Origin: an uncultured Anaerolineae bacterium | Lineage (GTDB): Bacteria; Chloroflexota; Anaerolineae; S016-19 | Direction: 5' to 3' | Length of the DNA stretch: 51,152 nucleotides | Assembly: GCA_964507175.1 (NCBI GenBank) | Contig: CAZDOZ010000001.1 | Coordinates: forward strand, 1 to 51,152 | Shown here: piece after piece, positions 1 to 51,152 of the stretch | How positions within the stretch are numbered: the first letter of the stretch is position 1 | Layout: every line of letters starts with the position of its first letter | Made by a program: the position numbers and the translations under genes | Notes under the pieces: generated by a model | Database searches by the model: none | The model's input: the letters and a program-made list of their open reading frames with translations, nothing else | What the model was told of the DNA's origin: nothing

Positions 1-315
1 GGGTCGCCCCGGGTAGCCCCTCCCTCGCCCACGGGCGTGGGAGAGGGAGGGGTTGGGGTAGGTGAGGGCTAAGAGCCGCTCCGTCCCAACAATTTGAGCG
101 CTACCAATTGAATTGTAAATGCGCGAAGAGCAGACTGTCCCAAGGCAGTTCACCCTTCCCTGCGGTACGAATTTTCGAGACTTTGTCAAAGTGCAAGGGG
201 TACGACTTTTCGAGATTCAACACATGCTGCACCCCCACCGACCGGATGTTGCCTTGCTCACGATGCGCCACTACTCACCACGTCCGAACTCATGCCCAAA
301 GTTCAGCGCCTCGTT

Positions 316-344
316 TTGACAAAGGCAGATGCTGCAGGTAAAAT
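316..344 (+). promoter_or_regulatory. sigma70-type promoter candidate for rplU-rpmA-rpmE
   Basis: TTGACA (316-321), 17-nt spacer, TAAAAT (339-344), about 90 nt upstream of the rplU ATG. The leader contains a TCCGG/CCGGA hairpin. Confidence 0.45.
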
Positions 345-435
345 AGCTTTCCAGAGTGAAAAACCTCCGCGTGCCGCCAGTACCAAGTTCCGGATCAGGC
401 CGGACGCGACACCGGTCAATCTCTAAGGAGAAGAA

Positions 436-750
436 ATGTACGCAGTGATAGAAACCGGAGGCAAGCAGTACAGGGTGAGCCCTGGAGAAATGCTTTTCGT
501 CGAAAAGCTCCCTCACCCTGAAGGGGCAAAAATCTCGCTAGAGCAGGTGCTGATGGTGGTGGACGACGATGGCAACATCCGGATCGGCCGGCCTACAGTC
601 GAGGGCGCGGTGGTGAAAGCCACGGTCACCAGCCATCAGAAAGGAAAGAAAGTCCTTGGATTCAAGTACCTTCCCAGAGATCGCTACCGCCGGACAATCG
701 GGCACCGCCAGATGCACACCTGGCTCCGGATAGACTCGATAGCAGGTTAG
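436..750 (+). CDS. rplU: 50S ribosomal protein L21
   Basis: N-terminus MYAVIETGGKQYRV is the canonical L21 signature. AAGGAG RBS upstream. 104 aa. Confidence 0.95.
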   Translation: MYAVIETGGKQYRVSPGEMLFVEKLPHPEGAKISLEQVLMVVDDDGNIRIGRPTVEGAVVKATVTSHQKGKKVLGFKYLPRDRYRRTIGHRQMHTWLRIDSIAG

Positions 751-762
751 GAGGAGACCAAG

Positions 763-1035
763 ATGGCACACAAAAAAGGTGGCGGCTCCAGCCGCAATGG
801 AAGGGATAGCAACTCCAAGCGCCTGGGCGTGAAGAGGTTCGACGGCCAGGCGGTGACCTCTGGAACGATCATCGTCCGACAGAAAGGTACCAAGTTCCAT
901 CCGGGCACCAATGTGGGCTTGGGTAGCGATTACACCTTGTTTTCCAAGATAGATGGGTACGTCAAATTCGAGTTCACGCCGCGTGGCAGGAGGCGCGTCA
1001 GCGTCTATCCTGAGCGGATACAACAGAAGGTGTAG
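763..1035 (+). CDS. rpmA: 50S ribosomal protein L27
   Basis: [24 protein letters not shown] is the canonical L27 N-terminus. AGGAGG RBS. Directly follows rplU. Confidence 0.95.
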
Positions 1036-1037
1036 AT

Positions 1038-1331
1038 ATGAAACCAAAAATCCATCCGAAGTACTACCCAAACGCGCAGGTCATCTGCGCCTGTGGCAAC
1101 ACATGGACTACGGGGGCCACAGTGCCGGTGATCCACACAGATGTCTGCTCCGCGTGTCATCCGTTCTTCACCGGTGAGCAGAGGATCGTGGACACTGCGG
1201 GGCAGGTTGACAGGTTCATGCGAAAGCTGGAGAAGAAAGAGCAGAAGATCGCAGAGATCAAAGCTCAGCGCAAGGCGCTAGAAGAGGAAGAGAAAGCAAA
1301 GCGGATCGCCAAGCGCATGGGCACAGCCTGA
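1038..1331 (+). CDS. rpmE: 50S ribosomal protein L31 (Zn-ribbon type)
   Basis: MKPKIHPKYY start, with CACG...CSACHPFFTG cysteine pairs typical of the zinc-binding L31 form. Confidence 0.92.
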   Translation: MKPKIHPKYYPNAQVICACGNTWTTGATVPVIHTDVCSACHPFFTGEQRIVDTAGQVDRFMRKLEKKEQKIAEIKAQRKALEEEEKAKRIAKRMGTA

Positions 1332-1370
1332 AATAACAAGGACCATCCGCATTCCATCGTCGACCACAAG

Positions 1371-1399
1371 GGGCAGACAAAATGAGTCTGCCCTTTTTT
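1371..1399 (+). terminator. rho-independent terminator after rpmE
   Basis: GGGCAGAC (1371-1378), 7-nt loop, GTCTGCCC (1386-1393), then TTTTTT (1394-1399). Confidence 0.7.
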
Positions 1400-1428
1400 A
1401 CACCATGAAACTCCGGAGGAAGTGAAAG

Positions 1429-2040
1429 GTGTCCTCTCAACACAACGGCCACATAGAAGTGATTTGCGGCAGCATGTTCAGCGGCAAGACGGAAGAATTG
1501 ATCCGCCGGGTACGGCGCGCAGTCATCGCGAAACAGAAAGTGCAGGTTTTCAAGCCGTCCATCGACGATAGATACCATCCTACCAACCTGGCTTCACACA
1601 ACGGTATGCTCCAGGAAGCCGTGGCAGTTTCCTCCGCCATGGACCTCCTTAGAAAGGTGGATCCGGATACCGATGTAGTTGCCATAGACGAAGTGCAATT
1701 TTTCGAACAGGAGATAGTAGCTGTTTGCAACCACCTGGCAGACCATGGAAAGCGGGTCATATGCGCCGGGTTGGACATGGATTTCCGCGGCGAGCCTTTT
1801 GGGCCGATGCCGACGCTCATGGCCCAGGCGGAAAAAGTAGACAAGCTCCATGCCATCTGCGTGGTGTGCGGTGGAGAGGCGAGTCGTACCCAGCGTCTGA
1901 TAGACGGCCGCCCGGCGAAATACACCGATCCGGTGGTAGCCGTCGGCGCTAATGAGATGTACGAAGCCCGATGTCGCCGCTGTCATGTGGTGCCCGGGAA
2001 GCCGGACTTTTCAGTAGAGCCGAATTTGTTTACAAAGTGA
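1429..2040 (+). CDS. tdk: thymidine kinase
   Basis: GTG start with GGAGGA RBS. P-loop [12 protein letters not shown]-terminal zinc-ribbon cysteines CVVCG...CRRCH. Length is typical for type II TK. Confidence 0.9.
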
Positions 2041-2308
2041 ACTGGTGGTGTGCCATGTTCCGACTTGTGGCATGTCCCTTCCCACGGAAGCAGGACACGG
2101 ACAACATGGACAGATACCCGCAGACTAACGTAGATAAGAGGAAAATCTGAAAAAAGCCGGCGCCTATCTGCGCCCGTCACCCTATCCGGCGGGCATTAGC
2201 CCGACCTACAGAATATCGAGCAGGGCGTTTGGCGCTTCTGCTCCCCAGACACACTCGACCGTAAGCCTGAAAACCCAGCGTAATTCGTAGCCCATTCTCG
2301 GAGCAGAA

Positions 2309-3841
2309 ATGTTAGCCAAAGTTCACACATGTGCAGTGGTCGGCCTCGACGGCCAGATCGTAGACGTGGAAGTGGATCACAACCCAAACGGAATGCCTGG
2401 GATATCCGTAGTGGGGCTCCCAGACGCAGCGGTACGCGAGGCAACTTTCCGGGTCAACTCCGCGGTGAAAAACAGCCACTTTAAATTTCCTTTTGGCAGG
2501 CTGACCATCAACCTGGCGCCAGCCGACCTCCGGAAAGAGGGCCCCGGATACGACCTGCCCATGGCAATCGGCACCCTGGCAGCTTCGGGGCAGTCGACAC
2601 CGCCGACAGATGAATCCCTGGTCATCGGCGAGCTTTCCCTTGACGGACATGTGCGTCATGTCAACGGCATCCTCTCTGCGGCATTCAGCGCCAGGGAAGA
2701 GGGGAAGAGAGTTCTTTTCGTACCCGCTGAGGATGCGGCAGAGGCCGCCCTGCTCCCCGAATTGACCGTCTACCCTGTGAAGTCGCTGCAGGAACTGGCC
2801 GCTCACCTCAACGGAGGGAATCGCATCCACCCGTATGTCCTTTCGCCCCTGGACGAGGGAACCTTGCGCACGGCCCCGTATCCCGTGGATCTCTCCGACA
2901 TCAAAGGCCAGGAGAACGCAAAACGTGCCCTGGAAGTGGCAGCAGCCGGATCTCACAACGTCTTGATGGTCGGCTCGCCCGGCGTCGGGAAGACAATGCT
3001 GGCGAGAGCACTCCCTTCGATCCTACCGCCCCTGACCCTGGAAGAGGCGCTGGATGTCACGCGAATTTATAGCGTCAAGGGGATGCTTCCCCCTCACACA
3101 CCGTTGATCCGAGAGCGGCCGTTTCGAGCACCTCACCATACCATCTCATACGCTGGTCTGGTCGGTGGCGGAAGGTGGCCGAAGCCTGGGGAGATATCAC
3201 TGGCTCACCTGGGCGTACTCTTCCTGGACGAGCTTCCGGAGTTCGGAAATCGGATGCTGGAGATGCTCCGCCAGCCGCTGGAGGACCGGATCGTCACCCT
3301 GAGCCGTGCCCAGGGCACCCTCACTTTTCCTGCGAATTTCATGCTGGTTGGGGCGATGAACCCATGCCCGTGCGGCTACTACGGAGACCCGACGCACCAA
3401 TGCACCTGCTCTCTGGCAGCCATCCGGCGCTACCAGGGACGATTGAGCGGCCCGTTTCTGGACAGGATAGACATCTACCTGACAGTGCCAAGGGTGGACT
3501 ACAAGAAACTGAGCGGCACGGCCAGCGGGGAACCGTCGCAGGTGGTGCGGAAGCGGGTCATGGAGGCCAGGGAGCGGCAGTTGAGGCGCTTCTCCGATAT
3601 CCCCGGCGTGAACACCAATGCGGATATGAGACCGCGGCATATCCAGCGGTTCTGTCGCCTGAATCGAGAGTCACAGGCGCTTCTGGAAGCGGCGGTGCGC
3701 CAGCTTGGATTCAGCGCCAGGGCTTATCATCGGATACTGAAGCTGGCACGCACTATCGCCGATCTGGACGGGAGTGAGGACATACACACCACGCACCTGG
3801 CGGAAGCGGTGCAGTACCGGAGGAAGCCGTTTATCGTGTAA
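2309..3841 (+). CDS. comM: YifB/ComM family Mg-chelatase-like AAA+ ATPase
   Basis: N-terminal Lon-protease-like domain (LAPADLRKEG), Walker A GSPGVGKTMLA, zinc-like CPCGYYGDPTHQCTC motif, ~510 aa as in ComM/YifB. Confidence 0.9.
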   Translation: MLAKVHTCAVVGLDGQIVDVEVDHNPNGMPGISVVGLPDAAVREATFRVNSAVKNSHFKFPFGRLTINLAPADLRKEGPGYDLPMAIGTLAASGQSTPPTDESLVIGELSLDGHVRHVNGILSAAFSAREEGKRVLFVPAEDAAEAALLPELTVYPVKSLQELAAHLNGGNRIHPYVLSPLDEGTLRTAPYPVDLSDIKGQENAKRALEVAAAGSHNVLMVGSPGVGKTMLARALPSILPPLTLEEALDVTRIYSVKGMLPPHTPLIRERPFRAPHHTISYAGLVGGGRWPKPGEISLAHLGVLFLDELPEFGNRMLEMLRQPLEDRIVTLSRAQGTLTFPANFMLVGAMNPCPCGYYGDPTHQCTCSLAAIRRYQGRLSGPFLDRIDIYLTVPRVDYKKLSGTASGEPSQVVRKRVMEARERQLRRFSDIPGVNTNADMRPRHIQRFCRLNRESQALLEAAVRQLGFSARAYHRILKLARTIADLDGSEDIHTTHLAEAVQYRRKPFIV

Positions 3842-3972
3842 GCGTCCTGGAGCAGCGCTGGCAAAGTGGTGCAATAGGGTGATCCGGGGGCTAGTTCCAC
3901 GGGGTTAACCTGGCACCTCACGGCAGGCAGAAAAGGACTGGGGCATCTTGTGATAGTCTCGGAGCAGTAACT

Positions 3973-6900
3973 ATGAGATACTTTCTGGGCTGGTGGTACT
4001 TACTTGGGCTTCTCATGGCCATCATCGGCATCCTGATCGCGTACTCGGAGCACGAGAGCGGGCCTTTCCGCACCCTCGTCACAGTTTCTCTGGCAGGGGC
4101 AGGGATATGGCTGTTCAGCCGAACAGTGGGAGTGTACGTCAGAGACTATGAGACAGTGTTTATGTGGCGGGTCCTCGCCTACACAGTAGCAATTTTCTCT
4201 CCCCTGGCCATCGGAGGGATGTGCATATTCGCGGGCGGGGGGATATCTCAACTCCCTCGCAAATACATCGTTCCGTCCGTCGCTTTGTGGTCAGTGGGGG
4301 TTCCCGCCTTTTTGTACGGCCTGATCAGCGGGAAAATCATAATATGGGTGAAGCTCTACCCATACGGTATGGCGGACGTCTACGGGCCCTGGCACAGGGC
4401 ATTCGATATGTGGCTGATCGCTTCCGCGCTAGTTGCTCTGGCAATTCTATGGGGCACATGGAAGGGAACGCCCAGAAAAACCCCATTTGCCAAAGGTACA
4501 GCTGTGCTGGGGCTGTCCATACTCATACCTCTGCTATCCGGCCTGATCCCTATTCTTGCGCCGTCTGCGGCTGTCTGGTCGGCAATCTCGCCGGTTTCCA
4601 TATCCATAGTGTTTTCATTCCTCCTAATCTTTGCCGGTCTGTGGATGCTCAGGCCCCCCGTTCTCCCCTATTCTCTGGCATCGGAAGCGCTATCCCATCT
4701 CTCCGGATTGACCGTGCTCATGATCGGGCTCGACGGGCGCATAGTCTGGACAAGCCGAAAACACGCTCCGGGCAAAGCCCCACGTCTGGTGGGGATCAAC
4801 ATCTCCGAACTGCCGGAGGTGATAGGGGTGAAAGCCCCTCCCAAATGGAAAAATCTGTGGCAAGACCCGGCCGGCAGTGTGTCCACAGAATTGACCTCCC
4901 CGGGAAGCGACAAAGCGTTCTCCGTGCACACGGCACCCATGAGGGATTCTCGATGGAAGCCATATGCGCGCCTGATAGTCATACAGGAGATAACCGCTTA
5001 CAAAGAGGCGATGGAGAGTCTCTCCAAGCGATCTCAGGCACTGCAGGATTTGGCTGAGATAGGCCGGGAGATGTATGTCGTAAACGAAGGCCTGAATGAC
5101 CTGCTCAGCCTGATTCTAAAGCGCACCAAGCGCATCTTCAAAGCGGACTATAGCACCTTGTATCTCTTCGACTCTGAGAAAAACTCTCTGAGAGCTTTCC
5201 CTGCCATAGGGGAAGACTCGGGGGGAGAAGAGATATTCCTGAATGCGTTCCAAAACAGAGAAGGGAAAGGGGCCCTGGAAAAGATAACGCTAGAACGACA
5301 ACCTCTATTGCTGAAAGACTATCAGACATGGCCCGGGCGCCGTGACGATGAGGACACAAGGCACTTACGGGCAGTCATGGGGGTCCCCCTGACCTATCAA
5401 GGCAATTTTCTGGGCATTTTGAGCCTGAGCTCTCGTACCCCCGGCAAATTCGACTACGACGATCTCGAGCTTTTGGAGCTATTCTCCCACCAGGCGGCTG
5501 CTGCAATCCGCAACGTCTACCTGTATCGCGAGATGAAACAGTCCGAGCAAGAGATAAAGCAGATCCTGGACAATGCCTCCGATGCAATCTGCCTGCTGGA
5601 TTCCGATCTCAGAATCCTGGAAGCGAACAAAGAAGCGGAAAGTCTGTTCGGACGCACGCAGGAAGAACTCTATGGGAAAACATACTGTGAGTTTCTGACT
5701 CCTGAATCACGCGAGTCTGCATCGTCTGCCTGTGAAAATTTGGCAAGGAGAGAAGCCGTCCGTTGGAAAGTGTTGGAGGTGGCTCGCCCTGATGGAAGCC
5801 AGGCTGTGGTGGAACTGAATGCCTCCATGCTGAGCGATAATCGGGTGATAGCGGTCTTCAGGGACATCTCCGGGAGGCTGAAAGCGGAGGAGTCGATCCG
5901 GAGGCGAGAGGAAGAGCTAAGGGCGCTCCACAAAGTGGCATTGGAGATATCGAAGCCACGCCCCCTGAAAGAGATGATCCCCCTCATCGTCCGCAAGGGC
6001 GTGGAGATGGTGGGTGGCCAGGGAGGCGGACTTTACCTTCTGGATGAAGAGAAACAATTGTTGCGCCTGCAGTACGTCCTCGACCCCTTAGGAAGGGAGC
6101 TGGCCCACCGCGACCTTCCGATAAGCGAAGGCATCTCTGGAAAGGTGGCGAGGTCGGGCAAGGTTTCCTTCGTAAACAATTACGACAAGTGGGAAGGACG
6201 ATCGGAAATCTGGAAAGACGTATATTTCTCCTCTATAATCGCCGTTCCCCTCATCTGGGAGGGAAAAGTCATAGGGGTGCAGACAGTAGCAGGGGAAGCG
6301 AAAGAAAAACCTTTCAACGAAGAGGATGCCCACCTGCTCTCCCTGTTCGCCCAGTACGTGGCAACAGTCATAGTGCGTCAGCGGACTGTCGAGAGGATGG
6401 AGGCTAACCAGCGCAAGCTGAACCTTCTTTATCGGATGTCGAAACTCCTCTCTGAGTCTTTGGACATGGACGAAGTACTGGCAGTTGCATTGGATCAGAC
6501 TATGTCGGCTGTCCGCGCCGACGCAGGGGTCGTGTGGATGAGCCAGACAAAAGATGGAAAACAAATCCTGGTGCCTACCCTTATAAAAGGCGTACCGGAG
6601 AAATGGTATGAGTCCCTTCACTTTGCTCCTGGGGAAGGCACTATTGGAAGTGCATTTACGAGCGGAAAGCCGCTCTACGTAAGAGATGTCATGAACTCGC
6701 CCTTCTGGAGGGAGAAAAACTTCCAGGGAGTCGTAGGGGACGCTATCGCCTTCCCCCTCCTGAGCCATGGAGAGGCAAAAGGCGTACTGGAAGTGTACAA
6801 TCTGGCGGGGAATGAAAATTTCCCGGAACAGGATACGAAACTGCTCTCCGCTCTCCAGGGTTTGCTCGAGGCCGCTTTTACCAACGCATATCTCCACCAG

Positions 6901-7086
6901 CAGACACAAAGCCTCCTGAGTAAACTGGAAGCAGAAGTAGAAGAACGCACCAAGGAGCTAAAAAAGAAACAGGCAGAGTTGAAGCGCCTGAGCTACCTCA
7001 TGATGGGCAGAGAGGCAAGAATGATGGAGTTGAAAACAGAGATACGGAAATTGCGACTTCAGGTGAGGGACGATGAAAGAGAATGA
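3973..7086 (+). CDS. polytopic membrane sensor protein with PAS and multiple GAF domains and a C-terminal coiled coil; no recognisable output domain
   Basis: About 230 aa of hydrophobic helices at the N-terminus. One PAS-like segment ([25 protein letters not shown]). Several GAF-like blocks (for example ..[18 protein letters not shown].., ..[16 protein letters not shown].., ..[18 protein letters not shown]..). Ends in a heptad-rich helix with no H-box or ATPase motifs. Confidence 0.8.
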
Positions 7087-10000
7087 GGGCTTCCCGGCGT
7101 CACACGAAAAATTCCTGGAATCCTTTGTGTCTCGAATGGCAGGGCGTTGGGAAAGATATCTCTACGCCCCGGTATTGACCAGAGATCTGGTCAGGGAAAA
7201 GAACTGGAGAGGTCTGGTATGGGCGTCCGGAGTGTGGCTGGGCGCCCTGTTGCTTTCCATCCTGGGATGGCGGCTGATTCCCAATCATGCCGCCATCCCC
7301 CTGTGGGACGGACAGCGCTTGATAATTCCCATGGATGTCGGCAGTGTTCTGGTTGTCCTGATGGAGATATGGTTTGGATGCTCGTGGGGATCATTCCTGG
7401 CTGTTTTCTACATCCTGGTGATAGGCCTCTCCGCTCACCTGCCCCCGGTCACGATATTGTTCACAATGGCAAGTTGGACAGTGGGTATTGGTCTGATAGC
7501 CGTATCATACCGGATCGTCCCACAAGAAACTGCCATGCGGACCAAAGGTGCCAAAGCCTCTTTCCTGGTTTATGGGACGTTAGCTGCACTTTTCATGGAA
7601 GCGCCGTCCCTTTTCGCCCCCGGTTTGCCCCCATCGGAATGGGAGACGCGATGGGTTGGCAGGACTGTATGGCTTGTGTCACTAGGCGCTTTGGCCCTGT
7701 ATTTCCTTACCCCGACTGTCGTGGGTATGAAAGAGAAATTCCTCGGCAAGCGCCTGGTAATCGCCGCGCGGACTGGACCTAGGAATAACATAAGCATAGG
7801 AATAGCCATTCTGGCATTGTACGGGGTACTCTTTGCAGTGTGGTTCCATTTCATTTACCCTGGATCGGTAAAATGGGAACTCAAAGCATGGGTGCTGTTG
7901 CTCCTGGTGTCCGTCTCTTTTCTCGTCTTTCTGGAGCTTCTCGTCAGGTCTTTTATCCAGGCAGGTGCCGACTATGCAGACCGATTGGAGATAGAGAAGG
8001 AGGAATTACAAAGCCTTAACGCAGTTCAGGAAGGCATGGTAGGCGCTGCTCAGTCTGAGACAATATCCGAAGCCCTCCACAGGATGAGCAAAAGCCTTGA
8101 GAAAATATTGAAGGTCTACTTCATGGCGGCGTTTGCGTACTCCCCTGAATCGGCATCCTGGAAAGTGGCGGCAGCAGATTTCAAAGAGGGTATCACCCCA
8201 CCGGAAATCAAAAAACTTATCGCAAGTTCGGACAAATTTCCAACAGGGGCTGCCTCCAGGCTCCTGAGGCGAATCTGTAAGGAACATAGAGTTCTCCTGC
8301 TGTCAGCTGATAAGCTTCTGGAAATGTACCCACCCATACCTCGCAGCATAACCTTGCCTGGCATATACTACGCTGTGTTGCCGTTGGCCATAGGCAACCG
8401 ATGTAGCGGCGTGCTCGTCGTGGGGATGGAGAGAGAAGACCTGTCAGGGTTGGAAAGCCAATTCTTGGAAGCTTTTGCCTTCGAGGCAGCCTCGGTATTA
8501 GAGAGAGCGAAGTTACAGCAGAAAACATCGGAACAACTTCGGGAACGTACCGCCATCTACCGGGTTGCCGAAGCCACCGCTGGCATCCTCGATCCGACAC
8601 CGCTTATGGAGCGGGGTTTGAGAGCAGTGCATGACGCCCTGGGAGTGGAAGTCCTTGTTTGCTACGAACTCTCTCAGAATATCCTGATACCGCGTACTGT
8701 CTTGGGAGCGAGTGAAAGCGACCAGAAGCTTCTGCTCTCCCACCCAATAGCCTTACCCGAAAGCATGAAAACGGGTAATCGGGTCGTCATCGCCAGGGAC
8801 GCCCCACCTGGCTCTCCTTATCATATTCCCGGAGCGAAAGCGACTGCCATGGTTGCTCTAAAAGCCAGAAACAGGATCATGGGGGTGGTGAAACTCGGTT
8901 CACTGAGTGAGGACGTCCCCCTGGAACAAGATAGGGACCTGATCCGGACCATATTCACGCAACTTTCGCTGGCCCTGAACAACGCTCTTCTGCATCAGAA
9001 ATTGCGCCAGGAGCTAAAAGTAAAGAATTTACTCCAGGAACTTTCTGTCGAGATGAATAGCGTACTCGTAGACCCAGAGGCAATGGAAAGAGCAATGTCC
9101 GTGGCAGTAAGCGTGACGGACAGCCTCGGGGGATGCCTTCTGGCTTACGACCAGGAGACCAAGTCGTTCAGACACCGGGCATCGAGTGGCCTGACGCCCG
9201 ATGAATGTCAGGGAACACTGGCGTTTTACATGTCTAGAGCTACAAAGGATCAAGGGGGTATCCAACTGGCGGAACCTCCCAGGGAACTCTCTTCACATTC
9301 CAATCCTGGCACACACGGGAGAGGTCGTGCTGTTCTCATTCCATTGAGCGTGGGAAATACCCTGGAAGGTGGGCTTGCGCTGGTGCAAGCGCCTGATTCC
9401 GCCAATATCCCCCCTGAGGAAGAAGATCTGCTGAAAACAGTGGCACGTCACCTGGCATTAGGCCTCGGACAAGAGACTCTGTATAGGGAGGTGCAGCGCA
9501 AATTGGAGGAGTCAGAGGCCCTATACAACGTGGCGCAGAAAATATCGAGATTTTTGGAACTCGAACTTACCCTCCAGGAAGTGGCAAACCAGGCCACACG
9601 CCTGGCCGGGACGTCCCGGAGCATCCTAACGCTGATAGGCGAGCCAGACGAGGACTCGGTCGTCCTCTTCGCACACGGGTACAATCCAGGAGAGGTGCCA
9701 AGGACCCTGGGGATGCACATGCTCGAAGGCACCCTTAGCTGGCGTGTGATGCAGAGCAGGAATTCTGTATTCATTCGGAGGTACGTAAGAAACGGCGGGG
9801 GACGCATCTCGGTGGCTACAGAGAGCGGACCAGAACCCGAAACGATGGCGGTGGTGCCAATCATCGTGCAGGACCGGCTCTTGGGAACCCTGGGGGTAAC
9901 CACTGCTGTGGGGGAGGAGCCGCTGAGCGCCGGGACTGTGCGGCTGGTGGAAAGAATGGCTTCCCTGGCAGCAGTCGCAATCCGCAATTCGGAACTCTAT

Positions 10001-10894
10001 CAGAGGGCAAAAAAATACGGCCTCGAGATGGAGCGGTTGGTCGAGGAGAAAACAAGGGATGTGCAGTACAAACAGCGCGAGATCGAAATGGCCAATATGG
10101 CTCTGCAGAACATACTGGATGATCTCCAGACCACTCACATAACTCTGAAAAGGCAGGCAGAAGAGCTAAGGGCTGCCAAGGAGAAAGCAGAGGAATCGGA
10201 CCAGCTGAAAACGGCGTTCCTTTCCACCGTTACACATGAACTCAGGTCGCCTCTGGCTGCTATCAAGGGGTTCGCTTCTACGCTATTGCAGCCAAACATC
10301 GACTGGTCTCCGGAGAAAGAGCGCCATTTTCTGGAAATAATCGAGGAGTCGGCCGACCATCTGAACCTGCTTATCAATCAGGTTCTGGACATGGCGGGCA
10401 TCGAAGCCGGGACGTTGAAAGTCTACCCGCGGCCAAGCTCTGTCAGGGAGATCATGATGGGGGTGGAAAAGAGATTGCGCCTGATCTGCAGAGATCATTC
10501 GCTGGTCATGGAAGTGCCAGAGAAAACGATTCCAGTTGTTGCAGACCCCAGCCGCGTTGGGAATGTGCTGATGAATCTGGTGGACAACGCCGTCAAATAT
10601 TCCCACAAGGGAAGCAGAATCGTCCTGGAGGTCGAGAAAAACGAGGAAGAAGCAATCTTCTCCGTTACCGACGAGGGTCCGGGCATCCCCGAAAAGTATC
10701 GAGACCAAATTTTCGAGCGGTTCTTCCGGATACCGGGGCCGGTGACCGGCCCCAGACAGGGTACCGGTCTGGGTCTCTCCATCGCCAAAGGGATTGTGGA
10801 AGCTCATGGAGGCAAGATATGGGTGGAGAGCGAGAACGGAAAAGGAAGCAAGTTCAGTTTCTCCTTGCCCCTGTATGTGCCCCGAGGAGCATAG
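7073..10894 (+). CDS. polytopic membrane multi-GAF sensor histidine kinase
   Basis: ATG overlaps the preceding stop by 14 nt. N-terminal multi-TM domain and repeated GAF-like blocks. H-box [12 protein letters not shown]-box [11 protein letters not shown]1 DEGPGI, G2 GTGLGLSI. Confidence 0.88.
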
Positions 10895-10955
10895 CAGTGG
10901 GCTCCTGCCTTTGGATGAACTCTCTGGACTTCGGGCACTCCCGGTGCCGGACAGT

Positions 10956-12548
10956 ATGTGGCCCTTCGTGAGGAAGTCCCTTCGGTCCACGACAGCGATT
11001 GCAGGAGAGGGCGGAGTGGATGAGAAGCACCCGGATATCTGGCGGGTTGCGGCAGGAGCGCTGGCGCTCCTGGCACCTTTGTTGGTTTATCTGCGCACCC
11101 TGGCCCCATCACTCACGTGGGCTCACGATGGCGCCGACGGCGGCGACTTCGTCACTGCAGCTCTTACGCGAGGTGTCCCACATCCTCCAGGGTATCCCAC
11201 ATATCTGGCGATGCTGCAGGGAACGCTCACACTCCCGTTTGGCAACCCTGCCTACAGGGCAAACATGCTTTCCGCTGTCTGTGCTGCGGGGGCGACGTTC
11301 TTCCTGTTTCTGGCAGTCCTCCAAATGCTGCCAGAACGCCCCTGGAATATCCCTGCCGCCCTGAGCGCATCGCTCATGTGGGCCTTCTCGCGCACCCTGT
11401 GGGGCCAGGCAGTCATCACAGAGGCATATGCGCCAGCGGCGTTATTTCTGTCTCTGATGCTATATCTCCTGATCCGGCATCAGGACAAAGCAAAAGGGAA
11501 GCATGGGGGTTGCCATCCCTTCCTGCTTGCTGCTTTCGTCGCCGGACTGGGAGTTGGGGTACACCTAACGCTGGTTCTGGCCCTGCCATTCTTTTTCCTG
11601 GAACCCAAACTGCACAGCAAATGCTGGGGCGGATCTGTCCTTGCTTTTGCCGCCGGCCTGGTTCCGTACTCAATGCTGCCGATCCTGGCGGCAGGGAATC
11701 CCCCAGTGGACTGGGGACATCCAGTCACGCTACACAATTTTCTCTGGGTTGTGTCCGGCGGGCCCTATCGGAGATTTTTCATGGCGGTGCCCGCTGGCGA
11801 GATCCCCGCCAGGGTGAGCAGTTGGGCCGGATGGCTGTGGCAGAACGGAGGATGGTGGGGGCTGCTCCCAGCGGCTGCTGGCATTTGGGCGATTTCGTCC
11901 CGCTGTCAGCGCTTCCTTCAGGCCTCACTGGTGTCGGCTTTCCTGTACTCGACTTACGCTATCACCTACAACACCTCGGACTCGTACGTCTACCTGATAC
12001 CTGTTGCGATGTTGATCGTCCCATGGACGGCGCATGGGTTGCTGTCGGCGGGCGAATGGGCCGGGAAATATCTGCCACCGGCGGCGATCGTTGCGGTGAT
12101 GGTGGCTCTCCCGCTGGCACCCCTTGCGCAGAACTGGGCGTATGCGGACCTGCACGAAAACAAAAAAGCAGACACGTTTGCCCGCGGGGCGCTTGCAGAA
12201 GCACCGCCTCATGCCATGATCCTGGTGAGCGGAGATGGAGAGACATTTGCCCTGTGGTATGCTCACTACGGATTGCATCTGCGTCCGGATGTGGCTGTAG
12301 TCAACAGGGATTTGTGGCTTCAGTTCGGGTGGTACAGGGCTACTCTGGAACGAGACCGCCCGGATTTTACGTGGGAAGACCCTGCGGGGATGCCGGTCTC
12401 GGTAGTGAGGCTCGTCTCTTTGAATATTCGGAGTCACCCCGTGTGCATGACTTACCGGAACGATGCCCTGGCGCGGGGGCGCGGTATCGTCAAGGGGAGA
12501 TTTCTTTGGAGGATATCGCCTGCTCCTCCGGCATCAAGCCGGCGATGA
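10956..12548 (+). CDS. DUF2723/TMEM260-like polytopic glycosyltransferase-family membrane protein
   Basis: AHDGADGGDFVTAALTRGVPHPPGYPTYL motif typical of DUF2723 proteins, with many TM helices. The ORF-track start at 10794 lies inside the kinase gene. I prefer ATG 10956, or GTG 11016 which has a GGAGAGGG RBS. Confidence 0.7.
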   Translation: MWPFVRKSLRSTTAIAGEGGVDEKHPDIWRVAAGALALLAPLLVYLRTLAPSLTWAHDGADGGDFVTAALTRGVPHPPGYPTYLAMLQGTLTLPFGNPAYRANMLSAVCAAGATFFLFLAVLQMLPERPWNIPAALSASLMWAFSRTLWGQAVITEAYAPAALFLSLMLYLLIRHQDKAKGKHGGCHPFLLAAFVAGLGVGVHLTLVLALPFFFLEPKLHSKCWGGSVLAFAAGLVPYSMLPILAAGNPPVDWGHPVTLHNFLWVVSGGPYRRFFMAVPAGEIPARVSSWAGWLWQNGGWWGLLPAAAGIWAISSRCQRFLQASLVSAFLYSTYAITYNTSDSYVYLIPVAMLIVPWTAHGLLSAGEWAGKYLPPAAIVAVMVALPLAPLAQNWAYADLHENKKADTFARGALAEAPPHAMILVSGDGETFALWYAHYGLHLRPDVAVVNRDLWLQFGWYRATLERDRPDFTWEDPAGMPVSVVRLVSLNIRSHPVCMTYRNDALARGRGIVKGRFLWRISPAPPASSRR

Positions 12549-13050
12549 GGTGAACTTTCACCTTACCGTTTTCTGGGTCGACGTCGAGGATTACTTCATC
12601 GGTATCCGGGAGGAGCACTTCACCGAGAGGCCCTCTGACCACATAAACATCGTTCGCCCCTGTCTCGATTACCTCGGTTATCTCACCCAACTCGCGCCCA
12701 TCGTCCGATACTACTTCCAGGCCTAGCATCTGGTAGACATAATACTCCCCTTCCTCCAGCGGTGCTGTCTCCTCGATAGGGATTTGGAGAAGTTCCCCTC
12801 GCAGTCCCTCGACGGAGTTCCGGTCGGGGTATCCCTCCAATTTCAGAAGCACGAACTGCTTGAAAAAGCGTGCTGAGTCCACCTGCACGGGGGTGGAGCT
12901 CCTGCTAAGATACAGGCGCGGGCGTTCCATGAAGCGATCAGGGAAGTCGGTCATTATTTCCACTTTAACCTCACCCCTGACGCCGTGCGGGGCCAGGATT
13001 CTTCCCACAGTCACGTATTTCGGGTTGATACGTTTGTTTTGCCTCTTCAT
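12490..13050 (-). CDS. rimM: 16S rRNA processing protein RimM
   Basis: VTVGRILAPHGVRGEVKV N-terminal signature and a PRC-barrel C-terminus. Lies downstream of rpsP and the KH gene, as in the conserved operon. Confidence 0.88.
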   Translation of the reverse strand: MKRQNKRINPKYVTVGRILAPHGVRGEVKVEIMTDFPDRFMERPRLYLSRSSTPVQVDSARFFKQFVLLKLEGYPDRNSVEGLRGELLQIPIEETAPLEEGEYYVYQMLGLEVVSDDGRELGEITEVIETGANDVYVVRGPLGEVLLPDTDEVILDVDPENGKVKVHLIAGLMPEEQAISSKEISP

Positions 13051-13375
13051 GAGTGATCATTACCCATATCTTGCTTTCCCACGTCCTCCCGAGTGATCCA
13101 CAGCGCGAGGCGTTGCTCAAGCGGAAAGAAACGCTGTCGAGCTCGAATGGAAGAAAACGCCAGGCCGCAAAGGAACGAAAGACGCAGAGAAATTTCGAGA
13201 ACCGCTGCATCTTTGCCTCTTTGCGGCCCTGCGCGTTGGAAAGATAGATCTCTTGCCAGGGGGTTTCGGCGGGCTCTCGCCTTTGCTACTTTGTTTCTCA
13301 GCAGCTTAGCCTCCGGCGAGGCGAGAAATCTTATGCACAATCGAAGGGATCAGCGGAATAGCGACCCCTTGTGGA

Positions 13376-13606
13376 TCACCGGATTTTCAGGGATATGTTC
13401 CGGTTCCCCCGTTTCGCCGCCGCTGCCTTCAAGACCGCCCTGATAGCAGAGGCGACCTGACCGCCCTTGCCAATGACCCTACCCGTATCCTCCGGAGCAA
13501 CGCGGAGCTCCAGTACCTGCTCGGACCGCCTGCGAAACGACCGGACTTTCACCTTGTCCGGACTGTCCACGAGAGAACGGGCTATGAATTCTACCAGTTC
13601 CTTCAT
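13376..13606 (-). CDS. KH-domain RNA-binding protein (UPF0109/YlqC family)
   Basis: 76 aa with GRVIGKGGQ (GXXG KH motif). Conserved position between rpsP and rimM. Confidence 0.85.
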   Translation of the reverse strand: MKELVEFIARSLVDSPDKVKVRSFRRRSEQVLELRVAPEDTGRVIGKGGQVASAIRAVLKAAAAKRGNRNISLKIR

Positions 13607-13626
13607 AACATCCTTTCCACTGCTTC

Positions 13627-13908
13627 CTAAGCTGCCAGGGCGATCTCTTCGGATGCCTCCCTCTCGGAGCCAAAAAACCCTTGGGATTTCAGAATGCGCT
13701 CGACGCTTTCGGAAGGCTGAGCGCCCACGCCAAGCCAGTAGCGGATTCTATCCTCTTTCAGGACGACTGTGGGCGGCTCGGTGCGTGGGTTGTAGTGCCC
13801 AACGATTTCAATGAACCTGCCATCACGCGGGGAACGGCTGTCCGCCACCACAACGCGGTAGCTTGGCTGCTTCTTGGCACCTACACGTCGCAAACGAATT
13901 TTGACCAT
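13627..13908 (-). CDS. rpsP: 30S ribosomal protein S16
   Basis: The internal start [23 protein letters not shown] matches the canonical S16 N-terminus. The upstream 33 codons of the ORF were rejected. Confidence 0.92.
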
Positions 13909-14065
13909 CTTTACTCGTGATCCTCCTCGATTTTCCTTTTGTATGTCGTGGAGCGCCCTATTTGACCCCAGCACTGCCACGCTTTCTGTTTCTGATAAGA
14001 TGCACATCCGTGCCGGCGCACCGGATGTGGGTCTCTCTGCACCTGACGCGCTGCCGTATTGTAAC

Positions 14066-15391
14066 CTAATGAAGCATTTGCATCAAGTTCCCAAGCCCGC
14101 GGCCGGAAGAAAGCTGCTTCATAACTTTCTGCATCTGACGGAACTGCGATAGAAGTTCGTTTACCTCTTGCACCGTAGCGCCCGATCCCCTTGATATCCG
14201 ACGCTTGCGGCTCCCGTTGATTATCCTCGGGTTGCGCCTCTCCTCCAAAGTCATAGAGGATATGATCGCCTCCAACCGCTTGAATTGCTTGTCCGTCACC
14301 TCAGCAGGGACATCTTTGGCCAGTTTTGAGACCCCTGGAATCATCCCCATCAACTGACTCAGTGGGCCCATTTTCTTGATTTCCTGGAGCTGCTGCAGGA
14401 AATCGTCCAAATCGAAAGTGGAGGCCCGGAACTTCCTCTCCATCTCGGCGGCTTTGTCCCTGTCGATCGCGTGCTCCGCTCTCTCGATGAGGGTGAGAAC
14501 GTCCCCCATGCCCAGAATGCGGCTGGCAAGCCGATCAGGATAGAAAGGTTCGATGGCATCCAGTTTCTCGCCAACCCCCAGGAACTTGATTGGCACACCT
14601 GTAACCGCCCGAACCGACAGAGCCGCACCGCCTCGCGCATCGCCATCCACTTTGGTCAAAATGAGGCCGGTCAGGCCCACGCGCTTGTGAAACTCGCTTG
14701 CCACACGCACAGCGTCCTGCCCCGTCATTGCGTCCGCAACCAGGAGGGTATCCACTGGCTTTACGGCATCCCGTATTTCTTCCAGCTCCCGCATCATCTG
14801 GTCGTCGATGTGGAGCCGCCCGGCGGTGTCCAGGATAACGATGGAATGAGCACCTTCTCTGGCAGCCTTGAGCGCGTTCTTGCAGATCTTCGGCGGTGCT
14901 ACCTTAGTGCCTTCACTGTGAACCGGTATTCCAAGTTGCTTCCCCAGCACCTCGATCTGAGTCACGGCGGCCGGGCGATACGTGTCCGCTGCAACCAGGA
15001 GCGGCCTGTGCCCGGATTTTCTGAGCAGGTTTGCAAGCTTTGCCGCTGTGGTGGTCTTGCCGGAGCCCTGCAGCCCTACCAGCATGATCACGTATGGCTG
15101 CGGGCCTTTCAGGTTCAGCTTCTCCGGCTCGCCAAGGGTGTGGATCAGTTCCTCGTGGACTATCTTGATGACCTGCTGGGCCGGCGTAAGGCTCTTGGTG
15201 ACCTCGGCGCCTACGGCTCTCTTCTTCACCCTGGCGACGAAATCCTTCACTACTTTATAGTTGACATCCGCTTCCAACAACGCAAGGCGCACCTCGCGCA
15301 GCGCGGCGTCTACGTCCTGCTCCGAAAGCTTACCGCGAGTCGCCAGCTTGTCGAAAACTCCCTGTAGTTTGTCACTTAGATTATCGAACAC
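14066..15391 (-). CDS. ffh: signal recognition particle protein Ffh
   Basis: GTG start. N domain [10 protein letters not shown], GTPase motifs [10 protein letters not shown] / DTAGR / TKVDGD, and a methionine-rich M domain. Confidence 0.95.
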
Positions 15392-15453
15392 CTGTGTTTC
15401 CCCTATGCATCTATGCTACCCAGGGCATCGTTAATGCACCTGGACAACAAAGA

Positions 15454-15482
15454 ATTCTACTATATGCCCACTCGACCGTCAA
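15454..15482 (-). promoter_or_regulatory. sigma70-type promoter candidate for ffh operon
   Basis: On the minus strand: TTGACG (15482-15477), 17-nt spacer, TAGAAT (15459-15454). The -35 is one arm of the palindrome CGTCAAATTGACG. Confidence 0.4.
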
Positions 15483-15483
15483 A

Positions 15484-15513
15484 TTGACGATACTCCCCAG
15501 GGCAGGTTATAAT
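15484..15513 (+). promoter_or_regulatory. sigma70-type promoter candidate for yqeY-pgpH-ybeY-dgkA
   Basis: TTGACG (15484-15489), 18-nt spacer, TATAAT (15508-15513). Confidence 0.45.
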
Positions 15514-15581
15514 TGTTGTTGTGCATCGACACAAAGCAAGATCGCCCGTCAGCAAATGACAACCATAGGAGGCATAAATTC

Positions 15582-16040
15582 ATGGGACTCAAGGAACAGA
15601 TAGACCGAGACCTCAAAGAAGCCATGCGGAGCGGGGACAAGACGCGCAAGCTGGCGCTCCGATCTCTGAAAACCGCCATGCTGAATGCAGAGAAATCAGG
15701 CGAAAAAGCACACGAGCTGAGCGATCAGGAGATCGTTTCCATAATCATGAGGGAGGTAAAACAGCGCCGGGATTCCATAGAGGAATATCGGAAAGGAGGG
15801 CGCGAGGACCTGGCGGCCGATGAAGAGGCTGAGATGAGAGTTCTTGGAACCTATCTGCCCAAAATGATGACGGAAGAGGAGATCGAGGTCAAGGCCAGAG
15901 AGGTAATAGCCAGAGTTGGAGCGCAGGATCTGCACGATATCGGCAAAGTTATGAAGCCACTCATGGCAGAGCTCAGGGGCAAAGCCGACGGGGCCGTCGC
16001 GAATAAAGTCGTCAGAGACCTGCTGTCGGGCAGGGCTTGA
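15582..16040 (+). CDS. yqeY: GatB/YqeY domain protein
   Basis: MGLKEQIDRDLKEAMRSGDK..LR.LK.A matches the YqeY family. AGGAGG RBS precedes ATG 15582. The upstream TTG extension was rejected. Confidence 0.8.
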   Translation: MGLKEQIDRDLKEAMRSGDKTRKLALRSLKTAMLNAEKSGEKAHELSDQEIVSIIMREVKQRRDSIEEYRKGGREDLAADEEAEMRVLGTYLPKMMTEEEIEVKAREVIARVGAQDLHDIGKVMKPLMAELRGKADGAVANKVVRDLLSGRA

Positions 16041-16052
16041 CAGGGGGTATCC

Positions 16053-18290
16053 GTGAACGAGCCTGGAAACGCCGCAAAGCCGCTGTTCGCTGATGCCATT
16101 GACACGAAGCAATTGGAACAGTTTTTCCTTCAGGCGCAGGAACTGAGGCGACAGCGCATCCAGCCGTCGGAACGTGTCAGGGGAATCATCTACGGCATCA
16201 TCTTCACCGTGCTCACCGCCATCATCCTGCTTCTCCCCACGCCATGGGAGGGACGGGTGAGCCTCAAAGTCGGTGATGTGAGTTCTGTGGACATACGCGC
16301 CCCGCGCCGACTCAGCTATGTCAGCAAAGTGTTGACGGAGCAGGAACGAAAAAGAGCAGCAGCATCAGTGCCGAACTACTATTTTCCTCCAGATCCCCGG
16401 ATACTGCGCCAGCAACTTACCCAGGCTCACAACATCCTCGACTACATAACCACTGTGAGAAAAGACCCTTACGCGACCCCACAGGAAAAGGAATCTTACC
16501 TCAAAGCGATTGCCAGCGTTTCTCTCTCCGACGACGCTGTAAGCGACATCCTGAGGATGTCCGATCCCCGATGGCAAAGAACCGAAGAAGAGGTTGATTC
16601 CGTATTGAGCCGTGCTATGAGCAGGGAGATCCGGGAGAATCAGCTGGCAGAAGCACGGCGTTCTGTTCCCACCCTCGTCAGCGCCTACCTGAGCGACGAC
16701 CAGATCCTCGTGGTTGAAGAGATGGTCAGACAGTTGCTGCGTCCGAATACGCTCTATGACAAGGCCAAGACAGAGGCGGCGCGGGAGGCAGCGCGGGAGG
16801 CAGTCAAGCCAGTCACGGTAACCTACGAGCGGGGAAAGACCATCGTCAGGGCTGGGGATGTGGTTACCGAGTCGGAGATGGAGGCGCTGGAGAAATTTGG
16901 CTTGGTGGCCGAGCGGTTCAGCTGGCGCAGGGTGATCGGCATTGTGTTGCTGGTGCTGATGATGACGGCTTCCGTGGGGATGGGATTGTACGTCGAGGAT
17001 TCCTACTGGCTTGACTCTGCACAGCCACGCTTGCTGACGGCGACTTTTCTGGCTTTTGTCATCGTGGCAAAGTTCATGGTGCCACAACACGTACTCCTTC
17101 CGTATTTCTACCCACTGGCAGTGCTATCTATGATGATCGCCACGACCATGAGCCTGCGCATGGCAGTGTTCGCTACAGTGGCCTTTGGCGTGCTGGTAGG
17201 CTATCTGTCGGGCAATTCGTTCGTACTGAGTGCCACCCTCACCCTTGGCTCCGTGGCCGCCCCGGTGGTTCTCGGCCGCGCCGATAGGCTCAACAGATTC
17301 ATGTGGGCCGGGATAGCCATGGCTCTCACATCTCTCTTGTCCTTCCTCGCTTTCACGGAAGTAGGCCTCACGCTGGGGATGACTGGTGTGTTTCAGGCCG
17401 GGTCGGCACTCATTCTCAACGGAGTGTTCTCCACTGGCCTCACCATAATCCTCTTCTACCTGATGGGGGGATGGCTGAACGTAACCACCCCGTTGCAGCT
17501 CATAGAGCTTTCGAGACCTACATCGCCGCTCCTGCGTCAGCTTTTGCTGAAAGCTCCCGGCACCTACCACCACAGCCTGATCGTGGCAAACATGGCTGAA
17601 AGAGCCGCCGACGCTGTGGGCGCCGATCCTTTCCTGATCCGGGTTGGGGCTTACTACCACGACGTGGGGAAGACAAACAATCCCCATTTCTTCGCGGAAA
17701 ATCAGGCAGAAGGAATGAACCCTCATTCACGCCTCGACCCGCACACCAGTGCCCAAATCATCATAAGCCACGTTCAAGAGGGGGTGAAGCTGGCAGACAA
17801 GTATCACCTACCCAGGGAGATCAAAAATTTCATCTCGGAGCACCACGGCACCATGCTGGTACGCTATTTCTACGTGAAAGCCATCGAGGAGGCCGGAGAC
17901 CCCAGCAAGGTCGACGAGGCGGATTTCCGATATCCAGGCCCAAAACCACAGCAGAAGGAAACAGCGATACTCATGCTTGCGGACGGAGTGGAAGCAGCAG
18001 TAAGAGCATCTGCTCCGCGCACCCAGGAGGAAATAGACCGCATAGTCCGGCATATTTTCGCCGAGAGGATACTGGACGGCCAGTTGGACGAGAGCAACCT
18101 GACCATGTACGACTTCAACGCCATCCGGATGGCGTTCCTGGAGGTGCTAAAAGGGCTGTACCACCCCAGGGTAAAGTACCCTGAGCTGAAAGACACCGAG
18201 GGTGGCACCACTGAGGGAAGGAAATCGGAGGTACAAGAGAGTGGGGAGAACAAAGAACCAGCGACTGACGGTGCACCTGCAGGTAGATGA
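16053..18290 (+). CDS. pgpH: 7TM-HD membrane phosphohydrolase (PgpH/YqfF family, cyclic-di-AMP phosphodiesterase-like)
   Basis: Extracellular N-terminal domain, seven-helix block, then an HD domain (HHSLIVANMAE..YYHDVGK..HHG). Confidence 0.85.
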   Translation: MNEPGNAAKPLFADAIDTKQLEQFFLQAQELRRQRIQPSERVRGIIYGIIFTVLTAIILLLPTPWEGRVSLKVGDVSSVDIRAPRRLSYVSKVLTEQERKRAAASVPNYYFPPDPRILRQQLTQAHNILDYITTVRKDPYATPQEKESYLKAIASVSLSDDAVSDILRMSDPRWQRTEEEVDSVLSRAMSREIRENQLAEARRSVPTLVSAYLSDDQILVVEEMVRQLLRPNTLYDKAKTEAAREAAREAVKPVTVTYERGKTIVRAGDVVTESEMEALEKFGLVAERFSWRRVIGIVLLVLMMTASVGMGLYVEDSYWLDSAQPRLLTATFLAFVIVAKFMVPQHVLLPYFYPLAVLSMMIATTMSLRMAVFATVAFGVLVGYLSGNSFVLSATLTLGSVAAPVVLGRADRLNRFMWAGIAMALTSLLSFLAFTEVGLTLGMTGVFQAGSALILNGVFSTGLTIILFYLMGGWLNVTTPLQLIELSRPTSPLLRQLLLKAPGTYHHSLIVANMAERAADAVGADPFLIRVGAYYHDVGKTNNPHFFAENQAEGMNPHSRLDPHTSAQIIISHVQEGVKLADKYHLPREIKNFISEHHGTMLVRYFYVKAIEEAGDPSKVDEADFRYPGPKPQQKETAILMLADGVEAAVRASAPRTQEEIDRIVRHIFAERILDGQLDESNLTMYDFNAIRMAFLEVLKGLYHPRVKYPELKDTEGGTTEGRKSEVQESGENKEPATDGAPAGR

Positions 18291-18738
18291 ACCATTTGCC
18301 ACCCTCGTGGATCAGGGGGACCTGGAAGCCGCTGCAGTTGAGACTCTGGAAAGCGAGAACGTAGTCGAGGGTGAGATGACGGTGGTGGTCACGGACGACG
18401 AGACCGTGCGCGGCCTGAACCGGCAATACCGTGGGGTGGATGCACCCACCGATGTCCTCTCGTTTCAAACCGGAGGGGATGATCAGGGATTTGTCTCTTC
18501 GCCGGAGTCCGCCGGGTACCTGGGGGACGTGGTGATCGCCTATCCATTCACTGCAGTTCAGGCTAAAGAGGCGGGCCGGTCCGTACAGCACGACCTGATT
18601 CTTATGGTGATCCATGGCACTCTGCACCTGCTGGGATACGATCACGCCACCTCGGAAGAGGAAAGAGAGATGTGGAAGAAGCAGGATGCCATCCTGCGCC
18701 GTCTGACCGGAGACCAGCCATCGGACACCCCCGAATAG
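18271..18738 (+). CDS. ybeY: rRNA maturation endoribonuclease YbeY
   Basis: Metal site HGTLHLLGYDH and NRQYRGVDAPTDVLSF. Start is ambiguous: GTG 18271 is preferred, GTG 18202 is possible. Either start overlaps the pgpH end. Confidence 0.85.
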   Translation: MHLQVDEPFATLVDQGDLEAAAVETLESENVVEGEMTVVVTDDETVRGLNRQYRGVDAPTDVLSFQTGGDDQGFVSSPESAGYLGDVVIAYPFTAVQAKEAGRSVQHDLILMVIHGTLHLLGYDHATSEEEREMWKKQDAILRRLTGDQPSDTPE

Positions 18739-18755
18739 GATGCATGCGAGGAGAA

Positions 18756-19142
18756 ATGATGAAAAGCCAAAGCCTCCTGCACAGCTTCAAATATGCTCTG
18801 GAAGGCATCGGCTATACCCTTCGCACGCAGCGGAACGCCAAAATTCACATCACCATAGCCGCCGCCGTGGTCGTGGTCGGAGTATGGCTCCGGGTTGCTC
18901 CGGTGGAGTGGGGTGTGCTCTTCCTGACCATAGGGGCAGTCTTCAGCGCAGAGATGCTGAATACCGTCGTGGAAACCATCATAGACGCCCAGATTGAGGA
19001 GTTCCATCCCCTGGCAAAGATCGCAAAGGATGTATCCGCAGGTGCTGTGTTCGTAATATCTGTGATCGCCGTCCTGGTTGGACTCTGCATCCTGGGGCCG
19101 CCATTGTGGGCCAAGCTGGCACCGGTGCTGGGTTTCCTGTAG
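18756..19142 (+). CDS. dgkA: diacylglycerol/undecaprenol kinase (DgkA family)
   Basis: MMKSQSLLHSFKYALEGI..RNAKIH..EMLNTVVETIID..AKDVSAGAV, with three TM helices. Confidence 0.85.
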   Translation: MMKSQSLLHSFKYALEGIGYTLRTQRNAKIHITIAAAVVVVGVWLRVAPVEWGVLFLTIGAVFSAEMLNTVVETIIDAQIEEFHPLAKIAKDVSAGAVFVISVIAVLVGLCILGPPLWAKLAPVLGFL

Positions 19143-19158
19143 GGCTCGCGCGCGTGGC

Positions 19159-19187
19159 TTGACAACAGAGTGAGAGCGTTCCATAAT
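19159..19187 (+). promoter_or_regulatory. sigma70-type promoter candidate for first Rpn gene
   Basis: TTGACA (19159-19164), 17-nt spacer, CATAAT (19182-19187), 24 nt upstream of ATG 19211. Confidence 0.4.
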
Positions 19188-19210
19188 TTCGATGAGAAGG
19201 ACGTGCCAGA

Positions 19211-20242
19211 ATGGGCGAAAGCAGTGAGATATCCAACGTTCACGACCATTTCTTCAAGGAGGTGTTCTCCAGGAAAGAAACGGCCAGCAACCTCATTGAG
19301 CGATTCCTTCCTGCGGAGGTGGTGAGGATACTTGATCTCTCGTCCCTGGAGAGCAGCAAGGGTTCATTTGTGGATCCTGAGCTACGCGAGCACTACTCCG
19401 ACCTGTTGTACAGGGTGGATATACGAGGGGGTGGTGCTGCTTACGTTTACGTGCTGTTTGAGCACAAAAGCTACCCTGACAGGCAGGTAGCGTTTCAAGT
19501 ATTGCGCTACATGGTGCGGATATGGGAGCACATGGTAAGGCAGGGGGAACGGCTGGTTCCTATAATTCCGATGGTGGTGTATCACGGGCTTGGCAGGTGG
19601 AGAGTAGGGGATAGCTTTGGTGAGTTGTTGAATTCGCCGGAGGAGTTGAAGGCTTTCCAGCCGGACTACAGGTACCAGCTTCTTGATCTTTCTCGGTACA
19701 GTGACGAAGAGTTGAAGTCAGGGGTGCTGAGGGGTGTTCACCTGCTGTTGTTGAAGTACATTTTGCGTCCTGACCTGAGGGAGCACGTGTGGGAGATATT
19801 CTCGTTGATGGAGGACCTTCTGGCGCGGGAGGATGGGCTGGAGTGGTTGGAGGTCATGATAAGGTATCTGTCTCAGGCTACGGACAGGATCACTGAGGAG
19901 GAGCTACGGGAAGCTGTCGAGTCAGTATTTGCAGAGGAGGGAGGTAGGATCATGGGAACCATAGCTGAGAAATGGGTAGAGCAAGGCCTGGAGCAAGGGA
20001 TAAAGCAGGGTCTGGATCAAGGCCTGGCAGAAGGATTCCGGAAAGGGCTTCTTTCTGGCATAGAGATGGGGCTTGAACTTCGGTTTGGGTCGGCAGGGCT
20101 GAAGCTTCTGCCGGAGATCTACCGGGTAAAGAATGTGGCGGCGCTCCAGGCGATACATGAGGGGCTGAAGACAGCGTCCAGTCTGGAGGAGTTGCGGGAG
20201 ATATACCTTCCCTACGTGGAAAAGGGAAACAAAGAGGGATAA
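19211..20242 (+). CDS. Rpn-family recombination-promoting nuclease / putative transposase (PD-(D/E)XK, YhgA-like), copy 1
   Basis: N-terminal HDHFFKEVF signature. YRVD..x13..FEHK fits a D...ExK nuclease core. C-terminal repetitive helical EQGxxQG domain is typical of Rpn/DUF4351 tails. Confidence 0.85.
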   Translation: MGESSEISNVHDHFFKEVFSRKETASNLIERFLPAEVVRILDLSSLESSKGSFVDPELREHYSDLLYRVDIRGGGAAYVYVLFEHKSYPDRQVAFQVLRYMVRIWEHMVRQGERLVPIIPMVVYHGLGRWRVGDSFGELLNSPEELKAFQPDYRYQLLDLSRYSDEELKSGVLRGVHLLLLKYILRPDLREHVWEIFSLMEDLLAREDGLEWLEVMIRYLSQATDRITEEELREAVESVFAEEGGRIMGTIAEKWVEQGLEQGIKQGLDQGLAEGFRKGLLSGIEMGLELRFGSAGLKLLPEIYRVKNVAALQAIHEGLKTASSLEELREIYLPYVEKGNKEG

Positions 20243-21334
20243 CATTGCCGGCTGCTCGCGGAGTTTTCTGATTCCTCCGAGCGGTTTCGTCTGCTATACG
20301 CGGGGAGATTATGGAAGAGAAATCCGTGGGAGACAAAGGGCCATCCAACGTCCATGATCATTTCTTCAAGGAGGTGTTCTCCAGGAAAGAAACGGCCAGC
20401 AACCTCATTGAGCGATTCCTTCCTGCGGAGGTGGTGAGGATACTTGATCTCTCGTCCCTGGAGAGCAGCAAGGGTTCATTTGTGGATCCTGAGCTACGCG
20501 AGCACTACTCCGACCTGTTGTACAGGGTGGATATACGAGGGGGTGGTGCTGCTTACGTTTACGTGCTGTTTGAGCACAAAAGCTACCCTGACAGGCAGGT
20601 AGCGTTTCAAGTATTGCGCTACATGGTGCGGATATGGGAGCACATGGTAAGGCAGGGGGAACGGCTGGTTCCTATAATTCCGATGGTGGTGTATCACGGG
20701 CTTGGCAGGTGGAGAGTAGGGGATAGCTTTGGTGAGTTGTTGAATTCGCCGGAGGAGTTGAAGGCTTTCCAGCCGGACTACAGGTACCAGCTTCTTGATC
20801 TTTCTCGGTACAGTGACGAAGAGTTGAAGTCAGGGGTGCTGAGGGGTGTTCACCTGCTGTTGTTGAAGTACATTTTGCGTCCTGACCTGAGGGAGCACGT
20901 GTGGGAGATATTCTCGTTGATGGAGGACCTTCTGGCGCGGGAGGATGGGCTGGAGTGGTTGGAGGTCATGATAAGGTATCTGTCTCAGGCTACGGACAGG
21001 ATCACTGAGGAGGAGCTACGGGAAGCTGTCGAGTCAGTATTTGCAGAGGAGGGAGGTAGGATCATGGGAACCATAGCTGAGAAATGGGTAGAGCAAGGCC
21101 TGGAGCAAGGGATAAAGCAGGGTCTGGATCAAGGCCTGGCAGAAGGATTCCGGAAAGGGCTTCTTTCTGGCATAGAGATGGGGCTTGAACTTCGGTTTGG
21201 GTCGGCAGGGCTGAAGCTTCTGCCGGAGATCTACCGGGTAAAGAATGTGGCGGCGCTCCAGGCGATACATGAGGGGCTGAAGACAGCATCCAGCCTGGAG
21301 GAGTTGCGGGAGATATACCTTCCCTACGTGGAGG
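19235..21334 (+). repeat. tandem direct duplication of the Rpn gene (unit offset 1112 bp)
   Basis: 19235-20222 aligns with 20347-21334. Between about 19247-20176 and 20359-21288 I found no mismatch by eye. A few synonymous differences occur only at the edges. Confidence 0.85.
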
Positions 21335-21354
21335 AAAAGGACGGAGACGACTGA
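20311..21354 (+). CDS. Rpn-family recombination-promoting nuclease / putative transposase, copy 2
   Basis: 329 internal residues are identical to copy 1. Only the extreme N- and C-terminal tips differ. Confidence 0.85.
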   Translation: MEEKSVGDKGPSNVHDHFFKEVFSRKETASNLIERFLPAEVVRILDLSSLESSKGSFVDPELREHYSDLLYRVDIRGGGAAYVYVLFEHKSYPDRQVAFQVLRYMVRIWEHMVRQGERLVPIIPMVVYHGLGRWRVGDSFGELLNSPEELKAFQPDYRYQLLDLSRYSDEELKSGVLRGVHLLLLKYILRPDLREHVWEIFSLMEDLLAREDGLEWLEVMIRYLSQATDRITEEELREAVESVFAEEGGRIMGTIAEKWVEQGLEQGIKQGLDQGLAEGFRKGLLSGIEMGLELRFGSAGLKLLPEIYRVKNVAALQAIHEGLKTASSLEELREIYLPYVEEKDGDD

Positions 21355-21791
21355 TGCCTTACGAGGAAGCATTCCGAAAGGTGGCACGGGAGGAAGGGGT
21401 CGATTACTGTCTCCTGTACGAGACTGCCAGGCGGGAGAGCAATTTCAATCCCCTGGCGATAGGCTCTGTGGGTGAGTATGGGTTGATGCAGGTGCATCCG
21501 GACAACTGGGGCAAGCTGGCCCCACAGTTGGGCCTTTACGACCCTTTCGACCCATACAGCAACATAAAAGCCGCAGCTGTCTACCTAAAATGGCTCATAC
21601 GCGAGGTGAGGTCCATGGGGCTGACCGAGGAACGCTGGATCCTGGTGGGCTACAACTGGGGCACCGGAAATCTGAAAAAGCTGGTCCAATCAGGCGGCGG
21701 TTGGGACCAGGTACCTCAGGCCCCGGCTGCATACGCCACATCGATAATCCTCTCGGCCGAGGCCTGCCGGATATCCGGAGGGGCGAATTGA
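21354..21791 (+). CDS. small soluble lytic transglycosylase (SLT domain) protein
   Basis: ARRESNFNP..GEYGLMQV..YNWGTGN motifs of SLT/goose-lysozyme-like transglycosylases. 145 aa with no hydrophobic N-terminus. Its ATG shares one nucleotide with the Rpn copy-2 TGA. Confidence 0.8.
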   Translation: MPYEEAFRKVAREEGVDYCLLYETARRESNFNPLAIGSVGEYGLMQVHPDNWGKLAPQLGLYDPFDPYSNIKAAAVYLKWLIREVRSMGLTEERWILVGYNWGTGNLKKLVQSGGGWDQVPQAPAAYATSIILSAEACRISGGAN

Positions 21792-22414
21792 GCAGCCTCG
21801 ACGAACGCCGGATCGCCTTGCGGAAGCTCCATGCCGAGATGCGTGCATGCAGAAAGTGCCAGGAAGCCGGGTTCCCCACAGTGCCTGGCGCCATTTTCTC
21901 CGGCGATGCCAGCGCCCGCATCATGATCATCGGACAGGCGCCCGGAAAAGTCGAGGCTTTCACTACAAAGAAGCCGTTCAGCGGCCCCGCTGGCAAGCGC
22001 TTGATGCGCTGGATGGAGGAAGCTGGGTGGATGGAGGAGGAATTCCGGCGGGAGGCGTACATTACCGCCGTCACCAAATGCTTCCCCGGGCCCGGGAAAA
22101 ATGGCCGTGGCGATCGGGCCCCAACTGCCAGGGAGCGCGAGCTTTGCAGGCCTTTTCTGGAGCGTGAACTTTCCATCGTGAATCCAGATGTAGTGGTTCC
22201 GGTGGGAAGGCTTGCTATCGCGCATTTTCTGGGAAACTCCATCCGTCTTGCCGACGTGATCGGACATTCCTTCCAGGTGGATGGAAGAATCGTCGTGCCG
22301 CTCCCACATCCGTCGGGCGCCAGCGCGTGGGCCAATTCCGCTGCGAACCAGGAGAGAATCCACAAGGCTCTTGCCATTCTGCGAGATCTCCGGCCGGGCC
22401 TGCGCCCTGAATGA
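21788..22414 (+). CDS. uracil-DNA glycosylase superfamily protein (Fe-S family 4/5-like)
   Basis: CRKC..C..C cysteines, motif A IIGQAPG, PFSGPAGKRL, motif B PHPSGAS. Start is uncertain: TTG 21788 overlaps the SLT stop as TTGA, and ATG 21839 is the alternative. Confidence 0.75.
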   Translation: MSSLDERRIALRKLHAEMRACRKCQEAGFPTVPGAIFSGDASARIMIIGQAPGKVEAFTTKKPFSGPAGKRLMRWMEEAGWMEEEFRREAYITAVTKCFPGPGKNGRGDRAPTARERELCRPFLERELSIVNPDVVVPVGRLAIAHFLGNSIRLADVIGHSFQVDGRIVVPLPHPSGASAWANSAANQERIHKALAILRDLRPGLRPE

Positions 22415-22577
22415 ACGATTGCCCTCCGGGACCAGCTTCCCACCGCGAAGCCCGCTGGGTGTGCAGAGAAAAACAAATGCACTCTAACCTCTGATCCCCA
22501 AACCCTGTGCTCAGTGTGGCAGGCACACGCCCGTCCCAAGAAGTTGAAGTTATGGGTAACCGTCGCTTCCACCTCTG

Positions 22578-22606
22578 TTGCTTTACCCCCCCACATTTGC
22601 TATACT
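22578..22606 (+). promoter_or_regulatory. sigma70-type promoter candidate for lepA
   Basis: TTGCTT (22578-22583), 17-nt spacer, TATACT (22601-22606). The lepA ATG is only 13 nt further on. Confidence 0.4.
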
Positions 22607-22618
22607 ACCCATATCCTG

Positions 22619-24439
22619 ATGACGGACAAGCGAAACATGCGCAGGGAATCGATACGAAATTTTTGCATCATAGCCCACATAGACCACGGCAAATCCACTC
22701 TGGCGGATCGGCTGCTGGAGCAGACGGGGACCGTCTCGCCCAGGGAGATGCACGAGCAGATCCTGGACGACATGGACCTGGAGCGGGAGAAAGGCGTGAC
22801 CATCAAGGCATCCCCCGTGAGAATGCTCTACGACGCCCCCGACGGCCGACATTACGAGCTCAACCTGATAGACACGCCGGGCCATGTGGATTTCAGCTAC
22901 GAAGTGTCCCGTTCCCTGGCCGCTGCCGAAGGAGCGCTCCTGGTGGTGGACGCTTCCCAGGGGATCGAGGCTCAGACCCTGGCGAACCTCTATATGGCTC
23001 TGGATCACGACCTGGAGATCGTCCCCGTGGTCAACAAGATAGATCTGATTTCTGCCCGTACCGAGGAGGTGGCGAAGGATCTTTCCGATCTCCTGGGCGA
23101 CCCGCCCGAGAGAATCCTGCGGATCTCCGCCAAGGAGGGGATAAACATCGACCAGGTGCTCCAGGCCATCGTGGAGCGGATCCCGCCCCCCGGCGGCAAC
23201 CCCGATGCTCCATTCCGCTCCTTGATCTTCGATTCCCACTATGACTCGTACAAAGGCGTGGTGGCCTACGTCCGTGTCATAGATGGTAGCATGTCAAGCC
23301 GCGATCCGATCCTGGTCATGTCCACCGGAAAAAGCTCCGAGCCAGTGGAGATCGGGGTCTTCACCCCCGGAATGACGCCAACGGAGCGCCTCTCCGCCGG
23401 GGATGTGGGGTACATCGCCACAGGGCTGAAGACGGTGCGGGACTGTCACGTAGGGGACACCATCACCCTGGCGGAGAACCCCGCGGCGGAACCACTGCCC
23501 GGATACCAGCCACGAAAGCCGATGGTCTTCGCTGGCGTCTACCCTTCGGACACGGAGGATTACGCCCTCCTGAAGGACGCCCTGGAGAAGCTGCAGCTCA
23601 ACGACGCAGCCCTGACCTACGGACCAGAGACCTCCCAGGCCTTGGGGTATGGCTTCCGCTGCGGCTTCCTGGGGCTGTTCCACATGGAGATCATCCAGGA
23701 GCGTCTGGAGAGGGAGTACGGCTTGGACGTGGTCTTCACCGCACCAAACGTGGAGTATCAAGTTACCCTGACCAACGGCAAAGAAATCATCGTGGACAAC
23801 CCTGCCGAGCTCCCGCCGGAGAATGAGATAGCCGAGATCCGGGAACCCTGGGTGGAGATCACCGTCTTCACGCCGGCGGAGTTCATCGGAGCGGTTATGG
23901 ATCTGGTCACCTCCCGGAGGGGCAAGTTCAAGAACCAGGAATACCTGGACCCGAAGCGGGTAGTGCTAACTTATGATATCCCGCTGGCGGAGATCATGGT
24001 GGATTTCTACAACGAGCTGAAAGCCCGCACCAGAGGGTATGCCTCGCTGGACTATCAGTTCAGCCAATACGAACCGGCGGACATGGTGAAGCTGGAGGTG
24101 CTGGTGAACGGCCAGCCGGTGGACGCCCTCTCCATTATCGTCCACAGGGAGCAGATGTACCACAAAGCGCAACGGTTGGTCAGCAAGATGAAGAAAGTGA
24201 TCCCTCGCCAGCTCTTCGACGTGCCAGTCCAGGCGGCAGTAGGGAAACGGGTGATCGCCCGCTCCACCGTAAAAGCTCTCCGGAAGGATGTGCTGGCCAA
24301 GTGCTACGGCGGCGATGTCACCAGGAAGCGGAAACTCCTGGAGAAGCAGAAGAAAGGCAAGAAACGGATGAAACAGGTAGGCAAAGTCAGCATCTCCCAA
24401 GATGCGTTCATGGCGGTCCTCAGGCTGGAGGAGGACTGA
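22619..24439 (+). CDS. lepA: translation elongation factor 4 (LepA)
   Basis: [35 protein letters not shown], and the conserved LepA C-terminal domain. The upstream 35 codons of the ORF were rejected. Confidence 0.95.
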
Positions 24440-24446
24440 ACGTCGG

Positions 24447-25454
24447 ATGGCCGAGCGTGTAAGAAATCCCTTCCTGTCATGGAAGTTTTGGGCCGGGATG
24501 CTGATAAGCCTGCTGGCATTCTGGTTGGCTTTGCGCGGTGTGCACCTACATCAGGTTTGGGATGCGCTCCTGCAAGCAGATTATGCTTACCTGGTACCCG
24601 CCTTCCTGTTTCTCCTGGTTGCCATCGGCACGAAGGTCGCTCGCTGGGAGGTGCTTTTCTACCCTGACCGGGGGATACCATACAAACACCTGCTGGCGGC
24701 GATGGGCATAGGCTACCTTGGGAACAATATCCTGCCAGCGCGCATCGGCGAACTGATACGGGCTTACGTAATAGGTGAGAGCGCCAGCGTGAGCAAGGCT
24801 CAGGCGTTGGCAACAATCGTGGTCGAGCGTCTCCTGGACGTCCTGACACTGCTCCTTTTCCTGGCATTCCTGCTGCCTGCCCTGAAGGTGCCTGGATGGA
24901 TGGCCCGCTCCTTCCTGGTGCTGGGGATAGCGGCGCCTGCCGCAACGCTGGTGCTGGCGCTGGTGTCCAGTGTGGAAAGATGGCTCATAGCGGTGACATC
25001 GTGGCTCGAGAAAAAGGCATCGTTCCTGGCCCGCATTCGCCTGTCAGATGGGGTAGAAGGGTTCATGGTGGGTCTGGCGATCCTGCGCCGGAAGAACCTG
25101 CTTCCGGCGCTCGTAGGATGGTCAATCCTCTCCTGGGTCGCCAGCGGGCTGGCGTATTACATGGTCATGCCCGCGTTCCACATCCACCAGCCTGTAACCA
25201 CAGCGTTTTTAGTCCTCTGCGTCACCTCCCTGGGGATGGTGGTGCCGTCCTCCCCCGGGTACGTGGGGGTGTTCCACTACCTGACGGTGGTAGTGCTGGA
25301 TTTGCTGGGCGTGCCGAAAGACCTGGCGTTGAGCTATGCTCTGGTCCTGCATGCCACGGTTTACATAACCCTTTCTCTCACAGGGGTTTACGGAATGCTC
25401 GCGGAAAGTCTGGGATGGAGGGAATTGACAGCTGGGCAGGTGGGAGAGCGGTAA
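24447..25454 (+). CDS. UPF0104 / lysylphosphatidylglycerol-synthase-TM-region-like (flippase-like) membrane protein
   Basis: About 8 TM helices, with the GNNILPARIGELIRAY motif characteristic of this family. Confidence 0.72.
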   Translation: MAERVRNPFLSWKFWAGMLISLLAFWLALRGVHLHQVWDALLQADYAYLVPAFLFLLVAIGTKVARWEVLFYPDRGIPYKHLLAAMGIGYLGNNILPARIGELIRAYVIGESASVSKAQALATIVVERLLDVLTLLLFLAFLLPALKVPGWMARSFLVLGIAAPAATLVLALVSSVERWLIAVTSWLEKKASFLARIRLSDGVEGFMVGLAILRRKNLLPALVGWSILSWVASGLAYYMVMPAFHIHQPVTTAFLVLCVTSLGMVVPSSPGYVGVFHYLTVVVLDLLGVPKDLALSYALVLHATVYITLSLTGVYGMLAESLGWRELTAGQVGER

Positions 25455-25488
25455 TTGCAGTCGATTGGCGGGCTACTGACGGAGGATC

Positions 25489-26649
25489 ATGATGGTGGCA
25501 CGAGAGATATTGGAAGAAATCGAGCGGAAGAACCTTGCCCCTTACGGCATGAAGAGTGCCGACTCTAGGGGCCGCGAGTATCCAGAAGAGGAACCGCCTT
25601 ACAGAACTGCATTCCAGCGGGACAGGGACCGCGTGATCCACACAACCGCGTTCCGCAGGTTGGCATACAAGACTCAGGTATTCGTCTACTACGAGGGGGA
25701 TCACTACCGTACCCGCTTGACTCACTCCATCGAAGTGGCGCAGATTGGACGGACGATGGCGCGGGCTCTGGGGGCCAACGAGGACCTGACCGAGGCAATC
25801 TGTCTTGCCCACGATCTGGGACACCCACCTTTCGGTCATACTGGCGAGGCAGCGTTGAACGAGGTGATGGAGAGCTACGGTGGTTTCGACCACCAACGCC
25901 AGACCATGAGGATAGTCCAGCGGCTGGAGCGGCGCTACCCTGATTTCCCCGGCCTGAATCTAACCTATGAGATGAGGGAAGGTCTGGTCAAGCACGACAC
26001 AGAATACGATGTCACCAATGCCGAGGGATACGAGCCGGACAAATCCGGCACTCTGGAGTGCCAGATCTCCAACCTGGCGGATGAAATAGCGTACGACACC
26101 AGCGACCTGGACGACGGCCTCCGTTCTGGCATCCTGGACCCCAGGGCGGTCCAGAAGCTCGAGATCTGGGAGGCGGTGATGGATTCCCTGGGAGAGTCAC
26201 GTAATGCCCGGATAACCCAAATGCTCCGGTACCGAGCGATACGCCGTTTGGTCGGGATGGAAGTCAGCGACGCAATCGCCGCTACGGAACAGGCGCTGGA
26301 AAGATCTGGCGTTGGCTCGGTGGAAGAACTTCGCGCCCTGGGGGTGAATGTGGCATCCTACTCTTCCCAAATGGACACCTGGAACAGCGAACTGAAAAAC
26401 TTTCTGATGGAGAATTTCTACCGGCACTACCGGCTCAGGAGGATGTCACACAAAGCCACCCGGCTGCTCCAGGGCCTTTTCGCAGCGTACATGGAGGACC
26501 CAAAGCAGCTACCGCCGGAAACGATGAAGCGGGCGGACGAGGAGCCGGAGGGACTGCCGCGTGTTGTTTGCGATTACATTGCCGGCATGACCGATCGCTA
26601 CGCCGTAGCAGAGTACCGTAAACTTTTCGACCCGGCAGAGCGGGCGTAG
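25489..26649 (+). CDS. dgt: dGTPase-like HD-domain triphosphohydrolase
   Basis: FQRDRDRVIHT..FRRL..KTQV, RLTHSIEVAQIGR, HDLGHPPFGH, and C-terminal DYIAGMTDRYA. Confidence 0.88.
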   Translation: MMVAREILEEIERKNLAPYGMKSADSRGREYPEEEPPYRTAFQRDRDRVIHTTAFRRLAYKTQVFVYYEGDHYRTRLTHSIEVAQIGRTMARALGANEDLTEAICLAHDLGHPPFGHTGEAALNEVMESYGGFDHQRQTMRIVQRLERRYPDFPGLNLTYEMREGLVKHDTEYDVTNAEGYEPDKSGTLECQISNLADEIAYDTSDLDDGLRSGILDPRAVQKLEIWEAVMDSLGESRNARITQMLRYRAIRRLVGMEVSDAIAATEQALERSGVGSVEELRALGVNVASYSSQMDTWNSELKNFLMENFYRHYRLRRMSHKATRLLQGLFAAYMEDPKQLPPETMKRADEEPEGLPRVVCDYIAGMTDRYAVAEYRKLFDPAERA

Positions 26650-26707
26650 GATATGCGGCTGCGCCTCTGCTGATCATCGACACGTGGCAGGGGAGCGAGA
26701 CATCATT

Positions 26708-28837
26708 TCACTCGATCAGCCCCCGCATCGTCGGCACATACATCTGGTCCAGGTATTCTTTGAGCATCCGGCGCAGGCTGAAATAGGGCGCCACCGTTCG
26801 GATCGTCTCTTTCATCACGGAGATCCACACGCGTGGGAGGCCCGCGTCATCCCGCCCGTAGAACATCGGCACGACGCATTTCTCCAGGATGCTATACAGG
26901 TGCAAGGCGTCGTCTGCGTCCTGTGCCTCCAGATTGTCATACTCCTTCTGCTCGCCAATAGCCCATCCGTTTGCGCCGTTGTACGCCTCTGGCCACCAGC
27001 CATCCAGGACGCTGGCATTCGGCACTCCGTTTAGGGCGGCTTTCTGCCCGCTGGTGCCGCTGGCCTCCCGTGGGCGTCGGGGATTGTTCAGCCACACGTC
27101 CACACCCTGCACCAGGTAGCGGGCCATGTTGATGTCGTAGTCCTCCAGGAAGATGATCTTCCCGTTCAGGCCAGGGTATTTCGCCAGGTTGACCACTTGC
27201 TGAATCATCGCTTTGCCCGGATCGTCTTTCGGGTGTGCCTTTCCGGCAAAGATAAACTGTACTGGCCTATCCGGATCGTCCACGATCCGGCGCAGGCGGT
27301 CGATATCCCGGAAGGCCAGAGTGGCTCGCTTGTAAGTGGCGAACCTCCTGGCGAAGCCAATGGTCAATGCTTTGGGGTCGAGAACGCCCCATGCCGTTTC
27401 CACTTCATCCGGAGGAGCGCCGATTCGCTCTTTCCACGCGGCGTACCTCTCCCTGGCAAATTCGATGAGCCTCGTCCGAAGCTGTAGCTTCACATCCCAT
27501 AGCTCCTCGTCGGGGATGTCCCAGACGCTATCCCATAGCTCCTGCCGATCCAGATTGTCGTACCAGTCGGGGCCGAGGTACTTGTTGTAAAGTTCATAGA
27601 GTTCTGGGGCCAGCCAGCTGGCAGTGTGGACGCCGTTAGTTATCTGGCCTATGGGAACCTCGTCCAGCGGCTTGTCGGGCCAGAGGAAATGCCACATCTT
27701 GCGGGAGACCGCCCCGTGGATCTTGCTGACGCCATTCCGCTTGCCAGAAAACCGCAACGCCAATACTGTCATGCTGAAGCTGGGACCCCACGGCTGATCC
27801 TGATGGGCCAGGCCGAGGAACTCCTCTTTCGACAGTCCAAGCTTAGGCCAGAAATTCCAGAAGTGGCGCTCCATCATGTCGAACGGGAAAGTGTCATGTC
27901 CCGCCGGGACAGGCGTGTGTGTGGTGAAGACCACATGTTTCCGGACGTAATCACTGGCTTCGGCGAAGCCCTTCCCCTGGGCTACCTGTTCCCTCAGCAA
28001 CTCCAGGACCAGGAATGCCGCATGTCCTTCGTTCATGTGCCAGACAGTCGGGTTTAGGCCGAGGGCGCGGGCTGTCCGAACGCCGCCGATTCCCAGGACG
28101 ATCTCCTGAGACAGCCTGGTTTCCAGATCGCCGCCGTAGAGCCGTGCCGCCAGCACACGGTCCTTTGGATCGTTCGGCTCGATGTCAGTGTCCATCAGGT
28201 AGAGGGCGTTCCGCCCCACCTGAATATGCCACACCCTGGCGTACACCGTGCGCGTCTCCAATTGCACGTGGATGCGTATTTCTTTGCCATCCGGCCCAAG
28301 GGCGGCGCGCGCTGGCACTCTGTCGAAGTCCAACTTTTCGTAGACTGCCTCCTGAATGCCGTCGGCGGTTAGCCGCTGCGTGAAATACCCCTGCGGGTAA
28401 AGGAATCCGATCCCAACCAGCGGCACGCCCATGTCGCTGGCCTCTTTGCAATGGTCGCCGGATAGAATTCCCAGTCCGCCGGAGTAAATCGGCAGGGATT
28501 CGTGCAGACCGAATTCAGCGGAAAAATAAGCGACGAGATGGCCGCTCTCAGCTGGGAAACTCTCGGCGAACCAGGACTCGCCGGGATGCATGTACGCGTC
28601 GAAATCCGCCATGACCCTGTGGTACGCCACCAGGTAGTCGGAATCGGCCAGTTCCTCCAGATGTTCCTGTGGGACTTCCTGTAGGAGACGCACCGGGTTG
28701 TGGTAAACTTTCTCCCATAGTTCCGGGTCTATCTGGCGGAAAAGCTCCTGAGCCTCCGGATTCCAGCTCCACCACATGTTGTAGGCCAGTTCTCCCAGCC
28801 TATGAAGATTCACAGGCAATTCGATGGGTATGCTCAT
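26708..28837 (-). CDS. glgP: alpha-glucan (maltodextrin/glycogen) phosphorylase, GT35
   Basis: WWSWN..., SGGLGILSGDH, and the PLP-lysine region EASGTSGQKAALNG. 709 aa, typical of the short alpha-glucan phosphorylase clade. Confidence 0.9.
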   Translation of the reverse strand: MSIPIELPVNLHRLGELAYNMWWSWNPEAQELFRQIDPELWEKVYHNPVRLLQEVPQEHLEELADSDYLVAYHRVMADFDAYMHPGESWFAESFPAESGHLVAYFSAEFGLHESLPIYSGGLGILSGDHCKEASDMGVPLVGIGFLYPQGYFTQRLTADGIQEAVYEKLDFDRVPARAALGPDGKEIRIHVQLETRTVYARVWHIQVGRNALYLMDTDIEPNDPKDRVLAARLYGGDLETRLSQEIVLGIGGVRTARALGLNPTVWHMNEGHAAFLVLELLREQVAQGKGFAEASDYVRKHVVFTTHTPVPAGHDTFPFDMMERHFWNFWPKLGLSKEEFLGLAHQDQPWGPSFSMTVLALRFSGKRNGVSKIHGAVSRKMWHFLWPDKPLDEVPIGQITNGVHTASWLAPELYELYNKYLGPDWYDNLDRQELWDSVWDIPDEELWDVKLQLRTRLIEFARERYAAWKERIGAPPDEVETAWGVLDPKALTIGFARRFATYKRATLAFRDIDRLRRIVDDPDRPVQFIFAGKAHPKDDPGKAMIQQVVNLAKYPGLNGKIIFLEDYDINMARYLVQGVDVWLNNPRRPREASGTSGQKAALNGVPNASVLDGWWPEAYNGANGWAIGEQKEYDNLEAQDADDALHLYSILEKCVVPMFYGRDDAGLPRVWISVMKETIRTVAPYFSLRRMLKEYLDQMYVPTMRGLIE

Positions 28838-28871
28838 GGTTCAGTTGGATGTCTCCTTCAATGTGTTTAGG

Positions 28872-29765
28872 TTACTGACCTGCCTGCTCTGCCTGATCGG
28901 CAGCTGGCGTTCCGGACTCTTCCGAGGGAGCGACTTCGCCTTGATCCTCAGAGGAGACGGGCTTTGGCTCCATCTCAGCAGGGGCTTGCTCCTCCTCGGC
29001 CGGCAATTGGGGTGCTAGCTCCTCCCCGCCGGCAGGTGTCGGCTGCGCCGTCCAGGATTCCGGCGGCTGCCAGACCTCCGATGGCTCCTCTCGAGCGGGC
29101 GTCAGCGCCCACGCCACCCTCCAGACCACGACCACGAGGCCCAGCAACACAAGTAACGCAGGCCAGAATTTGGTCAGGGTGCCGCGCTCCCATCCCTCCA
29201 GGGAAAGGAGCAAGAAACCAAGGGTGAGAAATATCACAGTGAACAGCGCCGCGGGCCATGCCTCTTTCTCGCCGAACCGTATCAGGTAGATCAGTGCTGC
29301 AACGATTCCCAGCGCGATGAAAAAGAACCCTGCCAGATCGTGGGGGCTGAATTTTGTTGCGAACCCTACCAGCAGCGCCAGGGCCAGCATCAACCCTCCC
29401 GGTACCACGGCCCACCAATGTTTGTTGTCCAACAGGTAGACGATGAAAAACCCCACGGCCACGCCGAAAGCCAGCAGCGAGAGCAGCCAGGTCAACGGGA
29501 AAGTCCCTTTGTGTCCCAGATACACCACCGCAGCCAGGCTCAACAAGGTCGTCGCGGGAAGCCAGAGCCACCACCGTTCCCTGTTGCTCACGTAGCCGAC
29601 CAGGAAAACCACGCCGCTGAGGGCACTCAGGCCAATAACCGCCAACACGATATATTCAGTCCATTGGTCGAACTGGCCGAGGTTTGCAGCCATCAAGATG
29701 ATCCCGCTGACCAGAAGTGACGTGCCCCAATAAAACGTATGCCCCAATTGCTTCATAGTTTTCAC
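28872..29765 (-). CDS. repeat-built polytopic membrane protein with acidic Pro/Glu-rich tail (LiaF-TM/DUF5668-like by eye)
   Basis: About 8 TM helices with a recurring W(W)xxxP helix-start motif, plus a ~75-aa low-complexity E/P/A/Q C-terminus. Lies 34 nt upstream of glgP on the same strand. Confidence 0.6.
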   Translation of the reverse strand: MKTMKQLGHTFYWGTSLLVSGIILMAANLGQFDQWTEYIVLAVIGLSALSGVVFLVGYVSNRERWWLWLPATTLLSLAAVVYLGHKGTFPLTWLLSLLAFGVAVGFFIVYLLDNKHWWAVVPGGLMLALALLVGFATKFSPHDLAGFFFIALGIVAALIYLIRFGEKEAWPAALFTVIFLTLGFLLLSLEGWERGTLTKFWPALLVLLGLVVVVWRVAWALTPAREEPSEVWQPPESWTAQPTPAGGEELAPQLPAEEEQAPAEMEPKPVSSEDQGEVAPSEESGTPAADQAEQAGQ

Positions 29766-29926
29766 CCTCCATGCGCGGAAGAAGCCCTTAAGCCCACGTG
29801 CCCTCTGTTGATGCGGTTGGAGTATACCCCAGCCTGAGAGCGTTTGGCAAGTGAGTGTGGGCGGCGGGCGTTGTCGCTCCAGTGATGCTCATCCATGGGA
29901 CCGAAAGCTCTCTACGGCTGGCTTCT

Positions 29927-29955
29927 TTGTAGGGGAATCTCTGCTGTGCTATAAT
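29927..29955 (+). promoter_or_regulatory. sigma70-type promoter candidate (extended -10) for mreB operon
   Basis: TTGTAG (29927-29932), 17-nt spacer, TGc-TATAAT (29947-29955). Confidence 0.45.
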
Positions 29956-30007
29956 ATTCGAGCGCCTGCGGGCGACGGGAACCAAAAATTTATGGAGATT
30001 AGGGCCA

Positions 30008-31072
30008 GTGTTCAACCCAATGGATTGGATCTTAGGGCTTTTCTCCCTGGACATCGGGATAGACCTCGGTACCGCCAACACCCTGGTGAACGTCCGAAGG
30101 AAGGGGATCATCATCAACGAGCCTTCCGTGGTTGCAATCGACAAAAAGACGAAGAAAGTTCTGGCTATAGGCAGCGAAGCAAAGCAGATGGTGGGGCGCA
30201 CCCCATCTCACATCGTTGCCATCAGGCCGTTGCGGGATGGGGTAATCTCTGATTTCGACGTCACGGAGAAAATGCTTCATTACTTCATCCAGAAAGTTCA
30301 TGACCAACTCCTCAGCATGCCACGCCCCAGGGTGGTGGTAGGTATACCAAGCGGAGTTACGGAGGTGGAGAAACGCGCGGTGTACGACGCCATCGTCAGC
30401 GCCGGCGCACGCAGCGCGTACCTGATCGAAGAACCCATGGCCGCAGCAATTGGAGCAAACCTGCCAATCTCCGAGGCGATCGGCAGCATGATAGTGGACA
30501 TCGGCGGAGGCACTACGGAGGTAGCGATTTTCGCCATGGGCGGCATAGTGGTGTCCAAGTCAATCAGGGTTGCAGGGGACGAGATGGATGAGGACATCAT
30601 CAACTACGTCCGAAAGAAATACAATTTGCTCATTGGGGAGAGAATGGCAGAGGAGACCAAAATAGCTATCGGGTCGGCATATCCGCAGGAGCAGGAAGGG
30701 ACATATCAGATACGCGGCCGTAATCTCATCACCGGCTTGCCGGACGAGGTCGACATCAGCAGCATCGAGGTGAGGGAGGCTCTGAGCCCCTCCATCGAAA
30801 TGATCGTGAATACTGTCAAAGAAGCCCTAGAAGAAACTCCGCCAGAACTAGTATCCGACATAATGTCCAACGGGATAGCTCTGGCCGGGGGCGGATCCCT
30901 CCTGCGAGGGATCGAGGACAGGCTCAGCGAAGAGACCAAAATCAAGGTATATGTTGCCGAAGACCCGATGAGCTGTGTCGCTATAGGTGCGGAGAAAGTG
31001 CTGGAGGAATTGGACGTGCTGAGCACGGTGCTCACCAGTACCCAGCGGGGCAGTACGATCCATCAGCGGTAA
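30008..31072 (+). CDS. mreB: rod shape-determining actin homologue MreB
   Basis: DIGIDLGTANTLV phosphate-1 motif and the rest of the actin fold. GTG 30008 has GGAG 10 nt upstream; ATG 30020 is the alternative. Confidence 0.93.
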   Translation: MFNPMDWILGLFSLDIGIDLGTANTLVNVRRKGIIINEPSVVAIDKKTKKVLAIGSEAKQMVGRTPSHIVAIRPLRDGVISDFDVTEKMLHYFIQKVHDQLLSMPRPRVVVGIPSGVTEVEKRAVYDAIVSAGARSAYLIEEPMAAAIGANLPISEAIGSMIVDIGGGTTEVAIFAMGGIVVSKSIRVAGDEMDEDIINYVRKKYNLLIGERMAEETKIAIGSAYPQEQEGTYQIRGRNLITGLPDEVDISSIEVREALSPSIEMIVNTVKEALEETPPELVSDIMSNGIALAGGGSLLRGIEDRLSEETKIKVYVAEDPMSCVAIGAEKVLEELDVLSTVLTSTQRGSTIHQR

Positions 31073-31927
31073 ATGAGAACAAACCGGCCTCACATTTTTA
31101 TAACCACGTTGCTGATTCTGCTGGCCCTGCTTGCCCATTCTGCGGGGTGGAGCAGGCCTGTAGAGGGCCCTGTCCTCGCTGCCGTCAGTGACGTGATCCC
31201 TCTTATCACGACTCCTGTACGCTGGATCGGGAGCACCGGGAACGCAGTAATGCATGTCAGAACTCTCGAAAGAGAGAACAAAGAGCTCAAAGGCTTGATC
31301 AATCAGCTCCAGATAGAAAACGTCAAGATGAAAGAGGTGGAAGCAGAGAACAGGTCTCTGAGACTTCTCCTGGGATTTGCTCACGAGAACCCCACTTACG
31401 CTTTCCGTGGTGCCCAGGTGGTAGGCCATGTATTGGGGTACGACCCAGATCCATTCCTCCAGTACGTAATTCTGGATGTCGGGACAGCCGATGGCGTCGG
31501 CGTTGGGATGCCTGTGGTTACGGATCAAGGACTGGCTGGCAGAATATCTCAAGCATACTCTCACACCAGCAAAGTTCTCTTGATAACCGACCGGGAAAGC
31601 AATGTCAGCGGACTGCTGCAGGCATCAAGACTCACTGGCATCGTCAGGGGACAGGGTGGGCACCGCGATTTGCTCATGGATTACCTACCCCAGGGGAAGA
31701 CAATTACCCCCGGCGAGATCGTCATCACTTCCGGCATCGGCGGCAATTTCCCCAAGAACCTGGTGATCGGTCAGGTAGTAAAAATCAACCAGAAGGATTT
31801 CGAGGTGTTCCAAAGGGCGATAGTGCATCCGTCAGTGGATTTTGGCAGGCTGGAGACGGTTTTGGTGGTCACAAAATTTGTTCCTCTGGCCCCTCAGGAG
31901 ACGCCGGAAGCAGGGGTGAAGAAGTGA
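31073..31927 (+). CDS. mreC: rod shape-determining protein MreC
   Basis: N-terminal TM helix, a coiled coil (LERENKELK..LQIEN), and beta-barrel repeats ending ..GIGGNFPKNLVIGQV. Starts immediately after the mreB stop. Confidence 0.85.
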   Translation: MRTNRPHIFITTLLILLALLAHSAGWSRPVEGPVLAAVSDVIPLITTPVRWIGSTGNAVMHVRTLERENKELKGLINQLQIENVKMKEVEAENRSLRLLLGFAHENPTYAFRGAQVVGHVLGYDPDPFLQYVILDVGTADGVGVGMPVVTDQGLAGRISQAYSHTSKVLLITDRESNVSGLLQASRLTGIVRGQGGHRDLLMDYLPQGKTITPGEIVITSGIGGNFPKNLVIGQVVKINQKDFEVFQRAIVHPSVDFGRLETVLVVTKFVPLAPQETPEAGVKK

Positions 31928-32430
31928 ATCCATATCTGAGCGTGGTGCTTCTGGGGATCGTGGCCATCCTGGAGATAGGGTTGCAGCCACATCTGGGCTA
32001 CATGGGGGCAACGCCCGATTTCATGTTGCTGTCTGTGTCAATGTGGAGCCTGGTGCAAGGGCCTCTAGAAGGGGTTTTCTGGGCGCTGGTGGGTGGATTT
32101 CTGCTCAGCATATTTTCCGGCGGGCCTGTGGGGATTCTGGCATTCGGCATGATTCCCGCAGCTCTGCTCGCCGGGCTCGGACAGACCAGGTTCTTCGGCG
32201 GATGGCTCCACCTGCCGGTGGTTGTGACTTTCGTTGCATACATCACTTACGGCCTGACCGTTTTCCTGCTCCTTCGACTGACCGGGTGGCCGGGCGATCT
32301 GATTCCGGCAATACAATATCAAATGCTGCCCAACGCCATCTACAGTGCCATCCTTTCTCCGCTTTTATACCCGTTCTTCAGGTGGCTTCACTATCAGACC
32401 GTGGGCGAGAGATTGGAGTTTCCGCGATGA
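31924..32430 (+). CDS. mreD: rod shape-determining protein MreD
   Basis: 168-aa protein with five or six TM helices in the conserved mreD position. GTGA overlap with mreC. Confidence 0.72.
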   Translation: MNPYLSVVLLGIVAILEIGLQPHLGYMGATPDFMLLSVSMWSLVQGPLEGVFWALVGGFLLSIFSGGPVGILAFGMIPAALLAGLGQTRFFGGWLHLPVVVTFVAYITYGLTVFLLLRLTGWPGDLIPAIQYQMLPNAIYSAILSPLLYPFFRWLHYQTVGERLEFPR

Positions 32431-34460
32431 GGTACCATACATTGCCAATTCACCGCTACATGGTGTTGCGCCTGGTAGTGGCTTTGACGTTCGTCGCACT
32501 TGCCTTCCGGCTCGGGCAATTGCAGCTCGCCATGGGGGGAAATTACCAGCGGAAAGCTGCCCTAAACCGCATCAGGAGGGTAGTACTCCATGCACCGCGC
32601 GGGATCATTTACGACCGTAACGGGACCATCCTCGCACGCAATGAGGCGAGTTTCAGCATAGAGATCCTGCCAGAGGGAATTCCGGAAGATAGGGAAAAGG
32701 ACATTGTCAAACAGCTTCTGAACATCCTGGATTCCCCAAAACCGGAAATCTCTGCCCCTACGCCAGCGCAAAAATCAAATGGGGGGGAAGCAACACCCGC
32801 TCCCACTTCTCCACCAATATCACACCCTGATCTGAAGGAAATTCTTCACCAGGTGGATGCAGGCAGGTTGACCAACGCATCCCGTCCCATCATTGTGGCC
32901 AGAAGAGTGCCCAGAGAAGTAGTGATGGAAGTGGAGGAAGACGAGTACAGACTGCCCGGCGTGCAGGCCGTGGTAAACCCGCGCCGTGATTACCCCGAAG
33001 GGGCTCTGACAGCCCAGATTATCGGATTCATGGGATCAATCCCCTCCAACCAGATTCACACATACCTGGCTATGGGGTACCAACAGGGGGACAAAATCGG
33101 ACTAGCCGGATTGGAGGCTAGCTATGAGAAATCATTGCGGGGCAAGTGTGGCGAAAAATATGTGGAAGTGGATGTCCATGGCAAAGAAATAAGAACTGTG
33201 GGGAAGCAGGTCGACCCAGTTCCAGGATATAACCTCCGGTTGACACTGGACATAGGCCTTCAGAAGGTAATGGAAAAAGCGCTTCGTGATGGGATGAAAC
33301 ACATCAAGACAAAGCCCCAGTCCGGCGTGGCGATAGCTATGGACCCTCGCAATGGCGCTATCTTGGGGATGGTGAGCCTGCCATCTTATGACGACAACTT
33401 GTTTGCTAAAGGGATAGATCCGAAAACATACCAGGAAATGCTTGCAGACCGATGGCGTCCAATGGTGAACCACGCCATCAGCAGCATATACCCGCCTGGA
33501 TCTACCATCAAGCCAGTAGTTGCATCCGCTGCGCTTCAGGAGGGAGTGATCACCCCCAGGACACGCATTCTGGACAAGGACGGGGTAATCTGGCTACCAA
33601 ACAAGTATTTCCCGGACGACCCAAAACAGGCACAGCCGTTTTACTGTTGGATACACAAATATGGGCATGGACATGGGAATATCAACGTCCGGGAAGCGCT
33701 GGCAGTATCCTGCGACATCTTTTTCTACGAGGTGGGCGGCGGATACAAGGATTTCAAAGGCTTGGGGATAGACCGACTGGTGCGATACGCGCATCTGTTC
33801 GGGTTTGGAGAGAAAACAGGCATAGACCTGCCGGCCGAAAGCCCGGGCCAGGTTGGTACCCCCAAATGGAAACGCCTGAACTATGGGGAGAATTGGACCA
33901 CCGGGGATACCTTCAATATGAGCATTGGACAGGGATACCTGGCTGCAACGCCGATGCAGGTTCTCAATGCTACCGCAGCGGTCGCCAACGGAGGATACCT
34001 TTACCGTCCGCAAATCGTGTACGACGTGGAAGACTCGGAAGGTCATGTGATCAAACGATTCAAGCCAGAGCTGGTGCGGGAGGTGCCAGTAGAAGTGAAA
34101 GTTCTGGACGTGGTGAGGGAAGGGATGTGGGGCGCGGTCCACTGGCCCCAGGGAACAGCTAAAATCGTCAATATCCCCGGGTGTCAGATCGCCGGCAAGA
34201 CAGGCACTGCTGAATTTTACGACCCCAAAATTCCCAGGGACAAAAAGGGGAATTTGCCAACCCATGCCTGGTTCACGGCTTTCGCGCCATACGATAACCC
34301 GGAGATTGCTTTGGTGGTATTCGTATACAATGGAGGCGAAGGGTCAGAAGTGGCGGCACCGATAGCCAGGGATATACTCCGGGCATATTTCACCGCTCGC
34401 GGCAAGTGCCTGCCAACGCCGACCCCTGTCCCGACCTCTACACCGGAGAAACAAAAATGA
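32427..34460 (+). CDS. mrdA: penicillin-binding protein 2 (elongasome transpeptidase)
   Basis: True start MRYHTLPIHRYMVLRL (ATGA overlap with mreD). SxxK = GSTIKP and KTG = AGKTGTA. The upstream 128 codons of the ORF lie inside mreD and were rejected. Confidence 0.9.
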   Translation: MRYHTLPIHRYMVLRLVVALTFVALAFRLGQLQLAMGGNYQRKAALNRIRRVVLHAPRGIIYDRNGTILARNEASFSIEILPEGIPEDREKDIVKQLLNILDSPKPEISAPTPAQKSNGGEATPAPTSPPISHPDLKEILHQVDAGRLTNASRPIIVARRVPREVVMEVEEDEYRLPGVQAVVNPRRDYPEGALTAQIIGFMGSIPSNQIHTYLAMGYQQGDKIGLAGLEASYEKSLRGKCGEKYVEVDVHGKEIRTVGKQVDPVPGYNLRLTLDIGLQKVMEKALRDGMKHIKTKPQSGVAIAMDPRNGAILGMVSLPSYDDNLFAKGIDPKTYQEMLADRWRPMVNHAISSIYPPGSTIKPVVASAALQEGVITPRTRILDKDGVIWLPNKYFPDDPKQAQPFYCWIHKYGHGHGNINVREALAVSCDIFFYEVGGGYKDFKGLGIDRLVRYAHLFGFGEKTGIDLPAESPGQVGTPKWKRLNYGENWTTGDTFNMSIGQGYLAATPMQVLNATAAVANGGYLYRPQIVYDVEDSEGHVIKRFKPELVREVPVEVKVLDVVREGMWGAVHWPQGTAKIVNIPGCQIAGKTGTAEFYDPKIPRDKKGNLPTHAWFTAFAPYDNPEIALVVFVYNGGEGSEVAAPIARDILRAYFTARGKCLPTPTPVPTSTPEKQK

Positions 34461-35116
34461 GGCCAACCGTTCAGATCAAAGGGACCAAAGAAGGGCTGCT
34501 GATAGTCCTCGGGCCAGGGCTGTGGAACTCCATGATGGCAGAGCTCAAGGAGAAACTCGATGCAAATCCAACATTTTTCCGAGGAGCGCGGGTAGCCATT
34601 TCCACTGGCACCCGTGTGCTCGAAAAGGAGGATATCCTTCAGACGGGACAGATGCTCTCAAACTACGGGATGTTTCTTTGGGCGATCCTTTCGGATGTCG
34701 AAGAAACCAGGAAAACGGCCGAAGGGTTAGGTCTGGCTACAGAACTCAGCCTATCGCTGGCATCCAAGCTGCTTCCAGCGGCCAACGTGCTTGTGCTAAC
34801 CAAAACCCTTCGTTCCGGGCAGGAGTTGGAACATCGGGGAAGCGTGTTGTTGATCGGCGACGTGAATCCGGGTGCAAGGATCATCGCCAGCGAGAGCATC
34901 ATCGTATGGGGGCGTCTGCGCGGCGATGCCCACGCGGGCTATCCTGACAAGGACGATGCCGTGATCGCTGCGCTGGGAATGGAAGCGGAGGCAATAGCCA
35001 TCGGGGGGACCCCCGCTGTACTGAAGAAAAAATCCGGAGCCAGGTGGAAAGAGGCAAAGTTGCGCCCAACTCTAGCCAGAATCGAGGACGGGCGGGTGGT
35101 ATTCAGTGAGTGGTAA
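34457..35116 (+). CDS. minC: septum site-determining protein MinC
   Basis: ATGA overlap with mrdA. N-terminal IKGTKEGLLIVL, and a C-terminal beta-helix LLIGDVNPGARIIASESIIVWGRLRGDAHAG. Confidence 0.8.
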   Translation: MRPTVQIKGTKEGLLIVLGPGLWNSMMAELKEKLDANPTFFRGARVAISTGTRVLEKEDILQTGQMLSNYGMFLWAILSDVEETRKTAEGLGLATELSLSLASKLLPAANVLVLTKTLRSGQELEHRGSVLLIGDVNPGARIIASESIIVWGRLRGDAHAGYPDKDDAVIAALGMEAEAIAIGGTPAVLKKKSGARWKEAKLRPTLARIEDGRVVFSEW

Positions 35117-35179
35117 AGGCGACGCTGTGAAAGATCCCCCTCCGCGCCGGGGTTAACAATGTTGGCAACCACAGGGCTG

Positions 35180-35214
35180 AGCCTGCCCCCACACATAAAG
35201 GGACAGGCTTTTTT
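35180..35214 (+). terminator. rho-independent terminator after minC
   Basis: AGCCTGCCCC ... GGGACAGGCT stem (one mismatch) followed by TTTTTT. Confidence 0.6.
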
Positions 35215-35290
35215 ACAACTTGCGCTTGCACAGTTCGAGCAGGTATCCGGTCTACCCCTCACCTCAGGGGAATCGGATTGAGGAGGAAAA

Positions 35291-35788
35291 GTGCCCAGAA
35301 AAAGTGAGAAAACCAATGCCATGAGGATACTGGACAGGGAAAAAGTGAGCTATGAGCCTGTGTATTTCTCGCCGGAGATACACTCTGCCGATGGCGTGGC
35401 GGAAATGATCGGGGTGCCCGCCAGCCATGTTTACAAAACGCTGGTGGTGATCCGCCCAGGCGGGAAGCCGTTGCTGGTAATGGTTGCCGGGGACAGACGT
35501 TTGAATCTAAAGAAAGTGGCAAAAGCTGCCGGATCGAAATCGGTACGGATGGCGACTTACCAGGAAGCGGAAAGATTGACCGGGCTCAAGGTGGGCGGGA
35601 TATCAGCGCTGGCACTTCTGGACAAAGGGTTTGACGTATTTATAGACCAGCGAGCTCTGGAGATGAAGAAGCTGTTCGTGAGCGCGGGGAAACGCGGAAT
35701 CAACCTGCAATTGTCGGTTGCCGATCTTATACACGTGACGAAAGCCGTGCCTGCAGATGTCTCCATCCCGGCCGAGGAAAGCGAATAA
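35291..35788 (+). CDS. ybaK: YbaK/EbsC-type Cys-tRNA(Pro) deacylase
   Basis: TNAMRILD..., HVYKTLVV, and the GGISALAL motif (YbaK G-x-G-x-S/P loop). GTG start with GAGGAGG RBS. Confidence 0.85.
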   Translation: MPRKSEKTNAMRILDREKVSYEPVYFSPEIHSADGVAEMIGVPASHVYKTLVVIRPGGKPLLVMVAGDRRLNLKKVAKAAGSKSVRMATYQEAERLTGLKVGGISALALLDKGFDVFIDQRALEMKKLFVSAGKRGINLQLSVADLIHVTKAVPADVSIPAEESE

Positions 35789-35874
35789 AAGAACACCATG
35801 GTGCGTTTTTCAGTTGAGTGCGTTCAATTCAGGGATGCGCTCTTTCATGCATCACGGTGGAAGGAGGCTTGGTA

Positions 35875-37272
35875 ATGAAGAAAGCGTTGGCGATTCTGGC
35901 TGTTGTGCTGATCATCGCTTTGGGCGGCTATGCCTACACAAAAGAAGCCAAGGGGCAGAGCTCCGTAGATGTAACGCAAAAGTACGAGCATATTGTGGTG
36001 AGAAAAGGGGATTTGCAGGAAGTCGTCTCAGCGTCCGGTACGATACAGCCGGTAAAAATGGCGAACCTCTCTTTCAAGTCGGCCGGTTGGGTGAAGTCCA
36101 CGGAAGTGAAGGAAGGGGACAGGGTCAATCAAGGAGAGTTGCTGGCGTCATTGGACGACAGTCAGCAAAAACTGGCCCTGGCCCAGGCTGAAGCATCGCT
36201 GAGGGCGGCACAAGCTCGCCTGGAGCAGGTGAAGAAAGGCCCTTCGGCGGAGGATATTGCTGCGGCCGAGGCGGCGGTGAAAAGCGCCCAGGAAGCGTAC
36301 AAGCATCTCTTGGCGGGACCTTCCAAGGACGAGAAAACTGCGGCGAAAGCCCAGGTTGACCTGGCAAAAGCTCGGTTGGACCAGGCGCAGGCGGCTTATG
36401 ACAGAGTGGCCTACATGCCAAACATTGCAATGATGCCTCAGTCTCTGCAGCTCCAGGAAGCTACGATAAACTATCAGGCAGCGCTCGCCAGCTATCGTGC
36501 GAAGATAGCGCCCCCTACCGAAGCGCAGATAGCCCAGGCAAAAGCGCAAATTGCCCAGGCTGAGGCACAGCTTGCAAAGCTTAAGAATTCCCCGTCGCAG
36601 GAGGACATAGATGCTGCCCAGGCGCAGGTGGAGCAGGCGAAAGTTGGCGTGGAACAGGCAAAGCTGGCATTGGAAAATTTACAGATACATGCCCCCTTCT
36701 CCGGCGTTGTCGCCGAGGTGAACGTGAAAGAAGGAGAAATGCCTCCGACTATGAAGCCTGCCATCGTGATGATAGATTTGGACAGCGGCTTTTACGTGGA
36801 TGTGACGGTGGACGAGATGGATATCGCAAAAGTGAGGGTGGGCCAGCAGGCCAAGGTCAAACCATCCGCATTGCGGAATGTCATCCTGGCAGGAACAGTT
36901 AGCTACGTCTCCCCGGTCTCTACGGTGGTCAACGGGGTGACGTCGTACAAAGCAAAAGTCGATTTGGAAAAGACAAAGGCCCCTTTGAAGGAAGGAATGT
37001 ACGCTGATGTAACGATAACCACGCAAAATCTGAAAGACGTGCTCCTCGTGCCAAACCGATTTGTCCGGATAGACGCGAAGACCGGCAAGACGCTGGTTTT
37101 CAAACTCGTGGGTGGCAATCTCAGGGCAACGCCAGTGGAACTTGGTGTTCGTGGCGACAAGAGCAGTCAGGTTCTCTCCGGCGCAAAGGCGGGCGATACC
37201 ATATTCCTCGTTCCGAAGAACTGGAAAGAAGAACTGCAGTCCACCATGAGCTTTGGGAGTTCTAAGAGATGA
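35875..37272 (+). CDS. efflux transporter periplasmic adaptor (HlyD/MacA family)
   Basis: Signal-anchor [14 protein letters not shown], lipoyl-like halves, and a long Ala/Gln coiled-coil hairpin. RBS GGAAGGAGG. The upstream ORF extension was rejected. Confidence 0.85.
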
Positions 37273-38012
37273 GCGAAACCCCCGTAATCGATCTGCAGGG
37301 CATCACAAAAGTGTACCACATGGGCTCCGTGGAGGTACACGCACTGCGAGGCATAGATTTGCGCGTGGATCAAGGCGAGATGGTAGCGATCATGGGCCCT
37401 TCCGGATCGGGCAAGTCTACCCTGATGCACATTATCGGGTGCCTGGATCAGCCCACCAGCGGCAGGTATCTGCTAAGCGGCATGGATGTCTCTGCCCTTT
37501 CCGACGATAGGCTCGCCGAGATACGGAGCCGGAAAGTCGGGTTCGTCTTCCAGAATTTCAACCTGCTGTACCGGGTCTCTGCGCTGCACAACGTGGAGCT
37601 CCCGCTAGTTTATGCCGGGGCGCGGGATCGCCGCAGGAAGGCGCTGACGGCGCTGGAAGCGGTGGGGCTGGGAGACCGGCTTCACCACCGCCCAAATGAG
37701 CTTTCCGGTGGGCAGCAACAGCGGGTTGCCATCGCCAGGGCGCTGGTGAACGACCCCGACCTGATTTTGGCAGACGAGCCCACGGGTAACCTGGATTCCA
37801 AAGCCGGGGCAGAGATCATGGATATCTTTCAGCGGCTGAACCGAGAGAGGGGGATAACGGTGGTTTTGGTCACCCATGAGCCCGCAGTCGCCAGACATAC
37901 TCAGAGGATAGTCCACCTCAAAGACGGTCTCGTCATTGAAGAAGAGACCGTGGAGCACCCTCTGGAGGCGGGAGTAGATATCTATCTCAATGGGGTGGAG
38001 GAGGCAGCATGA
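37269..38012 (+). CDS. MacB/LolD-type ABC transporter ATP-binding protein
   Basis: Walker [10 protein letters not shown], signature LSGGQQQR, Walker B LILADEPT. 4-nt overlap with the adaptor gene. Confidence 0.92.
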
Positions 38013-39250
38013 AATACTGGGAAGCGGTCAAGGTTGCATGGCAGGCATTGCTTGTCAACAAGCTGCGTTCTTTTCTGACGATGCTTGGGATAATCATCGG
38101 CGTTGGTGCTGTAATTGCACTGCTGGCCGCGGGCCAGGGCGTGCAAAACTACGTGACAGGCCAGCTCCAGAGTGTGGGCACGAACCTTCTTTTCGTGATG
38201 CCGGGTACGATGGAGGAGGGGCCTCATGCCAGGGCTACGCTTTCCAACCTTACCTACCAGGACGCAATGGCGATAGCAGACCCATACAGTGTGCCGGACG
38301 CTGTAGCAGTCTCCCCCCAGATGTTAGGCGCGGGGTTGGTGACGTCGGGGCATCACAGCAAGCGGTTCAACGTCTCCGGCGTAATGCCCAACTACGCTCA
38401 GGTTCGCAACTCAAGGGTGATAGTAGGCAGGTTCATTTCTCAGGAAGACACCACGACGAAAGCCAGGGTAGCTGTGCTGGGCAGCCGGGTGGCGGAGGAC
38501 CTTTTCGGGGATGAATACCCCATTGGAGAGCGGATACAGATCAACAAGCTCTCTTTCGAGGTCGTGGGAGTGCTGGAACGGAAAGGAGGATCGGGTTTCG
38601 GCAGCGAGGATCAGCAGATTTACGTCCCTCTCACCACTGCGGAGTCCAGGCTGTTCCCGAACTCACGCAACGCCAGAGGAGAACCGCTGATGTCGGTGGT
38701 ATATGTCCAGGTGGCTGACGAATCGTTGATGGACAGGGCTACTGAGGAGATCGCTACCGTGTTGCGTGAGCGGCACGGAATCAAGTTCCAGGGTGGTGAG
38801 GATGACTTCACCATCGTGAGTCAGGCAGACCTGATAAGCGTTTTCGGCGATGTTACCCGGATTCTCACCATCTTTCTTGGGGCGATAGCTGCCATATCGC
38901 TGCTGGTCGGAGGCATCGGGATTATGAACATCATGCTCGTGTCCGTGACAGAGCGCACGCGGGAGATAGGTCTGAGGAAGGCAGTCGGAGCAAAGAAGCG
39001 GGACATCCTGCTTCAATTCCTGGTAGAAGCAACGGCACTTTCCCTGACAGGTGGGATCATCGGGATCTTACTGGGAGTTGCCGGGGCGAAGGCGATATCC
39101 AGTGTTGCCGGAGATCTCGCTCCCGTGGTAACCTTCCAGGCGATCCTTCTGGCCACAGGATTCTCCATTGCTGTTGGATTATTTTTCGGGATTTACCCCG
39201 CATCCCGTGCGGCATCCCTGAATCCGATAGACGCGTTGAGGTACGAGTAG
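38009..39250 (+). CDS. MacB-type ABC transporter permease (FtsX-like)
   Basis: N-terminal TM helix, a large periplasmic domain, then the FtsX 3-TM block with the [13 protein letters not shown] motif. Confidence 0.9.
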
Positions 39251-39266
39251 GTCAGGGCTCGCGCAG

Positions 39267-39295
39267 TTGCAGTGTGGAATTCTGTGTGTTAGAAT
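39267..39295 (+). promoter_or_regulatory. sigma70-type promoter candidate for tRNA-Arg
   Basis: TTGCAG (39267-39272), 17-nt spacer, TAGAAT (39290-39295), 13 nt before the tRNA 5' end. Confidence 0.45.
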
Positions 39296-39308
39296 TTATG
39301 TGCATTGC

Positions 39309-39381
39309 GCCCCCGTAGCTCAAAGGACAGAGCGTCGGACTTCGAATCCGCAGGTTGCAGGTTCGAATCCTGCCGGGGGCG
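39309..39381 (+). tRNA. tRNA-Arg (anticodon TCG)
   Basis: Folded by hand. Acceptor GCCCCCG/CGGGGGC, D arm GCTC/GAGC, anticodon loop CT-TCG-AA, T arm GCAGG-TTCGAAT-CCTGC, discriminator G. CCA is not encoded. Confidence 0.9.
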
Positions 39382-39646
39382 CCTCGTTGGGTCGATTCAG
39401 GAGGTGCCCTATGTCGGCAATTGCAACCATACCTACCTACATTCCCCTCCCCAAAGGTCACAAGCCAATATCAGCAGTCCGCACCAGAGTATAAGACATT
39501 GAGATAGTGGGTGATGAACTCTATGCGGCCGTGCAGGAATGCATTGCCCTCCGCTACCTAGAGAAATCCAGAACCCGATGCCATCCAAAAATACCGAATG
39601 GTACCGATTTACCACCCGAGATGTGGATTCAGAGCGCTCTCCGCAC

Positions 39647-40930
39647 TCATGCCCAAGACTCAGATCTATTCTCGGCAGAGTCCAGTTTGTCCTTCACAAC
39701 CCACAGGGCCACGGTTTCTACATGAAATGTCTGGGGGAAGAGATCCACTGGCTGTACCATCTCCAGAGTGTACCCCTGGGATTCCAGCGCCTTCGTGTCA
39801 CGCGCCATGGTAGCGGGATCGCAGGAAACATACGCCAGGCGGCGGACGCCAAGCCTCCGAAGGTGGGCGGCAACCCCTTTCCCAAGCCCGCCTCGCGGCG
39901 GATCCACCACAGCCAGATCCACAGAATCGTCCAGGGTCTGCAAGACTTCTTCCACAGGGCCTTCGTACAACGTGATATTGTCCATTCCCAAAGATGCCGC
40001 CGTCTGAGCCATGTCCTCGATTGCATACGAGTTCTCCTCGATCCCTACCACCTCAGCCGCATCGCTGGCCAACGCCAGGCCAAAAAGTCCGACGCCGGAA
40101 TAAGCGTCCAGCACCCGCTGTCCTGGTGCGGGGTCCAAGAATTCTTTTACCAGCGAGACCAGACGCTCTGCTCCGGGCGTGTTGACCTGGAAGAAGCTTC
40201 CTGCGGAGATACGGTAACGGATTCCGGATACCTCCTCCGTGATGTACGACGATCCGATTACCGGGTAATATCCTTTTTCTGTGTGGATGATTATGGAAAC
40301 AGGAACATTCACTTCGATCTCCGGCCATCCCTTCCCCTTGACTTCGAGAATCACCATAGCTTCGCCAGTGTTCACCCCAACCCGCAGGGTGAGGCTTTGG
40401 AGGCCGGGCCATGAAGTCTCCATCAGGTCGTACAATTCGGTGAGGCGGGGATGGAGAAGCATGCACGACTCCACCGGTATCACCTCGTGGCTGTTAGCGC
40501 GCCGGAATCCGGTCCTACCATCCGAAGTAACCGCGAAACGGGCACTATTCCTATATCCCCATGGCTCGCTCACGCGCATGGTGGACTTCACTGGAGGCTG
40601 GCGTACTCCACCAAGCCTGCGCAACTGGTCTTCCACCACCTCTTTTTTCAGTGCAAGCTGGCGCTCGTAACGGATATATTGCCATTGACATCCACCACAT
40701 CCCTCCAGGCCAAAAAGCTGACATGGCGGTTCGATCCTGTCCGGAGAGGGGCGCAGGACTTCCAACAGCCGAGCTCGCCCCCATTTTTTCTTCTCTTCTA
40801 TCCTTTCGACGAACACCCTCTCTCCCGGCATGGCGTACGCGACGAAGTAAATCTTTCCCTGATGGAAACCAAACGCTTCTCCTCCGTGAGCAATGCCCGT
40901 CAATTCCAAGTTGAATCGATCATCCTGCAT
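39647..40930 (-). CDS. rlmD: 23S rRNA (uracil-5-)-methyltransferase RlmD/RumA family
   Basis: N-terminal TRAM domain, Fe-S cysteines CQLFGLEGCGGCQWQ, SAM motif VLDAYSGVGLFG, VDPPRGG, and the catalytic YVSCDPAT. Confidence 0.88.
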   Translation of the reverse strand: MQDDRFNLELTGIAHGGEAFGFHQGKIYFVAYAMPGERVFVERIEEKKKWGRARLLEVLRPSPDRIEPPCQLFGLEGCGGCQWQYIRYERQLALKKEVVEDQLRRLGGVRQPPVKSTMRVSEPWGYRNSARFAVTSDGRTGFRRANSHEVIPVESCMLLHPRLTELYDLMETSWPGLQSLTLRVGVNTGEAMVILEVKGKGWPEIEVNVPVSIIIHTEKGYYPVIGSSYITEEVSGIRYRISAGSFFQVNTPGAERLVSLVKEFLDPAPGQRVLDAYSGVGLFGLALASDAAEVVGIEENSYAIEDMAQTAASLGMDNITLYEGPVEEVLQTLDDSVDLAVVDPPRGGLGKGVAAHLRRLGVRRLAYVSCDPATMARDTKALESQGYTLEMVQPVDLFPQTFHVETVALWVVKDKLDSAENRSESWA

Positions 40931-41002
40931 AGGCCTGTTTTCCCCCGCGCCTCGGCGGCATAATTTGAAAACATGTTACTATTCAGCCCCCCAGCAGTAG
41001 AA

Positions 41003-41245
41003 CGCTGATGACGCTGATTTTCGCTGATCTTTTTCTGGTTTTATTTGCCTTATCTGCGGGTATCTGCGTGAAATCTGCGGAATCCGCTTTCGATTTGTTC
41101 AAGGCTGAACAGTTACGAAAACATTCTAACAGAGTCCTGCATCGGCGGTCAAAAGCACCTTCATCCGCGCGTCTGGGAATGCTTTGGGGCAGATTGCACA
41201 GTCTATTCCGAAAATTGAACGCAGATGAACGCTGATCTCCGCTGG
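41003..41245. repeat. array of helically phased CGC(W)GAT / ATC(W)GCG heptamers in the rlmD upstream region
   Basis: CGCTGAT at 41003, 41012 and 41022. ATCTGCG at 41052, 41062 and 41073, plus ATCCGC at 41082. ATCCGCG at 41163. CGCAGAT at 41220, CGCTGAT at 41230, CGCTGG at 41240. Spacing within clusters is 9-11 bp. Confidence 0.5.
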
Positions 41246-41402
41246 ACAGGCACGAGACTTGCCCCCTTGGGGTAGTTCCCCACATTCCTCTTGCTAGGCA
41301 GTCAGTAAGCCCGATGGCGTAGTTGTGCGCGTGTTCTGCCCTCATCCACCCCCAAGGGCGCAGCGCCGCGCAAAGCAGTTCCTTTCGGCGTTTCGGTGCG
41401 GC

Positions 41403-41442
41403 AACAAAAAGCGGCGGAGTCTCCGCTGGAGAACACCGCCGC
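41403..41442 (-). terminator. rho-independent terminator after the GltD-like gene
   Basis: Minus-strand reading: GCGGCGG..TCTCC-AGC-GGAGA..CCGCCGC, followed by TTTTTGTT. Confidence 0.7.
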
Positions 41443-41469
41443 AAGTGTAAGCGGTTTGACGTCACCGGA

Positions 41470-42927
41470 CTAGTGCCCTGTTCTCTTCTTCTCCAAATAC
41501 TCTGCCATCGCCTCGGCCGCCTTGCGCGCCCCTGCGAGGGCCGTTACCACCAGATCGGGGCCATTGACATTGTCACCTCCCGCATATAGGCCTTCCCTGC
41601 TGGTCTCTCCAGTCTCAGGGTCCACCTTTATGAGTCCCCATTTATCGCACTCCAACCATGGTTCAGTTTTCTTGAAAATGGGATCGGGCCAATATCCGAT
41701 TGCAAGCACCACCAGATCCACATCTATCGTGAATTCTGTCCCCTCGATTGGGATTGGCCTGCGCCTGCCTGACTCGTCCGGCTCCCCTAACCTCATACGG
41801 ATGCATTCCATGGCCGCGACACGGCCGTCCTCGCCAGGGATGAATTTCGTCGGGACCGTCAGATACTCGAAATGTGCACCCTCTTCCTCTGCCAGATGCT
41901 TGTCCTTGAGACCCGCCGGCATTTCCACCTCGGATCGACGATAGACGCATGTGACCTCCTTGGCCTTCATCCGGAGGCTAGTGCGCAGGCAGTCCATCGC
42001 TGTATCGCCACCACCTATTACTGCCACTCGTTTCCCTTCCACCTGTGGTTTTTCCCTCATGCCAGGGGGAAGCATTTCGGGAGGCAGGTTCAGTTTCACA
42101 AGGTATTCTGTGGCATGATAGACCCCTGGGAGGTCCTCCCCTGGAACACGCATGCTGGCGTCTATTTCCGCACCAGTGCCCAGGAACACTGCGTCGTACT
42201 CCTCTATCAGATCGTCGAGAGTCGGGTTGCCTTCGGCGCAAATTCGGGTGTTGCAGACAAATTTCACACCGAGTTTTTCTTCCAGGTACCGTATCTTGTA
42301 CCTCGGAATTTCCTTGTCCAGCTTGAAATTGGGAATGCCATACACCAGCAGGCCGCCGGGGTTAGGCCATGCTTCATATACGGTAATGCTATGCCCTAGC
42401 TTCGCAAGCCTTTCGGCCACCAGGAGTCCGGCAGGGCCAGATCCGATCACTGCTACTTTCTGCCCTGTAGGAGCCACCTGAGGTGGCTCGGGGTATCCCA
42501 CCGTTTTGCGCTCATAAGTGGCTGCCGATGCCTCAAGCATGCCGATGTGTACCGGGTCCCTCAATTTGCCAATAACGCAGGCACCCTCGCATAGACGCTC
42601 CTGCGGGCATACCCTGCCACATATCTCCGAAAAGCCGCTGGTCTGGTGGAAAACCCTTATCCCATCTATTATCTCCCCTTGGCTCATGTGCCAGAGGGCT
42701 AAGGGAATATTGTTATGCAGGGGACAGGCCTCCACGCACGGCTGTGGGGCACGGCATATTATGCAGCGCGAAGCCTCGACTTTGATCGTATCCAAGTCGT
42801 ACAAGTGGAAAGCTTCCTCGAAATCGTTGAGCCTTTCTTCCGCCGGACGATAAGGAATGTCGTTTGCGGGGATCTTTGCGCGGGATTTGCGATCCACGCG
42901 CAGGTGGCTTGTGTCGTAGGAAACCAT
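41470..42927 (-). CDS. GltD/NfnB/SudA-like NAD(P)H-dependent FAD/Fe-S oxidoreductase (glutamate synthase small-subunit family)
   Basis: N-terminal Fe-S cysteines CIICRAPQPCVEACP and CGRVCPQERLCEGAC. Two dinucleotide folds: VAVIGSGPAGL and VAVIGGGDTAMD. Confidence 0.85.
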   Translation of the reverse strand: MVSYDTSHLRVDRKSRAKIPANDIPYRPAEERLNDFEEAFHLYDLDTIKVEASRCIICRAPQPCVEACPLHNNIPLALWHMSQGEIIDGIRVFHQTSGFSEICGRVCPQERLCEGACVIGKLRDPVHIGMLEASAATYERKTVGYPEPPQVAPTGQKVAVIGSGPAGLLVAERLAKLGHSITVYEAWPNPGGLLVYGIPNFKLDKEIPRYKIRYLEEKLGVKFVCNTRICAEGNPTLDDLIEEYDAVFLGTGAEIDASMRVPGEDLPGVYHATEYLVKLNLPPEMLPPGMREKPQVEGKRVAVIGGGDTAMDCLRTSLRMKAKEVTCVYRRSEVEMPAGLKDKHLAEEEGAHFEYLTVPTKFIPGEDGRVAAMECIRMRLGEPDESGRRRPIPIEGTEFTIDVDLVVLAIGYWPDPIFKKTEPWLECDKWGLIKVDPETGETSREGLYAGGDNVNGPDLVVTALAGARKAAEAMAEYLEKKRTGH

Positions 42928-43114
42928 TTTCCAGAATCCTCCTTACATGATAGCACCACACTTAACCGTGGTGACTGCCGGGCACTTTTCCCGCCGTCCT
43001 GGACGTAGGCCCGGTGTGTTGTCTGCACACTAAATGAGGGACGTGACTGTAGGCATGCTCTACGCTTAAATGAGCTCCTACCCTCTTGCATGAGTGGTAT
43101 GCCCAGCAGATAGC

Positions 43115-44011
43115 TCAGTGCAGAAATCGGAACAACGCCAGCAGTATCATCATCAAGCCCAGGTACGGGCTCAAAAGCAAGTAGGCCTTCTTGATATAAG
43201 TTCTGTGGTTAGTTCTCAAGTACCTGCAGGCAAAGTAAAGGGAAGGGATAGATAACAGCAGAGAGGCCAGAAAAGGTCTAATAGCGCAGTATCCCATCAG
43301 ATGTACTCCAAACACCACAGCGTTGATCAGCAAGACAATTGTGCTCGACGCGATGACCCCTTTCTTGACCCCTATAATCGCTGGCAGCATGGGCACGGCT
43401 GCTCTCTCGTAGTCCTCGACGTAGTAGCTGGATATCAGCCAGATGTGGGCCATTGACCAGAGAGCTATGATGAGGACAAGGGATATAGAAAGGCCGTCCA
43501 ATCTGCTGGAATAGGCCACGTACCCTGCAAGAGCAGGCATCCCTCCTGCAACTCCACCTACCGATACAGAAAAAGGGCTCCTCCTTTTCAGCAAAACCGT
43601 GTACAAAAGCAGATCGATTATGAAGCCAGAGAACACGGCAAATCCGCACAAAAGATTGATGCCGGCCGCAAGGAGTATCCCTGGAATCACAAGGGCAACA
43701 GAGATGGAGAAGGCTGTGCTTGGGGATATCTGCTCGGATGGTAGCGCTCTGTCTTTTGTCCTGAACATCAGAGCGTCGATATCCCTATCGAAGTACATGT
43801 TCAGCCCTGTGGTACCTGATACCGCAAGAAGAAGTGCAAAGGTCACGAGAGGAAGGGCCACGTCCACCCTTCCTCCCGAAGCTATGAGATACCCTAGCAT
43901 TCCTGTCAGAACCAGGAGCGCTGTTTGAGACGGTTTGAATGTAGAGAGCAGTATCGTCAGGCCTGAGCCTGCTGCTCTTTTTCTTTCCTGCTGTAAGTTT
44001 CCGACATCCAT
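43115..44011 (-). CDS. ctaB: UbiA-family prenyltransferase, heme O synthase (CtaB/CyoE)-like
   Basis: FKPSQTALLVLT, NMYFDRDIDALMFRTKDRALP, VGGVAGGMPALAGY, EDYERAAVPMLP. Start ATG 44011 was chosen; it overlaps the upstream gene by 55 nt and has no clear RBS. Confidence 0.72.
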   Translation of the reverse strand: MDVGNLQQERKRAAGSGLTILLSTFKPSQTALLVLTGMLGYLIASGGRVDVALPLVTFALLLAVSGTTGLNMYFDRDIDALMFRTKDRALPSEQISPSTAFSISVALVIPGILLAAGINLLCGFAVFSGFIIDLLLYTVLLKRRSPFSVSVGGVAGGMPALAGYVAYSSRLDGLSISLVLIIALWSMAHIWLISSYYVEDYERAAVPMLPAIIGVKKGVIASSTIVLLINAVVFGVHLMGYCAIRPFLASLLLSIPSLYFACRYLRTNHRTYIKKAYLLLSPYLGLMMILLALFRFLH

Positions 44012-45072
44012 AGTGCCAGTGGCCTGTAAATGGCATGGGCAAACTTGGTAAACGGTGCCGTGAGCAACAAATCGAACACTATTACCAAGTGCACGGCGAA
44101 AGTTATATAGGCTGGCCAGGGCAGATTGACCCACATGAATACATCCAGCAAAAAGCCCGTGAGACCCGCCAGGAACATCAGCCATACGAACACCCAGTCA
44201 CTGTGGTGAGAGTATTTCGAGTAACTGTCTTTTATGAAATACCTCCTGTAGAGATAGTATCCCGACCCATAAAGCAAGACGAGCCCTGATACTATTCCTA
44301 TTACATGTGGCACAATCTTCAGTCCACTGTTTACGGAGATCAGAAAATCTATGCCGAAAGCAAGGATAGTCGCCAAAAACAACCCCAAAAAGCCCCATAA
44401 CAGCGCCAGATGGGCCCAGTAGCGGTTTTTGTCCTCACATTCGTCGAACGTTTTCTGAATAAACACCTCATTGATTAATATATCCCAGAAACTCTGCAGC
44501 CACTCCCCCAGACTTGCCTGTATCCCGTCCTTGTGCAAGCTTCTCCACATTACCACCAGTTGGACTATGGCGAAGAACGCTATTACAACCCCGAGGACTA
44601 TACCAGCGTAATGGAGGAAGTCCAACGTTATGAACGACAGCGGATCCACCTTGGTCAGGTTTGGATTCGGATTGTGGAAGTAGGCTATGCCCGCTATAGC
44701 GGCAACGGTAAGGACAAGCCAGGTTACCGCCGCGCTGGTGCCGTTGTAGAAAAGGTCTGCGATTTTCCCAAGGGAGTAGCGCCGTATAGCATAGCGACGG
44801 AGTGCCATCATGAGCCCACCAGGGTCTGCCTGCCTGGGACAGGTATCCGTGCACTCCCCGCAGTAGTAACACCGCCACAGCTCGGGCCCGCTCAATATCT
44901 TATCTTCCAGGCCCAGCATAGAATACCTTATCATCATCCTTGGGAAGGAATACTCTTCCGTGGAGAGAGGGCATATCGCTGTACAGTTTCCGCAACTGTA
45001 GCAAGCGCTTATGTCAAAAGCCCCGAGTTCCTTCACCTTGTCCAAGAAGCCTGGATTGACTTTTGCCATCAT
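43957..45072 (-). CDS. QmoC-like fusion protein: HdrC-like 2x[4Fe-4S] domain plus HdrE/NarI-like six-helix cytochrome-b membrane domain
   Basis: CYSCGNCTAICP and CYYCGECTDTCP in the first ~100 aa, then six hydrophobic helices with conserved-looking His residues. C-terminal PFTKFAHAIYRP is typical of NarI/DsrM/HdrE-type proteins. Confidence 0.8.
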   Translation of the reverse strand: MMAKVNPGFLDKVKELGAFDISACYSCGNCTAICPLSTEEYSFPRMMIRYSMLGLEDKILSGPELWRCYYCGECTDTCPRQADPGGLMMALRRYAIRRYSLGKIADLFYNGTSAAVTWLVLTVAAIAGIAYFHNPNPNLTKVDPLSFITLDFLHYAGIVLGVVIAFFAIVQLVVMWRSLHKDGIQASLGEWLQSFWDILINEVFIQKTFDECEDKNRYWAHLALLWGFLGLFLATILAFGIDFLISVNSGLKIVPHVIGIVSGLVLLYGSGYYLYRRYFIKDSYSKYSHHSDWVFVWLMFLAGLTGFLLDVFMWVNLPWPAYITFAVHLVIVFDLLLTAPFTKFAHAIYRPLALWMSETYSRKEKEQQAQA

Positions 45073-45350
45073 TTCCCCCTTTTCACCAGCGTGTACTTAT
45101 GGTAGCCATCCTCGGTAACATCACCTGTTTCTATGATGGCTTCATACTTTCTCATCGTCATCATCCAGTACATTACCTCGGAGGTGGGCATGGAAACAAT
45201 CTCTGCCACTTCAGGAACTGTCTTCGGTTCGGATTCCAAAGCTTTGGTTATCAGCTTTTTAATCTTTGCGAATTCCTGGGTCTTTGTCATCAGTTCCTTT
45301 GGGACTTTCATCTTTTTCTTCATCTCAAGGTAGGTTTTTGTCTTCGACAT
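45069..45350 (-). CDS. small lysine-rich protein, possible winged-helix fold, unknown function
   Basis: 93 aa. GGAGG RBS. Starts 1 nt after the hdrA-like stop and overlaps the QmoC-like start (ATGA). The C-terminal half TVPEVAEIV..PTSEVMYWMMTMRKYEAIIETG..DGYHKYTL looks like HTH plus wing. Confidence 0.5.
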   Translation of the reverse strand: MSKTKTYLEMKKKMKVPKELMTKTQEFAKIKKLITKALESEPKTVPEVAEIVSMPTSEVMYWMMTMRKYEAIIETGDVTEDGYHKYTLVKRGK

Positions 45351-45351
45351 C

Positions 45352-47088
45352 TCACTCCCCCTCCAAGAGCGCATCTATTGCTGCCAATATAGTCTGGTCT
45401 TCATAACCTTTGACCTGAATGGCATCCGCCGGGCAAACCGGGACGCATCCACCGCACCCTTTGCAGAGCAGCTCGGTGACTTCAGCAACCTCCTTGCCCC
45501 GCTGTTCGTCCTTAACCTTTTTGATGGCTTCGTAGGGGCATGCCTCCAGGCAAGCACCACACCACTCGCATCTGTCTGGGTCTACGAACGCTACCGTTGG
45601 CTGCAACTCGGTGTACCCTTTCATAACAAGTGCTGCCGCCTTCGAAGCAGCTGCGAGGGCAGAGGCTGTGCTTTCGGAGGAGTTTTTTGGTCCCTGAGCA
45701 ACGCCAGCGATGTATACTCCATCAATCACCGTCTCCACAGGTCGCAGCTTGGGGTGGATTTCATTGTAGAATCTATCCCGCCCAATCGGAATCTTGAGCG
45801 CGTTTGTCAGGTCAGCGTTTTGTCTCGGTACCATGCCGGTCACTAGCACGACCAGATCCGGGTATATCTCAACTTCTTCCCTATTTGTCAGAAGGTCTTT
45901 AACCCTCACCCTCAGCGTGCCGTTGGAAGAATCTACAACAGGTGGCTCATCCTCATCGAATTTGATGAAGACCGACCCGAGCTTCTGGGACTCCTCGTAC
46001 AGGGTCTCGTACTTTCCATATGTCCTTATATCCCTGTACAAGTGGAATTGGTGGATAGTCGGATCCACCTTTGAAACCAGGATCGATGTGTGGATGGTCG
46101 CGTTACAGCAGTAGCGAGAGCAGTAAGTGTTCGCGTTTTCTACGTCTGGCTTCTGGCGAGAACCGACGCAATAGATATAAGCTACGCTTTTCACCTGTTT
46201 TCCATCGTACCGCAGCTCTCCATCCGAGGCCTCCACCATTTCTTTGAACTTAGGCAGAGTGACCACCCCTTTCATGCCGTATCCGTATTCCCCTTGCTTC
46301 GGCTCGTATGTATCGAATCCTGTCGCTACTATGATGGCGCCGACTTTGAGGTCGATGGTTTCGCCAGGCTTGTCGCCCACCTTTATCGTTACTTCGAAGT
46401 TCCCCAGGTATCCGGCCTTTTTCAGAAGCTCGGCTTTCGTGAATATCGTTATCTTGGAGCCTCTCTTGGCAATCTCAGACATCAGCTCATCTATAATCTC
46501 TTTTCCGTTTTTGTCGTGTGGATACATTACGGAGAACTTACTTACCCAGCCGCCGACTTTCTCCTCTCGTTCTATGAGATAGACATATATCCCCATGTCG
46601 GCCAGAACGAGCGCTGCTCTAAGTCCGGCTATTCCCCCTCCTATGATGAGGGCTTTTTTGACCGTTTCTACCTCTAGTGGTTTAAGGGGTTTGGATAGTC
46701 TTGCTTTGGCTATACCAGCTCTTACCAGTTCTATTGCTTTCTCCGTTGCCCCTTCCCAATCCTCTCTGTGAGCCCATGAATCTTGCTCCCTTATGTTCAC
46801 CTGGACGTACTGGTAAGGGTTCAACCCGGCCCTTTTTGCAACGCCCCTGAAAGTAAGGAGGTGAAGTTTCGGTGAACAAGATGCGACAACGAGACCATCG
46901 AGCTTCTTCTCCTTTATGTCGTCTATCATCTCTTGTTGGCCGGCATCTGAGCAGGCAAACATGGTGGTTTTGGCGACGACGACGCCGGGCTCGTTTGCTA
47001 TCGCATCTCTGACTCTTTTCACATCTACATAATCAGAGATGTTTCCACCGCAGTGGCAGATGTATACCCCAATTCTCCTCTCAGTCAC
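45352..47088 (-). CDS. HdrA-family flavoprotein with N-terminal Cys domain and C-terminal 2x[4Fe-4S] ferredoxin domain
   Basis: GTG start with GAGGAGG RBS. IGVYICHCGGNI, FAD fold LIIGGGIAGL, HdrA-type cluster motif CVGSRQ..CSRYCC. C-terminal CEWCGACLEACP and CKGCGGCVPVCP. Confidence 0.88.
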   Translation of the reverse strand: MTERRIGVYICHCGGNISDYVDVKRVRDAIANEPGVVVAKTTMFACSDAGQQEMIDDIKEKKLDGLVVASCSPKLHLLTFRGVAKRAGLNPYQYVQVNIREQDSWAHREDWEGATEKAIELVRAGIAKARLSKPLKPLEVETVKKALIIGGGIAGLRAALVLADMGIYVYLIEREEKVGGWVSKFSVMYPHDKNGKEIIDELMSEIAKRGSKITIFTKAELLKKAGYLGNFEVTIKVGDKPGETIDLKVGAIIVATGFDTYEPKQGEYGYGMKGVVTLPKFKEMVEASDGELRYDGKQVKSVAYIYCVGSRQKPDVENANTYCSRYCCNATIHTSILVSKVDPTIHQFHLYRDIRTYGKYETLYEESQKLGSVFIKFDEDEPPVVDSSNGTLRVRVKDLLTNREEVEIYPDLVVLVTGMVPRQNADLTNALKIPIGRDRFYNEIHPKLRPVETVIDGVYIAGVAQGPKNSSESTASALAAASKAAALVMKGYTELQPTVAFVDPDRCEWCGACLEACPYEAIKKVKDEQRGKEVAEVTELLCKGCGGCVPVCPADAIQVKGYEDQTILAAIDALLEGE

Positions 47089-48377
47089 TTCTGCCTCCTC
47101 GTCGTTTCCATGTAGGCTATCGCCTCTGCAGAGGCAGCCCCTGCCGACAGTATGGTGTCAGGTATATCTTTGGGCCCGTAAGCGGTTCCTGCCACAAAAA
47201 CACCTTCTATGCTTGTCCTTGCCGGGCTCAAATCTTCGTCAACCTGCTTTACATAATAGTAGTCATCCAATTCCAGTTTCTCCCCCTTGAATATCGAGGC
47301 TACCTCTGGAGTTGGGAGCAGTCCGACGGAGAGAACAACCATGTCGTGTTCAGCCTCTTGTACTCTTCCGCCATTCTCTATGTCCTCGTACCTCAGGAGA
47401 AGGTTCCCGTTTTCTAGTTCCTCTATTTTCGCAACTCTACCCTTTACGAATTGGACTCCCATATCCCGGGTTTGTTTGAAGAACTCTTCGTACCCTTTGC
47501 CGTAAGCCCTTATGTCCATATAGTAAAGCGTCACATCAGCAAGGGGAAGGGCTCCCAATATAAGCTGGGCCTGTTTGATTGAATACATGCAGCATATCTG
47601 GGAGCAAAGAGGGTTGCCAACTGTTCTATCTCTTGAGCCAGTACAAAGGACATAGGCGATGTTTTCCGCCTCTTTGCCATCCGAAGGCCTCAGAACCGTA
47701 TTAAAAGGCCTTGTCGGGGCAAGCAGCCTATCCATTTGCATGGCATTTATGACATTCTTGAATTTCCCGAATCCGTACTGAGGCTTCCGTTCCGCGGGGA
47801 AGAGCCTAAACCCGGTTGCAACAATAACCGATTTTACATTCACTTCCAGTTCTTCCGGTTCCTGGGTGAAGTCAATGGCATCTGCAGGGCAGGCTCTTTC
47901 GCATGCGCCGCAGAGGATACAATTGTCTATGTCGACTACAGCGACTTTGGGGATAGCCTGCGGAAAGGGTATGTAAACAGCCTTTCGTCCAACGAGGTCG
48001 AAATTGAACTCATCGTGTTCAACATTCACCGGGCAAGCTCTTTCGCATTCTTGGCATCCAGTACAGGCAGTCTCATTGACGTATTTGGGTTTCTTTAGGA
48101 TTTTTGCACTAAATCCATCCCCATCTTTCCTGACTTCCGTGACTTCCGTATACGTCATGGTGGTGATGTTCGGATGGTGCGCTGTCTCCGCCATTTTCGG
48201 TGTACTGATACAACTTGCACAGTCAAGAGTGGGGAAGACCTTGCTCAGAAGAATCATTTTGCCGCCAATGCTCGGCTCTTTCTCGACGAGCAGAACCTTG
48301 TAACCTGCATCCCCAAGATTGATCGCCGACTCCATGCCGGCTATCCCCCCTCCTATGATTAAGACATCATATTCCAT
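47085..48377 (-). CDS. HdrA/QmoA-B-family flavoprotein with inserted 2x[4Fe-4S] ferredoxin domain
   Basis: YDVLIIGGGIAGM FAD fold. Inserted CTGCQECERACP and CILCGACERACP. HdrA cluster motif CTGSRDRTVGNPLCSQICC. Start ATG 48377 has a GGAGG RBS; the upstream 40 codons were rejected. Confidence 0.85.
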   Translation of the reverse strand: MEYDVLIIGGGIAGMESAINLGDAGYKVLLVEKEPSIGGKMILLSKVFPTLDCASCISTPKMAETAHHPNITTMTYTEVTEVRKDGDGFSAKILKKPKYVNETACTGCQECERACPVNVEHDEFNFDLVGRKAVYIPFPQAIPKVAVVDIDNCILCGACERACPADAIDFTQEPEELEVNVKSVIVATGFRLFPAERKPQYGFGKFKNVINAMQMDRLLAPTRPFNTVLRPSDGKEAENIAYVLCTGSRDRTVGNPLCSQICCMYSIKQAQLILGALPLADVTLYYMDIRAYGKGYEEFFKQTRDMGVQFVKGRVAKIEELENGNLLLRYEDIENGGRVQEAEHDMVVLSVGLLPTPEVASIFKGEKLELDDYYYVKQVDEDLSPARTSIEGVFVAGTAYGPKDIPDTILSAGAASAEAIAYMETTRRQK

Positions 48378-48388
48378 TATTTCACCTC

Positions 48389-48841
48389 CTAACCTTCTGC
48401 ACTCTTCGAGCCTTCTGCTGTTGATGGGCCAAGTCCCTTGAGGGCGTTGAAGAAATTGTTCATGTGGTTCGCGAATGGCTCCGCACAAACTGAGCAAATT
48501 GCCCCCATCTTCACCCTTTGGGGACTATACCCCTTTTCTTTCAGAAGGTTCTGTGCTTCATCGGCTATCTTCGCTGTTCTAGTTGTACAGTCTGGGAGGA
48601 AGGGACAGTCTGTCCCATCCGCGGCGATGAACACACCATCGAACCCCTTCTCAATGGCATGGAGAATCCATTTGGGCTTTATTCCGCTTGAGCATGGAAG
48701 GGATATAACATCCACTGTAGAAGGATACACCAAATGCGAGCTACCAGCCAGGTCTATTCCGGGGTCTGAAATGCTGTCAGTCGAAAAAACGAGAATCCTA
48801 GGAGCAAACTCTTTATTCTCCTCTTTTTTCTCTGCACTCAT
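48389..48841 (-). CDS. MvhD/FlpD-like (methyl-viologen-reducing hydrogenase delta subunit family) protein
   Basis: ILVFS..DLAG..YP..V..ISLPCSSGIKPKWILHAIEKGFDGVFIAADGTDCPF..C pattern of the FlpD family. Start ATG 48841 has a GGAGG RBS. Confidence 0.78.
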   Translation of the reverse strand: MSAEKKEENKEFAPRILVFSTDSISDPGIDLAGSSHLVYPSTVDVISLPCSSGIKPKWILHAIEKGFDGVFIAADGTDCPFLPDCTTRTAKIADEAQNLLKEKGYSPQRVKMGAICSVCAEPFANHMNNFFNALKGLGPSTAEGSKSAEG

Positions 48842-48976
48842 ACCTTGTCTACCTCCATCATCTCCTTCAAACAAAGGGAAACTTCCGAAGCTATGGCACA
48901 GTTGCTTTGTCTTGGCTATCTTTTGTTGCAAGCCTCGGAAGTCTCAATCCCTTAAAATGCTTGGCTTTTCGCATCG

Positions 48977-49231
48977 TCACCTTGTTTTCTTGACGAAGAT
49001 CCTCCAGTATCCGGGCTCCTCCAGGATGCCCAAGTGCTCGTACTTCATCTTCTTTGCCCACAGAGGTATGTCCCTGTTGGTCCCCGGGTCCGACGAGAGG
49101 ACTTCCAGCACTCCACCAACAGGAACTGCCGCTATCGACTTTTTCGCTGCCAAAAGCGGACCAGGACAAGATGTCCCCCTTGCATCAACCACTTTGTCCG
49201 ACTTGATGTTTCTCAATTCTTCTTCAGTCAT
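48977..49231 (-). CDS. tusA: TusA/SirA-family sulfur carrier protein
   Basis: VVDARGTSCPGPLL (CPxP active-site motif). 84 aa. AGGAGG lies 6 nt before ATG 49231. Confidence 0.85.
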   Translation of the reverse strand: MTEEELRNIKSDKVVDARGTSCPGPLLAAKKSIAAVPVGGVLEVLSSDPGTNRDIPLWAKKMKYEHLGILEEPGYWRIFVKKTR

Positions 49232-49349
49232 TTGATTCCTCCTTAGATAGTGAGTGGCCAGAGGCATACACCAATCTCTCATTGCCCCTGGAAAACCCAG
49301 ACTCTCAAAATGCTGGGATTGAGCCAGAAAACAAGTACAGAGCTAGATT

Positions 49350-49763
49350 TTAGACAAAGAATGTCGCATCTGCCTTTTCTGCCATATCCATGAACTCACC
49401 AGCGCCAATGACGTCATCGACAATGTCCAGGAAATCTTCTTTCTTTCCTCCCCAAATCTGGAAAGCGAGAGAGCACAGGTGAATCCTCACAGGGGCCGCT
49501 TCCCTTGCCTGCTTCAGTAAATCAAGCCAGGAAGGTGCCTTAAGCTCTACGAGGGCTTTATGAACCTGGGGCTTTAGCTCTGAGAATTCCGAAAAGTTGG
49601 CGTTTCCCTCTACGACATCTTTTCTGAAAGCGTAGGAACCCCAGAGCTGGAGGAAAATGTCAACTTCCATATCCTGTGCAGCTGCACCACCAACGAGGAC
49701 AGCTAATCCAGTTAGCTTATCCACGCTACCAGAGAAAAGCACAACCGCCATCTTCTTAGCCAT
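49350..49763 (-). CDS. DsrE/DsrF-like family protein (COG2210-type), paralogue B
   Basis: MAVVLFSGSVDKL..A..GAAA.. fold start, a single cysteine in HLCSLAF, C-terminus ATFFV. GAGGAGG lies 6 nt before ATG 49763. Confidence 0.75.
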   Translation of the reverse strand: MAKKMAVVLFSGSVDKLTGLAVLVGGAAAQDMEVDIFLQLWGSYAFRKDVVEGNANFSEFSELKPQVHKALVELKAPSWLDLLKQAREAAPVRIHLCSLAFQIWGGKKEDFLDIVDDVIGAGEFMDMAEKADATFFV

Positions 49764-49882
49764 TTGAACCTCCTCGTTCATTACTCATACATTGACACAG
49801 ACTACTTTCACGACATTGCTACACAACAACAATCGAGCGTAGCGCTATCCTACGACCATAATACCTTCCTGCATAATGTGTC

Positions 49883-50371
49883 TCAGACGAATAATGTTAT
49901 TTGAGACTCCCTAGCTTCGGCAATAAATGTCCCAACTCCGACGGGCTCGCCTATCCCATCTACCAGATCTTCCTTTTTTATTTCCATCACGTCCATGCTC
50001 ATTTGGCATGGCACAATATTTACCCCCAAATCGATGGCATTCTGTAGGAGCTCATGAAGGGGAGTCACATTGTGTTTTTTCATCATCTTCTTGAACATCC
50101 AATTACCGAGTCCGCCGAAGGCGTATTTGGACGGAGCAAGGTTGTCGATGCCTCCCGGGTTTAGCAAACCGAGTATCTTTCCAAAGAAACTATCCCCAGT
50201 ATGTTTTTTCTTCTGTAATGCCCTGAGCCCCCAAAAAGTAAAGAACATGGTAACATCCATGTCAAATGCTACTGCTCCTGTTGCTATGATAAATGCACCC
50301 ATTATCTTGTCCATATCCCCGCTAAGGATCACCATGGATAATTTTTCGTTCTTTTCTTCCTCTTCTTCCAT
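49883..50371 (-). CDS. DsrE/DsrF-like family protein (COG2210-type), paralogue A
   Basis: LSMVILSGDMDKIMGAFIIATGA.., a cysteine in VPCQMSMDV, C-terminus ITLFV. Acidic N-terminal MEEEEEK. Confidence 0.75.
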   Translation of the reverse strand: MEEEEEKNEKLSMVILSGDMDKIMGAFIIATGAVAFDMDVTMFFTFWGLRALQKKKHTGDSFFGKILGLLNPGGIDNLAPSKYAFGGLGNWMFKKMMKKHNVTPLHELLQNAIDLGVNIVPCQMSMDVMEIKKEDLVDGIGEPVGVGTFIAEARESQITLFV

Positions 50372-50582
50372 AATTGCCTCGCTTTGTCTTTAAGATTTCT
50401 GCCCCGTGGGTTCCTGGGGGTGCAGGACACATCCCTTTATGGGATGACTTCCGCTTTTACATATCTCGATCAGTTGCATCACCAAAGTCGTGTCGTGCAA
50501 CACTTTACATACTTCTGCTTCTAATATAGATCGTAACTTTCTCAACTGTCAAGTCTGGCATACATACTCCACATCCAGGCGC

Positions 50583-50611
50583 ATTATAATGCCCCCCACC
50601 AGAGATGTCAA
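50583..50611 (-). promoter_or_regulatory. consensus sigma70 promoter driving the dsrE-tusA-mvhD-hdrA cluster
   Basis: Minus strand: TTGACA (50611-50606), exactly 17 nt, TATAAT (50588-50583). The -10 lies inside the 12-bp palindrome GCATTATAATGC (50581-50592). Confidence 0.6.
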
Positions 50612-50867
50612 GTTCGGTTGGGAAATTTTTCACGGGAAGAGATTCTTAGCCCTTAAGAGCGTCGCCTCTGCACCGGAGCAGGTGATCGCTGGTCAGAAAA
50701 TCCCCGCCGTCACTCCACTTCCTCCTCGGAATGATGGGGCAGCTGTGTCTTCAGGTGTAAGTCCTGCGAGCAAGGCCTTGCGGCGCTGACGTTCTCGGAC
50801 ACACGGCGCCCGCATGGCTTCCGAACGTTCTCCATGCCCTTCCTGCGTATTTCCTTCGGTCCGTTTT

Positions 50868-50895
50868 TTGACTTTTTCGGAAATACGATTAAAAT
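50868..50895 (+). promoter_or_regulatory. promoter candidate for divergent regulator gene
   Basis: TTGACT (50868-50873), 16-nt spacer, TAAAAT (50890-50895). AGGGAG RBS at 50905-50910. Confidence 0.35.
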
Positions 50896-50914
50896 TAAAG
50901 ACAAAGGGAGAATC

Positions 50915-51152
50915 ATGAAACTGACTCGCCGGCAAAAAGATTTCTTGAATAAGTTCCTCTCTCTATATCGAGAGGCTGGAGAGCCGTTGCACTATACCAC
51001 GGTTGCCAGGCGAATGCACCTGGGTAACGTGACCGCATACGAAATGCTCCGGTTGCTGGAATCCAAAGGATTGGTGAAATCGGAGTACCGACATTCCAGA
51101 ACGAGCAGCCCAGGCAGATCTACTGTATTCTTCCGCCCAGCGGACAGAGAGA
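50915..51152 (+). CDS. winged-helix (DtxR/MarR-like N-terminal domain) transcriptional regulator, 3' partial at window edge
   Basis: Not in the ORF track because it runs off the window. My translation is MKLTRRQKDFLNKFLSLYREAGEPLHYTTVARRMHLGNVTAYEMLRLLESKGLVKSEY..., a helix-turn-helix plus recognition-helix pattern. Confidence 0.6.
   Translation, partial: MKLTRRQKDFLNKFLSLYREAGEPLHYTTVARRMHLGNVTAYEMLRLLESKGLVKSEYRHSRTSSPGRSTVFFRPADRE

Follow-up and report, generated by a model that had tools for sequence, protein, structure and literature searches.

The locus matches a system that has been described as 'type II Qmo', which occurs with or without Apr/Dsr and is present in V. moutnovskia and Ammonifex, both of them sulfate reducers; its function has been declared unclear (PMC10504309). 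Related clusters carry an electron-input enzyme in the slot next to mvhD, i.e., an MvhAG hydrogenase in Ca. Methanoglobus, where a related cluster is proposed to bifurcate electrons from H2 to menaquinone and ferredoxin (bioRxiv 10.1101/2023.09.08.556235), and a formate dehydrogenase in D. reducens (Dred_1325-30; PMC4759654). Archaeal DsrE3A and TusA, for their part, carry thiosulfonate (PMC4175335).

The locus described here lies in the window, by which the whole analysed stretch of 51,152 nucleotides from an uncultured Anaerolineae bacterium is meant. Its ten genes are all located on the minus strand, and literature searches turned up no characterised system in which the genes are ordered in this way, in agreement with what the earlier note had supposed. 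The features are as follows.

50915..51152, plus strand: putative winged-helix regulator, divergent and cut by the window end (from its translation)
50583..50611, minus strand: sigma-70-type promoter, TTGACA-N17-TATAAT (12/12 consensus positions)
50523..50552, minus strand: second promoter-like site, TTGACA-N18-TATATT (11/12 consensus positions)
49883..50371, minus strand: DsrE-like A, DsrE2-type carrier of 162 aa, active-site Cys122 (Pfam DrsE_2, 1e-47)
49350..49781, minus strand: DsrE-like B, DsrE2-type carrier of 143 aa, Cys103 (Pfam DrsE_2, 6.6e-14)
48977..49231, minus strand: TusA, 84 aa, CPGP active-site Cys22 (Pfam TusA, 2.5e-22)
48389..48841, minus strand: MvhD-like subunit (MvhD*), 150 aa (FlpD, 1.1e-26)
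47085..48377, minus strand: HdrA1 (QmoA-like), 430 aa (aligns to methanogen HdrA 146-564, E 1e-119 to 1e-121)
45352..47088, minus strand: HdrA2 (QmoB-like, without fused MvhD), 578 aa (aligns to HdrA 1-239 and 311-651, E 1e-126)
45069..45350, minus strand: predicted winged-helix subunit of 93 aa, no cysteines, no Pfam family
43957..45072, minus strand: QmoC-like membrane anchor, 371 aa (NCBIfam qmoC, 1e-64)
43115..44011, minus strand: UbiA-family heme-O-synthase-like prenyltransferase, ctaB-like (UbiA, 7.7e-47)
41470..42927, minus strand: GltD/NfnB/SudA-like NAD(P)H-binding protein with FAD and 2x[4Fe-4S], 485 aa (Fer4_20, Pyr_redox_2)
41410..41427, minus strand: intrinsic-terminator-like hairpin, then a T-run

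Organization of the locus

The ten genes, their overlaps, the promoter and the terminator were all found at the positions given in the earlier note, and every one of its family calls holds in Pfam and NCBIfam profile searches. The TAG stop of mvhD sits within TTAGGAGGTG, 11 nt ahead of the hdrA1 ATG, while hdrA1 and hdrA2 overlap in GTGA (47085-47088) and the small ORF and qmoC in ATGA (45069-45072). The gaps between the first four genes measure approximately 100-135 nt and the gap before gltD 187 nt, so that a joint transcript of gltD and the first three genes with the packed core is putative. The tusA ORF as called comprises 48977-49282, but translation most likely begins at the ATG at 49231, which has a GGAGG 7 nt upstream and yields a protein of 84 aa like those of its relatives. 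The start of the ctaB-like gene, which overlaps the 3' end of qmoC, is uncertain (44011 or further upstream).

The TTGACA-N17-TATAAT promoter is the sole perfect match in the 51 kb window, was found in none of 100 shuffles, and is kept in the leader of the related locus L005, which is 94% identical. The divergent regulator has a full-length homologue of 232 aa (L005:3244-3942) and shows no more than a weak match to LexA_DNA_bind. Related loci also contain regulator genes, which are Rex-like (NADH-sensing type) in four loci and of the ArsR/HTH_5 type in 27. The other ORFs scanned in the window are housekeeping genes; they include neither a CCG-domain HdrB nor AprAB, Sat, Dsr, Sox or a GcvH-like LbpA, which bears out the reported absence of HdrB, AprAB/Sat and LbpA.

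A conserved module

The order TusA, MvhD*, HdrA1, HdrA2, small subunit and QmoC is seen in approximately 20 bacterial and archaeal lineages, and the TusA-linked module occurs in Aminicenantes, Bacteroidota, Heimdallarchaeota and Fervidicoccaceae. Most of its hosts are anaerobic heterotroph or fermenter lineages. The complex is a widespread conserved module and not a one-off chimera. TusA is located directly upstream of a CxxC-type mvhD in 55 of the 56 related loci, the single exception being cut by a contig edge, and a DsrE-type gene (DsrE2) is present in 52/56. This recurrence, which extends over many phyla, supports the suggestion that TusA and DsrE are functionally tied to the flavoprotein/QmoC complex; in 23 of the 55 loci tusA abuts mvhD*. 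In L088 and L089 the seven-gene set forms a self-contained operon: the genes on either side are unrelated housekeeping genes, and further sulfur enzymes are absent from the vicinity.

In a soluble variant, found in the cultured Desulfofundulus salinus and in a Spirochaetia MAG, HdrC and a CCG-domain HdrB replace QmoC; HdrB is therefore not alien to the system. The ctaB-like gene, earlier counted with the module, is limited to L001/L002, L003/L004 and L006, i.e., the closest relatives and two Aminicenantes loci, which places it outside the conserved core. Its product scores 201 bits against heme O synthase TIGR01473 (cut-off 210.3).

Sulfur carriers and MvhD*

The cysteines of all three carriers are invariant: Cys122 of DsrE-like A is kept in 37/37 homologues, Cys103 of DsrE-like B in 38/38 and the active-site cysteine of TusA in 54/54. 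The nearest solved structures of DsrE-like A are 3PNX and 2QS7, the latter being matched by DsrE-like B at 3.7e-25; the B type is found upstream of tusA in many loci.

MvhD* is not a standard [2Fe-2S] electron-transfer module. Alignment to the MvhD of 5ODC reveals that the CNWC and GCHxGDCHY motifs are missing and that the protein carries instead a C-terminal CxxC (C116/C119), which is invariant in the family alignment. This CxxC is present in MvhD* of every TusA-linked locus, where the canonical cysteine motifs are lost, whereas TusA is missing from all six loci in which MvhD is canonical or of another type. In four Chloroflexota loci (L049, L050, L057 and L077) the CxxC provides the sole cysteines in the aligned part of MvhD*. 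With its five cysteines, the MvhD* of the window may still hold an Fe-S cluster, and the CxxC could then supply two cluster ligands instead of a redox-active dithiol. Because the canonical motifs are lost and the CxxC tracks TusA perfectly, the sulfur-reactive site is more plausibly sought in MvhD* than in the flavoprotein pair to which the earlier note assigned this role. The membrane variant contains neither a site of the CCG/HdrB type nor any other site known to reduce disulfides or persulfides.

HdrA pair, GltD-like module and membrane anchor

HdrA-type profile models match HdrA1 and HdrA2 at 1e-149 and 1e-154. HdrA1 consists of an FAD/thioredoxin-reductase-type domain with an inserted 2x[4Fe-4S] ferredoxin domain and retains the DCxxC and CSxxCC motifs. 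HdrA2 comprises an N-terminal Cys domain, an FAD domain and a C-terminal ferredoxin domain, in which all cluster cysteines are conserved, and is devoid of the inserted ferredoxin domain and of DCxxC. The latter motif is found in 63/70 homologues of HdrA1 versus 1/70 of HdrA2. As judged from their domain content and the distribution of DCxxC, HdrA1 and HdrA2 are complementary halves of a methanogen HdrA dimer. In the NCBIfam HdrA2 model, where HdrA positions extend up to 642, MvhD occupies positions 640-775, after the C-terminal ferredoxin domain, which places MvhD* on the HdrA2 side.

The GltD-like protein matches GltD/Fer4_20 profiles at 1e-27 to 1e-130. In 26 loci a GltD-like module is inserted at HdrA1 residues ~148-165, within the inserted ferredoxin domain, and this fusion substantiates the earlier link between GltD and the complex and argues for a real subunit. 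As in the window, gltD-like is a separate adjoining gene in L001/L002, and a short HdrA2, with no inserted domain of its own, goes together with the presence of GltD. Approximately half of the related loci have no GltD within 10 kb.

The AF2 model of the 93-aa protein (pLDDT 82.8, H-H-H-H-E-E) finds its best fold matches among SmtB/ArsR/MarR proteins (E ~1e-3). A gene for a ~90-aa protein is always located between hdrA2 and qmoC/hdrC, and in other organisms the protein is fused to HdrA2 or QmoC; we take it to be a winged-helix structural subunit. The QmoC-like anchor scores 219 bits against the NCBIfam qmoC equivalog, below the cut-off of 300. Its membrane domain is NarI/HdrE-like, with conserved H154, H221, H328 and H346, and an extra Cys212 is 94% conserved. 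The statement that the locus has no separate HdrC holds for the genes, but only formally, since QmoC residues 3-101 match the 2x[4Fe-4S] di-cluster domain of HdrC.

Proposed electron transfer and alternatives

In solved Hdr complexes the MvhD arm serves as input, the HdrC arm as high-potential exit and the inserted ferredoxin domain as low-potential exit, and flavins of the GltD/NfnB type bifurcate electrons in Nfn. The relevant potentials are approximately -270 mV for S0/H2S, -74 mV for menaquinone, -320 to -450 mV for NAD(P)H/ferredoxin, and about -400 mV for the conversion of thiosulfate to sulfide and sulfite.

The reading that we put forward, tentatively and at somewhat less than even odds, is that of a flavin-based electron con- or bifurcating complex that joins menaquinone and NAD(P)H to the sulfane sulfur bound by TusA/DsrE. 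MvhD*, HdrA1, HdrA2, the winged-helix subunit and the QmoC-like anchor would form a membrane-bound Qmo/Hdr-type complex, to which the GltD-like protein would add an NAD(P)H module and TusA/DsrE2 a sulfur relay of its own. As an asymmetric pseudo-dimer of methanogen HdrA, HdrA1/HdrA2 would offer three electron arms around the flavins, each in a single copy. The first would lead from the HdrA core via the HdrC-like clusters of QmoC and two haems b to menaquinone, the second from the inserted ferredoxin domain of HdrA1 via the GltD-like FAD to NAD(P)(H), or presumably to ferredoxin in relatives without GltD, and the third through the N- and C-terminal cluster domains of HdrA2 to MvhD*, where sulfane sulfur on TusA Cys22 and the DsrE2 cysteines would be reduced or formed at the CxxC. 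Gene content, domain architecture, conservation, fusions and cysteine patterns are observed; the assembly into one complex, the arm roles, the sulfur chemistry of the CxxC and its direction are what we infer, the partners being assigned to the arms by analogy with the solved methanogen complexes. Con- or bifurcation would be expected from the position of the S0/H2S potential between those of menaquinone and NAD(P)H/ferredoxin.

In this anaerobic Anaerolineae we consider the reductive direction the likelier one: NAD(P)H and menaquinol would reduce TusA-bound sulfane sulfur to H2S, and the complex would act as an electron sink in the cytoplasm while also returning the quinone pool to its oxidised form. 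At standard potentials this direction is ~70 mV uphill if NAD(P)H is the co-donor, and only the ferredoxin version comes close to equilibrium. It is unlikely, in our estimate, that the system runs the opposite way, with sulfide or thiol-bound sulfur oxidised at MvhD* to TusA/DsrE persulfide and the electrons split between menaquinone, which lies downhill, and NAD(P)+ or ferredoxin, which lie uphill. Strict analogy with the solved Hdr complexes makes the MvhD arm the input, -270 mV fits between -74 and -320 mV, and TusA/DsrE sit in the donor slot beside mvhD (PMC4759654); such a complex could take the place of sulfide:quinone oxidoreductase in an energy-conserving manner, with low-potential reductant formed directly. 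However, the hosts are mostly anaerobic heterotrophs or fermenters, the Rex-type regulators of four loci suggest induction at high NADH and hence NADH consumption, and no downstream enzyme for the further oxidation of the persulfide is linked.

Similarly improbable is a machine for electron transfer alone, an NAD(P)H/ferredoxin:menaquinone oxidoreductase that bifurcates or confurcates and resembles FixABCX or the proposed Mvh-Qmo-Hdr in function, in which TusA, DsrE and the CxxC of MvhD* would act as a thiol/persulfide regulatory switch or assembly factor and not as substrate. All cofactors for electron transfer from NAD(P)H to menaquinone and ferredoxin are present without any sulfur substrate, the membrane form has no catalytic CCG domain, and H2-driven bifurcation of this kind is proposed for the related cluster (bioRxiv 10.1101/2023.09.08.556235). 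This explanation nevertheless leaves without reason both the near-universal, often translationally coupled two or three invariant-cysteine carriers and the exact tracking of MvhD ligand loss with TusA, and with GltD on the ferredoxin-type arm the MvhD* arm needs a third redox partner.

A considerably smaller chance is given to carriers that bring a sulfur oxyanion adduct (e.g. thiosulfonate), with NAD(P)H bifurcated to this low-potential, thiosulfate-level acceptor and to menaquinone as the high-potential one. Thiosulfonate is carried by DsrE/TusA homologues (PMC4175335), the potential of NAD(P)H (-320 mV) falls between those of menaquinone and thiosulfate in a textbook bifurcation geometry, and the Nfn flavins offer a precedent, but both DsrE proteins are DsrE2-type (closest 2QS7, 3PNX) rather than DsrE3A-type, the conserved neighbourhood contains no enzyme or transporter for thiosulfate, tetrathionate or sulfite, and the place of GltD within the ferredoxin-type arm suits the role of acceptor or co-donor better than that of central donor. 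Finally, an ordinary Qmo serving an AprAB encoded elsewhere in the genome, with TusA/DsrE as mere neighbours, is very improbable: despite the QmoA, QmoB and QmoC architecture, the relative in the sulfate reducer D. salinus and type II Qmo in V. moutnovskia and Ammonifex, the anchor falls below the qmoC cut-off, apr/sat are found neither in the window nor among the conserved neighbours of 80 loci nor in the gene-called L001, L003 and L085-L089, the TusA/CxxC-MvhD/small-subunit signature occurs in lineages not known as sulfate reducers, and type II is itself stated to occur with or without Apr/Dsr (PMC10504309).

Comparison with known systems

Given its occurrence in ~20 lineages and the lack of a describing paper in our searches, the gene set probably marks a widespread, unstudied way to link the quinone and NAD(P)H pools with sulfur chemistry. 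The complex fits type II Qmo as described earlier (PMC10504309), and relative to Qmo its layout corresponds to QmoA, QmoB and QmoC with MvhD split off. The slot beside mvhD holds an electron-input enzyme in the sibling clusters and TusA/DsrE in the present locus.

Organization of the operon and its surroundings

The operon is a real, well-delimited, strongly conserved and widespread module of the Qmo/Hdr kind, which is apparently uncharacterised. Its ten minus-strand ORFs span 50371 to 41470, in the order two dsrE genes, tusA, mvhD, hdrA1, hdrA2, a 93-aa ORF, qmoC, a UbiA-family gene and gltD, and the coordinates and lengths assigned to them in the earlier note were all reproduced by ORF calling. 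Inspection of the sequence also bears out the close packing that it described, with the mvhD stop codon inside a GGAGG motif 11 nt 5' of the hdrA1 ATG, a GTGA overlap of hdrA1 and hdrA2 at 47085-47088, an ATGA overlap of the small ORF and qmoC at 45069-45072, and a spacing of 187 nt before gltD. The terminator proposed there corresponds to a hairpin and T-run 3' of gltD at 41427-41410 (minus strand), and the proposed consensus promoter, TTGACA-N17-TATAAT at 50611-50583 (minus strand), is the sole perfect match in the 51-kb window (none in 100 shuffles). The TusA start is most likely at 49231 (minus strand), giving a protein of 84 aa, a length that matches all relatives. Pfam and NCBIfam profiles back every family call of the note (DsrE, TusA, FlpD/MvhD, HdrA and QmoC), with two NCBIfam scores, those of QmoC and the heme-O-synthase model, under the curated cut-off.

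The other ORFs of the window are housekeeping genes, including tdk, a ChlI-like ATPase, GAF/PAS sensor kinases, rimM, rpsP, ffh and lepA, together with mreBCD, a PBP2-type transpeptidase, minC and a MacB-type ABC system. Among them lie two adjacent giant sensor genes at 3973-10894 (plus strand) with overlapping start and stop, which encode a protein of 1037 aa (three GAF domains and a PAS domain) and a GAF histidine kinase of 1273 aa. Amid these housekeeping genes, tandem paralogous YhgA-like (Transposase_31) genes are found at 19211-20242 and 20311-21354 (both plus strand; E 2e-57 each). In line with the absence of partners noted earlier, no Apr, Sat, Dsr, Sox, CCG-domain or GcvH-like protein occurs among the window ORFs scanned, and an Rfam scan of 41000-51152 at E ≤ 1 gave no RNA element. 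The 200-nt leader can be aligned only to one 94%-identical relative, and its conservation is thus uninformative. Upstream of the operon a divergent gene begins:

50915-51152, plus strand: winged-helix regulator gene, candidate regulator of the operon; homologue of 232 aa at 3244-3942 of L005, the 97%-identical related locus

The 232-aa protein combines an N-terminal winged helix (a weak LexA_DNA_bind match) with an uncharacterised C-terminal domain, and is unlike the regulators at related loci of other lineages, which are of the ArsR/HTH_5 type at 27 loci and Rex-like at 4 Aminicenantes-type loci.

Distribution and origin of the module

For the gene-neighbourhood search suggested in the earlier note, an alignment of QmoC-like proteins was scanned against one genome per GTDB species, which yielded 565 relatives; the gene content of the best 80 of these 565 loci was scored by BLAST of the window proteins against the locus ORFs. 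The order TusA, MvhD-like protein, HdrA1, HdrA2, protein of about 80-105 aa and QmoC recurs across Bacteria and Archaea. Among the best 80 of 565 loci, the bacterial carriers of the full order belong to Aminicenantes, Acidobacteria, Actinomycetota, Krumholzibacteria, Chrysiogenales, Clostridia, Ignavibacteria/Bacteroidota, Chloroflexota, Phycisphaerae (Planctomycetota) and NC10, and the archaeal carriers to Acidilobaceae, Fervidicoccaceae, Heimdallarchaeota, Archaeoglobales and Thermoplasmata. Incomplete loci from Latescibacteria, Tiamatella, Njordarchaeota and some Nitrososphaerales contain the downstream part only. On one Fervidicoccaceae and one Terriglobales contig, both gene-called, DsrE-TusA-MvhD-HdrA-HdrA-small protein-QmoC stands alone amid unrelated housekeeping genes. 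De novo clustering of neighbour ORFs was swamped by spurious antisense ORFs of high-GC genomes, the only real clusters being ArsR, a third DsrE type, an ABC ATPase, LysR and a sigma-54 regulator.

The 97%-identical locus L005 is from the MAG 'Anaerolineae bacterium S016_19' (WFSD01000206.1). Acquisition of the whole module by horizontal transfer is plausible from sequence composition and similarity, because the G+C content of the operon (42001-50000) is 0.48-0.53 whereas it is 0.55-0.60 elsewhere in the window, and because QmoC shares 56-65% identity with several Aminicenantes loci but 33-40% with other Chloroflexota. At L001, the locus of an 85% relative, the DsrE gene is immediately preceded by one for a cytoplasmic molybdopterin oxidoreductase (2610-4718), in a region whose counterpart lies beyond the window, and a TAT-exported NarG-like/FeS/cytochrome b/chaperone set (13555-18619) lies downstream of gltD.

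In two genomes, those of the cultured Desulfofundulus salinus (locus L085; RBWE01000001.1, 9745-16961) and of a Spirochaetia MAG (L086), the core of TusA, MvhD-like protein, HdrA1::GltD, HdrA2 and small protein is intact, and in place of QmoC there follow an HdrC-like protein of 100 aa, an HdrB-like protein with a CCG domain, and DsrE. A CCG-domain protein occurs only in this soluble variant and not in the window, and the HdrB-like protein apparently has a single complete CCG motif. At the Spirochaetia locus there are also three genes of ArsR type and a second paralogue of HdrA1::GltD. Because HdrC-like and HdrB-like proteins stand in for QmoC, the quinone arm can, to judge from gene content, be swapped for a disulfide-reductase arm. 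QmoAB-HdrBC of Gram-positive sulfate reducers represents a parallel arm exchange.

The HdrA subunits and the GltD-like module

HdrA1 and HdrA2 match methanogen HdrA (5ODC, 8RVU, 9SFI) with E values of 1e-119 to 1e-126, and residue-level alignment to these structures shows the HdrA fold, the FAD-binding motif, CSxxCC and the ferredoxin-type domains to be present, with their cysteines conserved. HdrA1 corresponds to HdrA residues ~146-564, which cover the FAD domain plus the 2x[4Fe-4S] ferredoxin insert, and it retains both DCxxC and CSxxCC. HdrA2 corresponds to residues 1-239 and 311-651, comprising the N-terminal Cys, FAD and C-terminal ferredoxin domains, and lacks the inserted ferredoxin domain and DCxxC. 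Across the family DCxxC is found in 63 of 70 HdrA1 and in 1 of 70 HdrA2 proteins. From this split and the domain content, the two proteins look like complementary halves of an HdrA homodimer in which each peripheral domain is present once.

In 26 loci (best 80 of 565) HdrA1 carries a GltD-like module fused within its inserted ferredoxin domain, at about residues 148-165. HdrA2 is short (562-597 aa) in 26/28 loci with the fusion and mostly 636-664 aa in loci without it; the window, like L001, combines a separate gltD with a short HdrA2 (578 aa). Since the module is fused into HdrA1 elsewhere and the window shares the short HdrA2, this Rosetta-stone evidence suggests that the GltD-like protein of the window is a component of the complex, communicating via the ferredoxin-type arm of HdrA1.

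The MvhD-like subunit and the sulfur carriers

Alignment of the MvhD-like subunit to solved MvhD reveals that CC-x2-C is missing (STDS takes its place), that GCHxGDCHY is cut to a single DC, and that a C-terminal AIC[ST]VC is new. Thus, from the canonical cysteine set (CC-x2-C, MCSG, GCHxGDCHY) only those of PCSS and DC are left, while a CxxC (C116/C119) and one extra cysteine are gained. In the family alignment CxxC is present in the MvhD of every TusA-linked locus and the remaining cysteines are variable; in several proteins from Chloroflexota (L049, L050, L057, L077) the two of CxxC are the only ones within the aligned part.

tusA lies directly upstream of the CxxC-type mvhD in 55/56 loci, practically abutting it in 23 of these 55, and the remaining locus ends at a contig edge. 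At least one DsrE-type gene is found in 52, and the small protein is encoded in 55, of the 56 CxxC-type loci. A canonical or other non-CxxC MvhD is encoded in six loci from Bathyarchaeia, Nitrososphaeria and one Planctomycetales MAG, five of which (L012, L014, L033, L035, L039) have the order qmoC-hdrA-hdrA-mvhD, the cluster of the sixth (L079) being split. An adjacent tusA occurs in none of the six, and the small protein in L079 only. Because CxxC is present in all TusA-linked loci and tusA adjoins none of the six non-CxxC loci, the presence of the sulfur carriers appears to go hand in hand with a particular reshaping of MvhD. The two DsrE proteins are of DsrE2 type, with PDB entries 2QS7 and 3PNX as nearest structures, and across homologues the active-site cysteine is invariant in TusA as well as in each DsrE type.

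The membrane anchor, the small subunit and the UbiA-like protein

Residues 3-101 of QmoC match HdrC and form an HdrC-like 2x[4Fe-4S] domain, while the membrane part matches Nitrate_red_gam and contains four conserved His residues, enough for two haems b. Against the NCBIfam equivalog NF038018 the protein scores 219.2 bits, under the 300-bit cut-off. C212 (about 44437-44439, minus strand), located in a predicted cytoplasmic loop between membrane helices two and three, is 94% conserved within a [DE]C[ED] motif and lies outside the ligand sets of the two HdrC-type clusters.

A word-indexed search with the 93-aa protein gave only 5 close relatives and a full HMM search was needed for the wider family, which comprises 287 clusters (50% identity) among 1.84 billion representatives. 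Its AF2 model is a winged helix (pLDDT 82.8) without cysteine, for which fold matches are weak (ArsR/SmtB/MarR). In other genomes the protein is fused to the C-terminus of HdrA2 (locus L067, proteins P0339 and P0389) or to the N-terminus of QmoC (P0366). The small protein is read as a structural subunit of the complex; a role as operon-internal transcription factor, conceivable from the ArsR/MarR-like fold, was rejected as main reading because of its fixed position, the start-stop overlaps and the fusions to HdrA2 and QmoC. In the protein P0376 (256 aa) the small winged-helix domain is fused C-terminally to a NuoG/HydA-N-terminal-like 2Fe-2S plus 4Fe-4S protein, which points to other, different complexes using such a subunit.

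Next to qmoC the following gene is located:

43115-44011, minus strand: UbiA-family heme-O-synthase-like gene, overlapping or abutting the qmoC 3' end, as at L001:11059-11943 and L003:11125-12015

The encoded protein scores 201.1 bits against TIGR01473 (heme O synthase equivalog), just under the cut-off of 210.3. The gene is found at qmoC only in the closest relatives of the window and in two Aminicenantes loci (L003/L004, L006), a narrow distribution that rules it out as a core component. The linkage may be coincidental, or it may reflect farnesylation of the QmoC haems in these organisms.

Proposed mechanism

In solved Hdr complexes MvhD forms the bridge between HdrA and the enzyme of electron input, and the routes to the high-potential acceptor and to ferredoxin run through HdrC and the inserted ferredoxin domain, respectively. 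In the Methanosarcina-type HdrA2 model of NCBIfam, MvhD comes after the C-terminal ferredoxin domain. Here TusA and DsrE occupy the slot next to mvhD that is held by the input enzyme in sibling clusters. Because of these arm roles, transferred by analogy, and the position of TusA/DsrE in the input slot, the complex is proposed to join three pools. QmoC would connect it to menaquinone, and GltD, placed on the ferredoxin-type arm, to NAD(P)H (in relatives without GltD this arm would serve ferredoxin); protein-bound sulfur would be handled at the CxxC-type MvhD. With a potential of about -270 mV, the S0/H2S couple falls in the gap between menaquinone (-74 mV) and NAD(P)H/ferredoxin, which would provide the geometry needed for flavin-based bifurcation or confurcation. 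Architecture, conservation, fusions and Cys patterns are observed directly; the sulfur-linked bifurcating complex deduced from them is a serious possibility, if short of an even chance, and a concrete testable hypothesis.

The main rival to the reductive working of this complex is the oxidative direction, which is retained because the standard potentials suit it better; the host lifestyles and the Rex-type regulators, however, favour the reductive direction, in which sulfane sulfur would be the sink for NAD(P)H and menaquinol in this anaerobe. Another rival would confine the enzyme to electron transfer between NAD(P)H/ferredoxin and menaquinone, with a thiol switch, and a further one would let the complex reduce thiosulfonates.

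Going further, the sulfur-linked bifurcating complex could represent a new class of flavin-bifurcating enzymes, with protein-bound sulfane sulfur, the TusA/DsrE persulfide, as the mid-potential substrate at the CxxC of an MvhD-fold subunit bereft of its canonical Fe-S ligands, and a reversible coupling of S0/H2S to menaquinone and NAD(P)H/ferredoxin, a claim that we consider rather unlikely at present. If it is true, an energy-coupled cytoplasmic enzyme that reduces sulfur or oxidises sulfide would be present in many uncultured anaerobes, among them Asgard, Thermoproteota and Thermoplasmata archaea, and lineages without Dsr, Apr, Psr and Sqr markers would have a capacity for dissimilatory sulfur cycling. 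Hosts of the module are abundant in sediment and subsurface (Aminicenantes, Anaerolineae, Bacteroidota, Acidobacteriota, Asgard archaea), and marker-gene surveys score them as non-sulfur-cycling. If the carriers are real substrates, an unrecognised redox route would lead from zero-valent sulfur or sulfide to quinone and NAD(P)H/ferredoxin via bifurcation; 'type II Qmo' would gain a function, and the Hdr/Qmo building kit a thiol-based input module. With the soluble variant present in the cultured Desulfofundulus salinus, the question is open to experiment.

Comparison with known systems

In canonical QmoB an MvhD-like domain is fused at the C-terminus. HdrA2 terminates after its C-terminal ferredoxin domain and MvhD is encoded by a separate upstream gene, so that this fusion is absent. 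Like QmoABC (type I/II), the complex has two HdrA-derived flavoproteins, a short QmoA-like one and a long QmoB-like one with N- and C-terminal cluster domains, and a membrane subunit that combines an HdrC-like di-cluster domain with a dihaem-b domain and provides the menaquinone link. In contrast to QmoABC as it occurs in sulfate reducers and in green sulfur bacteria, the separate MvhD has an altered Cys pattern, a winged-helix subunit is added along with a GltD-like NAD(P)H module, and TusA/DsrE are obligately linked in place of aprBA. For an ordinary Qmo serving Apr, the last of the rivals, this shared architecture stands beside the finding that aprBA/sat linkage is absent from the window, from the conserved neighbours of the best 80 of 565 loci and from the gene-called loci.

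The closest described entity appears, from its published description, to be 'type II Qmo' (Chernyh 2020; Neukirchen 2023, PMC10504309); flavoproteins very near true HdrA (E about 1e-120) and a broad taxonomic spread would fit that description. In PMC10504309, QmoAB of this type is nearer to HdrA, the function is 'to be clarified', and the complex is found in V. moutnovskia, in Ammonifex and in organisms both with and without Apr/Dsr. The gene order, unfamiliar to the author of the earlier note, is likewise new to the searched full-text literature, where no description was found of a link between this complex and TusA/DsrE, of the CxxC-type MvhD or of the small subunit; a prior mention elsewhere is possible.

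With methanogen HdrABC-MvhAGD (5ODC, 8RVU, 7BKB, 9SFI) the complex shares the HdrA fold with FAD and all cluster motifs, the HdrC-like domain, the MvhD fold and the layout in which three electron arms converge on a bifurcating flavin. It differs in having a heterodimer of complementary truncated HdrAs instead of a homodimer, an HdrC domain fused to a haem-b anchor and an MvhD without canonical Cys ligands, and in lacking HdrB and hydrogenase. As in sHdr (PMC11094781, PMC4175335), a TusA and DsrE-family relay with conserved carrier cysteines is encoded with an HdrA complex. Compared with sHdr, HdrB1/B2 CCG subunits and LbpA are absent from the window, two HdrAs, the CxxC-type MvhD and a quinone anchor are present, DsrE is DsrE2-type instead of DsrE3, and the hosts are mostly anaerobic heterotroph lineages instead of sulfur-oxidising lithotrophs.

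The clusters with MvhD, two HdrA and QmoC (or HdrBC) that encode an input enzyme beside mvhD are those of Ca. Methanoglobus (Mvh-Qmo-Hdr, with a hydrogenase; bioRxiv 10.1101/2023.09.08.556235) and Desulfotomaculum reducens (Dred_1325-30, with a formate dehydrogenase; PMC4759654). For these, flavin-based bifurcation to quinone or disulfide and ferredoxin is proposed or assumed; here, in contrast, the input slot is taken by TusA/DsrE, beside a CxxC-type MvhD. The GltD-type FAD plus 2x[4Fe-4S] module, which would feed or drain an Fe-S chain, resembles NfnAB, SudAB and HdrL, the last having an NfnB-like insert in HdrA (PMC2702500). Relatives of the window carry such an insert in the QmoA-like HdrA1 of a TusA-linked membrane complex, whereas in the window the module is a gene of its own. 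By its equivalog score, MvhD gene structure and apr linkage the locus falls outside canonical Qmo, and by HdrB and LbpA outside sHdr, and it shares parts with both.

Follow-up and report, generated by a model that had tools for sequence, protein, structure and literature searches.

The window, i.e. the whole stretch of 51,152 nucleotides analysed here, derives from a metagenome-assembled genome of an anaerobic member of the Anaerolineae. Its minus strand carries two adjacent genes for HdrA-like proteins of 578 and 430 amino acids (hereafter A578 and A430), preceded by a gene for MvhD, all three located where the earlier note had placed them. The features of the locus are, from the operon head downwards:

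48977..50371, minus strand: sulfur-carrier genes at the operon head (Pfam), as given in the next three lines
49883-50371, minus strand: DsrE2-like gene (Pfam DrsE_2; E 1e-47 and 6.6e-14 given for the DsrE2-like/DsrE-like pair)
49350-49781, minus strand: DsrE-like gene (Pfam DrsE_2; E-values as for the pair above)
48977-49282, minus strand: TusA (Pfam TusA, E 2.5e-22)
48389..48841, minus strand: free-standing MvhD/FlpD-family protein, 150 aa, presumed [2Fe-2S] adaptor (Pfam FlpD, E 6.5e-27)
47085..48377, minus strand: A430, HdrA-like, 430 aa, FAD/thioredoxin-reductase core and inserted 2x[4Fe-4S] ferredoxin domain (domain alignment)
45352..47088, minus strand: A578, HdrA-like, 578 aa, N-terminal cluster domain, FAD core and C-terminal 2x[4Fe-4S] ferredoxin domain (domain alignment)
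45069..45350, minus strand: small winged-helix protein, 93 aa (AF2 and Foldseek)
43957..45072, minus strand: QmoC-like membrane anchor, 371 aa (NCBIfam qmoC, 219 bits)
43115..44011, minus strand: UbiA-family prenyltransferase, heme O synthase-like (TIGR01473, 201 bits vs cut-off 210)
41470..42927, minus strand: stand-alone GltD/NfnB-like NAD(P)H flavoprotein, 485 aa (Pfam Fer4_20 and Pyr_redox_2; TIGR01316, E 3e-127)

A perfect sigma-70 consensus (12/12) at 50611-50583 precedes the sulfur-carrier genes, and a GGAGG sequence is found 9 nt ahead of the MvhD start codon (ATG at 48841). The GTG start of A578 overlaps the A430 stop codon (GTGA), the winged-helix ATG follows 1 nt past the A578 stop, an ATGA overlap joins the winged-helix gene to qmoC, and the 3' end of qmoC is overlapped by the UbiA-family gene. 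A terminator-like hairpin is located at 41427-41410, by the GltD/NfnB-like gene; between ubiA and that gene, no site of this kind was listed for the minus strand.

Domains and cluster ligands of A578 and A430

[quoted passage not shown] Alignment to solved HdrA structures gave the same partition. With HMMER, A578 aligned to residues 9-243 and 319-653 of 8rvu_a, and no counterpart of residues 244-318, the inserted ferredoxin domain, was present. A430 aligned unbroken to residues 146-561 of 5odc_A and 146-564 of 9sfi_A, inserted domain included, and it has neither the N-terminal nor the C-terminal domain of HdrA. Coverage of the NCBIfam HdrA2 model agreed, with A430 spanning positions 140-562, A578 two stretches of which the last ends at 642, and MvhD positions 641-775. 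[quoted passage not shown] The pair is thus predicted to bind about 7 [4Fe-4S] clusters and 2 FAD, compared with 12 clusters in the HdrA homodimer.

The cysteine motifs quoted in the note are all present. All 16 cysteines of A578 and all 14 of A430 belong to cluster motifs or to the C53/C56 CxxC of A430, which holds the equivalent of Cys197; they align to cysteines of solved HdrA and are conserved in 82 homologues of A578 and 54 of A430. In A578 they include C11, C13, C46 and C71 of the N-terminal domain, where C13 is conceivable as the fourth ligand in the absence of a partner, and C307/C323/C327/C328 of the core. In A430 the core cluster is formed by C245/C258/C262/C263 and the inserted domain adds eight cysteines; C53/C56 correspond to Cys194/Cys197 of HdrA, D216 to E356 and K268 to K409. 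A578 has K282/H333 at the E356/K409 positions and no equivalents of Cys194/Cys197. The FAD motif and the full core cluster are retained in both proteins.

These features are stable among relatives. The A430 cysteines (C53, C56, the eight of the inserted domain and the four of the core) are kept in 53-54 of 54 sequences, and K268 and D/E216 in 54/54 each. The 16 cysteines of A578 are kept in 70-82 of 82 relatives; at position 333, 70/82 have His and the residues listed include no Lys, and those listed for the Cys197-equivalent position include no Cys. The complementarity of Cys197 and the N-terminal domain holds for 54/54 A430 and 82/82 A578 relatives, from at least 10 phyla.

Neighbouring subunits and the gene family

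At least 592 species have the gene order TusA-MvhD-HdrA-HdrA-winged helix-QmoC or HdrCB-DsrE. Of the related loci, all those with enough upstream sequence contain TusA (66/66) and 59/80 contain DsrE-type genes, and in a quarter to a third of the relatives HdrC plus HdrB, a disulfide-reductase module, replaces QmoC. The role of TusA/DsrE is hardest to explain in the QmoC form, which lacks the HdrB active site. The A430 and A578 homologues are adjacent in every locus with the upstream gene on the contig, and in the host genome (97% complete) A430 and A578 are the only two HdrA homologues.

MvhD matches the MvhD chain 5odc_D (E 6.7e-14), although the methanogen motif FCCNWC reads FSTDSI in the window. 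Its cysteines follow a different pattern: C50, C79, C85, C116 and C119 are all kept in 70/70 family members, and methanogen MvhD and the MvhD domain of QmoB share just C50 and C79 with it. Five invariant cysteines are one above the need of a four-cysteine cluster. As pointed out previously, MvhD is here encoded by a separate upstream gene, which is the rule in the family (66/66 loci), whereas it is fused to QmoB in all 13 canonical qmo operons of our comparison set. The winged-helix protein contains no cysteines, and its gene is located between the second HdrA gene and the QmoC/HdrC gene in 80/80 related loci; the AF2 model has a mean pLDDT of 87.9, and the best Foldseek matches are ArsR/SmtB and MarR winged-helix proteins (E about 1e-3).

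The QmoC-like protein combines an N-terminal 2x[4Fe-4S] HdrC-like domain with a six-helix cytochrome-b-type domain. Eight cysteines and H221, H328 and H346 are conserved across 50 sequences of the family and 10 of canonical QmoC, with six hydrophobic segments. NCBIfam qmoC scores are bimodal, with canonical QmoC at 373-525 bits and a second class at 156-205; the window protein, at 219 bits, falls under the cut-off of 300. The UbiA-family gene is kept in loci L006, L015 and L118, and a genome-wide search found no COX1.

In nearly all related loci a GltD/NfnB-like sequence of about 440-590 aa is inserted in the A430 homologue, but the first HdrA of the window is unfused. The stand-alone GltD-like gene at the operon end, also seen in loci L006 and L118, encodes a protein with 53-59% identity to many stand-alone homologues and only 31-43% to the inserted modules, and is therefore not a fission product. 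By analogy it is a candidate stand-in for the NfnB-like module that most relatives carry inside their first HdrA, and synteny among close relatives suggests that it may belong to the complex.

A putative heterodimeric core and its possible reaction

We consider it likely that A430 pairs with A578 as an obligate 1:1 heterodimer. This pair would be the flavin/iron-sulfur core of a Qmo-like complex anchored in the membrane, the other members being MvhD, the winged-helix protein, QmoC and probably the GltD/NfnB-like protein. An obligate asymmetric heterodimer had been proposed before, and the proposal gained support from the confinement of C56 to A430 and of the N-terminal domain to A578 throughout both sets of relatives, from the GTGA overlap, and from the parallel A430 and A578 subtrees, the pairwise distances of which correlate with r=0.84.

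In HdrA, Cys197 of one subunit ligates the N-terminal cluster of its partner (PMC9012536), and both the A3 cluster and residue 197 are linked to the bifurcating FAD (PMC13518236); K409/E356 are proposed signatures of bifurcation, not a proven discriminator (PMC12054007). By analogy with the published structures, A578 C11, C46 and C71 would combine with A430 C56 to hold one shared [4Fe-4S] cluster, placed beside the A430 flavin according to text descriptions of the methanogen enzymes. Canonical QmoB has just the equivalents of C11, C46 and C71 (where A578 has four N-terminal cysteines) and no Cys197, and QmoA has Cys197 (13/13), which fits a 3+1 ligation. The A430 flavin would be the sole bifurcation-competent flavin. 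[quoted passage not shown] The high-potential branch would run through a core cluster to the iron-sulfur clusters and hemes of QmoC and on to menaquinone, and A578 would provide in trans a mobile arm consisting of its N-terminal domain, its C-terminal ferredoxin domain and MvhD.

A link to NAD(P)H is indicated by the widespread GltD/NfnB-like insertion in A430 homologues, and a link to quinone by the six-helix QmoC-like protein with its iron-sulfur cysteines and three conserved histidines. It is quite possible, though we would not call it probable, that the complex bifurcates or confurcates electrons, with NAD(P)H as one partner, the quinone pool as another, and either ferredoxin or sulfane sulfur borne by TusA/DsrE as the third.

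That the carriers are the true substrates, their sulfane sulfur being reduced or oxidised with NAD(P)H and the quinone pool, is a doubtful reading, which has in its favour the conserved TusA and DsrE-type genes and the relatives with HdrC plus HdrB instead of QmoC. Thiol/persulfide couples have a potential between those of NAD(P)H and menaquinone. On the other hand, the QmoC form, including that of the window, lacks an HdrB-type active site, the host genome encodes no close HdrB, and no cysteine-rich catalytic site is evident, the five invariant cysteines of MvhD excepted.

Alternatively, though we find it rather unlikely, NAD(P)H oxidation could be bifurcated downhill to menaquinone and uphill to ferredoxin, or the reverse, with TusA/DsrE as accessories. 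The reaction should be thermodynamically feasible, and it agrees with an HdrA architecture with one bifurcation-signature flavin, an NfnB-like NAD(P)H module and a quinone anchor, and with a ferredoxin-using anaerobe that has four 2-oxoacid:ferredoxin oxidoreductases and, in its genome, neither a terminal oxidase nor a [NiFe] hydrogenase. However, it leaves the universal keeping of sulfur-carrier genes without explanation, and the NAD(P)H module of most relatives is attached to what in methanogens is the low-potential exit branch, an odd place for a donor.

We find it improbable that A430 and A578 are unpaired, acting alone or as separate homodimers with adjacency reflecting co-regulation only. 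Both are complete in FAD motif and core cluster, the four N-terminal cysteines of A578 might suffice for a cluster, and sHdrA (6tjr), a minimal HdrA homodimer, matches both. Yet the invariant C53/C56 would be idle in an A430 homodimer, the genes are translationally coupled, the phylogenies run in parallel, and the strict complementarity extends over some ten phyla; moreover, QmoA/QmoB, in which the same partition evolved separately, are purified together as one complex (PMC3333476).

Relation to Qmo and other HdrA systems

The heterodimeric layout proposed here has precedents, and the earlier view of it as unusual was not supported. Canonical QmoABC ('type I', of sulfate reducers and Chlorobi) has, in the 13 operons compared, an identical partition over two HdrA-derived flavoproteins: QmoA, like A430, has the core, the inserted domain and Cys197 without the N-terminal domain, QmoB, like A578, the N-terminal domain, core and C-terminal ferredoxin domain without Cys197, and an HdrC/cytochrome-b fusion anchor comes next. 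The differences, beyond the fusion of MvhD, are that K409/E356 are kept in QmoB (13/13) but not in A578, that the second motif of the inserted domain is degraded in QmoA but intact in the window, and that canonical Qmo is tied to aprBA, where the window genome has TusA/DsrE genes instead and no Apr/Dsr.

[quoted passage not shown] The archaeal class HdrA6 consists of the core and inserted domain only, as A430 does, and the GltD-inserted 'type III' A9 derives from A6 (PMC12054007). These systems, likened to the window by descriptions and not by sequences, are archaeal, from methane-metabolism contexts without TusA/DsrE and QmoC.

Bacterial hdrL/hdrA tandems with a free-standing mvhD were described in 2009 (PMC2702500). 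Those of Desulfofundulus (L005, L009) and, going by the paper's description, of Desulfobacterium autotrophicum HRM2 (locus VIII) belong to the same family, with the order TusA-MvhD-HdrL(HdrA::GltD)-HdrA-small ORF-HdrC-HdrB-DsrE, and A578 is 61-63% identical to its homologues in such loci. The window differs in the unfused first HdrA, in QmoC replacing HdrCB, and in the stand-alone GltD-like and UbiA-family genes at the operon end. The best PDB sequence matches (E 1e-103 to 1e-126) are those of methanogen HdrABC-MvhAGD (5odc, 8rvu, 9sfi, 7bkb), in which all cluster cysteines and FAD motifs align and MvhD is homologous; those complexes, however, include HdrB/HdrC and a hydrogenase, their HdrA is a single full-length chain that forms a symmetric homodimer, and the cysteine pattern of their MvhD is different.

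A430 and A578 are not orthologues of canonical QmoA/QmoB, and both group with methanogen HdrA. In the tree, canonical QmoA and QmoB are split from the A430/A578 family at 100% SH-aLRT, the AU test rejects a clade of A430 and QmoA (p=0.01), and core identities are 31-34% to canonical Qmo and 42-43% to methanogen HdrA. Of the objection that the proteins are simply QmoA/QmoB orthologues with the usual domains, the domain content thus stands and the orthology falls. The suggested origin by duplication and complementary domain loss is plausible, but the event would be old, the two cores being 32% identical to each other. The placement fits 'type II' QmoAB(C), which is nearer to HdrA than bacterial QmoAB, occurs with or without Dsr/Apr and is of unknown function (Neukirchen et al. 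2023); that description also matches the bimodal QmoC scores, suggesting that the window family is 'type II' Qmo.

An ordinary QmoA/QmoB/QmoC connecting the quinone pool with APS reductase, with MvhD merely unfused, is largely refuted and highly improbable, since despite the identical partition, the QmoC-like anchor downstream and 'type II Qmo' in the sulfate reducers Vulcanisaeta moutnovskia and Ammonifex degensii (PMC10504309), the tree and AU test separate the families, the QmoC score lies below the canonical range, neither AprA nor DsrA was found in the 97%-complete genome, AprA occurs in only 7/50 cluster-bearing genomes, and in the cultured sulfate reducer Desulfofundulus thermobenzoicus a canonical aprBA-qmoAB locus coexists with the TusA/MvhD/HdrA/HdrA cluster. 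For the last three reasons the complex is not a partner of APS reductase. Its split-HdrA layout, already known from QmoA/QmoB and tandem HdrA genes, is a good example and no new kind, and the loss of the flavin residues K409/E356 in the A578 lineage is possibly novel.

Operon layout and domain composition

In the window, the operon under study lies on the minus strand, where the genes from DsrE2 to the GltD/NfnB-like gene are tightly packed. Its two HdrA-like proteins, of 430 and 578 residues, are referred to as A430 and A578.

Genes of the operon, in coordinates of the window. All assignments are from Pfam/NCBIfam, except for the 93-aa ORF.
49883-50371, minus strand, DsrE2-like protein
49350-49781, minus strand, DsrE-like protein
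48977-49282, minus strand, TusA
48389-48841, minus strand, MvhD
47085-48377, minus strand, A430, HdrA-like protein of 430 aa
45352-47088, minus strand, A578, HdrA-like protein of 578 aa
45069-45350, minus strand, 93-aa ORF without cysteines, between the second hdrA and qmoC
43957-45072, minus strand, QmoC-like protein
43115-44011, minus strand, UbiA-family prenyltransferase
41470-42927, minus strand, GltD/NfnB-like protein

The stop codon of A430 and the GTG start codon of A578 overlap in GTGA, the 93-aa ORF starts 1 nt past the A578 stop, and its own stop overlaps the qmoC start in ATGA. The gene row is preceded by a sigma-70 consensus (12/12 positions) and followed by a terminator-like hairpin, although the regional total of such sites is not above chance. 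Together with the overlaps and the tight spacing, these are signs of a single transcription unit. The G+C content is 0.48-0.51 across the operon (44000-50000) versus 0.53-0.60 in the rest of the window, and the same 10-gene operon, 81-93% identical, is present in a genome assigned to another family of the class (G127, locus L118); the two observations suggest horizontal transfer of the whole operon. Elsewhere in the window, on the plus strand, two adjacent paralogous genes of the Rpn family (PD-(D/E)XK transposase-like) are found at 19211-20242 and 20311-21354.

The domains were mapped by HMMER alignment to solved methanogen HdrA (E 1e-103 to 1e-126). A578 aligns to residues 9-243 and 319-653 of 8rvu_a, the 75-residue inserted ferredoxin domain being absent. 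A430 aligns unbroken to residues 146-561 of 5odc_A and 146-564 of 9sfi_A, inserted ferredoxin domain included, and lacks both the N-terminal and the C-terminal HdrA domain. On the NCBIfam HdrA2 model, A430 covers positions 140-562, A578 two stretches up to 642, and MvhD 641-775; the three genes thus add up to one HdrA2-type protein that has two FAD cores. The earlier note had described an HdrA domain set split over two paralogues plus a free-standing MvhD, and this description holds in every detail. Both proteins carry the GxGxxG FAD motif and the four core-cluster Cys of the HdrA superfamily. Neither combines all four domains of methanogen-type HdrA in one chain, and their NCBIfam HdrA/HdrA2 scores (357-513 bits) are below the cut-offs of 1100-1400. 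The GltD/NfnB-like NAD(P)H module that an HdrL (HdrA::GltD fusion) carries within its inserted ferredoxin domain is absent from A430, which is therefore not an HdrL.

The cysteine count proposed in the earlier note could be completed with an alignment of A430, A578, the solved HdrA sequences and 13 canonical QmoA/QmoB pairs. All 16 Cys of A578 and all 14 of A430 were placed, and none in either protein falls outside the listed cluster or CxxC positions. In A578 these are C11, C13, C46 and C71 of the N-terminal domain, C307, C323, C327 and C328 of the core cluster, and eight in the C-terminal ferredoxin domain. In A430 they are C53 and C56 (equivalent to C194 and C197 of methanogen HdrA), eight in the inserted ferredoxin domain, and C245, C258, C262 and C263 of the core cluster. 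Both sets of core-cluster Cys match the ligands C386, C399, C403 and C404 of 5odc. In homologues from other genomes the cluster Cys are conserved in 70-82 of 82 A578-type proteins (the core-cluster four in 82/82) and in 53-54 of 54 A430-type proteins.

MvhD is a clear FlpD-family protein (Pfam PF02662, 94 bits against a cut-off of 22.3), homologous to 5odc_D, but only C50 and C79 of its five Cys align with Cys of methanogen MvhD. The methanogen motif FCCNWC reads FSTDSI in the window, and the N-terminal CCxxC is lost. C85, C116 and C119, on the other hand, are invariant in 70/70 family members and missing from the MvhD domain of canonical QmoB, so that the cluster is probably kept via a different ligand set. 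One of the five conserved Cys may be surplus to cluster binding.

The QmoC-like protein shares with canonical QmoC its architecture, an HdrC-like 2x[4Fe-4S] domain plus a heme-b membrane domain, as well as eight Cys and three conserved His. It scores 219 bits on NCBIfam NF038018 (cut-off 300), compared with 373-525 for canonical QmoC, and was grouped with a second class of low scores (156-205). The 93-aa ORF, found in 80/80 related loci, was modeled with an AF2 pLDDT of 88; Foldseek gave generic winged-helix hits only (ArsR/SmtB, MarR; E ~1e-3), and W62 and I34 are invariant among 32 aligned sequences. The prenyltransferase, whose gene overlaps the 3' end of qmoC, resembles heme O synthase (201 bits, cut-off 210), and the gene is also kept 3' of the QmoC-like gene in three other loci (L006, L015 and L118). 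Its product may modify a heme or quinone used by the complex. Finally, the GltD-like gene matches many stand-alone homologues at 53-59% identity and the inserted modules of HdrL fusions at 31-43% identity, by which it was rejected as a fission product of such a fusion.

Relation to canonical Qmo and APS reductase

The 13 canonical pairs show that the partition seen in the window is the usual one for Qmo-type proteins. Of these operons, two (L090 and L091) were reached via aprA and the rest via the canonical QmoC score, several of them with an AprB-like ORF upstream. Canonical QmoA consists of the core, the inserted ferredoxin domain and Cys197, as does A430; canonical QmoB consists of the N-terminal domain, core, C-terminal ferredoxin domain and a fused MvhD, and A578 matches it in domain content apart from MvhD, which is unfused in the window. 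The locus L090 of Desulfofundulus thermobenzoicus (3417-11836) holds canonical aprB-aprA-qmoA-qmoB followed by an HdrD-like gene (HdrC and HdrB fused) and a QmoC-like gene, and thus both alternative Qmo partners in one operon.

The question raised in the earlier note, whether A430 and A578 are simply orthologues of QmoA and QmoB with the usual domains, has a divided answer: the architecture is the same, but the descent is separate. A maximum-likelihood tree was built from 334 core columns of canonical QmoA and QmoB, methanogen HdrA and the A430 and A578 clades. In it, QmoA and QmoB group together and are split from the other three clades at 100% SH-aLRT, and a clade of A430 with QmoA is rejected by the AU test (p=0.01). 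In the core, A430 shares 43% of its residues with methanogen HdrA, 34% with QmoA and 32% with A578; for A578 the values are 42% with HdrA and 33% with QmoB. A recent duplication giving rise to A430 and A578 was rejected, since their cores are only 32% identical and both resemble methanogen HdrA more than they resemble one another. The tree does not settle the branching order of the HdrA, A430 and A578 clades. With separate clades and the same partition, the partition has evolved at least twice; that QmoAB was assembled more than once has been concluded previously (PMC10504309).

That study, by Neukirchen et al. 2023, also distinguished a 'type II' Qmo that is closer to HdrA, occurs with or without Apr/Dsr and has no known function, and the family of the window matches it by description. 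This remark and the description of 'HdrL' by Strittmatter et al. 2009 (PMC2702500), to which the A430 homologues with a GltD/NfnB insertion correspond, were the only literature found on this exact gene cluster. The inserted form also has an archaeal counterpart in 'type III' HdrA, which derives from class A6 (PMC12054007). The sulfur-oxidising sHdr system is defined by a core-only HdrA, two HdrB, two HdrC and LbpA lipoate-binding proteins. The complex of the window is of another kind, as its HdrA paralogues both carry extra domains and the genome has no close HdrB. Papers on Thermomicrobium and on peatland were set aside as dealing with systems other than this gene cluster, and no Qmo structure was found in the PDB by sequence match to A430 or A578.

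The possibility that the complex is a canonical Qmo serving APS reductase was rejected. In addition to the tree and the AU test, no AprA above cut-off and no DsrA were found in the genome (2.4 Mb, 97% complete), AprA occurs in only 7/50 cluster-bearing genomes, and D. thermobenzoicus holds both an aprBA-qmoAB locus and a cluster of the window type; the complex is thus not an APS reductase partner. The genome also lacks a heme-copper oxidase (no COX1), [NiFe] hydrogenase and a close HdrB, and encodes four 2-oxoacid:ferredoxin oxidoreductases and one each of TusA, MvhD and the GltD-like protein. Its LepA is 74-78% identical to that of named Anaerolineae MAGs. The host is an anaerobe using ferredoxin.

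The predicted heterodimer and its flavins

Chadwick et al. 2022 summarised the M. wolfeii structure and proposed obligate heterodimers in which the two-fold symmetry is broken (PMC9012536). The complementary tandem pattern of that proposal is found in the window: A430 has C56 and lacks the N-terminal domain, and A578 is the reverse, with N and E at the positions of C194 and C197. A Cys stands at the Cys197 position in 54/54 A430-type proteins, and none was seen there among the residues listed for 82 A578-type proteins. Canonical QmoB has only three N-terminal Cys (equivalents of C11, C46 and C71) and no Cys197, and QmoA has Cys197 in 13/13 cases, which fits a 3+1 ligation.

A430- and A578-type genes are adjacent in every locus seen, their subtrees are parallel with pairwise distances correlating at 0.84, and the two proteins are the only HdrA homologues in the genome. 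Judged from these sequence features, together with the complementarity, the conservation and the translational coupling, A430 and A578 probably form a 1:1 heterodimer. The conservation, the gene overlap and the parallel trees likewise point to one [4Fe-4S] cluster shared between the two. The heterodimer put forward in the earlier note is accordingly well supported by the complementary C56 and N-terminal domain, the coupling of the genes and the parallel trees, but it is not novel, as the concept had already been published.

In HdrA, K409 and E356 contact N5 of the FAD and have been proposed as marks of bifurcating flavins (PMC12054007). A430 has K268 and D216 at these positions, and in its lineage the Lys is kept in 54/54 and D or E in 54/54 proteins. 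A578 has H333 and K282; position 333 is His in 70/82 proteins of its lineage and never Lys among the residues listed (n=82). In the canonical pairs, Lys and Glu are retained in QmoA as well as QmoB (13/13). In the description of Paul et al. 2026 (PMC13518236), the bifurcating FAD is connected via the N-terminal A3 cluster and residue 197. This residue and the N-terminal domain come from different protomers. Taken together, these text descriptions of structures and the K409/E356 pattern would place the shared cluster beside the flavin of A430.

A possible working scheme would then have a single shared N-terminal cluster adjoining the A430 flavin, which would be the only bifurcation-competent flavin. 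The main part of A578 would be to supply, in trans, the N-terminal domain, the C-terminal ferredoxin domain and MvhD. The low-potential branch might lead through the inserted ferredoxin domain of A430 to the NAD(P)H module, and the high-potential branch to QmoC and on to menaquinone; ferredoxin and carrier-bound sulfur are candidates for the third substrate. The boldest reading, which we consider less likely than not, is of one working bifurcation site with A578 as a flavin-demoted scaffold (K409 to His and E356 to Lys family-wide), whose N-terminal cluster and C-terminal ferredoxin domain, along with a re-ligated MvhD, would serve the A430 flavin in trans. The assembly would be an uncharacterised class of energy-converting complex, present in at least ~600 species of many phyla, that couples NAD(P)H with the quinone pool or an HdrBC site and with sulfur bound to TusA/DsrE, and the window would represent a rare modular form with a separate NAD(P)H subunit.

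Distribution and meaning of the family

The architecture of A578 is very common, the best matches listed being ~575 aa long and 60-74% identical. In a scan of one genome per species, carriers of the TusA-MvhD-HdrA-HdrA-wHTH-QmoC (or HdrCB)-DsrE cluster were found in at least 592 species, including Bacillota, Chloroflexota, Actinomycetota, Gemmatimonadota, Acidobacteriota, Nitrospirota, Verrucomicrobiota and other phyla. A census retained 80 loci, 66 of which had enough upstream sequence for upstream genes to be counted; MvhD and TusA are present in all 66. The downstream partner is QmoC-like in 51 of the 80 loci and HdrC plus HdrB in 25, never both, and DsrE-type genes occur in 59/80.

Where the gene is complete, the A430 homologue of nearly all relatives contains a GltD/NfnB-like insertion of 440-590 aa. 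Beyond the window, the combination of an unfused A430 and a separate GltD-like gene closing the operon was seen only in the close relatives L006 (same genus) and G127/L118 (81-93% identity). A third subtype, TusA-MvhD-unfused HdrA (451-466 aa)-long HdrA (723-731 aa)-wHTH-QmoC, occurs in L116 (genome G057) and L117 (genome G295), with no GltD-like gene nearby. The unfused HdrA is A430-like and the long one A578-like. In L116 the long HdrA keeps four Cys of the inserted ferredoxin domain, corresponding to C256, C293, C296 and C299 of 5odc, which would suffice for one cluster, and this form may be an intermediate in domain loss.

In an uncultured Thermoleophilia MAG (L056) the cluster occurs twice in one locus, back to back, as an HdrCB form at 7136-14950 (plus strand) and a QmoC form at 16013-22101 (minus strand). 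The second copy has an apparent frameshift in its first hdrA. An apparent A430-A578 fusion ORF in L056 was excluded from use, being most like a read-through caused by a frameshift in high-GC sequence. Sampled Anaerolineae genomes often have several HdrA homologues, with up to 8 matches per genome in a class-wide search, and many of these have a single in-frame TGA, which probably encodes selenocysteine in the place of Cys197.

As a discovery, the domain split is not new, having been published before. Added by the present work are its independent origin relative to canonical Qmo, tested by the tree and the AU test, the loss of K409/E356 throughout the A578 lineage, the re-patterned Cys of MvhD and the rare unfused first HdrA. 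Bifurcation by HdrA has so far been studied in symmetric homodimers, in which the halves are indistinguishable. [quoted passage not shown] That the same partition arose separately in QmoAB and in the family of the window suggests that asymmetry is a favoured solution rather than an accident. The function of the whole complex is more interesting than the split: uncultured anaerobes and soil bacteria very commonly carry the wider gene cluster, and knowledge of its reaction could close a gap in the understanding of how NAD(P)H, quinones and sulfur carriers are connected in these organisms.
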